Origin: a virus
Lineage: Duplodnaviria > Caudoviricetes
Length of the DNA: 64,000 bases
Virus record (IMG/VR): IMGVR_UViG_3300023179_000027
Span: 32,001-96,000 of that record
Strand: one strand, 5' to 3'
Numbering within the stretch: position 1 is the stretch's first letter; the number at the start of each line of letters is the position of its first letter. Both the position numbers and the translations under genes were made by a program. The notes under the pieces were generated by a model, which saw nothing but the letters and a program-made list of their open reading frames with translations, was not told the DNA's origin and did not search any database. This document shows, piece after piece, positions 1 to 64,000 of the stretch.

Positions 1-772
1 GTTTAGTATAGTATTTTACAGTACCACTAAAATTAAGTTTATTTGCAATTAAGTCTACACAGTCACTTATTTTTCTTGGATCATTTGGCCCAATTGTAAA
101 TATTTCATTATTAAATATAGCATATTTTTCAATTATGGTTAAGTATAAAGTAATTAAATCATCAATATAGATAAAATTTCTATAAGGTTCAGGATATCCT
201 AGATTAACTATTTTTTTAGTAAGCATTTGCGTAATTATTTGTTCAGTGACAAAGTAATCGTTATCATTTCTACCGTAACTATTAGTTTGACGTAAAGCAA
301 CATAAGGCAAACCATATGACCGATTAGCATACTCTAAATATTTTTCACAACCATATTTGGCAACTGCATATGGTGCGTTTGGATTAGGAACTGTAGTTTC
401 ATCAAACGTAATAGGTACAAAATCTAAATTATTTTTTATTTGATCACTTATAGGTTGCCATCCATATACTTCCATTGTACTAGCAAACAAAAAAAAGGGT
501 AACTTTTTACAAAGTCTACAGCTTTCAATTAAATTTACTGTTCCTACATAATTTATTTCACTAAAGGTAACTTGTTCTACAAAACTTTCTTGTACCTCTG
601 TACGAGCAGCCAAATGTACTACAATGTCTGGTTGTAAAGATAAAACTTCTAATTTTACTTTTTCATAATCTCTAAGGTCATTTTTTAAACTTACAGTTTG
701 TCCATATTTATTTAAATATGGAATAAGATTTTTACCTATAAAACCACTTGAGCCTGTAATTAATATTTTCAT
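1..772 (-). CDS. NAD-dependent epimerase/dehydratase (extended SDR), 3' end runs off the window
   Basis: Not in ORF track; manual translation from ATG at 772: MKILITGSSGFIG (GxxGxxG), HLAA, YAVAK (YxxxK), RNFIYIDD. Confidence 0.85.
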   Translation of the reverse strand, partial: MKILITGSSGFIGKNLIPYLNKYGQTVSLKNDLRDYEKVKLEVLSLQPDIVVHLAARTEVQESFVEQVTFSEINYVGTVNLIESCRLCKKLPFFLFASTMEVYGWQPISDQIKNNLDFVPITFDETTVPNPNAPYAVAKYGCEKYLEYANRSYGLPYVALRQTNSYGRNDNDYFVTEQIITQMLTKKIVNLGYPEPYRNFIYIDDLITLYLTIIEKYAIFNNEIFTIGPNDPRKISDCVDLIANKLNFSGTVKYYTK

Positions 773-795
773 TATGCTGTTTTATTAAATAGTAG

Positions 796-1392
796 ATGTT
801 TGAATATATAACAAATTTTGAAAAAATTATTGCTGATTTTTATAATGCACCTTACGCAGTAGCCACAGATTGTTGTACTCACGCTATTGAATTATGTTTA
901 CGGTTGCAAAAAATAAAACAAACCTCTGTTCCTAAGCATACATATTTATCGATACCTATGACTTTAGATAAATTAAACATATATTATGAATGGAGAGATG
1001 ATTATTGGCAAAATTTTTATTATTTTTCTAATACCAATATTATTGATGCAGCAGTATATTGGAAAAAAAATGGATATATTAAAGACACATTTATGTGCTT
1101 AAGTTTTCAACATAAGAAGCATTTAAGTTTGGGTCGAGGAGGTTGCATACTCTTAAGCAATGAACAAGATTATTTAGAATTAATTAAAATGTCATATGAC
1201 GGAAGAAGTCGTGATAAGCCTTGGGCAGAACAAAATGTTACAACAATTGGATACCATTATTACATGACACCTGAAACAGCCTTACTTGGTATTGATAAAT
1301 TTTACCAAATAACAGACATAGTACCAAAATTTTGGTCGTATAATGACTATCCTGATTTATCAAAATTAAAGGTATTTTCACATGTTAAGTAA
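796..1392 (+). CDS. DegT/DnrJ/EryC1/StrS-family PLP aminotransferase, short form
   Basis: TDCCTHAIEL, IIDAA, SFQHKKHL (PLP lysine), GRGGCIL, GYHYYM motifs. Confidence 0.75.
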   Translation: MFEYITNFEKIIADFYNAPYAVATDCCTHAIELCLRLQKIKQTSVPKHTYLSIPMTLDKLNIYYEWRDDYWQNFYYFSNTNIIDAAVYWKKNGYIKDTFMCLSFQHKKHLSLGRGGCILLSNEQDYLELIKMSYDGRSRDKPWAEQNVTTIGYHYYMTPETALLGIDKFYQITDIVPKFWSYNDYPDLSKLKVFSHVK

Positions 1393-2365
1393 AAATGAAT
1401 GGGATCCACTTAAAAAGGTTATTGTTGGTATAGCAGACAATGCTCAAATACCTAAGGATGATATAAGTTTACGTCTAGTAAATTATGCTGATAAAGATGA
1501 TAGCTATATTGTTAAAACAGGATATTATCCTCAACAAGTGATTGATGAAGCAAATGAAGATTTAGAAAAACTAGTGGACGCTCTTAAAAAAGAAAATGTT
1601 GAGGTGTGTAGACCTAATTCTACAGTTGCAAACAATTATTATAATTATTGTCCTAGAGATAGTGTATTAGTTTATGATGATTTAATACTTGCGACTCCAC
1701 AGCCATTACGTGCTAGACAAAATGAGTATATATCAATGGATAGCATATTTACTAGTTATAACAATGTTCGTTATGTTAAAAAAAATGCAAAGAAGTTAGA
1801 TAGTTTATATAATAAAAATTGTATCGGTAATAAAGACATACTCGCACTTAATGAAACCGAACCATGCTTTGATGCTGCAAATATAATTAGAGATAATGAT
1901 AATTTATATTATTTAGTGAGCAACAGTGGGAATGAAGCAGGTGCTGATTACCTACAAGAGTTAGTAGGTAGTAACAAAAAGGTTTACAAGATAAAAGGAA
2001 TATATGCATATATGCATATTGACAGTACCATTACATTATTACGTGAAGGGTTAATGTTATTAAATCCAAGTAGAGTAAAAAGTTTAGAACAATTACCTAA
2101 ACCGTTACAATCATGGGATGTAATTTGGTGTCCTACCCCACAGTTTGAATATCATTATCCACAATACTGTCATGCTAGTGTATGGATAAATGTTAATTTA
2201 TTAAGTATTAATCCCAATTTGGTTGTCATACATGAAAATGAAACAAATTTACGGAAAGAGTTAAATAAGCACAATATTGATTGTGTAATGTTACCAGGTA
2301 GGCATCAAAGAACTTTGGGTGGTGGATTTCATTGTGTTACATTAGATTTAGAGAGAAAACATTAA
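1382..2365 (+). CDS. Amidinotransferase (glycine/inosamine-phosphate amidinotransferase family)
   Basis: NEWDPLKKVIVG, CPRD, FDAA, HIDST and GGGFHCVTLDL (catalytic Asp/His/Cys). Confidence 0.9.
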   Translation: MLSKNEWDPLKKVIVGIADNAQIPKDDISLRLVNYADKDDSYIVKTGYYPQQVIDEANEDLEKLVDALKKENVEVCRPNSTVANNYYNYCPRDSVLVYDDLILATPQPLRARQNEYISMDSIFTSYNNVRYVKKNAKKLDSLYNKNCIGNKDILALNETEPCFDAANIIRDNDNLYYLVSNSGNEAGADYLQELVGSNKKVYKIKGIYAYMHIDSTITLLREGLMLLNPSRVKSLEQLPKPLQSWDVIWCPTPQFEYHYPQYCHASVWINVNLLSINPNLVVIHENETNLRKELNKHNIDCVMLPGRHQRTLGGGFHCVTLDLERKH

Positions 2366-4189
2366 TTAAATCACTGTAATTTTGTTTTTTAACAATCCTA
2401 GTCTTCTAAATCTGTAATAATTCCAAGTTAATGATTTTGTTTTATGTAACTCTCTTGGAGCTACTTTAATATCAATATTTTTATCATATACTTCTGTCAA
2501 TGTGAAATCTGTATTAATAATTACAGGAAAGTCTAGTTTAGGATCATAAATGTAATATTTTTGCAATTCATATATATGGTCAGGGGTTTTAAAAAATTCA
2601 TTAGCAACATCTTTAGCCAAATCAAATATTAATTCTTTATTATCATATAAAAATTCATATGTTGAAGTATGTAAGGCATGTCCTCCACCTTGTATCTGTT
2701 TTCCATCTTTTTTAATTATACTGCCTGAACTCAAATACAATGCAGTTGCTTCTTTGAGTAAGTTAAATTGGTCCTTTATAAAGCTATTTTCTAATTTTGT
2801 AAATAATTTGTCATAAAATTGTCTATACGATACGTTGTGTTTTTCTCTCATATAACGTGCAAATACCTGTGTATAACCTGTAATATGAAATTGTATTATC
2901 ATCCATCCATACATGTATGCTTCAATAAAATCATCTGTTGTCATTGTACTAGTTTGATTTATCAAATTTATTTTTTCTTCTACCTCAGGATCCTCAGGAC
3001 ATTTATCTACATACATTGGCATATAATTTTTAAAATTTGTAGTAACACTTTTAATTCCATATTTAAGTTTTGAATTTAATGAATTTAACTCACTATTTTC
3101 TAGTAATTGTCCAAACCATTGTTCAATATTTTGGTGTTGACCCATTTCTAATATATCATTATATCCCTGTTTCCATGAATCCAGTGTTTCAAGTGGCATA
3201 CCCAATATTAATTCAGTATAGGTTATAACATCATATTTTTCACTTAATTTCATTAAAGTTTTAATGTTATTAATTTCCATGTTGGTTCTTTTGATTGCTT
3301 CTAATGTAGATTCATTCATACTTTGCATACTAATAGTAAGTCCCCTACTATAGGGACCTATTATTTTTGCTATTTCAAAATTTAATTCAGTAGAATTTTT
3401 TGCTGACTGCAAGTTTATACTGTCAACTGTTTTGCTTCTATCCGCTACATCCCTTAAAATTAGTGCAATTTGCCTATCACGTTCTTTAAAAATTCCGAAA
3501 TTTGCATCAGCACATATTATGTATCCAATTGGCTTATTTACAATCCATTCTAATTCATTTTTAATTTTTTCAATATCAAATTTTTTTACTTTACTATAAG
3601 TTACGCCTCCCCAATCACAAAACGTACAAGCATAAGGACATCCTCTATTAGTCTCAAATGTAAAGCTCCATAATGCTTTAGGATTTTCATCTATTATTTT
3701 GTCAAACACCCCTGTTGTATATGGACTGGGGATATCTAAATTATCTAATCTTTTCTTGTCATAAAATGTTTTTAATTTTTTATCTGATATGGTATCACGT
3801 AATATTTCTAAAAAGTTTTCTTCACCTTCTGCCATTACTATGCTGTCAATAAATTCATAGTTTAATAGTTTTCCACTAGCTTGCGGTCCACCAAAAATGA
3901 TTCTACAATTAGGAAATTTTTCCTTAATCATTTTTGCCATTTTTAAATTATATCTTTCATTCCAAATATAAGTGCTAAAACCACAAAGTGTAGGATTTTC
4001 TACTTTATTTAAAACTTCTATTGGATTATCTCTTGCATAAAATAAGTCTTTTAGGATAAAATTATCTTTAATGTCATCAAACTGATTAGCGTAAGACCAT
4101 ATGCATCCAGAACTATATGGTAACCAATAAGTATCTTCATTGTCGATTGTTACATTATGTTGTGGCTGAAAAAGATATAAATTTTTCAT
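2366..4189 (-). CDS. B12-binding-domain radical SAM protein
   Basis: N-terminal GFSTYIWN/IFGGP/GEGE domain; ETNRGCPYACTFCDWG (CxxxCxxC). Confidence 0.85.
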   Translation of the reverse strand: MKNLYLFQPQHNVTIDNEDTYWLPYSSGCIWSYANQFDDIKDNFILKDLFYARDNPIEVLNKVENPTLCGFSTYIWNERYNLKMAKMIKEKFPNCRIIFGGPQASGKLLNYEFIDSIVMAEGEENFLEILRDTISDKKLKTFYDKKRLDNLDIPSPYTTGVFDKIIDENPKALWSFTFETNRGCPYACTFCDWGGVTYSKVKKFDIEKIKNELEWIVNKPIGYIICADANFGIFKERDRQIALILRDVADRSKTVDSINLQSAKNSTELNFEIAKIIGPYSRGLTISMQSMNESTLEAIKRTNMEINNIKTLMKLSEKYDVITYTELILGMPLETLDSWKQGYNDILEMGQHQNIEQWFGQLLENSELNSLNSKLKYGIKSVTTNFKNYMPMYVDKCPEDPEVEEKINLINQTSTMTTDDFIEAYMYGWMIIQFHITGYTQVFARYMREKHNVSYRQFYDKLFTKLENSFIKDQFNLLKEATALYLSSGSIIKKDGKQIQGGGHALHTSTYEFLYDNKELIFDLAKDVANEFFKTPDHIYELQKYYIYDPKLDFPVIINTDFTLTEVYDKNIDIKVAPRELHKTKSLTWNYYRFRRLGLLKNKITVI

Positions 4190-4194
4190 AAAAG

Positions 4195-5154
4195 TTATTT
4201 ATATTTGGGGATTTTACTATCCGCTGAACTAACGCATCTTTGAGTAATGCATTTTGTTGGGTGTTGAAATAAAATAAAATCTTTTAAAGTTCCCATTGGG
4301 ATGTCCTTACAACTATAACTACGTCTTACCTCATTCAATCTTATTACCAAACTTTGATACCCACTATTACAATTCCAATCTTTAAATTGATTAAAATTAA
4401 ATGCATTAAATCGTTCAGCCTGATCTATATAATAAACGTTATGTTGTTCATCATATAATTTTACTTGTAAAAGTTCTTTATCATTAATTTTTTGAGGTAA
4501 GCCTGATTTCATAATATTTATCATATCCTCTGTATACTCTGTAATTACATTACTAGCTGTTAAATCACTCTGTGGCTTAAGAGTAACGTTTATTCCTTGT
4601 TCACTAAATCTTAAACATCTTTCATAAAGTTCATAAAACAATTTTGGTACCATTACCTGATTTACAGTAACAAATACATTATTATTCATTAACCATAATA
4701 TTTTTTCTATAAATTCTGACTCAATTGCAAATTCATGATGAAAGCTTGCTGTCAAACTACGTCTAATAGAATTTTTAGTTAATTCAACATATTTGTTCCA
4801 ATACTGTAATCCTGGACTTAAGTTTGTTGTCATATGTATACTATCTCCATCTATTTCTTTTAACAAATAAAACAAATGTTTATAGGCTGTAGGTTCACCA
4901 CCGCTGAATGACCAATGGAATTTTGTAAATTTATTTTCTTTTGCCAAATGTTTAATTTTAGCTATAGTGTTTATGTATAAGTCTAATTCTTGATAATCGG
5001 GAATATCGGCATGTGCATATGGCCAACAGTAGGAACAATTATAATTACAAAATCGTCCTAATATCCAACTTATTGTAAATAAATCTGTATCAAGTAAAGT
5101 TTCTTGCCCAAATTTTATAATTTTATTAAATGGGATTTTCGTAAAATCTGTCAT
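4195..5154 (-). CDS. Radical SAM protein with C-terminal Cys (SPASM/twitch-like) motif
   Basis: CNYNCSYC, SGGEPT, C-terminal CNSG...C...C...C. Confidence 0.85.
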   Translation of the reverse strand: MTDFTKIPFNKIIKFGQETLLDTDLFTISWILGRFCNYNCSYCWPYAHADIPDYQELDLYINTIAKIKHLAKENKFTKFHWSFSGGEPTAYKHLFYLLKEIDGDSIHMTTNLSPGLQYWNKYVELTKNSIRRSLTASFHHEFAIESEFIEKILWLMNNNVFVTVNQVMVPKLFYELYERCLRFSEQGINVTLKPQSDLTASNVITEYTEDMINIMKSGLPQKINDKELLQVKLYDEQHNVYYIDQAERFNAFNFNQFKDWNCNSGYQSLVIRLNEVRRSYSCKDIPMGTLKDFILFQHPTKCITQRCVSSADSKIPKYK

Positions 5155-6688
5155 ATTGTTCTTTTAACCAATCATAGTCATTAATTAACATCAATTTTTC
5201 TTTATTATTTTTATTGGCTAAACCGTAAGACCTACCGTATAAAGCACCATCAATACAATATTTGCCAAATGGTTTATCAAGTCCTTTTGTACACCAAACG
5301 TGTAAACGTTCTGCTGTGTCTAAGGTATTTTGGTTATTTATTTGCTCACTTGCCAATTTACTACATTCTCTAAAAGCACTTCTCCATGTATTAAAGGAAT
5401 TAGTATTAAATTTAGTTATATTACTTAATTCATTTACTCGCTCATAAATTATTCCTAAACTTGTGGACATGTCAGGATCAGTTTTTTTTAACCTTGCTGT
5501 AATAGTCCTAGGTAAAAGTTTAACTGCACCATATCCATATTCTAGATCATTAATGCAATTTTTAGCTCTCCACACTCTTATTTTAGGTTGGTCATAAAAC
5601 GGCACTTTATAATCAAAATTAAATGAATCTAGTATTTCTGCATCTCCATCCACTACATAAAAATAATCTGTTTTACATAACATAGCAGCTTTTATATGAG
5701 CATTGTGTATGCCTTTTACTTTTTGAATACGCAGTGCTCTAGGAAATCTTTTTGTAAGATGTTTATAATTTTCATCAGCAAAGGTTTCATCGTAGTCTAT
5801 GAAAACAATGTCGTAAGGTATGTCATCAGGACAACGTAATATAGGTTTTACTTGGTGTTTATAATTAAAACTTTCATTTACAGAATAAACATCATCTACT
5901 ATATCTTTATCCAATAGTATGTTTATTTTATTACCTAATTCATTACATAATTCTAATAGATTAGTAGAATAATTTTTCATGTGAAATAATGAATTTAAAT
6001 AATCAAAATCGTGTAAATTTTTTAAATCAAAATTTATTAGGCTTTTATAAACTCCCAATCGAGCTCCATAAATTGCAAATAATCCATTTTCTACATCCGC
6101 TCCAATATGCATCCAGTTATATAATCTATCAAAATTTCTCCAGTCTAGGCTATTCAGGTCTGAAATAAGTTTTCCATTCTCAAGCAACAACTTGACTCCC
6201 TCACGAAAACCTGCACGCCATGCTTGTAAAGGACTTGAATTAATAATAATATCACTGGCAATATGGTTTAACTGTATATAATTACTTAAATCAAAATCTA
6301 CTAATGTACTTAAATCATTACTATTTTCATGTGTTTTCATCGTCCTAATAATTTTAAGAGGCCAACATTTTATACCACCGTTACCATACTGTTGTCCATT
6401 AATGATATTGTGTGCAGTAAAACTTACAACTTTATCATTATAATTGTTTACAAGATATTTTTGTTTATAAAAATCATCTCTAACAAAATTATCTCCATCT
6501 ACTATAATGACGTGGCTATCGCTAGGAAATAAGGCAGCAACTTTTTTATGTGCGGCGTCACTGCCTTTTATACCATGTACTCTTTTGGCCTTTGGACATA
6601 CTAATAATAAATTTTCAAAGTTTTTTTCACAGTTAGGTTCATCATAACTTAAAAATACAGTCTGATAATTATTGGGATCTAAAAACAT
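5126..6688 (-). CDS. Tandem-duplicated glycosyltransferase-like protein
   Basis: Two homologous halves, each with VF(L/I)xYDE, GI.xAH, VDGD (DxD), YGxGx(I/V)K and WRx(G/A)FRE motifs. Confidence 0.6.
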   Translation of the reverse strand: MFLDPNNYQTVFLSYDEPNCEKNFENLLLVCPKAKRVHGIKGSDAAHKKVAALFPSDSHVIIVDGDNFVRDDFYKQKYLVNNYNDKVVSFTAHNIINGQQYGNGGIKCWPLKIIRTMKTHENSNDLSTLVDFDLSNYIQLNHIASDIIINSSPLQAWRAGFREGVKLLLENGKLISDLNSLDWRNFDRLYNWMHIGADVENGLFAIYGARLGVYKSLINFDLKNLHDFDYLNSLFHMKNYSTNLLELCNELGNKINILLDKDIVDDVYSVNESFNYKHQVKPILRCPDDIPYDIVFIDYDETFADENYKHLTKRFPRALRIQKVKGIHNAHIKAAMLCKTDYFYVVDGDAEILDSFNFDYKVPFYDQPKIRVWRAKNCINDLEYGYGAVKLLPRTITARLKKTDPDMSTSLGIIYERVNELSNITKFNTNSFNTWRSAFRECSKLASEQINNQNTLDTAERLHVWCTKGLDKPFGKYCIDGALYGRSYGLANKNNKEKLMLINDYDWLKEQYDRFYENPI

Positions 6689-6724
6689 TTATTATTTATA
6701 TTCATATTTTGGGAAAAAATAAAC

Positions 6725-6771
6725 TTGTTTTTTATTTAAAAATACTATATTATTATGAATAGGAATAAATA
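6725..6771 (+). promoter_or_regulatory. Candidate promoter(s) for the leader/tRNA transcript
   Basis: TTGTTT(6725)-17nt-TATTAT(6748) weak sigma70 match; TAAATA late-type motif at 6766-6771. Confidence 0.4.
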
Positions 6772-6778
6772 AAATACT

Positions 6779-6904
6779 ATGATGAATACCTACTTGAAAA
6801 TAAATTTATGTCATTGGTTTAATGCCAATGAATCCTTTGCGCCAGTAAACTCATCAAGTATCCAGCGCACACAGTTAAATAGAGGATACCTGGGGATTAG
6901 GTAA
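6779..6904 (+). CDS. Putative attenuator leader peptide, 41 aa (MMNTYLKINLCHWFNANESFAPVNSSSIQRTQLNRGYLGIR)
   Basis: Open frame below the ORF-track cutoff; 19 of 20 amino acids; 3' end complementary to the terminator 5' arm. Confidence 0.6.
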   Translation: MMNTYLKINLCHWFNANESFAPVNSSSIQRTQLNRGYLGIR

Positions 6905-6923
6905 AACTAGAAAAGTTAAATCT

Positions 6924-6957
6924 AAACCCTGGGAAACTTAAAAACCCAGGGTTTTTT
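6924..6957 (+). terminator. Intrinsic terminator / attenuator hairpin
   Basis: (AAA)CCCTGGG 6924-6933 / CCCAGGG(TTT) 6945-6954, U-tract 6952-6957. Confidence 0.8.
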
Positions 6958-6976
6958 GTTTTATAATAGGAGAAAT

Positions 6977-7144
6977 ATGAAGGTTGACAGTAATTATGAA
7001 ATTGATGTAGAGTACGGTTTCTTTGATGAATTTGATTTTACAGAGCCATTAACAGAGGAACAGTACAGTATGCTTATTGAACGAAAGTTGAATATAGCGA
7101 AATTCTATCATACATTGGATCAGAATAGATTTAAAATATTATGA
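6977..7144 (+). CDS. Small acidic hypothetical protein
   Basis: AGGAG at 6968-6972 before ATG 6977; 55 aa. Confidence 0.55.
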   Translation: MKVDSNYEIDVEYGFFDEFDFTEPLTEEQYSMLIERKLNIAKFYHTLDQNRFKIL

Positions 7145-7145
7145 T

Positions 7146-7328
7146 AGTAGTGTATAAGGTAACGAGGGCCAAGAAACAGCACTATAAAATTGTTTCAAAC
7201 GGGCGGACAGTATACATGAAATTTGCGGAGGTAACGCACAAAGTAAGACTGCTGATTGGGGCATGACCCCAATATGCCGTGTTTAAACACGGCATTCTAA
7301 AATGTATCAAGATATATTTTGGAATGCC
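7146..7328 (+). ncRNA. Candidate structured ncRNA upstream of the first tRNA
   Basis: GC-enriched, no ORF; several helices, a possible pseudoknot, a 22-nt palindrome and an ~17-bp hairpin. Confidence 0.5.
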
Positions 7329-7353
7329 TGTTTATCTAGTAAATATAATCAGT

Positions 7354-7428
7354 TGGAGGTTCGCCAAGTGGTAAGGCCCCGGATTTTGATTCCGGTATGC
7401 ATAGGTTCGAATCCTATACCTCCTGCCA
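7354..7428 (+). tRNA. tRNA-Gln(TTG)
   Basis: Cloverleaf; CCGGA-TT-TTG-AT-TCCGG; TTCGAAT; encoded CCA. Confidence 0.95.
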
Positions 7429-7431
7429 AAT

Positions 7432-7506
7432 GCTGATGTAGATCAGTGGTAGATCGCTTTCTTGGTAAGAAAGAAGTCGTGAGTTCAAATCTCGCCATCA
7501 GCACCA
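7432..7506 (+). tRNA. tRNA-Thr(GGT)
   Basis: CTTTC-TT-GGT-AA-GAAAG; encoded CCA. Confidence 0.95.
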
Positions 7507-7518
7507 AACAAATTAACC

Positions 7519-8742
7519 ATGTATAATAGATTTGACATTATAGACTTTCAAGTGATTTATGATAAATGGATGGCTAATACCAACCCATTTAATGTTTACA
7601 TACACAGCCCCTTTTGTCAGTCAATTTGTAAGTTTTGTATCTATAAAGGGTTGAAGTACAACAATACTTTATTTGAACAATACTACGATCATTACCTACC
7701 TAAGGTAGTTGATATGTACAGTAACATTTTAGATACTAAAACTAATTTAATTACTAGTTGGTTTTTTGGTGGTGGTACACCGTCATTAATGACAGCTAGT
7801 ATGGCAGATATGTTATTTGATTCTTTACCAAACTTTGCTAATCATCCTAGTGAAAAGGTTTTTGAAATACACCCTGGTGCATACACTGTTGAACTTTTAG
7901 ATGTGCTTAAAAAATACAATTTTACAACTGTAATCATTTGCCAACAAACATTTGATATAGGCACATTAAAACGTCAAAATAGAACTGTATCAGGTATTGA
8001 TACATGTAAAAAGTTGTTTAAGGAGTGCAGAAAACGTGGATTTAAAATAGGATTAGACTTAATAGCTTTTTTAAATCAGCAACCGACTGACATACAAATC
8101 CTACAAAATGATTTAGATATTGTCAGTCAACTTAAACCTGATGAAATTAGTGTACAAACTTTGTATCAGCGTAAAGATTTGACAAGAATGGTTTTGGATT
8201 CTATCTTTAATCATAAACTCATCAAACACTATACTCCTGAATGGGCTGATAAATTGTCAAAAGATGATTTACTTGTTATCAATCAACAATTAAAATGTTT
8301 TAGGTTATTTAATAATAAGACACCTAAAAACAATGAATTTTATAGTTTTACTGGTAATATGGATCCGAATTGGCAAATTTTAAACAATCAATTACAAACA
8401 CTAGCTATTGGTTCTTATAAGAACCAATTGACACAAACACATTCAAACATTAGTGGTTTTAATTACTTTGAGACAAATATTAATAATATTGATCCAGTAT
8501 TTAAGTTTGTCACAAATGACCTAGAGCAAGAAAAGTTATATGTACAAAATGTTCTTAAAGAAGCAAACATTGTTAAATCTGTAGACGATATTGTTTATAG
8601 TCATAGTTTTATCTATGCAAGAGAGATACCTATTATGTTAGATTTTAGTGTACGTAATCTAAATGAACAAGAAGTAGATAATATTATAAAAAAGATACAT
8701 AATAAAAAAAGAATGATGTTAAAAAAATTTAAGGAGAATTAA
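7519..8742 (+). CDS. HemN/HemW-like radical SAM protein
   Basis: VYIHSPFCQSICKFC, FGGGTPS. Confidence 0.8.
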   Translation: MYNRFDIIDFQVIYDKWMANTNPFNVYIHSPFCQSICKFCIYKGLKYNNTLFEQYYDHYLPKVVDMYSNILDTKTNLITSWFFGGGTPSLMTASMADMLFDSLPNFANHPSEKVFEIHPGAYTVELLDVLKKYNFTTVIICQQTFDIGTLKRQNRTVSGIDTCKKLFKECRKRGFKIGLDLIAFLNQQPTDIQILQNDLDIVSQLKPDEISVQTLYQRKDLTRMVLDSIFNHKLIKHYTPEWADKLSKDDLLVINQQLKCFRLFNNKTPKNNEFYSFTGNMDPNWQILNNQLQTLAIGSYKNQLTQTHSNISGFNYFETNINNIDPVFKFVTNDLEQEKLYVQNVLKEANIVKSVDDIVYSHSFIYAREIPIMLDFSVRNLNEQEVDNIIKKIHNKKRMMLKKFKEN

Positions 8743-8892
8743 ATGTACAAATATAAATTATGGGTAAAAATAAATGATTTTCAAACTGCCGAAACGATTG
8801 TTTATGCAAATAATGACTTTGAAGCAAAAATGTTAGGTGAAGCACAATATGGTCAAGGTAATGTATTAAATTACACAAGACTATCAGATTAA
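8743..8892 (+). CDS. Small hypothetical protein (49 aa)
   Basis: AAGGAG RBS; MYKYKLWVKINDFQTAETIVYANNDFEAKMLGEAQYGQGNVLNYTRLSD; resembles 61108-61254. Confidence 0.65.
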   Translation: MYKYKLWVKINDFQTAETIVYANNDFEAKMLGEAQYGQGNVLNYTRLSD

Positions 8893-8900
8893 AATACAAC

Positions 8901-8975
8901 TCCAGATTAGCTCAGTGGTAGAGCACTGTTTTGATAAAGCAGGGGTCGGTGGATCATTCCCACCATCTGGAACCA
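8901..8975 (+). tRNA. tRNA-Ile(GAT), atypical T-loop
   Basis: CTGTT-TT-GAT-AA-AGCAG; T-loop ATCATTC; CCA. Confidence 0.9.
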
Positions 8976-8979
8976 ATAT

Positions 8980-9055
8980 GCCTCTTAAGCTAATCTAGTG
9001 AAAGCGCTGGTCTGAAGAACCAGATAGTCAGGAGCGTAACCTGGAGGAGGCCCCA
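8980..9055 (+). tRNA. tRNA-Phe(GAA), atypical T-loop
   Basis: CTGGT-CT-GAA-GA-ACCAG; T-loop AGCGTAA; A8; CCA. Confidence 0.85.
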
Positions 9056-9056
9056 T

Positions 9057-9329
9057 TTAATTTTCATCTTTGACTTTACCCCAACCTGATTTGGCACGTA
9101 TAGCAAATGCAAGTTCACGCATACGACCGTATTCAGGACTACCTTTTTTATGAGGGCCACTTGATTTTAGTTGGTTATAGCTTTTTAGTAATTCTTGTTT
9201 AGATTTACCCTTGTACTTACCTTTTTCTTCAGGACTTACTACAGTAGGCTTGCCCCATTTCTCATTGATTTGTGTAACAGCTTCATTTATTATGTTTAAA
9301 TATCTACGTAGTAGATCTGGGTTATGCAT
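9057..9329 (-). CDS. Basic hypothetical protein, possibly virion-associated
   Basis: ORF with AAGGAG RBS and upstream TAAATA; N-terminal LRRYLNIINE motif. Confidence 0.6.
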   Translation of the reverse strand: MHNPDLLRRYLNIINEAVTQINEKWGKPTVVSPEEKGKYKGKSKQELLKSYNQLKSSGPHKKGSPEYGRMRELAFAIRAKSGWGKVKDEN

Positions 9330-9385
9330 AATTACTCCTTTGTAAATATGTATATGTATTTAATAATAAAAAGGTGTACTTAAGT

Positions 9386-9817
9386 ATGAAACTTGACAAA
9401 ACATTGCTGAAAAATGTTTGTGTTATCGCTAATTTTGATAAACCAAAAAAGAATTTACAATTGGTACAAGAATTGTTTAGGTTGATGAATAAAGAACAAG
9501 GTATAGGATTAGCAGCGAACCAAGCAGGAGTTAATTTGCGTGTTTTTGTTATGTTAGTAAATGATAAACCTTACCATTGTTTTAATCCTAAAATATTAGA
9601 ATATGGTAACGAAAAAGTATCATTCAATGAAGGATGTTTAAGTTTCCCAAATGAACGTTGTGAAATTATTAGACCAGATAGAATACAAGTTAAATATCAT
9701 AGTGCATATGGTGTTGAAACTATTGAGTGGTTAGATGGGCTAGCCAGTCGTTGTTTTCAGCATGAGTTAGACCATTTAAATGGATTAACGATGCATGACA
9801 GAATTACGCCCCGGTGA
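9386..9817 (+). CDS. def: Peptide deformylase
   Basis: GIGLAANQ, EGCLS, QHELDHLNG; stop codon lies inside the downstream tRNA. Confidence 0.95.
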   Translation: MKLDKTLLKNVCVIANFDKPKKNLQLVQELFRLMNKEQGIGLAANQAGVNLRVFVMLVNDKPYHCFNPKILEYGNEKVSFNEGCLSFPNERCEIIRPDRIQVKYHSAYGVETIEWLDGLASRCFQHELDHLNGLTMHDRITPR

Positions 9818-9884
9818 CGGAATTGGCATACGTGCATGACTTAGGATCATGATTTTAGGAGTTCGACTCTCCTCTGGGGCACCA
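9808..9884 (+). tRNA. tRNA-Leu(TAG) without long variable arm
   Basis: CATGA-CT-TAG-GA-TCATG; 5-nt variable loop; A73; CCA. Confidence 0.9.
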
Positions 9885-9900
9885 AATAACAGGATTTTGA

Positions 9901-10533
9901 ATGGCAAATGGAATTTATAAAATAACTGAAGAATTTGAGAAAGCTATTTCAGATTATACTGGTGCACCTTATGCTATTACAGTTGATAATCAAAGTAACG
10001 CATTATTTTTGGCATTAATGTACATTGGTGTAAAAGATCAAACAATTACTATTCCAAGCAGAACTTATCCTAGTGTTCCTTGCGAAATCATTCATGCAGG
10101 GGCTAAAGTAAAATTTAGTCCTGTAGAAGGAAAAACTATTAAAGGTGCATATCGTTTAGAACCTACACCAGTTTGGGACAGTGCTTTACGCTTTACTTGT
10201 GACATGTATATACCTAAACAGTATATGTGTTTAAGTTTTACTGGCCCATACAAACACTTTAAGTTAAGTAAAGGTGGTTGTATACTAACTGATAATTATG
10301 AGGCAATGTTATGGTTTAAACGTGCTAGATTTAGTGGTCGTCGTGAGTGTAGTTATCATGAGGATCATTTTGACATGTTAGGTTGGAATTTTTACATGAT
10401 GCCTGAATTAGCAGCACGTGGGTTATTATTGATGAATCAGTTTTATAATTCTAGTGATGGCAGCAAAAAACATAATGAAGATATAGAACATGCTTATCCT
10501 GATTTAAGCAAGTTTGAGGTTTACAAAAAATGA
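9901..10533 (+). CDS. DegT-family PLP aminotransferase, short form
   Basis: DNQSNALFLAL, TYPSVP, WDSA, SFTGPYKH, GGCILTD, GWNFYM. Confidence 0.75.
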   Translation: MANGIYKITEEFEKAISDYTGAPYAITVDNQSNALFLALMYIGVKDQTITIPSRTYPSVPCEIIHAGAKVKFSPVEGKTIKGAYRLEPTPVWDSALRFTCDMYIPKQYMCLSFTGPYKHFKLSKGGCILTDNYEAMLWFKRARFSGRRECSYHEDHFDMLGWNFYMMPELAARGLLLMNQFYNSSDGSKKHNEDIEHAYPDLSKFEVYKK

Positions 10534-11129
10534 AGTATATTGTTTTTGGTTCGGGTGGATTTGCAAAAGAGGTTATAGGTTACATAGAAAGTGATAATCA
10601 TGAAATCGTTGCAGTTGTGAGTACACAGCCTTTTAATTGTGAAAGTTATAACAAATATAAAGTTTATGAAAAATTAGACAAAGGTATGTTTCCTGATGCA
10701 AAATTTATAATGGCTGTAGGTGATATTAATATTAAAAAAATATTTGTAGAACAAAATGAAAACCGTTGGGGAAATTTTATTCATAGTTCATGTCATGTTT
10801 CTAATCATGCGAAATTAGGTAACGGAATCGTAATGTGTCCTTTTAGTTCTATATTAGGAGATGCCATAGTAGGAGATTTTGTAACATTTAATGTATATTC
10901 ATGCGTTGCACACGATAATAAAATAGGTGATTACGTTACTTTTAGTCCACATTGTGGTACAATGGGTAATTGTGAAATAGGCAATGAATGTTTTTTTGGT
11001 ACTGCTGCCTATTGCATACCAAAAGTAAAATTAGCAGATAAAATTAAAGTTAGTGCTGGATCAATGGTAAGACATTCATATTCAAGCGAATGTACACTTT
11101 TAGGTAATCCCGCTAAACCTCGTACTTAA
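10530..11129 (+). CDS. Sugar acetyltransferase, PglD/NeuD family
   Basis: N-terminal GSGGFAKE, hexapeptide repeats, AHD, GNPAK. Confidence 0.85.
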   Translation: MKYIVFGSGGFAKEVIGYIESDNHEIVAVVSTQPFNCESYNKYKVYEKLDKGMFPDAKFIMAVGDINIKKIFVEQNENRWGNFIHSSCHVSNHAKLGNGIVMCPFSSILGDAIVGDFVTFNVYSCVAHDNKIGDYVTFSPHCGTMGNCEIGNECFFGTAAYCIPKVKLADKIKVSAGSMVRHSYSSECTLLGNPAKPRT

Positions 11130-11130
11130 T

Positions 11131-12480
11131 ATGATTATTCCTAGTTTAGAATCACTTAATATTGTTGAAAATATTGCTATTACGATGAAAGAAAAAACTT
11201 TTCATCATCATTATCATTTACTATTGGATATAGCAAATACTTATCCAAAAGATTATAGACTTACTTATTTAGAAATAGGAGCATATGCGGGAGGATCTGC
11301 TTGTTTAATGATGCATAGACCACATACTGATGTTATTAGTATAGATTTAGGTTGGCCTATAGATCCTGAAATTGTATTAAAAAATGTTTGGCAATTTAAT
11401 AAACATCAAAATTCCTATAGCTATATAAAAGGTGACTCAAAATCTGATGATGTAAAAAATAGAGTTAAAAATGTAAAGGCAGATATTTTGTTTATTGACG
11501 GTGATCATAGTTATATGGGTGTTTGGAACGATTTTTTAAATTACAGGCATCTTGTTAATAATGGTGGCTATATAGTTTTTGATGATTACAATGATCATAT
11601 GCATAGTCCAATGGTAAAATCAGCAGTTGATCATATTTGTAACTTAATTACAGATGATTTTGAAATCATTGGAACATTTAGTAATATATTTAATGCAAAA
11701 GGCGACACAAATGAAGCTAAAGACGGTAATTGTTTTGTAATAAGAAAAAAAGATAAATTACCTGGATTTGATATTCCTATTGCAATCTGTATAGCAACTT
11801 ATTATAAAGAAGATGGATCAACAATAAAATTATTAGAAAAAACGTTAGATAGTGTTTTTAATCAAACTTATAAAAATTTTAAAGTATTTTTGTATGGAGA
11901 TCATTATACTAAAGAAGACCAAGTGGTAGAACTTATTAAAAAATATCCTAGTGATAAAATAATTTTTAAGAATATACCTTATGCTAGAGAACGTCAGCTT
12001 CATAAAGATAAAAAAACTCTTTGGAAGTATGGTGGAGTTAATACGGTTAATAAAGCTATAGATTATGCTATAGACTGTGGGTATTCATATGTTGCACGTT
12101 TAGATCATGACGATTTATGGGAGAACAATCATTTACAAGAAATCGTTAATTGTGTTGAAATTACCGGAGCAGATTTTATTTGTACAAGGGCAAAGCATGT
12201 AACAGGATTTACATTGCCTATTATTTTTGAAACTCTAGAAAAATATGTTAAATTTTATCCAATTTATAACCAAATCGTTCATTCTAGTGTATGTATGAAT
12301 TTTGCAAAGATCCCGTTACGTTATAGAGATTTGTGGCTTGATAATGGTTCCATAGATAGCAAAACATTGCCTGGTGATGGTGATATGTGGGAACGTTGTC
12401 GCAAATACATGATAAGTAATAGTTTACGCAGTGTATGTATTAATAAAGTTACATGCATTCATGACACGGAGACAACTTGA
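11131..12480 (+). CDS. Class I methyltransferase fused to a GT2 glycosyltransferase
   Basis: LEIGAYAGGS, FIDGDHSY, GGYIVFDDY; then ATY...SVFNQTY, RLDHDDLW. Confidence 0.8.
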   Translation: MIIPSLESLNIVENIAITMKEKTFHHHYHLLLDIANTYPKDYRLTYLEIGAYAGGSACLMMHRPHTDVISIDLGWPIDPEIVLKNVWQFNKHQNSYSYIKGDSKSDDVKNRVKNVKADILFIDGDHSYMGVWNDFLNYRHLVNNGGYIVFDDYNDHMHSPMVKSAVDHICNLITDDFEIIGTFSNIFNAKGDTNEAKDGNCFVIRKKDKLPGFDIPIAICIATYYKEDGSTIKLLEKTLDSVFNQTYKNFKVFLYGDHYTKEDQVVELIKKYPSDKIIFKNIPYARERQLHKDKKTLWKYGGVNTVNKAIDYAIDCGYSYVARLDHDDLWENNHLQEIVNCVEITGADFICTRAKHVTGFTLPIIFETLEKYVKFYPIYNQIVHSSVCMNFAKIPLRYRDLWLDNGSIDSKTLPGDGDMWERCRKYMISNSLRSVCINKVTCIHDTETT

Positions 12481-13259
12481 ATAAAATACCTGTGATCGGT
12501 ACAGCTATTGTTAATACTGTAAGTTGGTTAGAAAAACTTATTGCCAGTGTAAATTATCCAACTGAAAATTTTGTTATTATTAATAATAATGGGCGTGGAC
12601 AATTAACCGATGATATTAATTCATTGTGTAATAAACCACATCCTTATATACAAAACTTTCATCCTGTACATTTGCCACGTAATATTGGATGTTCTGGAGC
12701 TTGGAATTTAATTATTAAGTTGTTTATGAATAGTCCATATTGGATTATAACAAATCACGATGTTGAATTTACTGAAGGTTTTTTAGATAAAATGGTAAGT
12801 TTAGCGAGTGACCCAATCTATGGTATGGTGCATGGACATGGTGGGCCTACAAGTTTTATGGGTGGCTATAGTTTATTTTTAATACGTGATTGGGTTGTGC
12901 GAGATTTTGGTTTATTTGATGAGAACTTTTATCCTGGTTATGCAGAAGATACTGATTATGAAATGCGTTTTTTGATAAAGCCTATTAAACGTCATTTATC
13001 AGTAGGAATACCATATAAGCATGGTGGCACTTTTGAGTATGGGATAAGCGGGTCACAAACATGGCGCCAAGATATGACATTAAAAGACAAAATTGATCAT
13101 GGTCGTTATATAAATGAGTTAGAGTATATGACTAAAAAATGGGGACCAAATTGGAGAAATTGTCAACCATGGGAGTTCCCATTTAATATACAAGGCAATC
13201 CTATTAGTGCTACCAGTTATGATTTAAGTTTTGTTCGACGAAAAAATTTAGGATTCTAA
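12477..13259 (+). CDS. GT2-like glycosyltransferase
   Basis: NIGCSGAWN, NHDV, GLFDENFYPGYAEDTDY. Confidence 0.75.
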   Translation: MNKIPVIGTAIVNTVSWLEKLIASVNYPTENFVIINNNGRGQLTDDINSLCNKPHPYIQNFHPVHLPRNIGCSGAWNLIIKLFMNSPYWIITNHDVEFTEGFLDKMVSLASDPIYGMVHGHGGPTSFMGGYSLFLIRDWVVRDFGLFDENFYPGYAEDTDYEMRFLIKPIKRHLSVGIPYKHGGTFEYGISGSQTWRQDMTLKDKIDHGRYINELEYMTKKWGPNWRNCQPWEFPFNIQGNPISATSYDLSFVRRKNLGF

Positions 13260-13263
13260 ATAC

Positions 13264-13289
13264 AAAGGTTAGTTTACTAACCTTTTTTT
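13264..13289 (+). terminator. Intrinsic terminator
   Basis: AGGTTAG/CTAACCT stem followed by T run. Confidence 0.7.
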
Positions 13290-13317
13290 ATTGCTGGAAA
13301 ATCAAAAAGGAGATATT

Positions 13318-13485
13318 ATGAAGCAATTAGTATTTGAAAACATTATTAATGGTGAAAAGTATGTATGTCCAGCAAAATCTGAGACAAGAACCATTGATGG
13401 GATAGATTACATTAGAGTTTTTAAAATGGGCACTAATCGAGAAGTCCTTATAAGAAAGGACACATTACGTAAGGTAAAACAATAG
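13318..13485 (+). CDS. Small hypothetical protein
   Basis: AGGAG RBS before ATG 13318. Confidence 0.55.
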   Translation: MKQLVFENIINGEKYVCPAKSETRTIDGIDYIRVFKMGTNREVLIRKDTLRKVKQ

Positions 13486-13494
13486 GAGGTTAAA

Positions 13495-14055
13495 ATGTCA
13501 GTACTAGCCCTTGACGTTACAGGAATTCCAAGACAGTGGATCAGCTATGATAATGCTATAACATATCATGCTAAAAAAGCAGTTTCTTGGACAATGGGTG
13601 ACATTGTGGCTAGATACCGCGGTGGTCATCAGAAAACTGGTGAACTTAGTTACATTGAAACTACTAGCATTATAGCTATAAAAGGCCATGGATTCGATCC
13701 ATATAAACATGGTAGAGTATCATTAAGCAATCGTACCTTGTTTGGACGAGATCGAAACACTTGTGCTTATTGTGGAAAGCATTTCGCTAATCATAATCAA
13801 TTAAGCCGTGATCACATTGTCCCAAAAAGTAAAGGTGGCAAAAACGAATGGATGAATGTAGTTACTGCATGTAAAAAATGTAATAGCGAAAAAGGTAATC
13901 ATACTTTGAAAGAAGCTAGAATGGAAATATTGTATGTGCCATATGTTCCAAATCATTTTGAAAACATGATATTGCAAAATCGCAATATCCTAACAGACCA
14001 AATGAATTATTTATTAGCTGGAATACCTAAACATAGTAGGTTAATTTTGTCTTAA
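13495..14055 (+). CDS. HNH endonuclease
   Basis: RDRNTCAYCG...DHIVPKSKGG...NVVTACKKCNSEKG. Confidence 0.9.
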   Translation: MSVLALDVTGIPRQWISYDNAITYHAKKAVSWTMGDIVARYRGGHQKTGELSYIETTSIIAIKGHGFDPYKHGRVSLSNRTLFGRDRNTCAYCGKHFANHNQLSRDHIVPKSKGGKNEWMNVVTACKKCNSEKGNHTLKEARMEILYVPYVPNHFENMILQNRNILTDQMNYLLAGIPKHSRLILS

Positions 14056-14083
14056 AAATATATACAAACTTCTGACAAAAAAC

Positions 14084-14112
14084 TTGACAAAAAACCTGTC
14101 TTAGTGTATTAT
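14084..14112 (+). promoter_or_regulatory. sigma70 promoter for a tRNA sub-cluster
   Basis: TTGACA-17-TATTAT. Confidence 0.75.
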
Positions 14113-14128
14113 CTGTAAATAGATTAAC

Positions 14129-14204
14129 GCTGCATTAGCTCATTCGGTAGAGCAACTGCCTTGTAAGCAGTAGGTGCCCAGTTCGAATCCGGGATGCAGC
14201 ACCA
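14129..14204 (+). tRNA. tRNA-Thr(TGT)
   Basis: ACTGC-CT-TGT-AA-GCAGT; CCA. Confidence 0.95.
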
Positions 14205-14210
14205 AGCTAT

Positions 14211-14286
14211 TCACCGATAGCTCAGTTGGTAGAGCGCCGGACTGTTAATCCGTCGGTCCCTGGTTCGAGCCCAGGTCGGTGAGCCA
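14211..14286 (+). tRNA. tRNA-Asn(GTT)
   Basis: CCGGA-CT-GTT-AA-TCCGT; CCA. Confidence 0.95.
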
Positions 14287-14297
14287 AGGTTCGTATT

Positions 14298-14374
14298 CTG
14301 ACCGTAGCTCAGTAGGATAGAGCAATGGATTTCTAATCCATTGGTCGGGGGTTCGAATCCCTCCGGTCAGGCCA
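14298..14374 (+). tRNA. tRNA-Arg(TCT)
   Basis: ATGGA-TT-TCT-AA-TCCAT; CCA. Confidence 0.95.
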
Positions 14375-14388
14375 TTATTATATACTAT

Positions 14389-15036
14389 ATGTTTACAATT
14401 TACAATTTATTTTATACCCCAGTCATAAAAGTTAAAGTTAATCCAACTTCTTTTGATAAAAAGACTATTCTTAATACAGTAATTAAAAATTACAGGAAAC
14501 AACCATTTCGTAATAAGCATGATACTCAAAGTAAATTACACCATTATTATAATGATTGGGATAATGAAAAATTTGATAAGGTAGATTTAAGTAGTTTGGT
14601 TAATGTTTATGATGAGATTTTTAAAAATTTAGTTTCAAACATTCCTAACAAAGCACCTATCTCTTATCAATTTGAAATTGAAAACATTACAGTTATGAAG
14701 AATAAGAGCAATGATTTTAAAAAACATAATCATTTAAATGGAAATATATATTTTGCTTGTGTACACTATATTAGTGTTGGAAAAAATAGTGCGCCATTAA
14801 GACTCCATAATCCTTTACCTTTATATGATTATCTTCCTAAGGAGTTAAATACATTAAGGGATAGCAAATTCGATATTAAAAACCCATTTCATAGCTTAGT
14901 TTGTAGTCATTATGATATAATTGTAGAAGAAGATGATATGATAATTATACCTAGTTTTCTTTTACATAGTGTTTCACAAGAAGAAAACGATACCAAACAT
15001 AGAGTTGCTATTGCTACAAATTTAAGTTTAATGTAA
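14389..15036 (+). CDS. Putative 2OG-Fe(II) oxygenase
   Basis: HNH...VHY...IIPSFLLHSV...RVAIATN; start moved downstream of the tRNA. Confidence 0.7.
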   Translation: MFTIYNLFYTPVIKVKVNPTSFDKKTILNTVIKNYRKQPFRNKHDTQSKLHHYYNDWDNEKFDKVDLSSLVNVYDEIFKNLVSNIPNKAPISYQFEIENITVMKNKSNDFKKHNHLNGNIYFACVHYISVGKNSAPLRLHNPLPLYDYLPKELNTLRDSKFDIKNPFHSLVCSHYDIIVEEDDMIIIPSFLLHSVSQEENDTKHRVAIATNLSLM

Positions 15037-15045
15037 TTAATATTT

Positions 15046-15123
15046 CTCGGATTAGTTCAGTTTGGTTAGAATGCCTGCTTTGGGAGCAGGAGGTCGTGAG
15101 TTCGAATCCCACATCCGAGACCA
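15046..15123 (+). tRNA. tRNA-Pro(TGG)
   Basis: CCTGC-TT-TGG-GA-GCAGG; CCA. Confidence 0.95.
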
Positions 15124-15130
15124 AATATTT

Positions 15131-15206
15131 GGACGTTTAGCTCAGTTGGTAGAGCGGTGCCCTTACAAGGCATAGGTCGGCAGTTCGAACCTGTCATCGT
15201 CCACCA
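15131..15206 (+). tRNA. tRNA-Val(TAC)
   Basis: GTGCC-CT-TAC-AA-GGCAT; CCA. Confidence 0.95.
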
Positions 15207-15211
15207 AATTT

Positions 15212-15784
15212 ATGCAGAAAATATCAGACCTTATAACAGTTGTTGACAATTTTGTAGACAAGAGTTTTTGTAAAAAAACCTACAATTTTTTATTAGGTAA
15301 GACAAATTGTCCTTATTATAATGATAACAATATGCCATGGTTCATTGGAAACAATGTTTTTTATTATAATATTGATAACAAAGCTCTTAATAAAAAAGTA
15401 ATTGAAATAAACTACAGTGTAGCAGAGTTGTTAACAACTATCCACAAGGTACAAGTTTATCCACATTTTTGTGATTTAGTACTATGGCGTGAAGGGCAAA
15501 GCATGGAGAGACATGTAGATGATGGCTCCAACTCTAATAATAGAGAAGATTTAAATATGCGTAAATATTCTGCAATTTTATATCTTAATGATGATTATAT
15601 TGGGGGTAAAACTTTTATCAAAGTTACAAATGAAACTGATTACTTTTCTGTTCCAAAGACAGGAACATTGGTTATGTTTACAGGAGACTCTAGGTCTGCT
15701 CATGGAGTAACTAAAATAGAAAAGGGTAACAGGGGAACTATTGCAATGTGGTTTTGCACTGATAAGCAGTTTTGCCAAATGTAG
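15212..15784 (+). CDS. 2OG-Fe(II) oxygenase, prolyl-4-hydroxylase-like
   Basis: HVD, YLNDDYIGG, HGV, R..IAMWF. Confidence 0.85.
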   Translation: MQKISDLITVVDNFVDKSFCKKTYNFLLGKTNCPYYNDNNMPWFIGNNVFYYNIDNKALNKKVIEINYSVAELLTTIHKVQVYPHFCDLVLWREGQSMERHVDDGSNSNNREDLNMRKYSAILYLNDDYIGGKTFIKVTNETDYFSVPKTGTLVMFTGDSRSAHGVTKIEKGNRGTIAMWFCTDKQFCQM

Positions 15785-15794
15785 CAATTAAAAT

Positions 15795-15854
15795 TTGACA
15801 ATAAATTGTAGTTCGTATATAATGCTTGTATTCTGTAGTAAACGATCTTTAAAA
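15795..15854 (+). promoter_or_regulatory. sigma70 promoter plus boxA-like site
   Basis: TTGACA-17-TATAAT (15795-15823); CGATCTTTAAAA at 15843-15854. Confidence 0.75.
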
Positions 15855-15872
15855 GTTGAAGTACAAAGTTTT

Positions 15873-15958
15873 GCCCGTATGGTGAAATCGGTAGACACAA
15901 GGGACTTAAAATCCCTCGCTTAACAGGCGTGCTGGTTCGAGTCCGGCTACGGGCACCA
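15873..15958 (+). tRNA. tRNA-Leu(TAA)
   Basis: AGGGA-CT-TAA-AA-TCCCT; long variable arm; CCA. Confidence 0.95.
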
Positions 15959-15967
15959 TTTTTGAAG

Positions 15968-16231
15968 TATCCCCGGCCCTACGCCGGTCAGTAAGTAGGC
16001 GGTTGGACTTACGTTAGTAGTCTAGGTTAGCTCAACGACCTCCCTTCGGGCCTTTCATCCGGTGTGGTAAATGTTGAGATGTGATTGGCCTTCAGACGAA
16101 CAGGCACGGACAGGGTAACAACTCAAGTTGGGGCTTGTGGGAACAAGTAGCCGACACTATATTCAAGCACATTAAGCAGATGTAAGTCGTCCGTTTAGGC
16201 GCAGTTGTAAGTCTTAGTGTGTTTCAATATG
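15968..16231 (+). ncRNA. Candidate multi-helix structured ncRNA followed by a long stem
   Basis: GC-rich, ORF-free; pseudoknot CCTAC/GTAGG, cUUCGg and GGGA tetraloops, 18/19-bp stem 16158-16231. Confidence 0.55.
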
Positions 16232-16253
16232 ATGAAAGTATAAGTTAAATATT

Positions 16254-16715
16254 ATGAAAAAATTGAATATTCCTGTAACAATGTTAGGTCCTGCGAGGCA
16301 GTGTGGTACTTGTACTGCATGTTGTGAAGGTTGGTTAGAAGGTGAAGCATACGGGTATAACTTTTTTTCAGGAAAAATGTGTCACTATAAAGGCGAAAAC
16401 AATTGTACTATTTATAAAAATCGCCCTGAAGAACCTTGTAAAACTTATAAGTGCGAATGGTTAGTAAACCATAGTATACCAGAATGGATGAAGCCTAGCT
16501 TATCAAAGGTTATCATAACTAAACGTCTAAAAAAAGGTATAACTTATCTTGAAGTTATAGAAGCAGGGCAAAAAATAGATAGCACTGTATTAAATTGGCT
16601 TTTCGTAGAGCATTTAAAGGGTACTATTCCTAATCTTGCATACAAAGTAAACAATGGTCAAAATTATTTAGGAAGTCAAGATTTCATAGAGATGGTACAG
16701 CAGGTTGACAATTAA
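16254..16715 (+). CDS. CxxCxxCC (YkgJ-like) Zn/Fe-S binding protein
   Basis: CGTCTACC...C..Y..RP..PC..Y.C; paralog of 19557-20027. Confidence 0.7.
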   Translation: MKKLNIPVTMLGPARQCGTCTACCEGWLEGEAYGYNFFSGKMCHYKGENNCTIYKNRPEEPCKTYKCEWLVNHSIPEWMKPSLSKVIITKRLKKGITYLEVIEAGQKIDSTVLNWLFVEHLKGTIPNLAYKVNNGQNYLGSQDFIEMVQQVDN

Positions 16716-16784
16716 TCAGTCATCACATATAATGCTTGTATTGAATGACTTGTACGCAAGTTAACACTTAAATGTTCATTAACA
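16705..16784 (+). promoter_or_regulatory. sigma70 promoter, small hairpin and boxA-like site
   Basis: TTGACA-17-TATAAT (16705-16733); ACTTG-TACG-CAAGT 16748-16761; TGTTCATTAACA 16773-16784. Confidence 0.75.
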
Positions 16785-16801
16785 ATTGATGTACACATTT
16801 T

Positions 16802-16876
16802 GCACCGTTCGACTATCGGTTAGGTCGTTACCCTTTCAAGGTAAAAAGATGGGTTCGACTCCCATACGGTGTACCA
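16802..16876 (+). tRNA. tRNA-Glu(TTC)
   Basis: TTACC-CT-TTC-AA-GGTAA; CCA. Confidence 0.95.
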
Positions 16877-16933
16877 TTTTTATTTATTTTAATGAGTAAA
16901 GTTGCCAGTAAAACATATAAAATAATTATAAAT

Positions 16934-17008
16934 GCGGGTATAGCTCAGAGGAAGAGCAAATGGCTTTTAACCATTAGGTCGTAGGTTCGATCCCTGCTAC
17001 CCGTACCA
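16934..17008 (+). tRNA. tRNA-Lys(TTT)
   Basis: AATGG-CT-TTT-AA-CCATT; CCA. Confidence 0.95.
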
Positions 17009-17014
17009 AACAAA

Positions 17015-17102
17015 GGGTGTTGCCCCCGTCGGCGGACTGTAAATCCGTTACTCTAAGAGATGGGAAGTTGAGTTCGTGGAGCGTTACCATCAACACCCAC
17101 CA
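17015..17102 (+). tRNA. Non-canonical tRNA-Tyr(GTA)-like gene lacking a normal D-arm
   Basis: GGGTGTT/AACACCC-A-CCA acceptor; GCGGA-CT-GTA-AA-TCCGT; only ~9 nt in place of the D-arm. Confidence 0.75.
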
Positions 17103-17108
17103 AACAAT

Positions 17109-17182
17109 CGCGGGTTGTAGAAATGGCATCTAACCAGTCTCATAAGCTGGAGTTGGGGGTTCGACTCCCTCACCCGCAACCA
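17109..17182 (+). tRNA. tRNA-Met(CAT), initiator-like
   Basis: C1xA72 mismatch, A11-U24; CCAGT-CT-CAT-AA-GCTGG; CCA. Confidence 0.85.
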
Positions 17183-17272
17183 AGATGCACAGTCTCGCTT
17201 TACGCTGTGGCAGGATGGCCTCTCAGACTGCGACTAGAGTCCTACTTGCAAGGTTGGACATAGCACAAATTT

Positions 17273-17347
17273 GGTTCCATAGTATAGTGGTAAGTATAGG
17301 GCACTGTCACTGCCCAGGCAGGAGTTCAATTCTCCTTGGGACCGCCA
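17273..17347 (+). tRNA. tRNA-Asp(GTC)
   Basis: GGGCA-CT-GTC-AC-TGCCC; G73; CCA. Confidence 0.95.
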
Positions 17348-17439
17348 AACACAGTCGCCAGGATAGGGCGACAACATAGGGAGGGCAGCGGAGTACGCTA
17401 GGCTCTTAAACGACAGCAACTATGCGTCCCGTAGCATTT

Positions 17440-17531
17440 GGAGAGTTGCCCGAGAGGCCGAAGGGAGCGGTTTGCTAAACCGTCGAACGTAGAAATATGT
17501 TCCGTGGGTTCGAATCCCACACTCTCTACCA
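17440..17531 (+). tRNA. tRNA-Ser(GCT)
   Basis: GCGGT-TT-GCT-AA-ACCGT; long variable arm; CCA. Confidence 0.95.
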
Positions 17532-17536
17532 GTAAT

Positions 17537-17610
17537 GTCTCAGTGGTGTAATGGTAGCATGACAGTCTCCAAAACTGTTCGTGGGGGTTCGAATCCCTCC
17601 TGAGACGCCA
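17537..17610 (+). tRNA. tRNA-Trp(CCA)
   Basis: ACAGT-CT-CCA-AA-ACTGT; G73; CCA. Confidence 0.95.
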
Positions 17611-17628
17611 CTTTTAGGTAATATAACT

Positions 17629-17719
17629 GGAAGCGCAAACCGACTGGCGACGGTACCTGTCTTGAAAACAGTTGAGCGTTAATAACGCCTTGGGGGTTCA
17701 ACTCCGCCCGCTTCCGCCA
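17629..17719 (+). tRNA. tRNA-Ser(TGA)
   Basis: CTGT-CT-TGA-AA-ACAG; long variable arm; G73; CCA. Confidence 0.9.
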
Positions 17720-17725
17720 ATCAAT

Positions 17726-17801
17726 GGTGATCTTAGTGTAGTGGTCTGCACATTTCGTTGTGACCGAAAAAGTATGAGTTCAATCCTCATAGATCACCCC
17801 A
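17726..17801 (+). tRNA. tRNA-His(GTG)
   Basis: G-1:C73; TTTCG-TT-GTG-AC-CGAAA; CCA. Confidence 0.95.
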
Positions 17802-17808
17802 GTTTAAT

Positions 17809-17885
17809 CCGTCATTAGTTCAGCAGAATAGAACGCTTGGCTACGGACCAAGAGGTCGGGGGTTTGAATCCTTCATGACGGGCCA
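17809..17885 (+). tRNA. tRNA-Arg(ACG)
   Basis: CTTGG-CT-ACG-GA-CCAAG; T-loop TTTGAAT; D-loop lacks GG; CCA. Confidence 0.9.
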
Positions 17886-17891
17886 AATTAT

Positions 17892-17969
17892 GCATCGGTA
17901 CCAGAGAAGACTAATGGCGCGGTCTGCAAAACCGTTGATTCGTAGGTGCAAATCCTATCCGATGCTCCA
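17892..17969 (+). tRNA. tRNA-Cys(GCA)
   Basis: GCGGT-CT-GCA-AA-ACCGT; U73; T-loop TGCAAAT; CCA. Confidence 0.9.
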
Positions 17970-18006
17970 AAATATTATTTACTATATCACAGATTGTAAA
18001 TACAAT

Positions 18007-18332
18007 ATGCAGGATATATATCAGTATATTAAACTTCCTAAAGATGTTCGCACTGTACACTTAAACCTAGACACAGCCTGTATAGAAAGAGGTGGAGGAA
18101 GTACTTATTGTAAAGGTCTACTAGCCCATTTACTAGAGACAACAATACCTAAAGGACATATCATACATGTCTGTCATGCATGTAATAATAGCAAATGTAG
18201 TAACCCTGAGCATTTGTATTGGGGTACTGCAAGCGAAAACAGGCGTGATAGAGTAAAATATGAAAATCGTTGTTTAATAGAAATATATGCAGATGACTTT
18301 AGAAAAAAGTTAACAGAACGTAGTAAAAAATT

Positions 18333-18342
<10 letters not shown>
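18007..18342 (+). CDS. His-Me finger (HNH / His-Cys box-like) endonuclease
   Basis: HVCHACNNSKCSNPEHLYWGTASEN; stop codon lies inside the next tRNA. Confidence 0.7.
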
Positions 18343-18411
<69 letters not shown>

Positions 18412-18417
18412 AAATAT

Positions 18418-18512
18418 GGTAGATAGCACTGGTGTGCGGCGGAGATTTATAAACTCTGGAGACTGGTCAGATGGGCTGGAACGGTAGGGTTCGAATCCCT
18501 AGTCTACTACCA
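18418..18512 (+). tRNA. Atypical tRNA, anticodon TAT, 4-nt D-loop, very long variable region
   Basis: GGTAGAT/GTCTACT-A-CCA; GCAC-TGGT-GTGC; GGAG(A)-TT-TAT-AA-(A)CTCT; TAGGG-TTCGAAT-CCCTA. Confidence 0.8.
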
Positions 18513-18529
18513 AAAATTGTAGATATAAT

Positions 18530-18700
18530 ATGGATAAAAATGAATTTAGTGAAGATTACGCAAAAACAAGATTTGATATTTGCAAGTCCTGTGAACATTT
18601 TTTTATAAATTTGTGTAAGATATGTAAATGTTTTATGCCAATCAAAACTAGCATTAAATACGCTAGTTGTCCATTAAACAAATGGAAAGAATTGGAGTAG
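18530..18700 (+). CDS. Small Cys-rich protein (56 aa)
   Basis: RFDICKSCEH...CKICKCFM..K......CPLNKW; not in ORF track. Confidence 0.65.
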   Translation: MDKNEFSEDYAKTRFDICKSCEHFFINLCKICKCFMPIKTSIKYASCPLNKWKELE

Positions 18701-18704
18701 ATAC

Positions 18705-19526
18705 ATGTTTAAAAAAATAAAAAGTAGTCAAACCTTTTTACCATCAGGATTCGAAATTTATGATGGTACTTGGGCACAGGTTGGAAAAAATAAGTGGTTC
18801 GGCGGAGATCATGAAAAGTTATTTAAGGAACACTGTAAAAAATTTCCTAGTGACTGGTATTACAGAACTCACGAAGTAAATTATACAGTTAATAGTTTAG
18901 GTTATAGAGCGCCAGAATTTTCTTCAATAAAATGGGAAGAATCAATTGTAATATTTGGTTGTTCTACCGTATTTGGTATTGGAGTGGATGATTCTGAAAC
19001 AATTAGTTCTTATTTGCAAGATATCACTAATATACCAGTTATTAATTTAGGTAGTGGTGGTAAGAGTATTAATTTTATACATCATAATTCCATTATATTA
19101 AGTGAATTTTACAAATTGCCTTTAGCAGTTGTAATTATTTGGCCTAATTTTTCAAGATTTACGATGTATAAACCAGAAGTTGTTGTAAGCCTAAGTTCAG
19201 CGAGTGAATTTGCAAACTTTTGGTCAGAATATTGGTTAGGTACTGAACATAATGCAGAAACATATGCATACTTTGCAAGATTAGCTAGTAAAAATATTTT
19301 CGGATCGAAGTGTATTTATTATGATTTAAGTTGGGATGAAGACACAGCAGATATTTTAGGATGTGAAAATTATCCTAAAAGCAGAATGTCATATAATTTA
19401 TTGCCAGTGCATAAAGCACGAGATGGTGTTCATCAGCCTTCTATACAGTTAAAAGATACTGCCAAATTAATTGCAAAAAATTTATTTAAACAAGGTTTAA
19501 ATTTCTCTTTTGATAATCTAAAATAA
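18705..19526 (+). CDS. SGNH-hydrolase-like hypothetical protein
   Basis: NSLGYR, FGCSTVFGIG, NLGSGG, DGVH. Confidence 0.55.
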   Translation: MFKKIKSSQTFLPSGFEIYDGTWAQVGKNKWFGGDHEKLFKEHCKKFPSDWYYRTHEVNYTVNSLGYRAPEFSSIKWEESIVIFGCSTVFGIGVDDSETISSYLQDITNIPVINLGSGGKSINFIHHNSIILSEFYKLPLAVVIIWPNFSRFTMYKPEVVVSLSSASEFANFWSEYWLGTEHNAETYAYFARLASKNIFGSKCIYYDLSWDEDTADILGCENYPKSRMSYNLLPVHKARDGVHQPSIQLKDTAKLIAKNLFKQGLNFSFDNLK

Positions 19527-19556
19527 GTATTACAGTGCGGACTCAAGTAATAAAAT

Positions 19557-20027
19557 ATGGCATCAATCGTTCCAATTAAAATAGAGCGTTCATGTAATGG
19601 GTGCACTAAATGTTGTGATGGTTGGTTAACAGGTACCGCACATGGACATGACTTTTATCCTGGAAAAAAGTGTTATTGGTCAGGAAAAAATGGGTGTAAC
19701 ATTTATGAGTTTAGACCACATGATCCATGTGTTACGTTTAAGTGTTTTTGGAAAACTAGTCGGCTTGTTCCAAATCATTTTAAACCAAGTACGATTGGTG
19801 TTATCTTTGTTGAAAGATATTTAGATACTTATGCTTTTTTAGATGTTAATTATGGTGGTGCAGTTTTATCTAATGAAGTTATTGATTGGTTGTACAAGGT
19901 TTTTAATGAAAACAAAATACCTCATATTAGATATAGAAAAGACGGAAAATATCGTATATTAAGTAATGATATTGAGTTTGTTAAGCTTATGGAAAATAAA
20001 TTAGGAAAAGAAAATTTAGATAGATGA
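19557..20027 (+). CDS. CxxCxxCC (YkgJ-like) protein
   Basis: CNGCTKCCDGWL; paralog of 16254-16715. Confidence 0.7.
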   Translation: MASIVPIKIERSCNGCTKCCDGWLTGTAHGHDFYPGKKCYWSGKNGCNIYEFRPHDPCVTFKCFWKTSRLVPNHFKPSTIGVIFVERYLDTYAFLDVNYGGAVLSNEVIDWLYKVFNENKIPHIRYRKDGKYRILSNDIEFVKLMENKLGKENLDR

Positions 20028-20581
20028 AAAAATTTTTATTTGAAACATTTTATATTATTGATTCTTTACCAAATCATACGGCTATAAAGCCATTATTATT
20101 AAATGAAATTTCTAAAATTAGCACAAACAATAGCCTTGTAGATGATAATAATTTTATTAGTAAATTAGATTGGCAAAGTAGCGACACTAATCAAAAATGG
20201 AAAGATATATTTTTGCCATATTTAAATTCTAAATTATTAGAAATTGCAAATGATAATGGATATAAAAATATACGTATAGATGAGTTGTGGTTTCAGCAAT
20301 ATAAAAAGAATGGTAGACATGGTTGGCACACGCATGGATCCAACTTTACAGGTATATATTATTTAGAATTGCCAAAATACGCTCCTAAAACTGAACTTAT
20401 TCTACCTTGTTTATGTAAACCATTTACGCCTGATATTGCTGAAGGAGATATATTAATATTTCCAAGTTATGTAGTACATAGAGCACCCATTATAACTAGG
20501 AAATTAAGAAAAACTATTATATCATTTAATTTCACTATGATGATGTTAACAGATATTTTCTTACAAAGTATAGGCGAATAA
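20024..20581 (+). CDS. Putative 2OG-Fe(II) oxygenase
   Basis: WFQQY, HGWHTH, EGDILIFPS..VH, KTIISFN. Confidence 0.75.
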   Translation: MKKFLFETFYIIDSLPNHTAIKPLLLNEISKISTNNSLVDDNNFISKLDWQSSDTNQKWKDIFLPYLNSKLLEIANDNGYKNIRIDELWFQQYKKNGRHGWHTHGSNFTGIYYLELPKYAPKTELILPCLCKPFTPDIAEGDILIFPSYVVHRAPIITRKLRKTIISFNFTMMMLTDIFLQSIGE

Positions 20582-20591
20582 ATAATATTGT

Positions 20592-20664
20592 GCGGGTGTT
20601 CTCCTGGGAGAGGACTTAGCCTTCCAAGCTAATGAAGAGGGTTCGAATCCCTTCGCCCGCTCCA
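20592..20664 (+). tRNA. tRNA-Gly(TCC), tight D-arm
   Basis: TTAGC-CT-TCC-AA-GCTAA; U73; D-arm TCTC-CTGG-GAGA; CCA. Confidence 0.9.
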
Positions 20665-20680
20665 ATAATAGGACTTTATT

Positions 20681-21397
20681 ATGCATAATAATTTTATAAA
20701 AAATGATGGGGTTTCAGTAGTAGATGTTAATACTAAGGGAAACAGAGATTTGGAAGAAATTACCCCTATAACTTACAAACTTAATTCTGGAATCACATTG
20801 AGCTTTACTAATCATTTAGATTGTGGAGGCACATCAGGTTATGAGGAATTTGGTAACTTGGTAAGTAAATATAAAACAAAAAATAAATATAATAGGTGTT
20901 TTGAATGGTGTGCTGGACTAGGAGCTTTTGGTTTTCACATGTATGGATTAGATTTATGTGAGACAATTGTTTTTAATGATTATTATGAATTTGCAACATC
21001 TATGTGTAAAAAAACTGCTTTAGATAACAATATTGCTGATAAGGTAACTGTTTACACTACCGCAAATATATCTAATATACCTACTACTGAAAAATATGAT
21101 TTGGTTATAGGTAATCCTCCACATGTTTGGGAACCTATACTTTTTGAAAATGATAATTCACCTGATGAAAAAGATAAAATGAATTTAACGAGGTGCCTGG
21201 TTGATTATAACATGGAAACACATAATAAATTTTTTACCCATATACGTGATTATATAACAGATGATGCAGATTTATTTATTGTAGAAAATGACCATAGATA
21301 TGTAGAAGATTGGGCAAAGTTAGCAAAACTTGTTGTTGTTAATAAAATAAAAATGTATTCCGAGCTTTGGCATTTAATACATTATAAACCTAAATAA
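20681..21397 (+). CDS. Class I SAM-dependent methyltransferase
   Basis: EWCAGLGAFG, YDLVIGNPPH. Confidence 0.75.
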   Translation: MHNNFIKNDGVSVVDVNTKGNRDLEEITPITYKLNSGITLSFTNHLDCGGTSGYEEFGNLVSKYKTKNKYNRCFEWCAGLGAFGFHMYGLDLCETIVFNDYYEFATSMCKKTALDNNIADKVTVYTTANISNIPTTEKYDLVIGNPPHVWEPILFENDNSPDEKDKMNLTRCLVDYNMETHNKFFTHIRDYITDDADLFIVENDHRYVEDWAKLAKLVVVNKIKMYSELWHLIHYKPK

Positions 21398-21419
21398 TCA
21401 ACCAATAGATACAAAACTT

Positions 21420-21495
21420 GCGGGTATGGTGCTAACGGTTAACACACGACCTTGCCAAGGTTGAGTTGAGGGTTCGATTCCCTCTACCCGCTCCA
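21420..21495 (+). tRNA. tRNA-Gly(GCC)
   Basis: CGACC-TT-GCC-AA-GGTTG; U73; CCA. Confidence 0.95.
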
Positions 21496-21515
21496 AATTA
21501 ATAAAGGAGATTAAT

Positions 21516-22085
21516 ATGCCTGCTGTATGGCTTATAAGTGACACACATTTTGGTCACGAAAAAACCTGTACTGTTTTTAAACGTATGGATGGAAGTCCAC
21601 TTCGTCCATTTAGGAGTGCTGAGGAAATGGATGAAGAAATGGTTAAACGATGGAACGACCGTGTACGTCCTAAGGATAAAGTATATCATCTTGGAGACGT
21701 TGTTATTTCACGTAAGTCACTGCAAATATTAAGTAGACTTAACGGAGATAAGGTTCTTATTCGTGGTAATCATGATATTTTTAAACTTAGTGATTACACC
21801 GAACACTTTAGGGACATTCGAGGATATCATGTTATGAATGGACTTATTCTTAGTCACGTACCTATACATGAAGAAAGTCTTGCAAGATTTGGATGCAACA
21901 TACATGGACATCTTCACGCTAACAGAGTAATGAAAGATAACAAAATTGATAAACGTTACTTTAATGTTAGTGTAGAATGCATAGACTTTGCCCCAATTCT
22001 TTTTGAGGACGCTCAAAAACGTATTGTGGAAGAAGGTGGACATGTTGGTTTCAAAAACGGTAATGGGCCTATTGAAGTAATGTAA
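21516..22085 (+). CDS. Calcineurin-like metallophosphoesterase
   Basis: SDTHFGH, HLGD, GNHD, HGHLH. Confidence 0.9.
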   Translation: MPAVWLISDTHFGHEKTCTVFKRMDGSPLRPFRSAEEMDEEMVKRWNDRVRPKDKVYHLGDVVISRKSLQILSRLNGDKVLIRGNHDIFKLSDYTEHFRDIRGYHVMNGLILSHVPIHEESLARFGCNIHGHLHANRVMKDNKIDKRYFNVSVECIDFAPILFEDAQKRIVEEGGHVGFKNGNGPIEVM

Positions 22086-22095
22086 TAAATAGTTC

Positions 22096-22596
22096 ATGCT
22101 ATACATTTCTTACAGAGGCTTAATTAACGGAGAAGATCCAAGTGTTGAAAATACCCCTAGCCAAATTGCGAAAGCATTTGGTTATGGGTTTAATTGCATG
22201 GTAGATGCTTGGCGTGTTGATAACATCATATATTTAGGCAGTAATTTACCGCTTACTGAAGTTAGTCCAACTTTTCTCAAAGGTAATAGGTTTTGGATTA
22301 ATGCTAGAAATAATGATATGTATACTTGGTTACAATCTCAGCAATTAACAAATTATCCTAACTATTTTACAGTGCAGTTACCATTGCAAAATTATTATAC
22401 CACAAGTAGTAATTACTTATGGACTTTTCAAGACAAGCCTATTAGTAATTTAAGTATTATGGCTATACCTGAATCATATGATAGCGGATTGTTTAGTACA
22501 GTAAATTTACGTTGTCATGGTGTATGTAGTAGTTTATGCCCTACAATTAAACGTATGCGTAATGAGGGGTTAAGTATATATGGGCAGTTTTATTAA
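22096..22596 (+). CDS. Hypothetical protein, degenerate GDPD-like N-terminus
   Basis: ISYRG...ENTP...G...VD; catalytic His appears replaced. Confidence 0.45.
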   Translation: MLYISYRGLINGEDPSVENTPSQIAKAFGYGFNCMVDAWRVDNIIYLGSNLPLTEVSPTFLKGNRFWINARNNDMYTWLQSQQLTNYPNYFTVQLPLQNYYTTSSNYLWTFQDKPISNLSIMAIPESYDSGLFSTVNLRCHGVCSSLCPTIKRMRNEGLSIYGQFY

Positions 22597-22598
22597 TT

Positions 22599-22620
22599 AG
22601 GGCCATATGGCCCTTTTTTT
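22599..22620 (+). terminator. Intrinsic terminator
   Basis: AGGGCC-ATAT-GGCCCT followed by T run. Confidence 0.75.
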
Positions 22621-22636
22621 GTGGCTAAATAACCTT

Positions 22637-23077
22637 ATGACAAGTGAAAACAAATTTTTGTATATTGATGGACGTTTTGATTCTAATAAAGAAATTGTTT
22701 TAAATAAGGTTGTAAATGTCGCTAAACAACATTTTAAATTACCTGATAAAATTATATTTGAAATGCGTAAACTAGGATTTTCAACTTATGGAGAAACAAT
22801 TGTAGATCCTAGGTACAAAAATAGAATTAAATTAAATATAGATTTGGGAATAAATGAAACAGTATATGTATTGACCCACGAAATAATTCATCTAAGTCAA
22901 ATTACCACAGGGCAACTTGCTATGGGCAGAAATGGATCATATGTATGGGATTTCGGATACGAGATCCCAAAACATAAAGTATACAACTTGTCTTATGCAG
23001 AATACTTGCAACTTCCATGGGAAGCAGATGTTGTTAAAAAACAACAGTTTTTCTTGGAAAAGTTGCTTAAAAAATAA
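22637..23077 (+). CDS. Putative zinc metallopeptidase
   Basis: HEIIH and downstream PWE. Confidence 0.6.
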   Translation: MTSENKFLYIDGRFDSNKEIVLNKVVNVAKQHFKLPDKIIFEMRKLGFSTYGETIVDPRYKNRIKLNIDLGINETVYVLTHEIIHLSQITTGQLAMGRNGSYVWDFGYEIPKHKVYNLSYAEYLQLPWEADVVKKQQFFLEKLLKK

Positions 23078-23125
23078 GCAGATTAGTATTTGACAATAAA
23101 TGTGTATGGGTGTATAATGTCTTTT

Positions 23126-23452
23126 ATGCTAAAGAATCGTAAAAAACGCAGTGACAGGAACCATGTAATTTACCTGATTGAAAACAAGTTCACAGGTGAA
23201 AAGTACATTGGGTTGACAGCCCTTATTTACAATGGCAACGTATATAAAACGTTACGTAGGCGTATGCAAAAGCATTTGCAAAGGGCTTTAACTGAGAATA
23301 AAAGTTGGGGTTTGTGTGTTGCACTTAGAACACAAGGACCAGAATCGTTTGTGTTTAGTAAGTTGGAGGTAGTACGTGGTAAAAAAGAAGCACACCAACG
23401 TGAGACTATTTTAATTGCAGAGTTAAAGCCTGCCCTAAATACTTTTAAATAA
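23126..23452 (+). CDS. GIY-YIG nuclease-domain protein, probably leaderless
   Basis: VIY...YIG..R...H...E...N; TTGACA(23090)-17-TATAAT(23113) ends 7 nt before ATG 23126. Confidence 0.7.
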   Translation: MLKNRKKRSDRNHVIYLIENKFTGEKYIGLTALIYNGNVYKTLRRRMQKHLQRALTENKSWGLCVALRTQGPESFVFSKLEVVRGKKEAHQRETILIAELKPALNTFK

Positions 23453-23499
23453 ATTGGCTTTTTGCTATGATAGACTTTTAAATATTATGTGAGGATGTT

Positions 23500-24006
23500 A
23501 TGAACCTAAAAGACCTTTTTGAAGTTTTTAATTATAAAATTACTGATGGTAGTGAATATCAATGGCATTGTTATGGCTCAAATGCTAGGTTCTTAGATTT
23601 TGAAAATGATCATGCAACCGCTAGTGTCATTTTTGATAGTGAAACACAGGTTGTTTATCAATGTGAAGTGTGGCCTAAAAACGAAGGTGAACGCCCTTAT
23701 CGGTATGTAAATCCTGATTATTCTGATAGTTTAAAAAATGAGGCAGAAGAAAAAAAAATAGATAATAGTATTGCATTTGACAATACTAAATTTATTGATT
23801 TGGAAGTGTATGAAGATTTTTTAGAAAAAGGTTTGGCAATATGGAATAATTTGCCTTTTGATAAGCGTATTCAAATTCCTATTGAGGAAGATTTGTTTTA
23901 TGATTTAGCTAAACGTGCACATTATCGTGATATTACCATAAATAGTTTAGTTGAAGAAATTTTACTAAATGTTATAAAGGAACATAATCGTGAAAACAAT
24001 ACATAA
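23500..24006 (+). CDS. Hypothetical phage protein
   Basis: ORF with GAGG RBS; C-terminal RHH-like segment. Confidence 0.55.
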   Translation: MNLKDLFEVFNYKITDGSEYQWHCYGSNARFLDFENDHATASVIFDSETQVVYQCEVWPKNEGERPYRYVNPDYSDSLKNEAEEKKIDNSIAFDNTKFIDLEVYEDFLEKGLAIWNNLPFDKRIQIPIEEDLFYDLAKRAHYRDITINSLVEEILLNVIKEHNRENNT

Positions 24007-24346
24007 AGCAATTTTAGGTTTGGCGTTAATAGCTACCCCACTTATTGCACAGGCTGATTTGTCGGTACGTGAAAGAAATATTGCAATAGGTGGATTGGTA
24101 GTTGGTGCTTTAATTGGCAACTCTATGCAACCAAATTCAATGCCACAAATTAACACCATGCCAATGTATAACATGCAATCACCTGCATACTATGCACAAC
24201 CTGCGATGAATCAATGTGAAGTAAGATATTATAGGCAGGGTTACATTCAAAATTGTTATCCAACTGGACATTATAGAATTACACCCCCTATCATACCACA
24301 CCCTACTCCATATCCACAAAATATTAATTTTTACTATGTAAGATAA
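23990..24346 (+). CDS. Exported glycine-zipper-like protein
   Basis: Signal peptide; IGGLVVGALIG. Confidence 0.5.
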   Translation: MKTIHKAILGLALIATPLIAQADLSVRERNIAIGGLVVGALIGNSMQPNSMPQINTMPMYNMQSPAYYAQPAMNQCEVRYYRQGYIQNCYPTGHYRITPPIIPHPTPYPQNINFYYVR

Positions 24347-24348
24347 AA

Positions 24349-24678
24349 ATGGAATCTACTGAGCAACTAAATAACAAATATCAACCTACACAAGATTGGA
24401 AAGACAATGATTGGGAATTATTTGAATCATGGTTAAGAGGTGTTTTGCATAGTAACATTGTTGATATTACTTTTATAAAGAAAGACGGTACAGAACGGAT
24501 TATGAAATGTACACTTGATCCAAGTTTACTTCCTGAGATTACTAAGCTTACCGAAACAAAGACCAAGAAACAATCAACTACAAGTATTCCTGTCTATGAT
24601 TTAGAAGCCAGTGGTTGGAGAAGTTTCGTTACAAAATCTGTGAAAAGAGTGCAATTTACCTTGTCTCAGGAAAAATAA
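24349..24678 (+). CDS. Sm-like/SH3 beta-barrel (WYL_2-like) protein
   Basis: FIKKDGTERIMKCT...VYDLE..GWRSF. Confidence 0.7.
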   Translation: MESTEQLNNKYQPTQDWKDNDWELFESWLRGVLHSNIVDITFIKKDGTERIMKCTLDPSLLPEITKLTETKTKKQSTTSIPVYDLEASGWRSFVTKSVKRVQFTLSQEK

Positions 24679-24679
24679 A

Positions 24680-25132
24680 ATGTCTTATGACTATGAAAAA
24701 CAAAAGCTTATTAACGAAGAAAGTCTACATAATCCAAGAATCGGTGATTATTGGCAAGAGAGGTTTTGTCCTTACTTCCTTGTAGTTGATGTTAAAGATA
24801 AAGATGTAACTGTATTAAGTTGTCTAGGTGGACCTAACAGTTTTAATCGCAAGCATGAATTATATGCTAGAATTGAACTTGACAAAGATCACTGGACTTG
24901 GGACTTGTCCAAATCGATGGTTGTTGACCGTAACTGGATATTTAAGGCTGTTAAGTATGATAGCGGTGAAGGTTTTGTTGCTGATGTAATTAATAGTGAA
25001 AAGACAGTCAAAATGGCCATGGAGTGGCGTGATTGGAAACAAAAAGATATTCGCAAACAAATCATTAATCTCGAAAAGCAATTTAAAGATTTTACAGGTT
25101 GGTCAGTGTTGAAGGAAGGAGTTACCTCATGA
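24680..25132 (+). CDS. Hypothetical protein
   Basis: ORF in co-oriented run. Confidence 0.5.
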   Translation: MSYDYEKQKLINEESLHNPRIGDYWQERFCPYFLVVDVKDKDVTVLSCLGGPNSFNRKHELYARIELDKDHWTWDLSKSMVVDRNWIFKAVKYDSGEGFVADVINSEKTVKMAMEWRDWKQKDIRKQIINLEKQFKDFTGWSVLKEGVTS

Positions 25133-25532
25133 ATGATAATATTAAAGCAATTTTGAACAAAGCTTCATCAAGTTATCAACAGGCAGATACCAGTTGGGAA
25201 ACAAAAACTAACTTTTTAAATAGGTTTGCTGAACTTATTGTCTTAGAATGTGCCAAGATTGCAGAAAATGCAGAACCTTATCAATCTAGTGATTTGATTA
25301 AACAAAAGTTTGGATTGTGAATCCATTAATTCGTGCTATTTTTTATAAGTCAGTAACAACAACCTATGAAGTAAGACCCAATGAAGATGAAACACATATT
25401 GTAACCAAATTTGATTACGATAATTTTGCTTTATATCTTATACAAGAATCCGTTAGACACCTAAAAGAAAACAACCAATCTGAAGCGGCAAAACTTTTGG
25501 AATCATATTGGACAGAGAATCCTTATATTTGA
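25129..25532 (+). CDS. Two small paralogous phage ORFs (25129-25320, 25317-25532)
   Basis: MN..I..I...FA.L(I/L)..E motif shared with 26996, 27205, 48026. Confidence 0.5.
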
Positions 25533-25586
25533 CAATAATTCCATAGTAGCTTAAATTGTACAGCTTAATCAATTAAAGGAATTCTT

Positions 25587-25796
25587 ATGCGAGTTGAACG
25601 TGTTGGTGGTATCGAATCTAGTCCTGCCCGTGCTTTGTTTTACGAACTGTGGCGTGAAAAGATGAGTGCAAGTGCCAGATTAACAAAATTGGTGCGTGAG
25701 GGTAGTCCTGCTGAAAAAGAATGGGAAATCCGTCGACGGAAAGTAGAACCTGCGGTACGTGTAGAGATTAGCCAAGCCGCTAAAAAGGTATCCTAA
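25587..25796 (+). CDS. Small hypothetical early protein
   Basis: AAGGA RBS; TTGACAATAA upstream. Confidence 0.55.
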   Translation: MRVERVGGIESSPARALFYELWREKMSASARLTKLVREGSPAEKEWEIRRRKVEPAVRVEISQAAKKVS

Positions 25797-25798
25797 AT

Positions 25799-25854
25799 TT
25801 GACAATAAATGGTCATGGGTGTACAATAGCATTATTGACAGTTAAACAACGGAG
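25799..25854 (+). repeat. Early promoter cassette type B
   Basis: TTGACAATAAATGG..TACAATAGCATTATTGACAGTTA..AACGGAG; similar copies at 27439, 44862 and 62383 (minus). Confidence 0.85.
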
Positions 25855-25860
25855 TAGCAA

Positions 25861-26136
25861 ATGGTAACTTATGCACAAATGTCTGAAAAGCAAAAGCGTG
25901 AAGTCCGTATGTATGGATGCACTGAAGACCAAATGCGTGAGTCTGTGGAGCAAAGCCTGACGTTTCGTTTCTCAGGACCTGCTATGATGGCTGCTAGTTT
26001 GATGAGTGATTGTCAGGAAATGTTGTCTAGTGACAACGGTGGGCAGTTTGATTTGATGATTGCCGAGGATGTACGTCAAGCCCTTAATCGTGCTAAATGG
26101 ATTCTGTTTAACTATGTAATGGAAAAACGGGCTTGA
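25861..26136 (+). CDS. Hypothetical early phage protein
   Basis: Directly behind promoter cassette with GGAG RBS. Confidence 0.65.
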   Translation: MVTYAQMSEKQKREVRMYGCTEDQMRESVEQSLTFRFSGPAMMAASLMSDCQEMLSSDNGGQFDLMIAEDVRQALNRAKWILFNYVMEKRA

Positions 26137-26185
26137 CAATAAATGGGCTTGGTAGTATACTATGGGTATAGTGAATAACAAGGAG
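26133..26185 (+). repeat. Early promoter+RBS cassette type A, copy 1
   Basis: TTGACAATAAATnnGnTTGGTAGTATACTATGGGTATAGTGAATAACAAGGAG, 53 nt. Confidence 0.9.
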
Positions 26186-26191
26186 CTACAT

Positions 26192-26449
26192 ATGGTCTGC
26201 GAAAAAGAAGTATTAACTAAAGTTGCTAAGATTATTGATGCCGACATGGCAAGTTTTTGTTTTGGATCACTTAGTGTGATTTGTACAAGGGCAGAAGCCA
26301 AAAAAATTCTTCGAATCCTTAGTAAAGATTACAAGGTTCAAATTAGCAAAGATGGTTCCTATGGTTTTATGTTTGACTTCGTTTGTGATGAAACTCAACC
26401 CAAACGAGATATCTTTTTAGATATCAATGGAACCGGCGGTAAGTGGTAA
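26192..26449 (+). CDS. Hypothetical early protein
   Basis: ATG 6 nt after cassette AGGAG. Confidence 0.6.
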   Translation: MVCEKEVLTKVAKIIDADMASFCFGSLSVICTRAEAKKILRILSKDYKVQISKDGSYGFMFDFVCDETQPKRDIFLDINGTGGKW

Positions 26450-26459
26450 TATTCACTGG

Positions 26460-26512
26460 TTGACAATAAATAAGTTTGGTAGTATACTATGGGTATAGTG
26501 AATAACAAGGAG
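26460..26512 (+). repeat. Early promoter+RBS cassette type A, copy 2
   Basis: Near-identical to 26133-26185. Confidence 0.9.
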
Positions 26513-26518
26513 TTAGAG

Positions 26519-26689
26519 ATGGAATATCTAAAACGAGCCCAACAATACGCAGAAGCCCGCGGGGATGATAATTATTTCCGTGAAGCCTATACTGTATTGC
26601 GGGAAACTAATTCCGTAGAGGACAGTGTTTGGCGTGCGTTGGAATACCTTTATGATGGATTTATAGCAGATTTACTACGATTTAAGTAA
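26519..26689 (+). CDS. Hypothetical early protein
   Basis: ATG 6 nt after cassette AGGAG. Confidence 0.6.
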   Translation: MEYLKRAQQYAEARGDDNYFREAYTVLRETNSVEDSVWRALEYLYDGFIADLLRFK

Positions 26690-26698
26690 CCCTACAGG

Positions 26699-26751
26699 TT
26701 GACAATAAATGGGTTTGGTAGTATACTATGGGTATAGTGAATAACAAGGAG
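26699..26751 (+). repeat. Early promoter+RBS cassette type A, copy 3
   Basis: Near-identical to 26133-26185. Confidence 0.9.
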
Positions 26752-26757
26752 TTGACA

Positions 26758-26985
26758 ATGGTTAGAGATACAGAAATCATCATACAAGGTCGTAAAGCTT
26801 TGGTTGCAAAAGAACATGTTAAGACCTTCCTTACAAAGCAAAAATTGGTTGCTGAGGCTAGCCGCCTTAATACTATGGTTGCTGAATGTCCTGAGGTACT
26901 TAAAGATTTACATAAGACTGTAAATAAAATCATGCGTATCAACCAAAAAATGCGCCGCGAGAACATTTTCGCTAAATTTGTCTAG
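26758..26985 (+). CDS. Hypothetical early protein
   Basis: ATG 6 nt after cassette AGGAG. Confidence 0.6.
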   Translation: MVRDTEIIIQGRKALVAKEHVKTFLTKQKLVAEASRLNTMVAECPEVLKDLHKTVNKIMRINQKMRRENIFAKFV

Positions 26986-26995
26986 GATTCCTAGA

Positions 26996-27429
26996 ATGAA
27001 CGAACGAATAATTGACCTATATGAACAAGCCTCTGATTTAGAAAGAGATGTAGAAACTAGTAAAAAAAGTTATAGCGACCGCGTAACACTTAGATTTGCT
27101 GAATTGTTAGTAGCAGAAACATTAAAATTGGCAACTGAAAATATGGGCTATTCAGAATACATTCATGTTAAAAACCGTATTAAAGAACATTTCGGGGTTT
27201 AAGATTGAACGAACGAGTTCAAGAACTTTGGCGGGCTTGTGTGCTAAAACATACCAAGGATCCTATGAACTGGCAGACGGTGGCTGATGAATTTGCCCTG
27301 TTGATTGTTCAGGAATGTCTTTTGTCATTGGAGCCTAATCTATACAGTAAAGAAATTGACTATGAGTTTGAACAACGATTTTTTAAACGGTGCCGAGATA
27401 AAATAGTAAAACATTTCGGAGTTGAATAA
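26996..27429 (+). CDS. Two tandem paralogous small ORFs (26996-27202, 27205-27429)
   Basis: MNER...FAxL(L/I)VxE...HFGV. Confidence 0.6.
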
Positions 27430-27500
27430 CCCTTGAGGTTGACAATAAATGGACTTGGTAGTATAATAGCATTATTGACAGTTAGATAACGGAGCAAAAA

Positions 27501-28223
27501 ATGTACTTTCGTAAAAGCTACAATAATCTCAGTAAAGGCAAAATCGTGCGTAATCAACGTCCAGTAATCAGCCATGTCGCTGACGATGTTTGGGCAAGTG
27601 CTTGTGCCGCCCAACGCATCAACGGTAGCTATGTCAAGTTGGTAACATCCTGGGCTACCAACGAGGAAATCCTTCCTAATTCACTACAACAGGCAGACAA
27701 AAAAACCAACCGTCAATTGATGTATGGTTTGCTCGATGACACCTCACAAATCACCGAACAAGACCGTGAACAAGGTTTGGCTGTTCGCCAATATTACAAA
27801 GCTTTTACTTTCAAAATTCTACAAGGTAAAAAATTGTCGGAGTTTGACAGTACTGCTATGAGCATTGCAAACCGTGATGAAATCACTAGCGATTATGATA
27901 TTGCTGTAATTGCCTCACTTCCAAGTTGTTACCTACGCAATGTGGAACGTGATAACCTTGATCGTAAAATGTCAAGTGCTAATGGTGGGTTGATTGGTAA
28001 AGTTGGAGACAAAGTAAAAGCTACGCTTGAAATTGTCAAAGTCACATTTAGTCAACAATACAATTGCTACTTTATTTCAGGTCTTACGGATAAGAACCAA
28101 GCAGTATTTTTTGCGTACAATCGTGAGGGTGTTAAGGTAGGTGACACTATCAATGTACAAGGTACAGTAAAAGCACACCGTGATGGTACTACAACCCAAC
28201 TTAATCGTGTAAAGGTAATCTAA
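27501..28223 (+). CDS. Early protein with C-terminal OB-fold-like domain
   Basis: IGKVGDKV...VQGTVKAH...TQLNRVK; behind promoter cassette at 27439. Confidence 0.55.
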   Translation: MYFRKSYNNLSKGKIVRNQRPVISHVADDVWASACAAQRINGSYVKLVTSWATNEEILPNSLQQADKKTNRQLMYGLLDDTSQITEQDREQGLAVRQYYKAFTFKILQGKKLSEFDSTAMSIANRDEITSDYDIAVIASLPSCYLRNVERDNLDRKMSSANGGLIGKVGDKVKATLEIVKVTFSQQYNCYFISGLTDKNQAVFFAYNREGVKVGDTINVQGTVKAHRDGTTTQLNRVKVI

Positions 28224-29189
28224 TGGAACTTCAACTTCAAAACGCTGACCAGCATAGAATCGCAGACCTATTGTGGAATGCTAAAGATCAAAAAGAGGTC
28301 AAGGTGATCTTACGATTGTTTGGACATGACGCACAAGTGGTTTACAACATGATGATGGCGGCATATTTTGACCAAATCGATGATACTGATTTAGCAGAAT
28401 CACTATTAAATAGTATTAAATGAAAATTCAACCTAAATATACACTGATACCAAATGAATATGCTGTATTCCCCATTGATGCTTGGAGTAGGAAACACATA
28501 CGCAACTTATGTGATAATCTTTGCGTTAAGTATGTAGAAATATCTACCACAATGAACGCTCCTGCTTTTCAATTTACTCAACAAGACTATAAAAATGTTA
28601 CAGCATTTCTAAAGGATTATACAGTTAATGAGTAACTTGGATAAAATTCTCAGTGATTCAATCAAAGGTATAGATAGTGCTTATAAAGACATGGCAGTAT
28701 GTCGTAGTATTGCCAAACACATAATAAAAGATTTGGATAACGAGTTAAGCAAACCCAAATGGGTTGGTGATGATGAGGGTTGGAATAAGGCTATTGAAGC
28801 AGTTAAAAAAGAAATCAAACAAAGGTATGTATAGGCAAGTGTCCAATTTAAGCAATACAGTAATAATAAAGGATGTAAAACCGACAGATGCATTGGACTA
28901 CAAATATGAACTTACCTCAAACGGATATGAATTGAATAAAGATTTTTCTTGGTATTGGAGAGCACCTAGTATACATGGAATAGGATCAGTTGAATTTTAT
29001 TTTTCTGATCCAAAGCTTGCAACTTTTTTTAGAATAAAATGGTCATGAGAGGAATATATGTATAATTTCATTGCTGGTACATTTTTTGGTATTGTTATAG
29101 CAACGATTGGTTTTAGTGGTGTTGCCAAATTGCTTGACAATAGCGTAGATGTAGTTAAAAGTACTGTACAAGAACAAGCAAATAAGTGA
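28223..29189 (+). CDS. Run of small hypothetical ORFs (28223-28423, 28420-28635, 28628-28834, ~28827-29048, 29058-29189)
   Basis: Abutting or overlapping start/stop codons on the + strand. Confidence 0.45.
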
Positions 29190-29227
29190 CAGGTTTTTAT
29201 AGTAAACGAAAGTCTAAGGAGTTAGAT

Positions 29228-29593
29228 ATGGGTCTTGATCAATACGCTTATATCGCAAACAAAGCCAACACTGAATGGAATGACGATTGCCGTCAGGATG
29301 TGGCATACTGGCGCAAGCATCCTAATCTACAAGGTTGGATGGAGAAACTTGCAGAACAAAAGGGTCTACATTATGACGTATTTAACGGCGTAGAACTTGA
29401 GCTTACTTGGGAAGATGTAGACAATCTAGAATCGGACATAAGATCAGGTGTATTGTCTATAATGGATACTAAAGGTTTCTTTTTTGGCAATCCTAGTGAC
29501 GATTACTACCTTGAACAAGACCTACAATTTTGTGTAAATGCAAAAGCAGAATTGTTTTTAGGTAGAAAAGTATTTTATAATTCAAGTTGGTGA
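29228..29593 (+). CDS. Conserved-type phage protein (MGLDQY...YWRKH)
   Basis: AAGGAG RBS before ATG 29228. Confidence 0.65.
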   Translation: MGLDQYAYIANKANTEWNDDCRQDVAYWRKHPNLQGWMEKLAEQKGLHYDVFNGVELELTWEDVDNLESDIRSGVLSIMDTKGFFFGNPSDDYYLEQDLQFCVNAKAELFLGRKVFYNSSW

Positions 29594-29595
29594 AT

Positions 29596-30021
29596 ATGTT
29601 TAACAAATTAAAAGAAATATTACAAAGTGAGGGCTGGTATGTAGGTTGGGCATTACCTTGTTGTCAAACATGTGCTTGGGAAGAACTACCTCTTTTTCAT
29701 GAAGATGGACCGTTTGAAGGTAAGGAAATTGAAATACATAAAGTATTGTTTAGTCATGAACAGGATTGCCAATTGGATGTATACTTTGATGAAATCAAAG
29801 AGGAGTATATTTTACCTGACGGCTACACAAAGGATGACTATAGTACCTTCCCACATTATCGCCCACATGAAACAAATGGATCATTGTTTTGTTTTGCAGG
29901 AGATGATGAAGGTGTAAAAAACCTTATTGAAGTACTACCATTGATTGAAAAATCAGGATGTAAAATAGTTTGGAATCAAACAGGAAATATGAGACCATAT
30001 ATAAGTTGGGGAAAAGAATGA
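29596..30021 (+). CDS. Hypothetical protein with CCQTC motif
   Basis: ORF in co-oriented run. Confidence 0.5.
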   Translation: MFNKLKEILQSEGWYVGWALPCCQTCAWEELPLFHEDGPFEGKEIEIHKVLFSHEQDCQLDVYFDEIKEEYILPDGYTKDDYSTFPHYRPHETNGSLFCFAGDDEGVKNLIEVLPLIEKSGCKIVWNQTGNMRPYISWGKE

Positions 30022-30365
30022 GCGGTTATGCATTGATTCGTAGGATAAGAATTTTAGAGGAAAAATGTGATGAGCTTGGATTTCGTATGTGCCAATCACG
30101 AGACTTTCATAATGAGTTTGGCGATACTTTAGCTATCAAACCAAAAGACGAGTGTTTACCAGTCTATAGCCGTGATGCTGAGTTATTCGTAGGGACAATA
30201 GGTGACTTAGAAAGGTTTATTCAAGGCATTGAATGGGCTAGAAAATACGATACAATGGTATTTGGTAGGTCACAGGACGACAAACGGGCACGTAAGGAAC
30301 AAGACTTTAAAAATAAACAATTGGTCAATATCCTTAAGGGTGAAAAGGTTGACAGTAAATCCTAA
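30018..30365 (+). CDS. Hypothetical protein
   Basis: ATGA overlap with the upstream ORF. Confidence 0.5.
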   Translation: MSGYALIRRIRILEEKCDELGFRMCQSRDFHNEFGDTLAIKPKDECLPVYSRDAELFVGTIGDLERFIQGIEWARKYDTMVFGRSQDDKRARKEQDFKNKQLVNILKGEKVDSKS

Positions 30366-30402
30366 TTAAGCTATAATCTAGTTTTACGCTAAGGAATTAA
30401 CT

Positions 30403-31737
30403 ATGTCTGCTAGTTGGATCGCTAAACTTAACGAAAGTGATAGTCGTTTACACAAGGAAGATGTACTTAAACAAGCCAAGGAAGCTATGACATTAGGTAG
30501 TGTCAATGCTATCAACTTTTTACAATTGCTAAAGATTTGCTATAACCCCTACGTTACCTTCGGTGTAAAACAAGTACCTGATACAGTTGGAATTGTAGAT
30601 GCAGAAAATCCTTGGAGTGATTTTCTTGAATTACTAGGTTACCTTGCAGTGAGAGAGTTAACTGGTAATACAGCCCGTGATGCAATTCAGGATATGAGTG
30701 AACGGTTTGATAGTGTTGAATGGAATAACTTTTGTGCTCCAGTCATTCGCCGTGATATGAGAGCAGGTATTAGTGATAAAACAATCAATAAAATCTTTAA
30801 GGATACTGAGTACGAAATCCCTGTGTTTGGTTGTCAACTAGCAACCAATAGTGAGGGTCGTCCTGAAATGAAGGGCACTAAGCGACTAGAGCCAAAACTA
30901 GATGGAGTGCGAGTATTGCTTAAAGTTGTAAATATGGGTGATACTATTGTAACTGATTGCTATAGCCGTAATGGTAAGGTGTTTGATAACTTTAAGCACA
31001 TTGAAAAACAAATTAAGGACAATTTTAACAAAATTATAAGACAAGCTGGTACTAGTAACCTAAGCATGGGTTTTATGTTAGATGGTGAAGTTATTGGTAA
31101 TAGTTTTCAGGAGTTGATGCGTCAAGCACGCCGTAAGGAAAATGTTGATAACGATGACAGTGTATTTCATATTTTTGATATTATTCCTATTGAGGATTTT
31201 CGTCGTGGGCATTGGAATACACAATTGAGCAAACGTATTAAAATCCTTGAAAGCATCCGAAGTGTTGTAGAGACTATGCCTAATGTTGAATTACTACCGC
31301 ATATTATGGTAGACTTAGACACGGCCGCTGGGCGTGATCAACTTGAACGTTATGCTAAAGATCAGGTCAATGCAGGCTTTGAGGGCATTATGATTAAGGA
31401 TGTTAATGCACCATACGAATGTAAGCGTAATACATTTTGGATGAAATGGAAACCTACCATTACAGTAGATTTGGAGGTGGTCGGTGTTGAAGAAGGTACG
31501 GGAAGAAATATTGGACGCCTGGGAGCATTGGTTTGCTTTGGAATTGACGACGGAAAAGAAATTTCAGTCAATGTGGGTAGTGGTTTTAGTGACGTTGATA
31601 GAGATGAGCTATACGCTAATCGCAATTTGGTCATTGGTCGTACTGTTGAAATCTTATGTGATGTAATTACACAAAACCAAGATGGTAGTTACAGTTTGCG
31701 TTTCCCTAGATTTGTGAGGTTCCGTGATGATAAGTAA
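30403..31737 (+). CDS. ATP-dependent DNA ligase
   Basis: EPKLDGVR, LDGE, FDII, EGIMIK, KWK, VGSGFS, SLRFPRF; own TTGACA(30349)-17-TATAAT promoter. Confidence 0.95.
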   Translation: MSASWIAKLNESDSRLHKEDVLKQAKEAMTLGSVNAINFLQLLKICYNPYVTFGVKQVPDTVGIVDAENPWSDFLELLGYLAVRELTGNTARDAIQDMSERFDSVEWNNFCAPVIRRDMRAGISDKTINKIFKDTEYEIPVFGCQLATNSEGRPEMKGTKRLEPKLDGVRVLLKVVNMGDTIVTDCYSRNGKVFDNFKHIEKQIKDNFNKIIRQAGTSNLSMGFMLDGEVIGNSFQELMRQARRKENVDNDDSVFHIFDIIPIEDFRRGHWNTQLSKRIKILESIRSVVETMPNVELLPHIMVDLDTAAGRDQLERYAKDQVNAGFEGIMIKDVNAPYECKRNTFWMKWKPTITVDLEVVGVEEGTGRNIGRLGALVCFGIDDGKEISVNVGSGFSDVDRDELYANRNLVIGRTVEILCDVITQNQDGSYSLRFPRFVRFRDDK

Positions 31738-32035
31738 GTATAGACCAATGGATGTTCAAAAAGTTTTTAGATTAAAGCATTATGTGCGATATGGATTCTT
31801 ACCAAAGAGTTATAACTGGAAACCATATCAACAATACGTTTTAGATAAGCAAATAAATCCAAACAGTGCAATAATAAAAGCATTTATAGTATTGCATTAT
31901 CTTGCTATGCATTCGCCCGAAAAGGTTCAAGTCAGGTATAAAAGAGCATATAATCGTTTTTACAAAATACACTTTGGCTCAGATAAAGCTAATATGAAAT
32001 ATTTAAACAAATACAGTTGCCATTTGTGGCTATAG
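31724..32035 (+). CDS. Basic hypothetical protein
   Basis: ORF in co-oriented run. Confidence 0.45.
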   Translation: MMISKYRPMDVQKVFRLKHYVRYGFLPKSYNWKPYQQYVLDKQINPNSAIIKAFIVLHYLAMHSPEKVQVRYKRAYNRFYKIHFGSDKANMKYLNKYSCHLWL

Positions 32036-32045
32036 GAGATAAGTT

Positions 32046-32570
32046 ATGGTTATGGTTGTAAAAAGTGAGTGGCATCAAGTCGAAAAGAGAGATGGTATTG
32101 ATATTACGCTGGAAATTCTTGAAGAAATTTATCCTCATAGTGATGAAGATGAATTACAATCTATGTTAGATGGTTTGGTTTCTGGTGACACTGATATTGA
32201 TGAAGTTATAAATGATGCATGGGAAAATGATGTTGAATTAGATTGGCAATATCTTAATCAAGACGATTGGTGGACCGATCGTAAAGGTGGTTACGAAGTA
32301 ACCTATAAAGTTCAAGATTGGCAATACCGTGAAGAATTTCAATTTCCTAAAACACATAAATGCACAAAGTGTCGTTGGACAGGTACTAGATGGGAAACTC
32401 TTACACTTCATTTAAATATAGATGGTTCTATACATGAAGAAGATGATTTAGAATTTAATTTAACAAAGGATGTTTGTCCTATGTGTGATAGTGACTTAGA
32501 ACTTACGGAAGTTGGTAAAGAACATGAAGAAGAACAAAAACAAGTTGAAAAAGAACTAGACGAGATTTAA
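32046..32570 (+). CDS. Acidic hypothetical protein with zinc ribbon
   Basis: CTKC...CPMC; AGGAG RBS. Confidence 0.55.
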   Translation: MVMVVKSEWHQVEKRDGIDITLEILEEIYPHSDEDELQSMLDGLVSGDTDIDEVINDAWENDVELDWQYLNQDDWWTDRKGGYEVTYKVQDWQYREEFQFPKTHKCTKCRWTGTRWETLTLHLNIDGSIHEEDDLEFNLTKDVCPMCDSDLELTEVGKEHEEEQKQVEKELDEI

Positions 32571-32589
32571 TAGATAAAAAGGAAAATTT

Positions 32590-33276
32590 ATGTCAAGTAA
32601 TGAAAACAATAACTTAGCAGAAACAACAGAAGAAAATGTAGAAAAAATTATCATACCAATCATATATCCTGCAGGCACTTACAAAATAGAATTAGCAGGT
32701 AGAGGAAGTGATAGAGGTTTTAGTAAAATTACCAAAACTCAATATGACTATTGGAAGGATAAAACAGAAAACTTACATCAGGCCTTAACGGGAGACATAG
32801 ATGAAATTGATGAGGATATTCCTAAGAAAGCTAGATTTGGTCATGACTACTATGAATTAACTGATATAGGATTTTATTCAGGTCCTGACACCGATTGTTG
32901 GATAGAAATAAAAGATAATAACAATTCAATTATTTTAATGGAACAGTTAGGAAACTATCTTGATAAAATTCATAGTGAGGATGATTATTATGAGCATTTT
33001 GCTATTCAAAACGAATTTTATTTAGAAAATGATGTTAAATCGGGTTATTATTTATGGTGGGTTCAAGGTGGTAAAGGAGTTTATTTTGAAGGAGAAGTAG
33101 TTGTTCCTGAAGGCGAATTTTTTGATCCCAGACATTTATATTTTTATTATGATGAGGTAGAAGGTCAGGAACTTATTACTAAAGTTACTTATAAAGATGA
33201 AGAATTAGAAAATTGGGGTGGCAGTTGGTCAGGAAAATATGCAGACTATGGTGTGCTTAAAGTTGATAAAAAATGA
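32590..33276 (+). CDS. Acidic hypothetical protein
   Basis: ORF with AAGGA RBS. Confidence 0.55.
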   Translation: MSSNENNNLAETTEENVEKIIIPIIYPAGTYKIELAGRGSDRGFSKITKTQYDYWKDKTENLHQALTGDIDEIDEDIPKKARFGHDYYELTDIGFYSGPDTDCWIEIKDNNNSIILMEQLGNYLDKIHSEDDYYEHFAIQNEFYLENDVKSGYYLWWVQGGKGVYFEGEVVVPEGEFFDPRHLYFYYDEVEGQELITKVTYKDEELENWGGSWSGKYADYGVLKVDKK

Positions 33277-33488
33277 ACTTGCATGATTTAGTAGGTAAAA
33301 TTTATAGATTTGAAGATGGAGATAAAATTCAAGTAATACAGATTAAATCAAGAAACCAAGAAGAGTATTTAATAACAGTACATATTACACAAGGTCCAGG
33401 TATTCCTAGAAAACTTGTGTTTAGTTTGCCTGAATTTATTGAACATTATGGACATCTATTTGGTTTAGTAGAAGATATTGAACCTTGA
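33273..33488 (+). CDS. Small hypothetical protein
   Basis: ATGA overlap. Confidence 0.5.
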   Translation: MNLHDLVGKIYRFEDGDKIQVIQIKSRNQEEYLITVHITQGPGIPRKLVFSLPEFIEHYGHLFGLVEDIEP

Positions 33489-33506
33489 AATCAGCTAAAT
33501 ATTTAG

Positions 33507-35075
33507 ATGCTCTTAAAAATATTTAACGTTTCTAATATCACACTGTTTGTCGCATTATCCTTAAGTGTTATAGCCGCTTGGTATAGTATTCTAGGACTTA
33601 TTGCAATCTTTGCGGCTGCTGTAATACCAATTATAATAATGGGCAGTGCGCTTGAAATTGCTAAGGTAGTAACCACTGTTTGGTTACATAAATATTGGCA
33701 AAACGTAAAATTTACTATGCGCCTTTATTTAGTGCTATCTGTAATTTCACTTGCGTTATTAACTAGTATGGGTATATTTGGTTTTTTATCCAAAGCTCAT
33801 ACCGATCAAAATTTAGTAAGTGGGGATATACTTGCTAAAATATCAATATACGACGAAAAAATAAAAATAGCGAAGGATAATATAGATGCTAATAGGGCAG
33901 CACTTAGACAATTGGATGCGGGCGTGGACCAAACTTTGGCACGTTCAACGTCAGAACAGGGTGCCGAAAGATCGGTACAAATTAGGCGACAGCAAGGTCC
34001 AGAACGTCAGAGACTTTTACGGGAAATCGAAGTCGAACAGAAAAAGATTGCACAACTTAATGAAGAACGAGCTCCGATCGCTGCGGAAGTTCGCAAGGTC
34101 GAAGCAGAAGTTGGTCCTATAAAATATATAGCAGCACTTATATATGGCGATGATCCTGATGCAAATTTACTTGAACGTGCAGTACGTTGGGTGATTATTT
34201 TAATTGTATTTGTTTTCGATCCATTAGCGTTAACATTAGTATTGGCTGCAAATGAAAGTAGAAAATGGGAAAATGCAAGAGAAGAAAACCAGGCTCCTGA
34301 CCCATGGATAGCGGATGTAGGTGAAAAACCAACTAAAGAAGAACTTGAACCAGAAGAACCTTTGATAGATGAACCTGACATACCAGAAGAAACAGTTGAA
34401 CAAGTTTATCTAAAAAAGAAATGGATAGATAAAGTTCCAGGTATTGAAAAAATGAAGCCTGTTATATATACACCTGAACCAAAGGTTATTGAGGAAATCA
34501 GTTGCACAAGTTGCGGGAAAGTTTTAGAAAAGGTTTATAATATAGGACTATTTTGTACAAATAAAAATTGTAGTCTAGGTAGACTACAAGAATATAAAGA
34601 ACCTGAAATAGAGGAAAATGTAGATATACCAACAGAGTCTAAAATTATTAAAAAGGAAATTGTTACAACGAATGTTACAAAAGAAAAACCTTTTAAAGAA
34701 GTTGATGGTGGATATGTAGTATATGACAATAAGGCAATGCAAAAAGATGCATTTAAAGACCTACATCCAGAATTTTTTAAATTAACAGCGGATTCATTAC
34801 ATCCTATATCAACAAAATTTGGGTCAGAGTTTCCAAAATTTGCTAATAAGGGTGATGTTTATGTTAGAGTAGATGTATTACCAAATCGTGTATTTAAATT
34901 TGATGGTGTAAAATGGATTGAGCTTGTTAAAAGTAATACCAATTCATATCTATACGATAAAGAGTATTTAGAATATCTGGTCAAAAAGATTGATTCGGGT
35001 GAATATGATGTAGACTTGTTATCCGAAAACGAAAAATCAGCAATCGAAGAATATTTACGTAACCAAAAAACTTGA
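33507..35075 (+). CDS. Membrane protein with coiled coil
   Basis: Three N-terminal hydrophobic helices, coiled coil, further TM at IILIVFVFDPLA. Confidence 0.65.
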   Translation: MLLKIFNVSNITLFVALSLSVIAAWYSILGLIAIFAAAVIPIIIMGSALEIAKVVTTVWLHKYWQNVKFTMRLYLVLSVISLALLTSMGIFGFLSKAHTDQNLVSGDILAKISIYDEKIKIAKDNIDANRAALRQLDAGVDQTLARSTSEQGAERSVQIRRQQGPERQRLLREIEVEQKKIAQLNEERAPIAAEVRKVEAEVGPIKYIAALIYGDDPDANLLERAVRWVIILIVFVFDPLALTLVLAANESRKWENAREENQAPDPWIADVGEKPTKEELEPEEPLIDEPDIPEETVEQVYLKKKWIDKVPGIEKMKPVIYTPEPKVIEEISCTSCGKVLEKVYNIGLFCTNKNCSLGRLQEYKEPEIEENVDIPTESKIIKKEIVTTNVTKEKPFKEVDGGYVVYDNKAMQKDAFKDLHPEFFKLTADSLHPISTKFGSEFPKFANKGDVYVRVDVLPNRVFKFDGVKWIELVKSNTNSYLYDKEYLEYLVKKIDSGEYDVDLLSENEKSAIEEYLRNQKT

Positions 35076-35131
35076 AAATAATTGCAGCCTAGTGTAATAT
35101 AAGAACATTGTAAACTTAATTGGAGATATCC

Positions 35132-35791
35132 ATGAAATTTAAAATGGCTGTAGTTGTTGCATTATTAGCAAGTATTTATGGTTGTGGTACCGCAAGACCA
35201 AATGCTACCATAGAAGCACCAAAAGTTGATCCATTAGTTACTCAAGCCCTAAATACTAATTTTGTTGGTCAGGGCATTAAGATTGAATGGGACTGTAAAT
35301 ATTTTTCAGGAATCACCGAAGCCACTTGTATTAAAGGCGAGATCAAATCTATTGAAGCAACAGGATATGCTCCATCATTTGGTAATAGCGAAGCCATGCG
35401 TGATAATGCGTTTGAAGTTGCTGAAATGCGAGCATTAGACAGATTGTTACGTTTTGTAAAGCAAGATGTGTCAAGCCAGCGCACAGTTAATACAATGGCT
35501 AAAAACTGGGAAGTTGCTAAAGATCGTATTAAACAACGTATTGAGGGCGAAGTATCAATGAATGATATAGATGCCGATAAACAAAGCAATGTAGCAGTGC
35601 GTGAAAATACAAATGATGCTGTTCGCAATGTAGTATCAACAATAAAAAATAATGCACAAGGTATTATTCGGGGTGCTCGTCCAATCAGTCAACGAATCGT
35701 TGATCGGCAAACTGTAAACGTAACAATTCGCTGGGACAGATATAGCGCGGATGCTGTAATTAACATGCAAAAAAAATATTTTAGTCAATGA
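35132..35791 (+). CDS. Putative lipoprotein
   Basis: Signal peptide with lipobox IYGC. Confidence 0.6.
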   Translation: MKFKMAVVVALLASIYGCGTARPNATIEAPKVDPLVTQALNTNFVGQGIKIEWDCKYFSGITEATCIKGEIKSIEATGYAPSFGNSEAMRDNAFEVAEMRALDRLLRFVKQDVSSQRTVNTMAKNWEVAKDRIKQRIEGEVSMNDIDADKQSNVAVRENTNDAVRNVVSTIKNNAQGIIRGARPISQRIVDRQTVNVTIRWDRYSADAVINMQKKYFSQ

Positions 35792-36780
35792 AACTTAAAC
35801 TACTTTTAGTAGTTGTATATTTATTTTTATTTGACTTAGCATATGCAAGTAATCCATTAAGAGTATATGGAATAGGCAGGACTTTTGAAGAGGCAAAAAC
35901 AAATGCATTTAAAGTAGCTGTGCAGCATGTTTCGGGAGTTGTTTTGTTAAGTGATAGAGAAAGTAAAAATATAGAACTTACTAAGAATGAAATTTCGACT
36001 TATAGTTCAGGGTACGTAGACAACTTTAATATAGTTTCTCAAGTTTTTAAAAATAATTTATATGAACTTGTAATAGATGTTTATGTAAATGAAAGTAAAA
36101 TAAGTCATAGATTATTTTCTAATAAAGAATCTACGCAACAATTTGAAGGACAAAAGCATTCAACACAGATAAATTCATTATTACAGGAAAAAAAGGCAGG
36201 AGACCAATTAATTACACAGGTATTATCAGATTATCCTAAATTAGCTTATAACATAAAACAATTACCTTATTTTTTAAAATTTGACAACAATCGAAATTTA
36301 TATTTGGTTGTACAATATTCGTTAGAATGGAATAAAAATTTTTTAAAAGCCTTAGAAGAATTATTTGAAATTTTTGATGAGGGCAAATATAATATAGTTG
36401 ACAAATTTCCTGCCAATATTTATTTTGTAAATGAAACTAATTTTAATGAAACTAAAAAACATTATAAATTTAGTGATTTGGTTAGAATTCAGGGGATAAG
36501 AAACCATTTCATAAATCAAAATGAAGTAAGACTTATGTTAACAATAACCAATTTTAATAAGCAAGTTATTGCTAAAAAATGTTATGTCCCTGATTTTGTT
36601 ATAGGCAAACACAAACCAATGTATAGTTTAGGGCAACCTAACGCAATTACGATTTGGCAAAATACGATTGAGAATAATCATGTTGCTTTACCTTTAAATA
36701 CAGCCTATGCAGAAAAAATTTCGACAACTATCAATGAGTTACAGTTGAAAATTGTTAATGATAAAGATTGTAAAAACTAA
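35788..36780 (+). CDS. Exported protein, LPP20-like N-terminus
   Basis: Signal peptide; G.G.T.EEA..NA...A. Confidence 0.5.
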   Translation: MKLKLLLVVVYLFLFDLAYASNPLRVYGIGRTFEEAKTNAFKVAVQHVSGVVLLSDRESKNIELTKNEISTYSSGYVDNFNIVSQVFKNNLYELVIDVYVNESKISHRLFSNKESTQQFEGQKHSTQINSLLQEKKAGDQLITQVLSDYPKLAYNIKQLPYFLKFDNNRNLYLVVQYSLEWNKNFLKALEELFEIFDEGKYNIVDKFPANIYFVNETNFNETKKHYKFSDLVRIQGIRNHFINQNEVRLMLTITNFNKQVIAKKCYVPDFVIGKHKPMYSLGQPNAITIWQNTIENNHVALPLNTAYAEKISTTINELQLKIVNDKDCKN

Positions 36781-36788
36781 ATATTACT

Positions 36789-37985
36789 ATGTCAGAAATT
36801 AAATTACAACATTGTTCATTTTGCGGTAACCATAAAGATATTGTTAAAAAATTAATTGTAGGGGATGACGTGGCAATTTGCAGTGATTGTATTGTCCTTT
36901 GTAATGAATTAATGAATGAAGACTTAAAGGACGATTTATCTGTAGTTGAGAACAAATCCTTTAATCCTATTGAAATAAAAGAGTATTTAGACAGTTATGT
37001 TGTAGGGCAAGATGAAGCAAAAAAAGTTTTATCCGTTGCTATTTGTAATCATTACAAAAGAATAAATTCAACAGCAAAGGAGTTAGAAATTCAAAAAAGT
37101 AATGTTTTACTTATTGGTCCAACTGGCAATGGTAAAACTTTATTAGCAAAGACAATTGCCAAATATTTAAATGTTCCTTTTGTAGTAGCTGATGCGACTA
37201 GTTTAACAGAGGCTGGTTATGTTGGCGATGATGTAGAATCAATGATATCCATGTTGCTAAATGCAGCAAATGGAGATAAAGCTTTGGCTGAAAAGGGTAT
37301 TATTTTTATTGATGAAATTGATAAAATTGCAAGAAAAAGTGAGAATGTTAGCATAACAAGAGATGTTTCAGGTGAAGGAGTACAGCAAGCATTATTAAAA
37401 ATTGTTGAAGGAACTAAGTGTAGAGTCAATCCTTCAGGTAACAGAAAGCATCCTAATACCGAAATACTAGAAATTAATACAACCAATATTTTATTTATTG
37501 CAGGCGGTGCTTTTGTTGGACTTAAAGACATTGTTAGTAATAGGTTAACAGGGTCAGCAATAGGGTTTGGTGCAGAAGTAAAAACAAAAAATGATAGTAA
37601 AATATTAAATAAAATTACACCAGATGATTTAACTAGGTATGGAATGATACCAGAATTTATAGGACGGTTTACTACTACAATTAATTTAAACGAACTTACA
37701 AAGGATGATTTAATTAAAATTTTGACTAAAGTTAAAAATAATTATATAGACCAATATAAATATTTGTTTAAGATTGATGGTATAAATTTACATTTTACCG
37801 ATGATGCAATTACGTTGATTGCCGAAAATTGTTTAAAATTGAAAACAGGAGCCAGAGGCTTACAAAGCGAGATAGAAAGAATTTTGATGCCACATATGTA
37901 TAATATTTTTGTATATGTTAAAAAAAATGTAAAAAACATAAATATTAATCAGGAGCAGGTACTTGAACCAAAATTAGTAACATGA
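36789..37985 (+). CDS. clpX: Clp protease ATP-binding subunit ClpX
   Basis: CSFC/CSDC zinc finger, GPTGNGKT, DEIDK, RDVSGEGVQQALL, RKH and IGF loops. Confidence 0.97.
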   Translation: MSEIKLQHCSFCGNHKDIVKKLIVGDDVAICSDCIVLCNELMNEDLKDDLSVVENKSFNPIEIKEYLDSYVVGQDEAKKVLSVAICNHYKRINSTAKELEIQKSNVLLIGPTGNGKTLLAKTIAKYLNVPFVVADATSLTEAGYVGDDVESMISMLLNAANGDKALAEKGIIFIDEIDKIARKSENVSITRDVSGEGVQQALLKIVEGTKCRVNPSGNRKHPNTEILEINTTNILFIAGGAFVGLKDIVSNRLTGSAIGFGAEVKTKNDSKILNKITPDDLTRYGMIPEFIGRFTTTINLNELTKDDLIKILTKVKNNYIDQYKYLFKIDGINLHFTDDAITLIAENCLKLKTGARGLQSEIERILMPHMYNIFVYVKKNVKNININQEQVLEPKLVT

Positions 37986-38203
37986 TTTTAAAAGGTAAGA
38001 AAGTTGTAGTACAAGAGAATAATCTTGATAAAGCATTACGAAAATTTAAAAAGAAAATAATGGAAGATGGGTTATTGTTAGAACTACAAAATAAGCAACA
38101 TTTTGTTAAGCCGAGTATTCGTAAAAAATTGTCAAAGGCATATGCAATTAAACGTTGGAAAAAATATTTAAATTCACAAAAGCTGTTTAAAAAATTATAT
38201 TAA
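37982..38203 (+). CDS. rpsU: 30S ribosomal protein S21
   Basis: V...NLDKALRKFKKK...G...E.....F.KPS..K. Confidence 0.85.
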   Translation: MILKGKKVVVQENNLDKALRKFKKKIMEDGLLLELQNKQHFVKPSIRKKLSKAYAIKRWKKYLNSQKLFKKLY

Positions 38204-38406
38204 TGTTTTATTTTATTAGCATAATCATATTTATTTTTGGTTTAAGTTTTTATATTTTTGGTAACCAAACTATTTCTAAAGATGTAAAAACTAGTTGGTC
38301 ACCAAAGGATATTGAAACATTACAAGACCAATATGCCAATTTTAAATCTGTTGGACAACTATTTCTATTAATTTTTTCATTTATATTAATTTATAATATT
38401 ACCTAA
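38203..38406 (+). CDS. Small membrane protein
   Basis: Two hydrophobic segments. Confidence 0.4.
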   Translation: MFYFISIIIFIFGLSFYIFGNQTISKDVKTSWSPKDIETLQDQYANFKSVGQLFLLIFSFILIYNIT

Positions 38407-38446
38407 ATAGTAGATTTTTTTGCACAATTTTACTATAATAAATACA

Positions 38447-38510
38447 AATGTAAACGCCGAGGTCGGGTTTACATTCAAATGTCATCTTGCTTAAAAAGGA
38501 GAAAAATATG
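38447..38510 (+). promoter_or_regulatory. ROSE-like RNA thermometer in the hsp20 5' UTR
   Basis: Hairpin 38447-38475; TCTTGCT(38485-38491) pairs with AGGAGA(38497-38502) with bulged G. Confidence 0.75.
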
Positions 38511-38951
38511 ACAAATCTAACTTTACGTTCCCTCGACATTCCTTCAATTCACAAATTTGGTATCGGTTTCGATAGAATTTTTGATGAACTAATGACAAAC
38601 ACCACCAATCAATCACAAACAAATTATCCTCCATATAATATTGTTAAACATGACGAAGATAGTTTTAGTATTGAATTGGCTGTAGCTGGCTTTAAAGAAG
38701 GAGAAATAGAGGTTGAAGTAGAAAAAAATCAATTATTTGTAAAAGGCGAAAAAACAATTAATCTGGATGTAAAAAAAGAGTTTTTACATCGTGGTATAAG
38801 TGCTAGGTCTTTTACACGCAGTTGGATATTGGGTGAACATGTAATAGTAAAAAATGCCAATATTGAAGATGGTATTTTAATAATTAATTTAGAACGTGTT
38901 GTCCCTGAAGAAAGCAGACCCAAGAAAATTGCTATTTCTTATAATAAATAG
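38508..38951 (+). CDS. Small heat-shock protein (Hsp20/IbpA-like)
   Basis: IGFDRIF, NYPPYNI, ELAVAGF, FLHRGIS.RSF, DGIL.I.L, PKKIAI. Confidence 0.95.
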   Translation: MTNLTLRSLDIPSIHKFGIGFDRIFDELMTNTTNQSQTNYPPYNIVKHDEDSFSIELAVAGFKEGEIEVEVEKNQLFVKGEKTINLDVKKEFLHRGISARSFTRSWILGEHVIVKNANIEDGILIINLERVVPEESRPKKIAISYNK

Positions 38952-38958
38952 TAAAATT

Positions 38959-38982
38959 AGTGAGCAGTTCGCTGCTCACTTT
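38959..38982 (+). terminator. Hairpin between hsp20 and clpS
   Basis: AGTGAGCAG-TTCG-CTGCTCACT with a short T run. Confidence 0.55.
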
Positions 38983-39000
38983 CACTTAAGGTAAAACAAC

Positions 39001-39306
39001 ATGTCCAATGCTGATACTAAAACAAAAATTAAACCAAATCTCAAATTAAAAGAACCTCCTCTTTATAAAATTATTTACGTAAATGATGATCACACTAGTA
39101 TGGAATTCGTGATAGATTCATTAGTTCAATATTTTAATTATAATAATGACACTGCTAAAACAATAACTTTGGACATACATGATAAAGGTAGTGCTGTTGT
39201 GGCTGTATTGCCATATGAAATTGCCGAACAAAAAGGTATTGAAATAACACTTGAAGCTAGGGCCAGAGGATATCCATTACAAATTAAAGTTGAAGCAGAA
39301 AGTTAG
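39001..39306 (+). CDS. clpS: Clp protease adaptor ClpS
   Basis: PPLYKIIYVNDDHTSMEFV, IH.KG.A.V, E.AEQK, YPL. Confidence 0.92.
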   Translation: MSNADTKTKIKPNLKLKEPPLYKIIYVNDDHTSMEFVIDSLVQYFNYNNDTAKTITLDIHDKGSAVVAVLPYEIAEQKGIEITLEARARGYPLQIKVEAES

Positions 39307-39995
39307 TCAGTTATTGATATTCTTTTAGGATAATAAGGATCCCTATTTAAATAGGGATTATTATAATAACTTATAGTTTCTATTTTAGTATCTATTAGTT
39401 TATCATGATTTCCAAATACCCAGTATTTAACCTTTCCTTCAGTGTCACCGCTTAAAGCTGACACTAAAGGTAATTGATGGTAAACTATATCTGGTTCTTC
39501 TTTATAATATAATTCTCTATTTGGTACGCTATTTGTTACAATTATTATGGTTTTTACATCAATATGTTTTTGAAGTTTTTGTATAGTAGAATGTAGGTAC
39601 AATAAATCATTGTATCCTGCTTCTAAAACCTCTTTGTCATTCAACTCCAAAGGAACATTGCCTGCCCATCCTGTTACACCAACTATAGCAATTTTATCTA
39701 TAACAATTACATTATGATGTAATAATACAACATTGTTTAATTTTTGTAAACTAGCATTTAATAATTCATTGTAATCACTTATACTTGTTTTATTAATAAA
39801 TTCTAACGGTCCAGGTACATAAAAAACACCATGATAATTAGTCGAAAACTCATTTAAAACATGTAAGGTAGTTTTACTATTTTTACTTACATTGCCTGCT
39901 ATTAAACAATACAAACTAGTTGCTTTACCTTGCCAGTTAAAATTTTCAACAGTGTCAAAGTTAAAGTCACTTATTAAATCAAACCCTATTTCCAT
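39303..39995 (-). CDS. Degenerate metallophosphoesterase-like protein
   Basis: LISD, IAGN, VPG, WVFG, NNP; several metal ligands altered. Confidence 0.55.
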   Translation of the reverse strand: MEIGFDLISDFNFDTVENFNWQGKATSLYCLIAGNVSKNSKTTLHVLNEFSTNYHGVFYVPGPLEFINKTSISDYNELLNASLQKLNNVVLLHHNVIVIDKIAIVGVTGWAGNVPLELNDKEVLEAGYNDLLYLHSTIQKLQKHIDVKTIIIVTNSVPNRELYYKEEPDIVYHQLPLVSALSGDTEGKVKYWVFGNHDKLIDTKIETISYYNNPYLNRDPYYPKRISITD

Positions 39996-40324
39996 TACTT
40001 TATTACAGTCATTTTTGGTTTTCTAGGTGTAGAAGGAGCTTTAGTTGCAGGTTTTTTAGTTGCTGCTTTTTTCACAGTTTCTTTTGCTTTTTTCACAGTT
40101 TCTTTTGCTTTTTTCGCAACTGTTTTAACATCTTCTACATTAACCTTACCGTCATTGTTTACGTCTGCTGCTTCTTTAACAACTTCTTCAACTTTTTCAA
40201 CGATAGGTTTTATATCTTCTTTGTCTATTTTTCCATCTTTATTAGCATCGAATGTTTTATTTTTCCAAATAAAATATGCTGCTGCAATAGCAGCAATGAT
40301 ACCAATAGCAAATAATAACTCCAT
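39995..40324 (-). CDS. Membrane-anchored protein with two EF-hand/dockerin-like loops and Lys/Ala tail
   Basis: N-terminal TM; DANKDGKIDKED, DVNNDGKVNVED; KKAKETV repeats. Confidence 0.6.
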   Translation of the reverse strand: MELLFAIGIIAAIAAAYFIWKNKTFDANKDGKIDKEDIKPIVEKVEEVVKEAADVNNDGKVNVEDVKTVAKKAKETVKKAKETVKKAATKKPATKAPSTPRKPKMTVIK

Positions 40325-40372
40325 GTCAATCTCCTAAATAAATATTTATATAATAATTGCTAAATATAAATT

Positions 40373-41911
40373 ATGCGTGATTTAATTGATATTATTACTA
40401 CTTTATCAGAGGGAGTAACTCTAGCTGCTAGTGAATTTAAGAAAAGACCTAATCGTTATGATACTTTTATTAAAAAAATAGCCAGCGGTGGTAAATTCAC
40501 CACAGTAGATAACCAAGAAGTCATCTTAGATCCAAATGAAGCAGAAAAATATTCACAACTATGGGATCCAAAAACACAAGAATTTACTGATAGTAAAATT
40601 GCACAATTTGCAAAATTAGCTCCTGGGGAAAATTATAAAGGTAAAAATATTATACCAATAAGTAATTTACTTAAAACCACTGAGTTTGGTGGTGCAAGTG
40701 TAGGAGCTGGAGTTGGTCCTACAGCTGGAGGAAAAGCAAGCTATGGTCTCACACCCAAAGCTATTGGAATTGTAGACAGAGATATTCCTACCACTGATTT
40801 ATACGATATTATAATAAACAATCCTGTTCTTAATAGTACGGAACATGGACAAATCGTTATTCAACTTGCTAACTATATTGTATCAGGAGAATCAGTAACA
40901 GTGCCTCCTGAAGTTACTAAAAATAAACAATTGTTAGCCGCAATACAAGATAATGCAGGTGAATATTTAGGTGTGCTAGCATTGATTTATTATAGATCAA
41001 GATTTCCTGCTAGAGCAAGTTTTGAAGAATGGCTGGGTGGTAGTACAGATGATCTAACCTTAAGATTTCCTTCTGCTAGTAATTTTGCATTGGCTGATAG
41101 TTTTGCTACAATTAAAAATCCAAAAACAAATCATAGCGTAAACATTTCAAGCAAAGGAAAAGATGGAGGTGCTGCTCCAGCTATATCAGGACTTAAAATT
41201 CCACCACACATTGCTAGTAATCCTAAACTTAAAACAGGCGTAGATTTTGTAAATCTTTGTAAAACTAAAGGTACGCTAGAACAAGCATTTGATGGTATTG
41301 ATTTATTGTACAAAGCGAATTCAAAATCTATTAGTGAAGTATGGCATCAATTCTTACCATTTAGTAAAAACTTAACCCTTAAACAAGAAATTTTATCAAG
41401 CATAAAAGGCAAGGATGTACAATTTGGAGAAGAATTAAGACCAATTCTTAATAGTGTAGCTAGTAAAGAAGCAACCGACGGAGGAAAAATTGTATATGCC
41501 ATAAAAAGAGAAGTTGCTGATGCCATTAATAAAAAAGATGCCTTACCTGAATTTAGATCGATGGTATTAGAAATTTTAGAAATGAATTTCATACAACAAT
41601 ATACTGATTTTGGCAAAAAACATAAAAATGAATTTACTTTTGATACACAATGGCCTGCTAAACTTGACGGTAATGTAAGTTTAGAAAATAAATCTAGTGC
41701 TAAGGAACCAACAACTGGAGGGTTTAGTTTTAAACTAGGTAGAGTTGATGATTCTGTCAGCGCAGAACCAGGTGAGGATCCTGTGGATGGTGTTGATACA
41801 GAAACGGATTTTATGGCAAAAGCAGCACAATTAGCAGGAACTAGGTCACTAAATTCCCCAAAACCAAAATCTAAACAAGAAGTTGGAAATGTAGGGCGCA
41901 AAAAGCGTTGA
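40373..41911 (+). CDS. Large hypothetical late protein
   Basis: TAAATA 6 nt before ATG; MRDLIDIITTLSE N-terminus. Confidence 0.6.
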   Translation: MRDLIDIITTLSEGVTLAASEFKKRPNRYDTFIKKIASGGKFTTVDNQEVILDPNEAEKYSQLWDPKTQEFTDSKIAQFAKLAPGENYKGKNIIPISNLLKTTEFGGASVGAGVGPTAGGKASYGLTPKAIGIVDRDIPTTDLYDIIINNPVLNSTEHGQIVIQLANYIVSGESVTVPPEVTKNKQLLAAIQDNAGEYLGVLALIYYRSRFPARASFEEWLGGSTDDLTLRFPSASNFALADSFATIKNPKTNHSVNISSKGKDGGAAPAISGLKIPPHIASNPKLKTGVDFVNLCKTKGTLEQAFDGIDLLYKANSKSISEVWHQFLPFSKNLTLKQEILSSIKGKDVQFGEELRPILNSVASKEATDGGKIVYAIKREVADAINKKDALPEFRSMVLEILEMNFIQQYTDFGKKHKNEFTFDTQWPAKLDGNVSLENKSSAKEPTTGGFSFKLGRVDDSVSAEPGEDPVDGVDTETDFMAKAAQLAGTRSLNSPKPKSKQEVGNVGRKKR

Positions 41912-41958
41912 CATATTAAAAATTTCCTGTATAATAGTTCTATTTTACAAGGAAATAT

Positions 41959-42546
41959 ATGAGCTTAATTCCAATTGTCTTAGAGCAAACCAGTCGCGGT
42001 GAGCGTAGTTATGATATATACAGTAGATTATTACGTGATCGTGTAATTTTGTTAGAAGGTGAAGTTCACGATCAAATGGCAAATCTTATTGTTGCCCAAC
42101 TCCTGTTCCTAGAGAGCGAAGACAGTAGCAAGGATATTCAATTATATGTAAATAGTCCAGGTGGTAGTGTTACAGCAGGATTAGCTATATATGATACAAT
42201 GCAATTTATTAAGCCTGATGTTAGTACTATCGTAATGGGACAAGCCTGTAGCATGGGAAGTTTATTAGCACAGGCAGGAGCCCAAGGTAAAAGATATATT
42301 TTACCCAATGCTAGACATATGATTCACCAACCAAGTGGAGGTGCCAGAGGTCAGGCTACAGATATGATGATTCAAGTACAAGAAATATTAGAAATGAAAA
42401 AAAATTTAACTAGAATTTATGAAAAACATAATACAATAGGAAAATCGTATGATGAGTTATTGACAGATATGGAACGTGATAATTTTATGAGTGCCACACA
42501 ATCTGTTAATTATGGACTAGCAGATAAAGTTATAGAAAATCGTTAA
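41959..42546 (+). CDS. clpP: Clp protease proteolytic subunit
   Basis: [29 protein letters not shown]. Confidence 0.97.
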
Positions 42547-42547
42547 A

Positions 42548-43342
42548 ATGCCCGTTAAAATATCCTATCAAGAATTTAGTGATTCATGTTCTCAACGTGG
42601 ATACGAACCACGTAAACATGAAAATCATTGGTTTCTAATAACTAATAATGGAATCAAGTGTGAGCTAAAAACTAATCATTATACAGTGGCATGGCGTGCT
42701 AAACCAGAACATGTAGCCGAAATTCGTAAACGTATAATTGAGGCAGGATTTACAGAAAAATTAGGTAAGAGAACTAACCAGCGCAAAGATGATATTGATT
42801 TTATCAATATATTTTTTGAAGAAACTAGTGATTTATTAGATAACTTTTGGGTTATAGTTAATATCATTGAATCAATAGAATCTATTGTTAAAAAAATTCG
42901 TGGGATAGCGATTAAACCTATAGCCCGTGAAATTAGTGAAAGAAATATTTTTGAAAAAATAGCAAAAAGATTTAGATACTTCATCAATAATGAAGATGGG
43001 TTTGGTTTAGAAAATACTAGGGCTTTGTTAGAAGGTGATAGTATTGACCACTTAATTACAATAGGGGAATCCGTAAATCGCACAAAGGATAATACCTATA
43101 GGGAACATGTAGTACCTTGTATTTTAATTTATAATCAGGCTATTGCTATGACATTAGAGAATAAATCTATCACCGAAATCGCTCAGATGATAAAAAGTAA
43201 TTTAGCCATAGTCCTTATTACTAATCAAGAGGCAGACAAAATAGACAATGAGTTAGACCTTCAAACCTCGATGCCTGAAGGTTGGGAGTTCGGACATGAT
43301 GTTTTTGCTAGAATTGTTGCAGCAGGTATACAACTTAAATAG
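42548..43342 (+). CDS. Hypothetical protein with HNH-like REHVVP motif
   Basis: ORF; motif match weak. Confidence 0.5.
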   Translation: MPVKISYQEFSDSCSQRGYEPRKHENHWFLITNNGIKCELKTNHYTVAWRAKPEHVAEIRKRIIEAGFTEKLGKRTNQRKDDIDFINIFFEETSDLLDNFWVIVNIIESIESIVKKIRGIAIKPIAREISERNIFEKIAKRFRYFINNEDGFGLENTRALLEGDSIDHLITIGESVNRTKDNTYREHVVPCILIYNQAIAMTLENKSITEIAQMIKSNLAIVLITNQEADKIDNELDLQTSMPEGWEFGHDVFARIVAAGIQLK

Positions 43343-43381
43343 GTTGACAATAAATACCTGTCCTGCTATACTATGGGTATT

Positions 43382-43534
43382 ATGAAAATCAATCTTACAC
43401 ACAAAGACAAGCGCCCTAATGTAAGGGCACACTTCATGCTTTTTGCTGAGGATAGCCCGTTTAAGCCAAAATCAGTAAAACGTAAAGACACCTACAAACG
43501 TAAACCTAAACATAAAAACAAGGATGTTGAATGA
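43382..43534 (+). CDS. ArfA-like small basic protein (50 aa)
   Basis: Not in ORF track; ...LFAEDSPFKPKSVKRKDTYKRKPKHKNKDVE; TTGACA(43344)-17-TATACT promoter. Confidence 0.6.
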   Translation: MKINLTHKDKRPNVRAHFMLFAEDSPFKPKSVKRKDTYKRKPKHKNKDVE

Positions 43535-43812
43535 TAGGCGAATACAATCGTAGCCTTAAATGTAAAGATTGCATTCATAGTAAGGCAGACTTTATAAGTA
43601 GGGTTTTTAATTTTAGTGCAGGATTTCGTTGTACTATTCCTGAAGCAGTAAAATCTGAAACCTATGATCCTGTAACAGGTAAAATTACTCCTGGTTATTT
43701 GAGTTTTTGCAGTACTATGAGAATTGAAAAAGCTTGTGGTCCACAAGCTAAAGCTTGGTCTCCTAGAAGTAAAAAACATCTATTTTTGTTGTTTCAAAAG
43801 GAAAGTGTGTGA
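43531..43812 (+). CDS. Cys-containing hypothetical protein
   Basis: CKDC..C..C..CG pattern; ATGA overlap. Confidence 0.5.
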   Translation: MIGEYNRSLKCKDCIHSKADFISRVFNFSAGFRCTIPEAVKSETYDPVTGKITPGYLSFCSTMRIEKACGPQAKAWSPRSKKHLFLLFQKESV

Positions 43813-44052
43813 TTACCATAGTAACTAATAGTTTGGGATCTGGGGATTACATTGTAATAAAAAAGGGTGAAGAAGTTTTATTCGAGGGCCATCGTCTTAT
43901 GCCAAGCGATCTTGCATATATGCTCCAACGTCACTTTAATACAGGTGTGAAATATATGGAAGTCACTGATGAAGAAATGTAAGAATTTTGCTAGGTTGAC
44001 AATAAATGGTTAATTTGCTATACTAACGGTACACTGTAAATAAGGAATTGTA

Positions 44053-44855
44053 ATGGCTAAGTTGCTTATTCAGACTCAAGTTCACGAAAACTACGGCGAC
44101 TCTCAACGTCCACATTGGAAAGCAAAAGGTGGTAACTCCTATGTAGTAAAAAACTTTACGGCATTCAATTCTGTTCCTTCTTACATTATGGTTATCAGGG
44201 ATAAAATTGAGTGTGATGACGATTACCTTCGTGAACATATTATTGATTGGGAAGTAGTTGCTGATGACTACCTGACTCAGGACGAGCGACTCCAATTAAA
44301 ATATGAGGGTCGTATTCTTTACCCTGCTACAGAAGTTACCTACGGCGGGTAATGTATGTCACTAATTTTTTCTCCTGAACAGGATCAATATTTGCAATTG
44401 GCACAAACATGTGCCTATTACAAAGGAATGCGTGAGGGTATTACACTTTATGCACATTATAAAGATGGTGTGCAATATGTAGGAACGACAGGTCGTACAC
44501 TAAAGGATGCTTTATCAGAAATAGACAAACAAGAGTGTGATTTGGTTAAACGTTATGGGAGTATGGTATGATTCTTGAATCAACAAAAATTATCCGCAAA
44601 TTAGCAGGTCCTGATTTGGTCATTTTTAATGATAGATTGGTAGATAGTACTCGCAGTTACAAGGTTTGGGGTTGGAAGGATAGTGATTATGAGAATGCAG
44701 TTTTAGCATTGAAAGATGCTGGATTCGATGCTGAATTGATTACTTACAACGGCTATAGTGCTAGGAGCAATAGGTACTACATTCAACCTAGAATTTATGT
44801 AGGACCTGCTACCCGAAATCTATTCAGGTTAACCTCTAACAGATTTAACAGATAA
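44053..44855 (+). CDS. Three small early ORFs (44053-44352, 44356-44571, 44568-44855)
   Basis: Behind TTGACA(43996)-17-TATACT. Confidence 0.55.
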
Positions 44856-44923
44856 GCAGGCTTGACAATAAATGGGCTTGGGTGTACAATAGCTTTATTG
44901 ACAGTTAAGTGATGGAGTGATAA

Positions 44924-45349
44924 ATGGCAACTCGCAGTACGATTGCAGTAGAAAATTTAGATGGTTCTGTAAGTGTAGTTTATTGTCATTTTGACGGATA
45001 CTTAAGTAACAACGGTCGTATCCTACAGGAACACTACACCGATAGGTCTAAGGTATCTTGTCTTATGCAATTTGGTGATCTTAGTTCATTAGGTAAAAAT
45101 ATAGGAAATTCAGATGGTACGTACAGGACAAAAGATGACTGTGTTTTCTACGGTCGTGACGGTCAAGAGTTCGACACCGAATGTAGAATATACGAATCCT
45201 TCGACGATTATCTCAACGGGGCAGAAAGCCAAGAGTATAATTACATCCTCAGGAAAGTCAATGGGTTGGATATCTGGTTCGTCCAATTCCACGAGACTGA
45301 AGAAAAGTTCTTGGCTTTAACTGAAGCATTAGCAAAGGAAACTGTATAA
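44924..45349 (+). CDS. Early phage protein (YCHxDGY motif)
   Basis: Behind promoter cassette at 44862; GGAG RBS. Confidence 0.65.
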   Translation: MATRSTIAVENLDGSVSVVYCHFDGYLSNNGRILQEHYTDRSKVSCLMQFGDLSSLGKNIGNSDGTYRTKDDCVFYGRDGQEFDTECRIYESFDDYLNGAESQEYNYILRKVNGLDIWFVQFHETEEKFLALTEALAKETV

Positions 45350-45714
45350 TGAAATACTTTCAGGAAGTAACCGAATGGGACGTTCCTAATCATATCTACT
45401 ACCTGAAAGATGACAAATCCTTTTTGGTAGGCTATATTAAAGAGGGTACTAAAAATCTTGTTAAGTTTAAAAAGCCTATTCAATTTGATGTACGTGGTCG
45501 TAAATTTGTAGAAGTAAAACGTAAGACAGAAGCCGACATTATTTACTTTCCAAAGACTGAAGTTAAACCTCTTGTAAGTAAAGAAACCATTACTGTGGAA
45601 GGTAGCAAGGGACAAAAATATACATTAGAAAAAATAGCTGGTCGGTATGTATGTAGTTGTCCTGGGTATCAATTTCGCCGTACGTGCAAACATAGTCAGG
45701 AATATAACAAATGA
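45349..45714 (+). CDS. SWIM zinc-finger protein
   Basis: CSCPGYQFRRTCKH. Confidence 0.75.
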   Translation: MKYFQEVTEWDVPNHIYYLKDDKSFLVGYIKEGTKNLVKFKKPIQFDVRGRKFVEVKRKTEADIIYFPKTEVKPLVSKETITVEGSKGQKYTLEKIAGRYVCSCPGYQFRRTCKHSQEYNK

Positions 45715-45911
45715 ATATATTATTACATGGTATTGCAACAATAATTATGTGGAATATATCCACCGCAGAAACAAAAAATGGGAATAAGTTAGGTGCATTT
45801 ATTGCATTATGTTTTAGTGCCGCAAATGGTGCAGTTATATTTCTAGAATTGGCCAAAGGTTGACAATAAATCCTTAGTTTGCTATAATAGCATTTTACTT
45901 GTGAGGTTTCT

Positions 45912-46301
45912 ATGACTATGCATCTTGCTCATCCCGCACTTTCAACGACAGGCAAACGCAAAGGTAAGGTCAAGTTTGCTTCAAGTGATGCTAAACGTAA
46001 AGCAGAGGAACTCAAGTTAGAATGGGAACGTAAGCAAGCAGAGTGGGCTAACATGAGTAAGCCTGTCCTTCAATCACGGCCGCTTACCCGTCCGTTCCCC
46101 AAACTTGGACCTCCACCTGGGCGTGAGACTAAACACTTTCCCAGTTTAGACACAGGTGTAAAGGGTGCTGTTAACATCCGTGCTATTCCTACTTACACTG
46201 GGGATAAAATTATTGGCATTGGCACTATGCACAAGTCTAACGCTGTGCCCATTTTCAGCAGTCAAGAGGCTGAGGATATCAGTAAAATGCGTAGAGGATA
46301 G
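45912..46301 (+). CDS. Basic phage protein (GIGTMHKSNAVP motif)
   Basis: Behind TTGACA(45860)-17-TATAAT; GAGG RBS. Confidence 0.65.
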   Translation: MTMHLAHPALSTTGKRKGKVKFASSDAKRKAEELKLEWERKQAEWANMSKPVLQSRPLTRPFPKLGPPPGRETKHFPSLDTGVKGAVNIRAIPTYTGDKIIGIGTMHKSNAVPIFSSQEAEDISKMRRG

Positions 46302-46325
46302 TAAATACAAGAAAGGAATATTATT

Positions 46326-46736
46326 ATGAAAAAACTAATTGCACTATTATTTGCTACTATTGCTAGTGTGTCAAATGCTCAAGGTTACATGGACCAGTCT
46401 GTACAGGTCGTAAGTGTCCAACCCAAATACATGACTACTTATCAGAAACATTGTACTCAAACAATGCTTACGCCAAGTGATAATAGCGGCGTGGGTACGG
46501 TATTAGGTGGTATTGCAGGTGGTATAATTGGTAACCAAGTTGGACGAGGTGATGGCAATACAGCCGCTACAGTAGCAGGAGCAGTCATTGGTGGTATGGT
46601 TGGTAATCGAATTGGACAAGATCAAGTAAATCAAAATGTTGCTACACAATGTACTAATGTACCAGTTCAACGACAAATTGGAGAGGTTGTTACTGTAAGT
46701 TACAAAGGACGCTTGTATTCATTTGAATCAAGATAA
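46326..46736 (+). CDS. Glycine-zipper 2TM exported protein
   Basis: Signal peptide; GGIAGGIIGNQVGRGDG...GAVIGGMVG. Confidence 0.8.
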   Translation: MKKLIALLFATIASVSNAQGYMDQSVQVVSVQPKYMTTYQKHCTQTMLTPSDNSGVGTVLGGIAGGIIGNQVGRGDGNTAATVAGAVIGGMVGNRIGQDQVNQNVATQCTNVPVQRQIGEVVTVSYKGRLYSFESR

Positions 46737-46739
46737 TGA

Positions 46740-47246
46740 ATGCCTGACTTTCCTTACATCATTTCCCACTTTAAGGAACATAAAGAACTTAAAAAATCAG
46801 TTCTTAAATCTATTCATAATATGCGAATAGAAAGTGTGAATAATGGTGAAGAAATTATTACAAAAAGTGATTGGTATTTACCAAAAGAAACCATAAGACC
46901 ATATATGGAAATATTGTCTGTCCCACTCGACAATCATTTACATGAAGTTTTCTATAAAATAAAATATTATAATTATAAAGTACAGAACTTTTGGTTTAAT
47001 CAGTATAAATTTAATGCTACTCATGGAAAACATCAACACCATGGAATTAGTTGGGTATGTATTTATTATTTGGATATTCCAAAACATACCCCAATAACAC
47101 ATTTTATAAATTTATTTGATGAAGAAGTATTTGTTCCTGAAGTAAATGAGGGTGATATTATTACATTTCCAGGATTTATTTGGCATTACTCACCACCAAA
47201 TACTTCGGATAAAACCAAAACAATAATTAGTTTAAACATAAAATAA
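46740..47246 (+). CDS. Putative 2OG-Fe(II) oxygenase
   Basis: WFNQY, HGKHQH, EGDIITFP..IWH; paralog of 20024-20581. Confidence 0.75.
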   Translation: MPDFPYIISHFKEHKELKKSVLKSIHNMRIESVNNGEEIITKSDWYLPKETIRPYMEILSVPLDNHLHEVFYKIKYYNYKVQNFWFNQYKFNATHGKHQHHGISWVCIYYLDIPKHTPITHFINLFDEEVFVPEVNEGDIITFPGFIWHYSPPNTSDKTKTIISLNIK

Positions 47247-47248
47247 AG

Positions 47249-48214
47249 ATGGTCGTGAGGGTGTTAAATAAAAAAATTTGGCCTTATCAAGTAAACCTAC
47301 AAAGTAGCAGTGCTGATATAGAAGAAATTGAAGCATGGTTAATTAAAAAATTAGGACCTCACCGAGACCGTTGGAATGTGATTTATTATTATGACCAAGT
47401 AGTATTCTATTTTAAAGAAGGTAGTGATGCTACTATGTTTTCATTGAGGTGGGGATAGTGGCCGTAATAAAACCATTTCAAGATTATGATGATGATGACC
47501 CTGAACTTGCAAGGCGAATAAATCGTTGGAAATTTTGGCAGTCATTAAAAGAGATTAGAAAAGAATTTATGGGTGATCGTGTGGCATTTGATATTGAAAG
47601 TTTTAATGAATACATCGCAAAAACATATGGATTAAAGTTATTGACTACAGATGGTAATATTACCGATGGATTTGACATTATTGACGAAAAATTGTATACT
47701 ATATATTTACTTAAACACGGGTGAAACATGCGTAAGATTATTATAAATGATGATTGGGGCGGATTTGGTCTAAGCTTTGAAGCCATGCAACTGTATGATA
47801 AATTGTCTGGATTAAAACCAATTACTGATGACCATGGTAATGATTATATGGATTTAAAACGTGATGACCCCGTTTTAGTACGAGTAGTTGAGCAATTAGG
47901 TAATAAAGCAAATGGTATGTATGCCAGTTTAAAAATTGTTGAGATACCTGAAGATGTAGAATGGATAATTGTAGAATATGACGGTGTTGAGCATGTCGCA
48001 GAAAAACATAGAACTTGGAGTTAAAATGAAAACAAATATAAAACAATTGGCTAAAAAGCACCTTTATACCGTTAAAGGTGAGACTTTTTGGGAAGCAGAA
48101 GGTTATGAGGAGTTTGCAAAAGAAATTATTGAAATTTGTGCAGGCACAGTTGATCATATCAATATGACAGGTAATGGGACTATCGGAGATTTAATTAGAT
48201 CAAAGTTTGAGTAA
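47249..48214 (+). CDS. Four small hypothetical ORFs (47249-47458, ~47449-47724, 47728-48024, 48026-48214)
   Basis: Co-oriented abutting ORFs. Confidence 0.5.
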
Positions 48215-48222
48215 GGATTATT

Positions 48223-49062
48223 ATGAAAGTTGCGCTTATTAGTGATGTACACCTAGAGTTTGGTGATTGTTTTTTTGAAAATACCGAGAATGCTGAAGTA
48301 TTAATTTTAGGTGGAGATATTTTAATTGCTCAGGATTTACATGATTTTAAAAATATGGGTGAACTATCGCTTTATCAAAAAGTGTTAAGCAAAAGATATG
48401 AGGCTGCAGTTAGATACAGGGAATTTTTACAACGGTGTAGTGAACAATTTAACAATGTTATTTATATTGCAGGAAATCATGAATTTTATCATGGAAAATT
48501 TCCTATAGGCTTAGATTACCTTAGAGAAGAATGTGCAAATTATAAAAACATAAACTTTTTAGAAAATAGCTTAGTAAATATTAATGAAACATGTTTTATA
48601 GGTTGTACTTTATGGACTGATATGAATAATAATGATCCAATTACAATTAATTTTGTCCAAAAAAATATGAATGATTTTTTGGTAGTAAGACATAATGAAC
48701 AAGAATATCGTAAATTTAAACCAATGGACACAGTAATTACGCACAGAAGTAGTGTGAATTATATTAAACAGGTTATTCAAAACGAACCAAATAAATCATA
48801 TGTAGTAATTGGTCATCATGCTCCTAGTAAAAAAAGTACTAAACCTAAATATGAAAAAGATTTTCACATGAACGGAGCATATAGCAGTGATTTGTCAAAC
48901 TTTATTTTAGACAATCCACAAATAAAAGTTTGGACACACGGGCATACACATGATCCGTTTGATTACATGATAGGAACCACACGAATTTTGTGTAATCCAC
49001 GTGGATACGTAGGATTGGAAGTCGATGATGAAAAAGGTAATTTGGTATATTTTGACGTTTAA
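48223..49062 (+). CDS. Calcineurin-like metallophosphoesterase
   Basis: SDVHLE, GGD, GNHEFY, HHAP, HGHTH, NPRGY. Confidence 0.9.
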   Translation: MKVALISDVHLEFGDCFFENTENAEVLILGGDILIAQDLHDFKNMGELSLYQKVLSKRYEAAVRYREFLQRCSEQFNNVIYIAGNHEFYHGKFPIGLDYLREECANYKNINFLENSLVNINETCFIGCTLWTDMNNNDPITINFVQKNMNDFLVVRHNEQEYRKFKPMDTVITHRSSVNYIKQVIQNEPNKSYVVIGHHAPSKKSTKPKYEKDFHMNGAYSSDLSNFILDNPQIKVWTHGHTHDPFDYMIGTTRILCNPRGYVGLEVDDEKGNLVYFDV

Positions 49063-49144
49063 TTGCCCAAAAATCTTGTTAATTAGTCAAAAATTTGTTA
49101 CTATATAACACGTTGCTAGACAACGATTTTTTTAAGAGGAAAAT

Positions 49145-49405
49145 ATGAGAGAAACAAAACAGAGTCGTCTTTTAGAGGCACTACGTAGCGGTGAAGAACT
49201 CACTGCTGCTCAAATCAGCGAACGCTTTGGTATTAAGAATCCTACTGCGACAGTTAGTGATTTGCGTTTTTCTGGTTTTGCAGTTTACGCTAACCAGCGT
49301 AAGGGTAGTAATGGTCGCACCACAACTAAATATCGTTTAGGTACTCCTAGTCGTAAAGTTGTTGCTGCAGGTTATCGTGCCCTTGCAATGGGCATGGCTG
49401 TATAA
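49145..49405 (+). CDS. Winged-HTH DNA-binding protein
   Basis: LTAAQISERFGIKNPTATVSDLR. Confidence 0.7.
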   Translation: MRETKQSRLLEALRSGEELTAAQISERFGIKNPTATVSDLRFSGFAVYANQRKGSNGRTTTKYRLGTPSRKVVAAGYRALAMGMAV

Positions 49406-49426
49406 TCTCGGGAGAGATAATAGTTT

Positions 49427-49455
49427 AAGACGGGCGCTGCAAGCCCGTCTTTTTT
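49427..49455 (+). terminator. Intrinsic terminator
   Basis: AAGACGGGC/GCCCGTCTT followed by T run. Confidence 0.75.
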
Positions 49456-49469
49456 CATACAAAAAACTT

Positions 49470-49991
49470 ATGGAACTATTTCATAAATTAATGGATAAGT
49501 TGGGAAGATACAGAGTTATTCCAGATCGTAGAACTGGTAAAGACTATATGTATAGGTATTACTTAGTTTTTAAAGACAGAAAAAATTTTCCATTTAATGT
49601 TACTTTACATAAAATTATACGTAGTGATGATCCAATTATGCATGATCATCCTTGGAATTATTGCACAATAATTTTAAAAGGTGGATATTGGGAACATACT
49701 CCTATTTTTAATAGTGAGGGTAGATATGTTAAGGATCAGGTAGTTTGGCGTGGTTCAGGTAGTATAATTACACGCAAAGCATCTGAATATCATTGGTTAG
49801 AATTAGATCCTAAAGTAGGACCAGTTACTACTTTGTTTATAATGGGAAAGCAAAAAAAAGACTGGGGATTCTTAGTAGAAAGTAAAACTGGTAAGCATCG
49901 TTGGATAAGACACGATTTTTATTTAACTGATTGGAAAAACTATCATAATAGAGTTGTAGTACCAAAAATAGAAAAGGACAAAATAGAATGA
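49470..49991 (+). CDS. Cupin-fold protein
   Basis: HDHPW...GGYWE...H. Confidence 0.65.
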   Translation: MELFHKLMDKLGRYRVIPDRRTGKDYMYRYYLVFKDRKNFPFNVTLHKIIRSDDPIMHDHPWNYCTIILKGGYWEHTPIFNSEGRYVKDQVVWRGSGSIITRKASEYHWLELDPKVGPVTTLFIMGKQKKDWGFLVESKTGKHRWIRHDFYLTDWKNYHNRVVVPKIEKDKIE

Positions 49992-50266
49992 ACCATCAAA
50001 CAGATGAAATTCTGACTATATTGCAAGAAGAATGCGGAGAGGTAGTGGTTGCAGTAAGTAAGTGCAAACGATTTGGTTTACATGATTTAATTCCAAATAC
50101 TAAAGAATCAAATGTCAAACGTTTAGCAAAAGAGATTGGAGATTTTTACGCAATGGTAGATTTGTTAATTGACCAAAAATTATTTACTATGGATGAAATT
50201 AACGAGTACAAACTTGAGAAGTTTGCTAAGTTAAAGAAATGGTCTAACATAAAAGTTAATAAATAA
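49988..50266 (+). CDS. MazG-like NTP pyrophosphohydrolase
   Basis: EECGE...EIGD. Confidence 0.7.
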   Translation: MNHQTDEILTILQEECGEVVVAVSKCKRFGLHDLIPNTKESNVKRLAKEIGDFYAMVDLLIDQKLFTMDEINEYKLEKFAKLKKWSNIKVNK

Positions 50267-50270
50267 CAAT

Positions 50271-51870
50271 ATGGAAAACGATTTTTACGCAGGAATCATT
50301 ATAGGTTTTGTATTAGGGATTTTTTTTATTTCTTTAAGAATACAAAACAAAGTTGATAGTTTGGTAAAAAATCAGTTGACCGAAGATTTAAAAAAGTTAG
50401 ATCGTCCAATATTATTTACAGAATTACATAATGATGTTATACTTGTTTATAATAATAATACTAACAATTTTGTATGTCAAGGTAAAAATTTAGATGAACT
50501 TGTTAAAAACTTGTCAACATGTAAGATTACAAAGGCTTTTTTAATACATCATATTGGCGCTAAAAAAATGGTTTATGCTATTCAAAATGATAGTTATACA
50601 GAATTAAAATCATGAAAGTAAATATAGGTAATTATCGTAAAAGCAAAGGACGTAAAGTAAACGTAGAAATAAACGGGTACGATACTTGGAATTTAGATAG
50701 TACTTTAGCATATATTATTTTTCCTGCATTAGTTCAATTAAAAGAAACAAAACACGGCGTTCCTGGAGATTTTGTAAATGATGTAGGTGGAGAAGATTAC
50801 AACGAGCAAGGGTGTTTTGACTTTTACAGTGAGACACATAAAGAAGCATGGGATGAGGCTTCTAAGAAATGGGATGAAGTATTAGATAAAATGATTTGGT
50901 CTTTTTATCAATTAATAATTGACTACGACAAGAAATATCATTATGGAAAACATGGTGTGTATGATTTTACTGATACAGGGAAAACTATATTAAACCCAGT
51001 GACTGGTAAAGTAGAAAAAACGTTTGCAATGGTTGATAGAAACCCAAATAGTCATTGGTTAGATTATGAGGGATTAGAAGAACATAATAAAAGAATACAA
51101 GAAGGCTTAGAATTATTTGGTAAGTATTACAGGTCTCTATGGGACTAGTATGAATAATTGGACACAAATTGTGGATAGTTTTAGTGAACATTATAAAATC
51201 AATTTAAAAAAGTTAGAAGTAACTGAAAAAGATTTAAGATTAGCAGAAAAAGAGTATGTTTTTAACAACCTAATAGATTCAACATCTTTTAGTGCGTATT
51301 TTGCTAAGAAATTTAAAATTTTTGATTATCATTTATTATACCCTATAAATAAATCATATGATGAACAAAAGCAGTATATTTTAAACAACTACATCAATTG
51401 CAAGTCCTAGATTATTCTACACAAGTATCAATAAAATATGGGGATTTAAACCATTATTTACAATGGTGTCAACATTATTGTAAGGGAAAATGGTCTGTTA
51501 ACATATTAGAAGAAGCAGGAAATGAGCCTGGATCTTATAATTTTCACTTTGACAACGAAATAGACTACATGACATTTATAGTATGGCAGAAGTAATTTAC
51601 CTATTACATAGCACAGACAAATCTCATCTTGCAATATTAAAAGATAAGCATGTTACAAAACATATTTTGACTAAGTTAGTGTTTGGTGATTATATTTACT
51701 TAGAACTAGAAAGTGATATAAGTGATAAAGTTAAAAGTTATATTGTTTTAAAATATGGAGACAATATTAAACCAATAAGTTCTATCATTAGAGATTTTTC
51801 TCCAATCATGCATGTAGATTATACTATTAAAATTAGTCAGGAACAGAAACATTTGTTAGAAAAAAGCTAA
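50271..51870 (+). CDS. Run of hypothetical ORFs (50271-50615, 50612-51148, ~51149-51410, 51398-51595, 51583-51870)
   Basis: Co-oriented overlapping ORFs. Confidence 0.45.
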
Positions 51871-51890
51871 ATACAGCAAGGAGAAAACAA

Positions 51891-52601
51891 ATGGATATGC
51901 GTAGCCTGTTAAATTTAGTAGATGATATGAGCCAACAAGATGATGAAGGTCTTGTTGAGTTACATGATAGTTTTGACATTGAACTAAATGAAAGTTTTGT
52001 GATTGAGACAGGTGTGATTGGATTTACCGAAGATGGTATTATATTAGAAGGCGATGACAAAATATTAGAATTATTAGAGGTAAATGATATTATCCTAGAA
52101 GCAGTAGAGTTAGACGAGCGTATGGTAATGGGTGTAAGTAGTGATGCATCTAGCGCAGGAAGTAAAGTTCAAGGCGAGAGTGAAGAAATTACAGAATTTA
52201 AAGGCGTAAATGATAAAGAAAGAAAACAAGCTTTCACAATGCAAGCGAACCAATTACGCCAAAAAGGCTTTGTTCGTGCAGCACATGATACAGAAAAGAT
52301 TGCAAAAGACCTTTATAAACCAAATAGTACAAAACAAGTTGCTAAAGAAGATGACATGGATGAAGCTAAGTACCAAGGTCGTGAAGTACAACTTGGTAAA
52401 CCAATGGCAGGTGATGTAAAGAAATCAAAAGTATATGTACGTGGGCCTAAGGGAAATGTTGTCAAAGTAAATTTCGGCGACAAAAAGATGAAAATAAAGA
52501 AATCAAATCCAAAGCGTAGGAAATCATTTAGAGCACGCCATCGTTGTGAAAATCCAGGTCCACGTTGGAAGGCAAGATATTGGTCCTGTAGAGCTTGGTA
52601 A
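51891..52601 (+). CDS. Late protein with acidic N-half and basic C-terminal domain
   Basis: TAAATA + AAGGAG; RRKSFRARHRC...ARYWSC. Confidence 0.65.
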   Translation: MDMRSLLNLVDDMSQQDDEGLVELHDSFDIELNESFVIETGVIGFTEDGIILEGDDKILELLEVNDIILEAVELDERMVMGVSSDASSAGSKVQGESEEITEFKGVNDKERKQAFTMQANQLRQKGFVRAAHDTEKIAKDLYKPNSTKQVAKEDDMDEAKYQGREVQLGKPMAGDVKKSKVYVRGPKGNVVKVNFGDKKMKIKKSNPKRRKSFRARHRCENPGPRWKARYWSCRAW

Positions 52602-52644
52602 CCTTTTTTCTTGCATAATCTAAAATATAATATATAATAAAACT

Positions 52645-52830
52645 ATGTCTAATATAGGTCCAAGTCAAGAAAACGTAAGATATGAAGTTATTACGCAAGA
52701 AGATCCTGACACTGGAGATCTATACATTCCTATTCCACAACCACTTTTAGATAGGCTAGGATGGAAAGAAGGCATGAATGTGGATGTTGGAATAAATGCT
52801 AATGGAAAATTATATATTAAAAAAGCCTAA
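52645..52830 (+). CDS. AbrB/SpoVT-like small DNA-binding protein
   Basis: IPIP..LLDRLGWKEG..V. Confidence 0.6.
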   Translation: MSNIGPSQENVRYEVITQEDPDTGDLYIPIPQPLLDRLGWKEGMNVDVGINANGKLYIKKA

Positions 52831-52832
52831 TT

Positions 52833-53309
52833 ATGGAAAATCAAGATACAATTAGTGGAATACTAGCACAAGATTTACTTAACCCTTACGATATGAACTC
52901 AAGTATCACTTTTGATTGTAGTAATATTGCTCCGTTAACTACAGGACAGATATCTTCACTTAATAATATTACTATTCAATCAACCACTACAGGAATTAAT
53001 AGTGGTCCATATACTATTCAACCCTTAGTTACACCTGGAACAAGTATATATGATAATACAGGTATATGGACTACTCAGCATCCAAGTCTTAAAGTACAAG
53101 GGGATGCAGAAGTAGGGGGTGATTTAAAATTAGGTGGTAAAAGTATTAAAAAAAGTTTAGAAAAAATAGAAGAAAAGTTAGCCATATTACATCCTAACAC
53201 TGAATTGGAAGAAAAATGGGAAAAGTTACGTGAATTGCGTAGACAATATATAGCGTGTGAAAAAGACATTATAGAAAAAGAGAAAATTTGGGAGACACTT
53301 AAAAAATAA
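52833..53309 (+). CDS. Hypothetical protein with C-terminal coiled coil
   Basis: ORF. Confidence 0.55.
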   Translation: MENQDTISGILAQDLLNPYDMNSSITFDCSNIAPLTTGQISSLNNITIQSTTTGINSGPYTIQPLVTPGTSIYDNTGIWTTQHPSLKVQGDAEVGGDLKLGGKSIKKSLEKIEEKLAILHPNTELEEKWEKLRELRRQYIACEKDIIEKEKIWETLKK

Positions 53310-53525
53310 ATGGCAAAAGAAGATGTAATAAAAATGGATGGTGAAGTAGTTGATGTATTACCAAACGCAATGTTTAGAATAAAATTGTCAACAGGTAATC
53401 AAGTTATGGGTTATATCTCAGGTAGAATGAGACAAAATGATATAAAAATTTTGTTAGGAGATAATGTAGAGATAGAATTTAGCCCATATGATTTGACCAA
53501 AGGTCGAGTTGTAAAGCGTAAGTAA
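53310..53525 (+). CDS. infA: Translation initiation factor IF-1
   Basis: MAKEDVI...LPNAMFR...ISGRMR..IKIL.GD.V...SPYDLTKGR. Confidence 0.97.
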
Positions 53526-53549
53526 ATGTTTTAAAACGATAAATACTGG

Positions 53550-54104
53550 ATGAGGAACTACATCCAGTTATTAGAACAAAAATCTAAACCCCAAGACATA
53601 GAAATTATTCCACTTAACTTCACATATCGTGAAGTTAATCCTGTTCTATCCAAAGAAACCCTTGATTTACACTATGGAAAGCTAGCCCACGGCTATGCAG
53701 AGCGATATAATAAAAAAGAAGGGGATATGGATTTCAATTATGCAGGGGTATTTTTACACAATATATTATTCACTCAGTATAGAGAAGTAAGAAATAATAA
53801 TATACCTAACGGTCCAATGAAAGGGTTTATAGACAAATATTTTAAAAATTATGATAATATGCGTAATCAATTTGAGATAGAAGCTATGAAATTGCAAGGC
53901 AGCAATTGGATTTATTTGGCGTATAATGGTACTATAAAAACAATAAAAAATCATGAAGTAAGAGATGATATATTGTTGTTAATAGATTGGTGGGAACATG
54001 CTTTTTTAATAGATTATGGTAGTGATAAGAAAAAATATTTACGTGAGCAATGGAAGATAATTAATTGGAACGTTATAAATACCCGTTGGGGAAAAAGTTT
54101 ATAA
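53550..54104 (+). CDS. Fe/Mn superoxide dismutase
   Basis: LHYGKLAHGY, LHN, QGSNW, DWWEHA. Confidence 0.85.
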   Translation: MRNYIQLLEQKSKPQDIEIIPLNFTYREVNPVLSKETLDLHYGKLAHGYAERYNKKEGDMDFNYAGVFLHNILFTQYREVRNNNIPNGPMKGFIDKYFKNYDNMRNQFEIEAMKLQGSNWIYLAYNGTIKTIKNHEVRDDILLLIDWWEHAFLIDYGSDKKKYLREQWKIINWNVINTRWGKSL

Positions 54105-54257
54105 ATAATTATATTAAATGCTTCAGGAGCCAATTTGAATCAAACAAATGCAAATACATTTACAGTAAAACCAATACGTGCAATTACTGATACTACAGGT
54201 TTTAAAGCGTTATATTATAATCCAACTACAGGGGAGATAGCTTATTACAATGTATGA
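54105..54257 (+). pseudogene. Start-less fibre-like fragment in frame with SOD
   Basis: IIILNASGANLNQTNANTFTVKPIR...[15 protein letters not shown]. Confidence 0.45.
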
Positions 54258-54258
54258 T

Positions 54259-54588
54259 ATGTTAACAATTACAGAATCAGCAAGTAAAAAAATAGCTGAA
54301 GTTTTACAAGAGGAATCTACTGACAACAAATTAAAAGTAAGAGTGTTTGTTCAAGGTGGAGGTTGCAGTGGAATGGAATATGGATTTACATTTGACGAAG
54401 ATCAAAATGATGATGATTTTTTGATTAAAACAGGAGATACAAGCATATTAGTAGATAGTATGTCGGCACAATACTTACAAGGTTCAGAAATTGATTATAT
54501 TGAGGATCTTAATGGGAGTCAATTTAAAATTAAAAATCCAAATGCACAAACGACATGTGGATGTGGTAGTTCATTTAGCCCTTATTAA
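54259..54588 (+). CDS. erpA: A-type Fe-S cluster carrier (ErpA/IscA)
   Basis: [25 protein letters not shown]. Confidence 0.9.
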
Positions 54589-54612
54589 AGATAAATAAAC
54601 TAGAGATTAAAA

Positions 54613-56013
54613 ATGGCTATTGAAGATCAACAAACAATACTTATAGGATTACCTAATGAATCATTAGGTAGTGATAGTCTTTTTACGGCATTCACAAAAA
54701 TCAATACAAATTTTAGTATTTTATTTTCATGTGCAAGTCCATACAATAACTTTATTGCCGGTAATGGTATAAGTATTTCTTCAAATGCAAACGCAGGCAA
54801 TATTACAATAACAAATACAGGTATTACCTCATTGGTAGCTGGTACAAACATTATTTTAAATCAATCAAATGGTGTTGTTACTATATCAACTACGAGTGGG
54901 AACGGAGGTGGAGGGACTGTTACTAGTGTTGGATTAATTGCAGGAAGTGCAAATAGACTTACAGTTACAGGATCACCGATTACAAGTAACGGTAATATGA
55001 TTGTTGATTTAGCAGTTTCTGGTGCCAATCAAGGTACATATAATAATCCTACCATTACAATAGATAGCTATGGTAGAGTTACAAATATTGCTAATGGAAA
55101 TTTACAAGGAACAGTAACAAGTATCGGATTATCTCCTGGATCAGGAATAGGAATAACAGGCGGACCAATTACTTCTAATGGTATAATAACAGTTACTAAT
55201 ACAGGGGTGACACGTTTAAATGCAGGTGTAGGTATAACATTAAATAGTAGCAATGGTAATGTTACAATTAGTGCACCTACTACAGGAGGCACTGTAACTA
55301 GTATAGGAATTTCAAGTAATACTTTAGCAATAACAAATAGTCCTGTAGCTACTAATGGAGTGATTAATATTGAATTACCATCGTTTATTCCTGGAACATT
55401 GACAACTGCTGCACAGCAAAATATTACAAGCGTTGGTACACTAATTTCGTTGGCAGTTACAGGTAATGCTACAGTAGGTAACTTAATTGGTAATATAGCT
55501 AATGGTAATAGTAATATAACTATAATTTCAAACGGTAATATTAACATAAGTTCAGTAGGTAATGCAAATATAGTTACAGTGACAGGTACAGGAGTAAATG
55601 TCACAGGAACATTAAATACAACAGGAAATGCAAATCTAGGAAATTTAGGAGTTTCCTCAATAGTAGGAAACAATTTAAGTTTAACAAGTAATGCTAATAT
55701 ATCAGGGTCATTACAGCTTAATAGTAGCGAAGATTTAGCAAACGGAAGTGCAGCAAATTTAAGTGTTTTTGCAAGTTATTTTACTACGGTTGCAGCAGAA
55801 ACGGCTACTTTAGCAGATGGAACAATTGGACAATTTAAGAGTTTTATGATGGTAGAGGACGGCGGCGACATGGTTATAACTGTTGCGAATGCAGGTTGGA
55901 AAACAAGTGGAGCAGGTACAATTACATTTAGTTCACTGGGTGATAGTTGTTTACTTCAATATGTTTCAGGTAAATGGTTTTGTGTAGGCAATAATAACGT
56001 TGCTTTTGCTTAA
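54613..56013 (+). CDS. Tail-fibre/baseplate-like structural protein
   Basis: DSLFTAFTKIN.NF N-terminus; Gly/Asn/Thr-rich beta repeats. Confidence 0.6.
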   Translation: MAIEDQQTILIGLPNESLGSDSLFTAFTKINTNFSILFSCASPYNNFIAGNGISISSNANAGNITITNTGITSLVAGTNIILNQSNGVVTISTTSGNGGGGTVTSVGLIAGSANRLTVTGSPITSNGNMIVDLAVSGANQGTYNNPTITIDSYGRVTNIANGNLQGTVTSIGLSPGSGIGITGGPITSNGIITVTNTGVTRLNAGVGITLNSSNGNVTISAPTTGGTVTSIGISSNTLAITNSPVATNGVINIELPSFIPGTLTTAAQQNITSVGTLISLAVTGNATVGNLIGNIANGNSNITIISNGNINISSVGNANIVTVTGTGVNVTGTLNTTGNANLGNLGVSSIVGNNLSLTSNANISGSLQLNSSEDLANGSAANLSVFASYFTTVAAETATLADGTIGQFKSFMMVEDGGDMVITVANAGWKTSGAGTITFSSLGDSCLLQYVSGKWFCVGNNNVAFA

Positions 56014-56030
56014 AATATAGGAAAAAATAA

Positions 56031-57389
56031 ATGACAACTAGTATCAAAATAACTTCTTTAACAAACATTGGTGGTAATATAGCATATACCACATTAGTTC
56101 CTGTAGTTAATATGACAGGAAGTCCAGAAACTCAAAAAGCTAATTTACAAATAGTAGGAAACTTAATCTTAAGCGGCGCAGGAGGAAGTTTTTTTCCACC
56201 AGCATCTCAATCCATAATTGCTTTAACTGTAGCTAACGCAAGCCAACCTAATATAACAAGTGTAGGAACATTAACTTCTTTGGCAGTATCAGGAAATATA
56301 ATTGCTGGTAACGCCAATTTAGGCAATTTGGTTGTTGCAAACTTTTTTCAAGGTAATGGAAACTTACTGACAAATATTAATTTTAGCAACGGAAACAGTA
56401 ATATTTTGATTCCTAGTGCAAATGGAAATGTTAACATTAGTGTAGCAGGGAATGCTAATGTATTAACTGTGACTGCAACAGGTACAAATATTTCAGGAAA
56501 TTTGACAACATCAGGTAATGTAAATGCAACATATTTTATAGGTGATGGTTCACAACTAACAGGTTTATTAAGTTTACAAGGTATACAAGGCACACAAGGA
56601 AGACAAGGTGTTCAGGGTACACAAGGACTACAAGGACTACAAGGACTACAAGGTTTACAAGGTGTACAAGGCACACAAGGTACACAAGGCATTCAAGGAA
56701 TTCAAGGTACACAAGGCCTACAAGGCCTACAAGGTTTACAAGGTGTACAAGGCACACAAGGAAGACAAGGTGTTCAAGGTACACAAGGTACACAAGGACT
56801 ACAAGGACTACAAGGCACACAAGGTTTCCAAGGCTTACAGGGCTTACAGGGTTTCCAAGGTCTGCAAGGAATATCAGGAGCCAGAGAATATAATGTAACT
56901 AATAGTGGATCAAGCTCTTATGTAATAGATGGAGACAATAACCCAACACTCAATTTGTTAAGAGGATTCACATATATATTTGATATAAATGCTACTGGAC
57001 ATCCCTTTTGGTTTATGTCAGTACCTGGCGGTTATAATGTTTTTAATATATATAATAATGGTGTTACAAACAATGGTGCAGATAATGGTGTAATTACATT
57101 TTCTGTGCCATTTAATGCGCCGAACGTTCTTTATTATACATGTCAATTTCATCCATCTATGGGTGGAAATATTAATATTACTAATGTGGGTCCTACAGGT
57201 ATACAAGGTCTACAAGGAGTACAAGGAGTTTCTGGAGTTACAGGAAACACAGTTCTGTGGGTCACTTCTCCCATATCAAATACTAGTCCTGGTACTACAG
57301 GAGAAGCTTCTTATGATGCAGGGGGCAATTTGTTTGTATGTGTATCTACAAATAATTGGGCAAAATTCACAGGTACTACAAGTTGGTAG
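56031..57389 (+). CDS. Fibre protein with Gly-X-Gln collagen-like region and cupredoxin-like C-terminal domain
   Basis: (GxQ)n; GHPFW...[13 protein letters not shown]. Confidence 0.7.
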
Positions 57390-57451
57390 TATTTGTCCAA
57401 AAAAATTTGTAAAAGTAATAAATACATAATAGCTTAAAAGGAAAAATAAAA

Positions 57452-58585
57452 ATGGCTAATCCTACCATTGGATCACAGGATCCTGCTGCAAAAATAACTA
57501 ACAAGTTAACCGCAAATGCTGTTATTTTGCCACAAACTACAGCGATTCCGACAACTTCATCTACAAGTAATAATGTAACAGTAACTACCTCTGTCAATAA
57601 TGATACAGGAGATATTGTAACAGTTTATTCTACACCAGGAAGCATTGCCTTATCTTCGGTAGATCAAACAATAAATCAGTATAACACCGTTAGTTCAGGA
57701 GTGGCAAGTATTATAGCAGGGAATAACGTAAGTTTAATTTCTTCAGGATCAGGTGGAACCGGGACTGTTACAATTTCGGCTGTTGGAATACAAGGAATAG
57801 CAGGTGCACAAGGTATGTCAGGAAGTGCTGTAGGTCAAGGGCTACAAGGACCTCAAGGATTACAGGGTATATTAGGTACTCAAGGTACTCAAGGAATACA
57901 GGGTACTTTAGGTACTCAAGGATTACAAGGTACTTTAGGTACTCAAGGACTACAGGGTACTTTAGGTACTCAAGGTACTCAAGGAATACAGGGTACTTTA
58001 GGTACTCAAGGATTACAAGGTACTTTAGGTACTCAAGGACTACAGGGTACTTTAGGTACTCAAGGATTACAGGGATTACAGGGTTCACAAGGCGTACAGG
58101 GCGTAACAGGATCACAAGGACTTACTGGTAATCAAGGCACACAAGGCACACAAGGCACACAAGGCACACAAGGCGTAACAGGATCACAAGGACTTACTGG
58201 TAATCAAGGCACACAAGGCGTACAAGGCGTACAAGGCGTAACAGGATCACAAGGACTTACTGGTAATCAAGGCGTACAAGGCGTACAGGGCGTACTAGGA
58301 TCACAAGGTTTACAAGGAGTACAAGGAGTACAAGGAGTACAAGGCATACAAAGTGTGCAAGGACTACAGGGTTTGCAGGGTACTACAGGCCCTGTGTCTA
58401 GTGTTTTACCTACAACAACCACTACTGATTTAGGAAATTCTTTGGCAACAGTAAATACGACTGGAAAAGCATTAGGGAAAATGGTTTATAATACTTCCAC
58501 TAATCTTATTGTCGTTGCAGCGGGTTCAGGAGCTTTAGATAATTGGTATCCTTCGGATGGCGGTAGTGCAATTACACCTGCATAA
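57452..58585 (+). CDS. Collagen-like (Gly-X-Gln) fibre protein
   Basis: Long GxQ run; N-terminus paralogous to 58585-60597. Confidence 0.75.
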
Positions 58586-60597
58586 TGACTAATAAATTAG
58601 TTAATTCTTCAGATCCATCTGCTAGAAAAGTAATAACCTATCAGAATAGTTTGGATAATTCTATTTCTTATCCTGCATCCACTGCTACCGTAAAAACCAA
58701 TAACAGTTCAAATACAGTTGTAGTAACTACTTCTGTAAATAATAATTCTGGAGATGTTGTAACTGTATATTCTACGCAGGGTAATATAGTTGTAAGTAGT
58801 GTTGACCAAACCATTAATAACTTTACAAGTGTTGATTCAGGTGTTTCGCAAATATTAGCAGGTAATAATGTTATTGTTGATTCAACTTCAGGAAATGGTA
58901 CAGGCACTGTTACAATAAATGTTGATTTAATACAAGGCACTCAAGGAGTACAGGGACTTGCAGGTTCATTTAGCGGGCAGGGTATACAAGGGGTTCAGGG
59001 TACACAAAGCATACAGGGTATACAAGGAATGCAAGGAATTCCAGGATCATTTGCTGGACAGGGTATCCAAGGTCCTTTAGGACCACAAGGACTACAAGGA
59101 CAACAAGGACTACAAGGAATTCCAGGATCATTTGCTGGACAGGGTATCCAAGGAAATCAAGGTACACAAGGAACAACAGGTTCAAGTATACAAGGATTAC
59201 AAGGAACAACAGGTTTAGGCACACAAGGATTACAAGGAACAACAGGTTTAGGCACACAAGGATTACAAGGAACAACAGGTTTAGGCACACAAGGATTACA
59301 AGGAACAACAGGTTCAGGTACACAAGGATTACAAGGAACAACAGGTTCAGGTACACAAGGATTACAAGGAACAACAGGTTCAGGTACACAAGGATTACAA
59401 GGAACAACAGGTTCAGGTACACAAGGGTTACAAGGAACAACAGGTTTAGGCACACAAGGATTACAAGGAGTTCAGGGAACACAGGGAGTACAAGGAGTTC
59501 AAGGTGTGCATGGAACTAACGGTGCCCAAGGTACCGTTGGGTCACAAGGAGTACAAGGTGTACAAGGTAGACAAGGACTACAAGGATTACAAGGACTACA
59601 AGGACTTATCGCCTCACAAGGTACACAAGGTACACAAGGTACACAAGGTATAGGCTCACAAGGCATTCAAGGTATACAAGGCGTACAAGGAACACAGGGC
59701 ATACAGGGCATACAGGGCATACAGGGCATACAGAGTTTGCAAGGAATTCAAGGTTCACAGGGCATATCAGGTTTTTTTGCGGCACAAGGGGTACAAGGAT
59801 TACAGGGTGATTTAGGAATACAAGGAATACAAGGAATACCTGGTAGTTTTGCGGCGCAAGGAATTCAGGGCGTACAAGGGGTACAAGGGTCACAAGGTGT
59901 GCAAGGTCCGCAAAGTGTCCAAGGCACACAAGGCAGACAAGGAGTACAAGGTACACAAGGTACACAAGGACTACAAGGTTTACAAGGTGTACAAGGCACA
60001 CAAGGAAGACAAGGTGTTCAGGGTACACAAGGACTACAAGGACTACAAGGACTACAAGGACTACAAGGACTACAAGGACTACAAGGCACACAAGGAGTAC
60101 AAGGTTTAATAGGAATTCAAGGACTGACAGGAGTAGGAATTCAGGGGTCGACAGGATCACAAGGTACAGTAGGAACTGGCACACAAGGCACACAGGGCCC
60201 AATAGGTAGTGTAACGTTACCTATAGCCAATGGTACAAGCAATATTAATATTCTAAATAATGGACCTATTACATTTAGTTCCAATGCTGTAGGAAATGTA
60301 CTTGTAATTACTAATACTACAGCTAATCTTGATGGTTCTTTAAATATAACTGGGACTCTAAATGTACCTACTATTTCGACTTCCAGTGCAAATACAACGC
60401 CTACTATTTCTAGCGGCACAGTATTAGAACTAACAGCAGTAGAAAAGGTATTTATTACATCTAGTCCATTACAATTAGTTTCTTTGACTACAACTGAGCG
60501 AAATGCAATTACACCTGTAGCAGGTTATCTTATTTTTAATGAAACTACAGGTAATTTTCAAGGCTATAATGGAAGTTCTTGGGTAAATCTAGCATAA
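58585..60597 (+). CDS. Collagen-like (Gly-X-Gln) fibre protein
   Basis: Long GxQ region; C-terminal LTTTERNAI...[16 protein letters not shown]. Confidence 0.75.
59191..59454 (+). repeat. 33-nt tandem repeat x8 encoding QGLQGTTG(L/S)GT
   Basis: Direct reading of DNA and protein. Confidence 0.9.
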
Positions 60598-60620
60598 AAA
60601 AAGGGCTCCAAAGAGCCCTT
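60596..60620 (-). terminator. Terminator between convergent genes
   Basis: AAGGGCTC-CAAA-GAGCCCTT with an A run on the left. Confidence 0.75.
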
Positions 60621-60650
60621 AATTAAGTATAATTATTATTAGGAATTTAC

Positions 60651-61010
60651 TTATTCTTCCTTAATAGGGTTTACTGATTTTACAAATTTACCTCGAGCCC
60701 TTATTGCATCAACAGAAGGAGTGACCTTTGTTACTTTTACTTTTACTTCACTACTAGAAGCATTTAATCTATCCTCAATAGCATCTTGAATCGTTGCTTT
60801 GTCACTGGGATTGGAAAACTCATTCAAAGTTAGCATATGATTTAATGCTTCCAATTTAGTCATTGGGGTAGCAAGTTCAACAAACTCACAGCGTGTGGCT
60901 CCGCCTTTAGTGAATTGTTTAACTCTCCGAACTAAATCATCAGTAAAACGAACTTTTGCATTGCCATTGTGAACAGTGATACCAACTACTTTAAAAGTCT
61001 TATTAGACAT
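60651..61010 (-). CDS. Hypothetical phage protein
   Basis: GAGG RBS before MSNKTFKVVG; TTGACA..TACAAT upstream. Confidence 0.6.
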   Translation of the reverse strand: MSNKTFKVVGITVHNGNAKVRFTDDLVRRVKQFTKGGATRCEFVELATPMTKLEALNHMLTLNEFSNPSDKATIQDAIEDRLNASSSEVKVKVTKVTPSVDAIRARGKFVKSVNPIKEE

Positions 61011-61107
61011 AATTACCTCATTAAAATTTAAGTTTATAAAAAAATCATTTACTACAAGCAAGATTGTAATATAAGTGGTTAATTTTGTCAACCATTAAAT
61101 TACCCAT

Positions 61108-61254
61108 TTAAAAGACTTGGCTAGGATATCCACATAAGTTGTCACCATACATTGCCAATAACATTTGATTTGCCTCATATGGATTATTAGCATTGACAGT
61201 AACACGCATAAAACTTCCTACACCAGTTCTTACATTAGCCCAATATGTATACAT
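61108..61254 (-). CDS. Small hypothetical protein (48 aa)
   Basis: AAGGAG RBS; VTVNANNPYEANQMLLAMYG resembles 8743-8892. Confidence 0.6.
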   Translation of the reverse strand: MYTYWANVRTGVGSFMRVTVNANNPYEANQMLLAMYGDNLCGYPSQVF

Positions 61255-61270
61255 TGACTTCTCCTTAAAA

Positions 61271-61687
61271 TTACTCAGTTACAACGTAGGGTTTGTTCCA
61301 CTTACCTATGTTAATGTCAAAGTAGTAAGCGGTATCAAAATAATCAATTTGTGCATCACTACGGTCGTAGTAATCAGCTGCCTTAAGTGCATCAATAGCT
61401 TCAGCCAAGAAAGCCTTAGCATCGCCGTCATAATGATCCTGAAACCAATAAGGGTTTACATCACAATAACCTGAAGTGTTAGGTCGAAAACCATTTGATA
61501 CTTGATAATGACTATTACCACAAACACGATTGCTGTTGGCAATAAAGTCAATTGGGCCAGATTTAAGAGTCAAGCAAATTGCCAGATGATTACGGACACT
61601 TAGCGAACCCTTGATACCGTATTTTTTAAGTACTGGAGCAAGTGCAGTAGCGATTTTTGCTTTGCGAGCTTGATTCATGTATGCCAT
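61271..61687 (-). CDS. Early phage protein
   Basis: GGAG RBS; TTGACA(61750)-17-TATAAT on the minus strand. Confidence 0.65.
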   Translation of the reverse strand: MAYMNQARKAKIATALAPVLKKYGIKGSLSVRNHLAICLTLKSGPIDFIANSNRVCGNSHYQVSNGFRPNTSGYCDVNPYWFQDHYDGDAKAFLAEAIDALKAADYYDRSDAQIDYFDTAYYFDINIGKWNKPYVVTE

Positions 61688-61752
61688 TTGTTTCTCCGTT
61701 TGATCAGTTTCAATACTATGTATTATAAACCCAAGTCCATTTATTGTCAACC

Positions 61753-62637
61753 TTAATCACCACGAAGTTGACGATGAACCTCAGCGTGATACAACATTCC
61801 TGTAGGATCCTGTCTTACATTATACATACTTGAAATGTATCCAAGTTCAGTACCATCCGAAATCTCTTTCGCAAGTTCCTCTTCAAGCAATTTTATACTT
61901 ACAGCAGTCCAATGCTCCTTCACACCAAAATCAGTCTTGCTAGTAGTAATTTTAACGACGGTCATACTTATTCCTTACTTAAGGGCTAAAGCTTGAAAAG
62001 ATTTAATAAAATCACGACCAACATCCAAACTTACATAGTCATAACCTTGCATCCCTTGCTCACTGTAGCCAACATCATCACCTGCTAGGCGAAGACTAAC
62101 CAAAAAGTGCTTAAGTTCATGCAAGAATAAGTTGTCGGTATATATAAGTCCGTCATTATCAACGTCCCAAGCATTAGTGTCAAAATAGACACGTAGTTCA
62201 CCAAAAGTGTCGTCCTCATTAACACAACCAATTTCAAGGCCTGTTACAGGAACATTTTTGGACATTTCTGACCAGTAACCAGAACCATTTGTACACAAAA
62301 CTTTTGAGACTAGTAACATTTTTTTTGCTCCGTTATTTAACTGTCAATAATGCTATTATAGCACCAAGCCCATTTATTGTCAAGCCACAAACCGATCATA
62401 ATTGCGAATTGGGCTATATTTATGGGGACTATTTTTCTCAGTATATGATACTACAATTCCCTTTAAAGCAAGGGCAGTTGTAAGTGTTGCTAGATCCAAA
62501 TCTTCTTCAAGATATACAGTCTGACCTTTTTGGTAGCTAAAACCACTAATTTTGTCAAGAATTCCTAGTTCAATCAATACTTTACGCTTAACTGCACCCC
62601 AACCATGACCAGGATCTGAGTAAAATTTAATCTTCAT
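61753..62637 (-). CDS. Three small early ORFs (61753-61965, 61975-62319, 62380-62637)
   Basis: Minus-strand promoters with -35 at 62383 and 62694. Confidence 0.55.
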
Positions 62638-62700
62638 TAAAGTTCCTTATTCTTACAATAACCACAGTATAACAAAGAACCCAATTATTGTCAAGTCATT

Positions 62701-62720
62701 AAAAAGCCCCTTTCGGGGCT
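62701..62720 (-). terminator. Intrinsic terminator
   Basis: AGCCCC-GAAA-GGGGCT then T run on the minus strand. Confidence 0.8.
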
Positions 62721-62723
62721 AAA

Positions 62724-63014
62724 TTATTTCTTGAAACTTGCTTGGTTTACGAAATCGTACATTTTTTGTGCAGTCTCTAACACTTTGTCTAGTCCTGGAA
62801 ATTCAGGCATACTTACTGTATTAACGATCTGTCCTGTTTTTTCATCACGTTTGGCACTCATTTCCCAACCTTGAAACTTCATTGTATATTCAGCTTGTAC
62901 AAGGTCTTTAGCCATATGTAATATATCTGTGCGAATTTCGTAACCGTTTTTGTTAAATTTAACTTCTGGAAGTCTTACATCGGGTAAAATACGCTCGCCG
63001 TAATTATTTGACAT
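62724..63014 (-). CDS. Hypothetical phage protein
   Basis: AAGGAG RBS; GYEIR.DIL.MAKD...A..MY.FV. Confidence 0.65.
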   Translation of the reverse strand: MSNNYGERILPDVRLPEVKFNKNGYEIRTDILHMAKDLVQAEYTMKFQGWEMSAKRDEKTGQIVNTVSMPEFPGLDKVLETAQKMYDFVNQASFKK

Positions 63015-63038
63015 TTTTATCTCCTTATGTGTGTATGT

Positions 63039-63338
63039 CTAATTTGATTTTTTAGCGTAGGCTTCTCTGTTAGCATCTGCCCAGGCATCCCAGCCTGCTT
63101 TAAAAAAGTCTATCCCAAAAGGATTAAACATTTTTTCAATCTTTGTGTTCAGCATTTCGTGACCTACAACGGTAGCAATACCTCCTACCACAGTTAATGC
63201 TGTTTTTAAAAATTTTGATTGTGCGTCAATATAGATATGACAGTTGTTCTTAATATCTTCATTTTGAATACATTTTTTAACCCATTGCTTTTTAGCATTT
63301 TGAACAGTGTCAATGAATAGTTCTGGTTGATTAAACAT
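63039..63338 (-). CDS. Helical protein, possibly phasin-like
   Basis: GGAG RBS; amphipathic FIDTVQNAKKQWV...YIDAQSKF. Confidence 0.45.
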   Translation of the reverse strand: MFNQPELFIDTVQNAKKQWVKKCIQNEDIKNNCHIYIDAQSKFLKTALTVVGGIATVVGHEMLNTKIEKMFNPFGIDFFKAGWDAWADANREAYAKKSN

Positions 63339-63734
63339 AGTTTCTCCCTGTGTGTTTATAATCTTTTTTATAACTAGATCAATAATTTCGGCGATTATAT
63401 GGAGTCAAAAAATCCCATTCTTCGCCTAAAACTTTATCTTTAGCAAGTAATTCGTCAATTGCAACTATCATGCATAAAAAAGTTAGTATACCAAATGGTA
63501 CTAATAAATTTTGTTCCATGTTAATTACCCATTAATTTAATTGCTGAACGCCATTTACCGCGGCGTGTAAGGTGACTTGCCAATAACCCTGTACACCATA
63601 CTTCATAAAACATTTTAACTATTTTCATTTCCATGCTCCATAGTTATGGTTAATCATGTACCGACGGGCACGGGCTTTACTACTCTTTTCTAATGCAATA
63701 AAAATTTTACGAAAGACTGCTAGTATGTAAGTCA

Positions 63735-63914
63735 TCATATGTATTTTTCCTTTTGAGAATTATATTCAAACTCTTTAATGTGATTTTCTAAAATGGCAGC
63801 ATCTGTAATGCTTTTTGATTTAAGATATTTCTCTAAACGATTTTGGTAAGAATCCTGAGGAAACATCTCTGCAAGTCGCTCAAGGATATTGAGCATAAAC
63901 TGCGATAGAGGCAT
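63735..63914 (-). CDS. Small protein, DUF3563-like
   Basis: AAGGAG RBS; RLEKYL.S..I.DAA.LE pattern. Confidence 0.45.
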   Translation of the reverse strand: MPLSQFMLNILERLAEMFPQDSYQNRLEKYLKSKSITDAAILENHIKEFEYNSQKEKYI

Positions 63915-64000
63915 ATTACACTCCTTTCTTACCGAAAGGCATAAAACATGATTTAAAGGTTTCTTGTTGAAATTCTTTATTGTTAAAAATAGCATAAACC

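Follow-up and report, generated by a model that had tools for sequence, protein, structure and literature searches.

A candidate translation-dependent attenuator with a near-complete amino-acid leader peptide at the head of phage tRNA arrays

The window analysed here is a 64,000-nt stretch of phage DNA, and all coordinates refer to it. A leader ORF on the plus strand (6779-6904) comprises 41 codons and uses 19 of the 20 amino acids, with only Asp missing. This ORF, first picked out in a sequence-only reading, was reproduced from the ORF list and from the sequence itself. A recount gave the same 31 distinct codons among the 41, and the translation covers 18 amino acids within the first 30 codons. 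No well-spaced Shine-Dalgarno sequence precedes the ATG; as had been remarked, the ribosome-binding site is poorly spaced, with AGGA at 6762-6765, 13 nt upstream of the start codon. The AGGA opens a 5´ UTR block, AGGA-TAAATAAA-ACT (6762-6778, plus strand), which forms invariant alignment columns directly before the start codon. In divergent relatives, TAAATAAA is located inside the promoter spacer and the ATG lies 7-10 nt past the -10 hexamer. The candidate leader promoter, TTGTTT-N17-TATTAT (6725-6753, plus strand), is a weak sigma-70-like match at 8/12 positions and ends 25 nt before the ATG. Leader promoters with a match of at least 10/12 occur within 110 nt upstream of the ATG at 44/46 loci of relatives.

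An intrinsic terminator (6924-6962, plus strand) is located past the stop codon. The stem AAACCCTGGG / CCCAGGGTTT encloses an 11-nt A-rich loop and is followed by T6-G-T4; the pairing of CCCTGGG (6927-6933) with CCCAGGG (6945-6951) before the T6 tract (6952-6957) was read in the sequence as originally proposed. A consensus terminator scan omitted this terminator, which has a loop of 11 nt against an allowed 3-8. A minus-strand terminator was rejected because the T-run is on the plus strand and the minus-strand genes point away from the site. The rival structure is an antiterminator hairpin (6890-6932, plus strand), in which the last four codons and the stop codon (position 12 of 43) provide the 5´ strand and the 3´ strand takes in most of the 5´ arm of the terminator. 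The underlying complementarity between 6889-6902 and 6920-6933 was confirmed at 13 of 14 positions, including three G-U pairs.

Three conserved elements follow on the same strand. A small ORF of 55 aa (6977-7144) contains a ..TEEQ..LIE.K.. motif. It is followed by a structured ncRNA (7160-7345) with the core AAACGGGCGGACAGTA at approximately 7198-7213, which is the first RNA gene met by read-through, and by tRNA-Gln(UUG) and tRNA-Thr(GGU) (7354-7506), the first genes of a 23-gene tRNA region. Pfam and PHROGs contained no family for the leader peptide or the 55-aa ORF, and Rfam 15 contained none for the ncRNA (best match RsmY, 19.9 bits versus a gathering score of 57). Three radical-SAM ORFs are also located near the leader in the window. 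The possibility that the leader is a RiPP precursor beside radical-SAM genes was rejected since it is the tRNA array, not these genes, that recurs beside the leader from locus to locus.

In contigs of uncultured freshwater phages, relatives of the unit flank tRNA arrays on their 5´ side, in the order promoter, ORF of 38-62 codons, hairpin rivalling an intrinsic terminator, ORF of about 55 aa, ncRNA and usually tRNA-Gln. The ncRNA core pattern served as an independent anchor and matched 90 viral contigs. A leader profile detected the element in 59 of the anchor loci and in the window's own genome, which gave 48 distinct sequences. A further 39 ncRNA-core loci were not reached by this profile. 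Several of them are truncated where the contig stops (L084, L118, L151, L165) and approximately 17 were discarded as chance matches in unrelated GC-rich DNA; 12 distinct divergent copies, read by eye among the remaining loci, form a second set. A metagenome scan added 9 loci, and a profile search of 5.8 billion proteins matched 153 clusters, every one named 'hypothetical'. With the leader DNA pattern, 9 of 14 stretches in viral contigs were true, and the five chance matches in GC-rich coding DNA (L171, L172, L174, L175 and L181) were dropped. A neighbouring 520-aa protein was also tried as an anchor (83 matching stretches, of which 80 loci were retained); the divergent tRNA-side arrangement was present only in L001, and the other relatives were dropped because the gene sits in other contexts. 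Two loci were left out of the counts: L124, which is rearranged, lacks the terminator and has an ORF that runs into the ncRNA, and L115, which differs from L149 by a one-base frameshift. The sensing-region count also omits L146 and L081, two long MFE variants. Among the matches listed (at least 120 stretches), genome contigs with the 15-nt ncRNA core gave no leader-profile match. Among those listed for deposited phages against window positions 6000-8000, only tRNA genes were covered, and the L149 unit had no match in deposited phages. The window DNA is present in freshwater, lake and one marine-labelled metagenome runs, and RNA-labelled runs match the stretch only at its tRNA-like parts, in the form of contigs. 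We found no prior description of an all-amino-acid leader unit.

The relatives keep the short ORF. The leader frame is open in 47/47 sequences; each of the other two frames is open in 0/47, with a mean of 4.57 and 4.34 stops. The ATG is invariant in the alignment, and length differences correspond to whole codons. Judged from substitutions, the coding signal is weak, with a median pN/pS of 0.73 and entropies of 1.01, 0.87 and 1.20 at codon positions 1, 2 and 3. An S-I-R-G stretch is fixed as AGT ATY CGY GGC, with no TCN or AGR codons. Two helices are formed within the ORF: a long-range helix (6791-6860, plus strand) pairs TACTTGA (6791-6797) with TCAAGTA (6854-6860), and the hairpin that it encloses (6811-6831, plus strand) pairs TCATTGG (6811-6817) with CCAATGA (6825-6831). 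Across the family, 83.0% of the cells in these helices are paired, compared with at most 45.8% after sliding, and seven pairs exhibit both-side changes, a score reached by 2/500 shuffles. The window itself carries compensatory changes in the intra-ORF helix relative to other family members. The fixed S-I-R-G codons and these covarying helices mean that RNA-level functions are also at work.

These RNA-level signals, together with the weak third-position signal and a terminator loop conserved in sequence across relatives (GAAACTAAAAAGTC), are what would be expected if the element were a structured regulatory RNA of the riboswitch or T-box kind, binding a ligand, a tRNA or a protein, with the antiterminator-terminator pair as its expression platform and the ORF secondary or serving only to load ribosomes. 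We consider this explanation quite unlikely. It has to contend with an open frame in every sequence, with composition and relocation results that depend on the frame (below), and with divergent members in which the intra-ORF helices are altered or missing while the ORF, the composition and the switch are kept. A search of 6689-6976 against Rfam, T-box included, returned no match at E up to 1.

The diversity seen in the single leader proved to be a trait of the family: all 20 amino acids occur in 143 of 158 distinct peptides, and those that fall short hold 19 (13/158) or 18 (2/158). The complete set is present in 44 of the 48 profile-found peptides, in 8 of the 12 divergent copies (one of just 38 aa) and in 103 of the 120 database proteins listed; nine of the 16 listed proteins with 19 amino acids are short gene calls of 34-38 aa that lack only Cys. 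Random windows from the long ORFs of the genome contain all 20 in 0.55% (41 aa), 1.1% (45 aa) and 4.1% (54 aa) of cases. When peptides were simulated by drawing residues independently at the frequencies pooled over the family, complete sets occurred with a mean of 1.8 and a maximum of 7 in 2000 simulations, compared with 46 of 54 observed. The amino-acid-by-peptide table has just 10 empty cells out of 1080, versus a Poisson expectation of 167. At the same loci, the neighbouring ORF of 48-64 aa never reaches 20 (0/35; mean 16.9). For the window leader on its own, the departure from chance is only marginal, with at least 19 amino acids in 5.0% of the 41-aa windows drawn from long ORFs of the same phage genome.

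No amino acid is enriched in the leaders, and the mean copy numbers of Cys, Trp, His and Asp lie at 1.06-1.20. Exactly one Cys is found in 51/54 peptides and one Trp in 50/54. The scarce residues move rather than disappear. Where Cys is lost from its usual column, it is present elsewhere in 31/33 peptides, whereas a second copy accompanies a retained column in only 4/125. The corresponding values are 28/30 and 16/128 for His, 5/5 and 10/153 for Trp, and 66/66 and 25/92 for Tyr. The family members are related, such that raw counts overstate independence, and the relocation test mends this in part only. In 45 of 52 distinct sequences, the codons upstream of the antiterminator strand already supply the complete set of 20 amino acids, and in only 1/52 is an amino acid confined to the codons of that strand. 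From this pattern of composition and relocation, complete amino-acid coverage is under selection in the leader family.

The same data bear on another possibility, a monocistronic unit whose ORF specifies a small phage protein acting in trans, with the stop-codon hairpin as mere 3´ mRNA structure and the downstream genes under their own promoter. The arrangement of a strong promoter before the ORF, a terminator after it and a second promoter-like site next to it in most relatives would suit such a unit; the peptide has conserved segments (FAP.YPTSIRG, KH, W), and the 153 database clusters were called as proteins. However, a protein function gives no reason for all 20 amino acids within just 38 residues and leaves the single Cys, the single Trp and their relocation unexplained. 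The pN/pS is high for a functional fold, and Pfam and PHROGs returned no match. The explanation is also silent on why the 3´ hairpin always employs the 5´ arm of the terminator and covaries with it, and seven loci have no promoter-like site between the terminator and the ncRNA. We therefore regard a stand-alone small protein as unlikely.

The two alternative structures described for the window were recovered by folding. In the window, the antiterminator has an energy of -13.7 kcal/mol and the terminator -12.4 kcal/mol. When the 3´ arm is absent, the MFE structure is the antiterminator (-20.8 kcal/mol, z -2.0); when it is included, the 126-nt fold adopts the terminator (-29.5 kcal/mol, z -2.18; 5/200 shuffles equal it). 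In a 226-nt fold, the MFE structure is the antiterminator and the centroid is the terminator, and the free RNA of the window has a terminator probability of 0.29. The window copy of the unit is among the least typical, with its 19 amino acids, its 8/12 promoter and an antiterminator only 1.3 kcal/mol stabler than the terminator. Taken alone, the window copy is weak (19 amino acids, P approximately 0.05; fold z approximately -2), and significance rests on the relatives.

Among these relatives, the architecture is uniform. In 58/58 sequences, the stop codon lies within the antiterminator hairpin, the terminator 5´ arm begins 20-33 nt past the stop codon, and the MFE structure of a truncated transcript ending after that arm pairs the arm with the 3´ end of the ORF. 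Energies range from -11.7 to -32.2 kcal/mol for the antiterminators and from -9.7 to -19.6 kcal/mol for the terminators. The spacing of 20-33 nt implies that a ribosome at the stop codon could cover the antiterminator strand and not the terminator. The terminator covaries as had been anticipated, with 98.2% of positions paired and both-side changes in four pairs (0/500 shuffles as high). A few relatives (L143, L087, L150 and L178) have a degenerate T-run. Covariation of the antiterminator strands, likewise predicted, is observed between subfamilies: cognate strands pair with -20.2 kcal/mol, versus -9.8 ± 5.1 kcal/mol for non-cognate strands, and the cognate partner is top-ranked in both directions in 14/20 clusters. 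Within the closely related short-form group, the column covariation is weak, and 29/500 shuffles reach the observed score.

A weak helix upstream of the switch (6858-6889, plus strand) pairs region 1 (6858-6863) with 6884-6889, beside region 2, and its family counterpart is UCC-GUGG : CC-GGGG. This helix, which had been noted as a weaker feature, does exist and appears in the MFE structure of both shorter folds. The 5-bp helix is 96.4% paired across the family, yet 83.6% of the pairing is retained one column off, and this tolerance of a one-column slide makes its support weak. In the free truncated RNA, the MFE structure is still the antiterminator despite this candidate 1:2 helix.

The effect of the ribosome on the choice between the two folds was less uniform. 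Eight members were folded with a ribosome mask and the full terminator, and the clean predicted profile was obtained only in L158 and L085. In the masked equilibrium folds, the terminator is favoured at most ribosome positions in L173, L001 and L149, and the window, L134 and L104 are intermediate. A cruder mask scan, which counts any upstream partner, gave a drop at the 3´ end that is not clean across all 58 sequences.

The position of the fixed SIR codons is relevant to another form of attenuator, in which a specific nascent peptide, (P/T)SIR(G), would arrest the ribosome when triggered by a single metabolite or factor instead of reporting general decoding capacity. Peptide conservation across the two length classes is highest at SIR (S 41/46, I 44/46 and R 41/46), and this stretch lies just upstream of the antiterminator strand, such that a ribosome stalled there would leave the strand free. 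Its conservation is at the nucleotide level, however, and overlaps two helices; the motif is missing from divergent members, which retain the switch and the all-20 composition; and an arrest peptide has no need of every amino acid. Specific arrest is accordingly very unlikely in our judgement.

The unit heads tRNA arrays, as the window had suggested. Same-strand tRNA genes are located downstream in 41/47 loci and upstream in none; the remaining 6/47 loci end within about 1 kb of the unit. The first downstream tRNA is tRNA-Gln in 32/41 loci, and the first tRNA starts 213-1202 nt past the terminator. The tRNAs in the window can read 33/41 of its leader codons. In L149, 35 tRNAs represent all 20 amino acids and read 39/43 leader codons.

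Promoters that could bypass the element, flagged in the sequence-only reading, are indeed present. A second promoter-like site, TTGACA-N18-TAGAGT (6984-7013, plus strand), is located past the terminator and inside the start of the next ORF, and the start codon of the 55-aa ORF lies upstream of the transcription start expected from this site. A site of this kind (TTGACA-N17/18-TAGAAT) with a match of at least 10/12 follows the terminator in 36/46 relatives, in tandem copies in L180 and L176. A TATAAT at 7344-7349 directly precedes tRNA-Gln in the window. These sites imply that the element cannot be the sole route to tRNA expression. In seven loci (L143, L087, L135, L094, L129, L167 and L111), the second promoter-like site is absent and the ncRNA lies within about 10 nt of the terminator.

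The family shares a conserved translated-looking ORF, selection for complete amino-acid coverage, two conserved and mutually exclusive structures, a stop codon inside the antiterminator hairpin and a position at the head of the array. An attenuator ahead of phage tRNAs, as put forward in the sequence-only reading, is supported by each comparative test that it named, and its function we infer. In the reading that we favour, and hold to be somewhat probable, the unit is a ribosome-mediated transcription attenuator, and a leader that samples all or nearly all 20 amino acids makes it a sensor of overall decoding capacity. The upstream promoter would produce a short transcript on which a ribosome, presumably translating the 41-codon ORF, follows the moving RNA polymerase. 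The last codons and the stop codon would act as the 5´ strand of the antiterminator, whose 3´ strand is the 5´ arm of the terminator. A ribosome that keeps pace to the end of the ORF would melt or mask the 5´ strand, allowing the terminator to form and transcription to end at 6952-6957. With no ribosome on the ORF, or with one stalled at an earlier codon by any missing, uncharged or cleaved tRNA, the antiterminator would form first, and transcription would proceed through the 55-aa ORF and the ncRNA to the tRNA array. The phage's own tRNA set would in this way be expressed more strongly when decoding capacity drops and be turned down again once capacity returns.

On the stronger proposal of a universal sensor, in which the leader peptide is made to include each amino acid one or a few times and a shortage or cleavage of any tRNA switches on the complete phage tRNA set and the ncRNA, with negative feedback on recovery, our judgement is evenly balanced. 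If this proposal is true, the element would be an on-demand counter-defence and homeostasis circuit, with host anticodon nucleases among its possible triggers. It would then also be the first known 'pan-valent' attenuator. The proposed reasons for large phage tRNA sets include codon usage, host tRNA decay and escape from tRNA-cleaving defences. Why such sets are carried and how they are controlled is an unsettled question, and the leader element bears on both parts; a sensor heading the tRNA array would be a direct, testable link from decoding failure to tRNA supply. Since the promoters look sigma-70-like, E. coli or a reconstituted translation system would be suitable for trials of the unit, the natural host being uncultured. 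A complete amino-acid set in 40-60 codons beside a terminator switch also provides a search criterion for other phages and for cellular genomes.

Leader-peptide attenuation is known for the sensing of one to three amino acids. The enteric leaders of trp, his, leu, thr and ilv are the reference cases, and ilvGMEDA and thr answer to two or three amino acids. Like these, the phage unit has a short leader ORF and an intrinsic terminator with a 5´ arm that is also complementary to a segment further upstream; a terminating ribosome at the stop codon would cover that segment and a stall would lead to read-through, and the distance from the stop codon to the T-run is about 55-75 nt. The trp/his-type geometry claimed for the window stands for the ORF, the terminator, the antiterminator and the stop placement, and is not expected to extend to the untranslated RNA. 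The trp leader terminates if untranslated. For the phage unit, read-through is the predicted outcome without translation, since the antiterminator equals or exceeds the terminator in stability and no strong 1:2 protector helix is evident. The phage leaders also lack the usual enrichment for an amino acid of the regulated operon: there is no run of codons for a single amino acid, all are present and most of the rare ones occur once. Unlike in trp/his-type leaders, the regulatory window would extend over approximately 80-90% of the ORF, and the target is an ncRNA and a tRNA array rather than a biosynthetic operon. If the reading is true, an all-20 leader would show that a textbook attenuation device can report the general state of translation.

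Other systems share single aspects of this logic. Like the T-box riboswitches (Rfam RF00230), the phage unit would link tRNA status to a choice between terminator and antiterminator upstream of translation-related genes. The phage unit differs in that each T-box reads a single tRNA by direct contact, with no ORF required; neither a specifier nor a T-box sequence was seen in the phage leader. Antibiotic-responsive leader attenuators upstream of bmrCD, vmlR and the msr/mef genes sense general translation inhibition, and here too ribosome progress on a short ORF selects the terminator or the antiterminator, with the state of translation as the signal. These leaders respond to drugs and control resistance genes, and are not known to be constrained to include every amino acid, whereas the phage leader is defined by its composition and its output is tRNAs. 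The coupling attenuators of pyrBI and pyrE resemble the phage unit in a leader ORF of about 40 codons and in the use of the ribosome-polymerase distance to set termination. In pyrBI and pyrE, a closely trailing ribosome blocks formation of the terminator. In the phage unit, the stop codon lies too far before the terminator arm (20-33 nt) for a ribosome to cover the arm, and close coupling should therefore favour termination.

The leader unit lies in a divergent intergenic region (6689-6976) between a minus-strand block that stops at 6688 and plus-strand genes that start at 6977. The source contig, of which the window forms bases 32001-96000, is 130.6 kb long (32% G+C; 23 tRNA genes by ARAGORN); it also encodes DNA ligase and tail-fibre proteins and is therefore assigned to a tailed phage. 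Re-reading of the sequence returned every element of the sequence-only reading exactly as claimed, all on the plus strand: a 41-codon ORF (6779-6904) in which 31 different codons specify 19 amino acids, a terminator (6927-6933 with 6945-6951, followed by T6), and an alternative pairing of 6889-6902 with 6920-6933. This anatomy is that of a leader-peptide attenuator. No Rfam family matched 6689-6976 at E values up to 1. The proposed exchange of folds was reproduced in short transcripts, in which removal of the terminator 3´ arm gave the antiterminator as MFE structure (-20.8 kcal/mol, z -2.0) and the 126-nt fold including this arm gave the terminator (z -2.18), but MFE and centroid disagreed in the 226-nt fold. 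The amino-acid diversity is suggestive at most when judged from the window alone, because 5% of random 41-residue windows drawn from long ORFs of the same genome contain at least 19 amino acids.

Relatives were sought by several routes. The neighbouring 520-aa protein as query identified 80 loci, of which L001 is the sole syntenic one. The ORF of L001 starts with ATGATG as in the window, its terminator carries compensatory changes, and a ~52-aa ORF, the conserved ncRNA and tRNA-Gln are also present. The 15-nt core of the ncRNA, a search anchor independent of the leader, matched 90 viral contigs (~17 of these by chance). A profile made from eight leaders located the element in 59 of the core-matched loci and in the window's own genome, which collapsed to 48 distinct sequences; 12 further divergent copies were identified in the rest of the core-matched loci, and nine more metagenome loci added five new peptides. 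Among 5.8 billion proteins, a profile search picked out 153 clusters, every one named 'hypothetical'. None of the deposited phages searched carries the element, and freshwater and lake metagenome runs contain near-identical DNA.

The short ORF is retained in these relatives. The leader frame is open in 47/47, and the other two frames are never open (mean stops 4.57 and 4.34). All 20 amino acids occur in 44 of the 48 profile-found ORFs (19 in 4, 18 in none), in 8 of the 12 divergent copies (19 in 3, 18 in 1), including a peptide of just 38 aa, and in 103 of 120 database proteins among the matches listed (19 in 16, 18 in 1); nine of those 16 are N-terminally short gene calls that miss Cys alone. 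Pooling gave 158 distinct peptides of 39-62 aa, with all 20 amino acids in 143, 19 in 13 and 18 in 2, and the diversity noted in the window is thus a family trait. By comparison, a neighbouring 48-64 aa ORF at the same loci never contains all 20 (0/35, mean 16.9), and random protein windows of this genome do so in 0.55-4.1% of cases, depending on length. Draws from the pooled composition of the family gave a mean of 1.8/54 peptides with all 20 (maximum 7 in 2000 simulations) versus 46 observed, and 10/1080 amino-acid-by-peptide cells are empty versus 167 expected. Cys is single-copy in 51/54 peptides and Trp in 50/54.

Relocation of single residues is a stronger test than raw coverage, since related sequences share ancestry. 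When the usual alignment column lacks the residue, it is present elsewhere in 31/33 peptides for Cys, 28/30 for His, 5/5 for Trp and 66/66 for Tyr; when the column is filled, a second copy occurs in 4/125, 16/128, 10/153 and 25/92, respectively. The leader ORF is kept open, and selection acts on its amino-acid composition. The signal from classical substitution measures is weak: a median pN/pS of 0.73 is compatible with constrained single-copy residues in an otherwise free sequence, and equally with a poorly constrained ORF. All 20 amino acids are already encoded upstream of the antiterminator strand in 45/52 distinct sequences, and in 51/52 no amino acid is confined to that strand, which is exactly the placement that a sensor needs.

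The antiterminator complementarity is likewise conserved. In transcripts ended at the terminator 5´ arm, this arm pairs with the ORF 3´ end in 58/58 sequences, with the stop codon inside the hairpin in all 58 (-11.7 to -32.2 kcal/mol, versus -9.7 to -19.6 for the terminators). Hairpin sequences differ wholly from subfamily to subfamily. Pairing energies over 20 clusters are -20.2 kcal/mol for cognate strands and -9.8 +/- 5.1 for non-cognate ones, and in each direction the cognate strand is the top-ranked partner in 14/20; the two worst ranks belong to L146, whose strand was poorly extracted, as was that of L081, which nevertheless ranks first. Judged on fixed alignment columns, support for the terminator is good (98.2% paired; 0/500 shuffles as high), whereas that for the antiterminator is weak in the close short-form group (84.9% paired versus at most 63.9% when slid; 29/500 shuffles match the covariation score), which is partly an alignment register problem. 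The distance from the stop codon to the terminator arm is 20-33 nt, and a terminating ribosome would therefore cover the antiterminator strand and not the terminator. When transcripts with the complete terminator were scanned at equilibrium under a ribosome mask, L158 and L085 gave the predicted profile, the window, L134 and L104 gave intermediate ones, and the terminator dominated at most positions in L173, L001 and L149; the actual decision would be kinetic. The terminator loop (6934-6944 and equivalents) is unusually long (10-12 nt) and A-rich, with GAAACTAAAAAGTC kept in most relatives; such a conserved loop is unexpected for a plain terminator and possibly has a binding or pairing role. 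Among individual loci, L124 no longer has a terminator, the leader ORF there continuing into the ncRNA, and a one-base insertion in L115 relative to L149 shifts the stop codon.

The leader unit heads a tRNA array, in agreement with the sequence-only reading: same-strand tRNAs lie downstream in 41/47 loci (the other six end within ~1 kb) and upstream in none, and the first is tRNA-Gln in 32/41. Of the loci recovered through the leader pattern only, the four of sufficient length for this assessment have 5-30 tRNAs downstream. The 35 tRNAs of L149 cover all 20 amino acids and read 39/43 of its leader codons; the window's own tRNAs read 33/41. ARAGORN assigned no tRNA to Ala, Phe or Tyr anywhere in the genome, and its list lacks the tRNA that Rfam calls at 8980-9052 (38.2 bits), which the sequence-only reading took for tRNA-Phe. 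Between the attenuator unit and tRNA-Gln lies the structured ncRNA (7160-7345), with covarying hairpins, conserved loops AACGAGG and CACTATAAA, and conserved single-stranded blocks AAACGGGCGGACAGTA, ACATGAA and AGTAAGACTACTG; it matched no Rfam family (best RsmY, 19.9 bits versus a threshold of 57). A perfect TATAAT (7344-7349) ends 5 nt ahead of the first base of tRNA-Gln (7354) and, if a -10 element, would place the transcription start at or inside the mature 5´ end. The array head is flanked (2366-6688, minus strand, and 7519-8742) by the 520-aa protein, which belongs to no known family and whose relatives occur, in other contexts, in more than 80 viral contigs, and by three radical-SAM-domain ORFs (4195-5154, 7519-8742 and a weaker third).

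Most relatives also encode a conserved ~50-60 aa ORF (6977-7144; motif ..TEEQ..LIE.K..R..) without a Pfam or PHROG match. A promoter-like TTGACA-N17/18-TAGAAT site lies 3´ of the terminator in 36/46 relatives (6984-7013 in the window), and between terminator and small ORF the N17 unit is tandemly repeated, threefold in L180 (~344-560) and twofold in L176 (~3207-3400). If active, this site would give the ncRNA and tRNAs a second, unregulated source, and the ~55-aa protein would be encoded by read-through transcripts only, because its start codon falls in the spacer. Seven loci lack both small ORF and site, and their ncRNA starts ~10 nt past the terminator; the T-run is degenerate in four of them (L143, L087, L135, L094). 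Contigs in sequencing runs X18 and X20 link 6960 to 7190, a form without the 55-aa ORF. The leader ORF itself contains conserved helices and some codons fixed at the nucleotide level, and the leader RNA therefore does more than encode; that it serves to pause or synchronise ribosome and polymerase is a guess. In six loci of the divergent subfamily (L081, L090, L092, L104, L119, L164) the -10 hexamer ends just 7-10 nt ahead of the ATG, so their leader mRNA would have little or no 5´ UTR.

The initial observation is thus confirmed, and the comparison of relatives supports its interpretation as an attenuator. Efficient translation of the leader's complete amino-acid sample would terminate transcription, and any stall within the first 80-90% of the ORF would allow it to proceed. 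What makes the element of high interest is an unexpected composition rule together with a hypothesis open to direct testing. No description of such an element was found in full-text literature searches; in the text of the IMG/VR catalogue of candidate structured RNAs (PMC10690425), 'terminator' appears only in general terms and 'attenuat' and 'leader' are never used, and its supplementary table may list parts of the locus. The element is an apparently undescribed variation on a known type of regulator. Leaders of the trp/his type are enriched for one amino acid, whereas here none is enriched and all are represented. The genes regulated here would be phage RNA genes, and an untranslated leader should read through, both unlike the trp/his type.

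Follow-up and report, generated by a model that had tools for sequence, protein, structure and literature searches.

A candidate tRNA-Tyr with a predicted pseudoknot in place of the D arm in phage and bacterial tRNA arrays

The window analyzed here, a stretch of 64,000 bases, covers bases 32001-96000 of a 130,630-base IMG/VR virus record with a CheckV completeness of 37%. Its GC content is around 30% overall and reaches up to 43% across a cluster of tRNA genes, which is interspersed with genes for an HNH endonuclease, a 2OG-Fe(II) oxygenase, a methyltransferase, and sugar modification. ARAGORN finds 23 tRNA genes in the window, all on the + strand and spanning 7354-21495, none of them at 17015-17102. 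This last interval (+ strand) holds a unit of 88 nt, located between tRNA-Lys (16934-17008) and tRNA-Met (17109-17182) with a 6-nt spacer on either side, and both its spacing and its orientation match those of the neighboring tRNAs. The array that hosts the unit is a jumbo-phage tRNA array. The window also carries a likely 8/4 tRNA-Ser and a tRNA-like element with the anticodon UAU and a long variable arm, and further unexplained structured spacers lie near the unit in its array. The parts of the unit are the following:

17015-17022, + strand: 5' strand of the acceptor stem, GGGTGTT plus G8, 8 nt, with its partner at 17091-17098
17023-17024, + strand: connector CC, 2 nt, in place of cloverleaf positions 8-9
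17025-17030, + strand: 5' strand of helix P, CCCGTC, at the place of the D arm and continuous into the anticodon stem
17031, + strand: G at the '26' position, facing T 17049 (the '44' position)
17032-17048, + strand: anticodon arm, with stem GCGGA/TCCGT, loop CTGTAAA at 17037-17043 and anticodon GTA at 17039-17041
17050-17053, + strand: 5' strand of helix Q (predicted variable-arm stem), ACTC, with its partner at 17070-17073
17054-17058, + strand: loop segment L2, TAAGA, rich in A and connecting Q with P
17059-17064, + strand: 3' strand of helix P, GATGGG, within the variable-arm loop, forming one G·T pair with CCCGTC
17065-17069, + strand: loop segment L3, AAGTT, with AAG invariant and proposed to replace the D loop at the elbow
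17070-17073, + strand: 3' strand of helix Q, GAGT
17076-17090, + strand: T arm, with a 4-bp stem GTGG/CCAT and loop AGCGTTA at 17080-17086
17091-17102, + strand: C65 and 3' strand of the acceptor stem CAACACCC, discriminator and CCA, with AACACCC at 17092-17098, A at 17099 and CCA at 17100-17102

Between the acceptor GGGTGTT and the base at the '26' position, only nine bases, GCCCCCGTC (17022-17030), occupy the place of the D arm. The original prediction had read in this unit an acceptor stem with A73-CCA, the anticodon GTA at 17039-17041, complementarity between CCCGTC and GATGGG, and a T loop AGCGTTA, and all of these elements lie where it had put them. The acceptor stem, which it had described as intact, and the T arm are refined to an 8-bp acceptor and a 4-bp T stem, and the linker of about 10 nt that it had placed before the T arm is present but not plain, its GAGT pairing with the ACTC just after the anticodon stem. 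The unit had also been called the only Tyr anticodon in a near-complete set. The first half of this claim holds for the whole 130,630-base record, where the sole Tyr anticodon arm in a tRNA-like setting is that of 17015-17102, but the second half stands only in part, Ala and Phe tRNAs being likewise absent from this record at its completeness of 37%. Finally, the expectation that standard tRNA finders would overlook the unit was borne out. ARAGORN makes 1459 calls on 97 array sequences (96 viral loci plus the window, among the matches listed; see below), 0 of them overlapping the unit, and an Rfam search at E<=10 gives no match on the window's unit, RF00005 included. In the same search, four neighboring tRNAs score 52-70 bits, and the single match to RF00233 (15.2 bits) falls on the neighboring tRNA-Met and not on the unit.

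Contigs from two independent metagenome studies span the unit with 0 differences, which excludes an assembly error. Moreover, at least five studies of fresh and marine water have yielded runs that contain the stretch in full or for the most part. Two metatranscriptome runs, which share a small part of its sequence, leave the unit uncovered, one reaching only neighboring tRNA-like stretches (90-99% identity) and the other nothing. A megablast search of an annotated phage collection with 2.5 kb hit nothing but a tRNA-Met, and blastn of the unit matched nothing; thus, no named phage in that collection carries the unit.

Relatives are found among both viruses and bacteria. An exact 23-base scan of viral contigs gave seven loci with the same unit, and among their few differences are two exact compensatory changes in P, T-A to C-G and C-G to T-A. 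Four pattern scans extended this set. Scan 1, which used the anticodon-loop and T-arm motifs only, matched at least 119 stretches of viral sequence and gave, among the matches listed, 97 sequences (96 loci plus the window; 53 distinct) with a closing acceptor stem, along with 23 chance matches. Scan 2, based on the 5' half only, gave 80 viral loci, with the same T arm in 72 and variants in 7 (UGCGUUA in two, UGCAAUU in three, and a compensated stem change in two), the remaining one being truncated by the contig end. Scan 3, based on the 3' part only and leaving the anticodon arm free, gave 95 viral loci, and the loop CTGTAAA is present in 96 of 96 units (95 loci plus the window). Scan 4 applied the pattern of scan 1 to one genome per prokaryotic species and returned at least 120 matches, 119 of which were parsed; among the matches listed, the acceptor stem closes in 41, one of them (L209) being a chance match, which leaves at least 40 family members, mostly in metagenome-assembled genomes (MAGs) labeled Verrucomicrobia. 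Pooled, the scans amount to at least 100 distinct units in at least 151 occurrences, 60 units being viral only, 39 genomic only, and 1 both, and both AT-rich phages and GC-rich bacterial arrays have members. Some of the conservation in the family is by construction, as the retrieval patterns fix part of the sequence. Conservation was therefore counted only where another scan had left the part free, namely the anticodon loop in scan 3, the T loop in scan 2, and AAG in scans 1, 2, and 4.

The 88 nt folded alone adopt a different minimum free energy (MFE) structure with a z of only -1.86, so that the single sequence decides nothing and a 6-bp helix such as P could be due to chance. The nested part of the supported fold, at -25.4 kcal/mol, is less stable than the MFE structure, at -30.2 kcal/mol, the program being unable to score a pseudoknot. 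The MFE fold, in which a strand of the anticodon stem pairs with the region before the T loop, was rejected, because the alignment shows no more than 48-73% pairing in its inner helices. When 53 distinct homologues were aligned by MAFFT, blind to structure, P came out 99.7% paired, 5/6 of its pairs showing compensatory changes, and the whole structure is 97.7% paired compared with 78% in shuffles, 0 of 500 shuffles reaching the observed scores. Shifting the partner columns by 1-3 lowers the pairing to 33-56% on this alignment. For all 100 units, many rows of the MAFFT alignment had the 3' strand of P one column out of register, and covariance-model alignments were used instead. A non-circular test of P was made by aligning the 100 distinct units with a covariance model that contains Q and lacks P. 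On this alignment, P is 98.0% paired, again with 5/6 pairs compensatory, and one pair occurs as six pair types (CG33, GC30, AU16, UA16, GU4, and UG1), and all supported helices together are 96.7% paired. The original prediction had proposed a helix that stands in for the D arm, takes one strand from the enlarged variable region, and encloses the anticodon arm, and had named a homologue search with covariation of CCCGTC/GATGGG as a check; covariation in about 100 distinct relatives decisively supports that helix. It had also raised the prospect of a normal D arm in relatives or an error of assembly, and neither is found, the 100 distinct members all lacking a D hairpin and the independent contigs being in agreement.

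The remaining helices are kept in the same manner. The acceptor helix is 98-99% paired, and 6-7 of the 8 pairs vary in a compensatory manner (53- and 100-sequence alignments), and on the 100-sequence alignment the anticodon stem is 98% paired (5/5 pairs compensatory) and the T stem 98.5% paired (3/4 pairs compensatory). Helix Q, of 3-4 bp, is 86.7% paired with 4/4 pairs compensatory on the 100-unit alignment, and its variants include ACCT/AGGT, GGCA/TGCC, GTCC/GGAC, CCT/AGG, and GTCG/CGAC. A longest-helix permutation test gives 3-5-bp helices for cross-paired sequences likewise, and the support for Q is that of fixed-column counts on the 53- and 100-sequence alignments; on these counts, Q is the stem of the variable arm. 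Because the 3' strand of P lies within the loop of Q, giving the order P5'-Q5'-P3'-Q3', the core shown by sequence comparison is a pseudoknot. Also, P joins the anticodon stem directly through a G·U (or A·C) pair and thus would take the place and the stacking of the D stem. At this junction, the 26/44 pair is G/U in 71, A/C in 18, and another combination in 11 of the 100 distinct units. The change between G·U and A·C would be an isosteric exchange, as expected where wobble pairing allows P and the anticodon stem to stack.

The acceptor/T branch is, as the alignments show, one of 8 bp plus 4 bp, so a 12-bp branch is kept. The 8th acceptor pair (G 17022 with C 17091) is G-C in 95, U-A in 4, and unpaired in 1 among 100 units, and in the units inspected the base 5' of the T stem is unpaired with C65 apart from rare cases. 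The connector varies in composition (first base C57/A29/U13/G1 and second C62/U38 in the 100 distinct units), and L2 is 3-10 nt long and A-rich, with A at 386 of its 657 bases over the same units. By contrast with these variable segments, the loop CUGUAAA, A73, G55, C56, and the AAG leaving the far end of P are invariant in 100/100 distinct units. At the 3' end, the C, C, and A of CCA are present in 96, 98, and 95 of the 100 units, respectively, and G1-C72 is present in 96/100. Among the T-loop variants, G55 and C56 are kept in all, positions 54/58 being A/U, U/A, or U/U.

Judged by the composition of the arrays, the unit fills their tyrosine slot, with a distribution complementary to that of cloverleaf tRNA-Tyr. 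Each of the other 19 amino acids has a tRNA in 44-73 of the 97 loci, whereas a cloverleaf tRNA-Tyr is called in 2/97 array sequences (L038 and L090; both counts among the matches listed). For example, one locus (L013) carries 29 tRNAs covering 19 amino acids, plus the unit. Of the unit-carrying phage records that are 99-100% complete, 0/5 have a tRNA-Tyr gene whose T loop is canonical, and the same pattern is positive in 5/5 bacterial genomes. Moreover, a covariance-model scan of 965 kb of tRNA-rich loci recovers 76 units at 83.8-104.5 bits, and the best other match is of only 29.9 bits, which means that the fold occurs without any other anticodon in those loci; scan 3, free in the anticodon, likewise gave none. 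No match to the TyrRS/TrpRS family (PF00579) is present in the unit's own record or in 5 complete phages, so that charging would fall to the host enzyme. RtcB (PF01139) is likewise unmatched both in that record and in 4 complete phages.

The same arrays offer a parallel for the unusual T loop. In cloverleaf tRNAs of these arrays (Ile, Glu, Gln, Phe, and Gly), the rare T loops AGCGUUA and AGCAUUA go with D loops in which GG is missing and AAGU or UAGU is present, whereas T loops of the AUCGUUA form keep GG in the D loop. This pairing of loop types points to a putative alternative D-loop/T-loop elbow module. In the unit, AAG occupies the spot at which the equivalent of the D stem would open into a D loop, and from this analogy we infer that it would dock on G55-C56.

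In bacteria, the unit is also a member of tRNA arrays, 39 of 40 genomic members (among the matches listed) having up to 20 other tRNA genes within their locus (8 kb at most), with Ala-[unit]-Asp-Pro-Arg-Asn as a recurring order. An ordinary-looking tRNA-Tyr is present elsewhere in 5/5 carrier genomes examined; therefore, the unit would be dispensable for basic decoding in cells, and it would represent an accessory, array-borne tRNA-Tyr and not the housekeeping one. A complete chromosome (G001) contains two copies. In the 40 kb around one of them, the array includes an RtcB ligase gene in the same orientation and is flanked by ordinary chromosomal genes, and no phage hallmark is seen. The presence of RtcB in this one unit-carrying bacterial array was counted toward the defense rationale discussed below. 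With 29 candidates scored per genome, 0/150 other genomes sampled from the phylum of G001 matched, which shows that the unit is sporadic, not absent, in that phylum. A third form, a 7/5 cloverleaf tRNA-Tyr with D loop UAAAGAU and T loop AGCGUUA, is found in Chthoniobacterales-labeled MAG arrays, in Chthoniobacter flavus, and in some viral contigs, and the tRNA-Tyr of L090 is an 8/4 form with a small D hairpin. As a conjecture, these two forms may be steps toward the pseudoknotted one.

Taken together, the unit probably encodes an elongator tRNA-Tyr (GUA) whose core is rewired into a pseudoknot, a tRNA that would work, be charged by the host, and possibly escape nucleases; we give this reading, which is drawn from sequence comparison, a probability of roughly 0.68. 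According to it, the RNA would be part of the array transcript, from which RNase P and 3' nucleases would release it. P would stack on the anticodon stem as a D stem does, generating an L-shaped fold, and AAG would act like G18/G19 of a D loop, docking on the T loop A54 G55 C56 G57 U58 to form the elbow. The TyrRS identity set consists of A73, G1-C72, G34-U35, and a long variable arm, and host TyrRS would charge the RNA through these elements. Then, EF-Tu would carry the charged RNA and UAY codons would be read. It may be, though, that with a T loop devoid of U54/U55 and with the D loop gone, EF-Tu, the ribosome, RNase P, and modification enzymes handle the RNA poorly.

Structural escape from tRNA-Tyr nucleases is a speculative rationale for this architecture, by analogy with known systems. 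Retron-Eco7 is reported to cleave Escherichia coli tRNA-Tyr in the variable loop, and a phage tRNA-Tyr to resist through its own variable loop (PMC12673091). In the unit, the variable loop is buried in a helix and the D hairpin removed, and the RNA could, speculatively, survive host nucleases aimed at cellular tRNA-Tyr, in which case tyrosine decoding would continue during infection or stress.

The unit could instead be a tRNA-Tyr mimic that serves as a decoy or sponge for a defense nuclease or another tRNA-Tyr-binding protein, protecting host tRNA-Tyr and not translating. Such a role would fit the non-canonical core, the T loop without the usual U54-U55, and the normal tRNA-Tyr that all five bacterial carriers examined also have; moreover, tRNA arrays have been discussed as anti-defense elements (PMC12803027), and over-expressed tRNA-Tyr is reported to neutralize PtuA-PtuB toxicity (PMC12673091). 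However, a decoy has no need for a 12-bp branch, an invariant A73, an encoded CCA, and an exact 7-nt loop with U33 and A37-A38. Also, the 19 other amino acids are served in the arrays by ordinary tRNAs, whereas cloverleaf Tyr is nearly absent (2/97 arrays among the matches listed, 0/5 complete genomes). Should defense deplete the host tRNA-Tyr, a phage with only a decoy would be left without tyrosine decoding. We therefore regard a decoy as unlikely, and the evidence, all of it comparative, leans toward a functional tRNA where the original prediction had left both choices.

A tRNA-shaped RNA with some other role, such as a processing signal of the array, a ligand of a regulatory RNA or protein, or a primer, would be compatible with the polycistronic array and its adjoining unexplained structured spacers, and some array tRNAs of Anabaena are reported to have escaped detection as tRNAs (PMC8421152). 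Yet a processing signal needs no anticodon arm, and here the Tyr anticodon loop is invariant, the fold occurs with a Tyr anticodon only, and it alternates with cloverleaf tRNA-Tyr across arrays, which makes such a role quite improbable. The silence of tRNA finders and the modest single-sequence z would also be expected of a decayed tRNA-Tyr pseudogene, left by a recent deletion of the D arm, or of an assembly artifact. This explanation is excluded by the compensatory changes that keep every helix in 100 distinct homologues and by the identical contigs from two independent studies, and the occurrence of members in such different settings as AT-rich phages and GC-rich bacterial arrays speaks against it as well.

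The literature searched gave no account of a tRNA, from bacteria or phages, in which pairing with the variable-arm loop takes over from the D arm. The candidate RNA DNAVirus_1423 belongs to the catalogue of viral structured RNAs of Fremin et al. 2023, is said there to overlap ARAGORN tRNA-Tyr calls sometimes (PMC10690425), and could be an earlier listing of this family. The available text of a 2020 review of non-canonical tRNAs holds no mention of such a fold (PMC7609411), and a 2024 paper describes all known bacterial tRNAs as cloverleaves (PMC11551756). A more ambitious proposal, which we put forward tentatively and at odds well below even, is that the unit represents the first elongator tRNA from the bacterial world to depart naturally from the cloverleaf, a tRNA-Tyr that is competent in translation, has a pseudoknot with the variable-arm loop instead of its D arm, and spread in phage and bacterial arrays by escaping nucleases that target the D and variable region, while still accepted by host TyrRS, EF-Tu, and the ribosome. 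If the RNA works in translation, the rule that all bacterial tRNAs are cloverleaves would be broken; the D arm would be replaceable by a strand from elsewhere in the molecule, a change that TyrRS, EF-Tu, RNase P, and the ribosome would tolerate. The apparent lack of tRNA-Tyr in many large phage tRNA sets would then arise because finders skip the unit. The interest of the family lies in its large size and very clear covariation, in the chance to test whether a tRNA can escape tRNA-targeting immunity through its structure, and in a natural scaffold for orthogonal tRNA design.

A comparison with the cloverleaf identifies which parts are retained. The acceptor stem joins the two ends (98% paired) and is followed by a discriminator and a CCA that is encoded in most units, and the 5-bp anticodon stem carries a 7-nt loop with U33 and a purine at position 37. 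In place of a D hairpin with G18G19, nine bases pair with the variable region, and instead of a 5-bp T stem with a U54-U55-C56 loop there are 4 bp and the loop A54 G55 C56 G57 U58 U59 A60. The tRNA-like structures of the tymovirus type have an acceptor pseudoknot at the 3' end of a viral RNA genome, whereas here the acceptor is formed by the ordinary 5' and 3' strands and the predicted pseudoknot is in the core. The mitochondrial tRNAs that lack a D arm (tRNA-Ser(AGY) and those of nematodes; PMC7609411) resemble the unit in the absence of the D hairpin, and they are reported to function as tRNAs. However, they are described as shortened, with a short, unpaired, flexible connector and adapted mitochondrial factors (PMC7609411), whereas the unit has a full length of 88 nt, a covarying 6-bp helix, and a predicted pseudoknot.

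Among array-borne and phage-encoded tRNAs, the unit shares with the bacterial long tRNA arrays (L-arrays) the location of its bacterial members in dense tRNA arrays, one with RtcB. In the L-array of Anabaena, 23/26 array tRNAs are reported to be charged in vivo, and the available text of the two sources holds no mention of a non-cloverleaf member of bacterial L-arrays (PMC8421152, PMC4758250). The tRNA-Tyr of the SP15/T5 type is likewise phage-encoded, with a variable region that differs from that of the host; in that case, the host tRNA is cleaved in its variable loop, whereas the phage tRNA owes its resistance to the same loop, and those tRNAs are described as cloverleaves with a longer variable loop (PMC12673091). 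Another likeness is that of the (8/4) tRNAs, presented along with allo-tRNAs and tRNA-Sec-like tRNAs by Mukai et al. 2017 (PMC5389517). These are known from phage clusters and are reported to be processed, charged, and used by E. coli ribosomes; the form is described for Ser, His, Cys, and Sec species, 'Tyr' appearing in the available text in the reference list only (PMC5389517). They share with the unit the branch of 8 bp plus 4 bp, the long variable arm, the location in phage tRNA clusters, and a long helix at the D-stem position, of 6 bp in the unit. Nonetheless, as described, they keep the cloverleaf and a D hairpin with a long stem and a tetraloop, whereas in the unit the 6-bp helix is formed with the variable-arm loop as a pseudoknot. 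Finally, the bacterial class II tRNA-Tyr has in common with the unit the anticodon GUA within CUGUAAA, A73, G1-C72, a length of about 85-90 nt, and a long variable arm, with Q as its stem. It differs in having a D hairpin with G18G19, a T loop of the UUCRANY type and not AGCGUUA, and a 7/5 branch and not 8/4, whereas only in the unit would the variable-arm loop be base-paired.

Within the window, the tRNA genes are interleaved with two HNH homing-endonuclease and three 2OG-Fe(II) oxygenase genes.

Features among the tRNA genes of the window (strand where assigned)
13495-14055, HNH homing-endonuclease gene
14341-15036, 2OG-Fe(II) oxygenase gene
15212-15784, 2OG-Fe(II) oxygenase gene
15962-16175 (+), conserved non-coding element, about 190-215 nt, between tRNA-Leu(taa) and the next ORF
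16254-16715, ORF for a Cys-rich protein of 153 aa
17183-17272 (+), GC-rich spacer of about 90 nt separating tRNA genes
17348-17439 (+), second such spacer, also of about 90 nt
17629-17719 (+), tRNA-Ser(tga)
18007-18342, HNH homing-endonuclease gene
18417-18511 (+), tRNA-like gene of 95 nt, anticodon UAU, long variable arm
20024-20581, 2OG-Fe(II) oxygenase gene

The conserved non-coding element has homologues in related phage tRNA arrays, with 78% identity in L080 and 70% in L063 (over about 215 nt), and further ones in L094, L052, and other loci, the pseudoknotted Tyr unit often lying within a few hundred nucleotides of them. When five sequences were folded jointly with RNAalifold, 44 pairs were predicted and compensatory changes appeared at 10 of these; an Rfam search at E<=0.1 returned no match. 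The element is a structured RNA of unknown kind. The adjacent Cys-rich protein is without a Pfam match and has relatives on seven viral contigs.

Moreover, those cloverleaf tRNAs of related loci (Ile, Gln, Glu, Phe, and Gly) whose T loop is AGCGUUA or AGCAUUA have a D loop that lacks GG and contains AAGU or UAGU. This combination suggests an alternative elbow module, one that these tRNAs would have in common with the pseudoknotted Tyr unit. Also, tRNA-Tyr itself takes other forms in related arrays: a 7/5 cloverleaf with the D loop UAAAGAU and the T loop AGCGUUA occurs in Chthoniobacterales- or Chthoniobacter-labelled loci and in a viral one (L036), and an 8/4 form with a very small D hairpin is found in L090. 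Both are possible evolutionary intermediates. On the bacterial chromosome G001, where the pseudoknotted Tyr unit is present in two copies, the tRNA array carrying it contains an RtcB gene on the same strand, and the genes flanking this array are ordinary chromosomal ones.

Features in related loci
L012:1733-1806, L023:7383-7457, and L121:8270-8426, examples of T loop AGCGUUA/AGCAUUA with a GG-less D loop
L167:1753-1841, L186, L036, L130, L179, and L090:8112-8195, unusual tRNA-Tyr forms
L275:16131-17654 (-), RtcB RNA ligase gene on G001 (E 1e-96)

The two GC-rich spacers, for which neither a tRNA call nor an Rfam match was obtained, have one homologue each in a related array (L117 and L062) and may be additional unrecognised RNAs.

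Finally, the Rfam tRNA-Sec model gives tRNA-Ser(tga) 46.3 bits, marginally below its cut-off of 47; this gene is probably an 8/4-type tRNA-Ser, a type that Mukai et al. 2017 (PMC5389517) describe from phage clusters. The UAU gene matches the same model weakly (25.5 bits) and received no ARAGORN call in the window; its 84-86% identical homologues in L012 and L014 are called tRNA-Ile(tat), as are similar long genes in L009. It resembles the allo-tRNA(UAU) group of that paper, a group of uncertain amino-acid identity.
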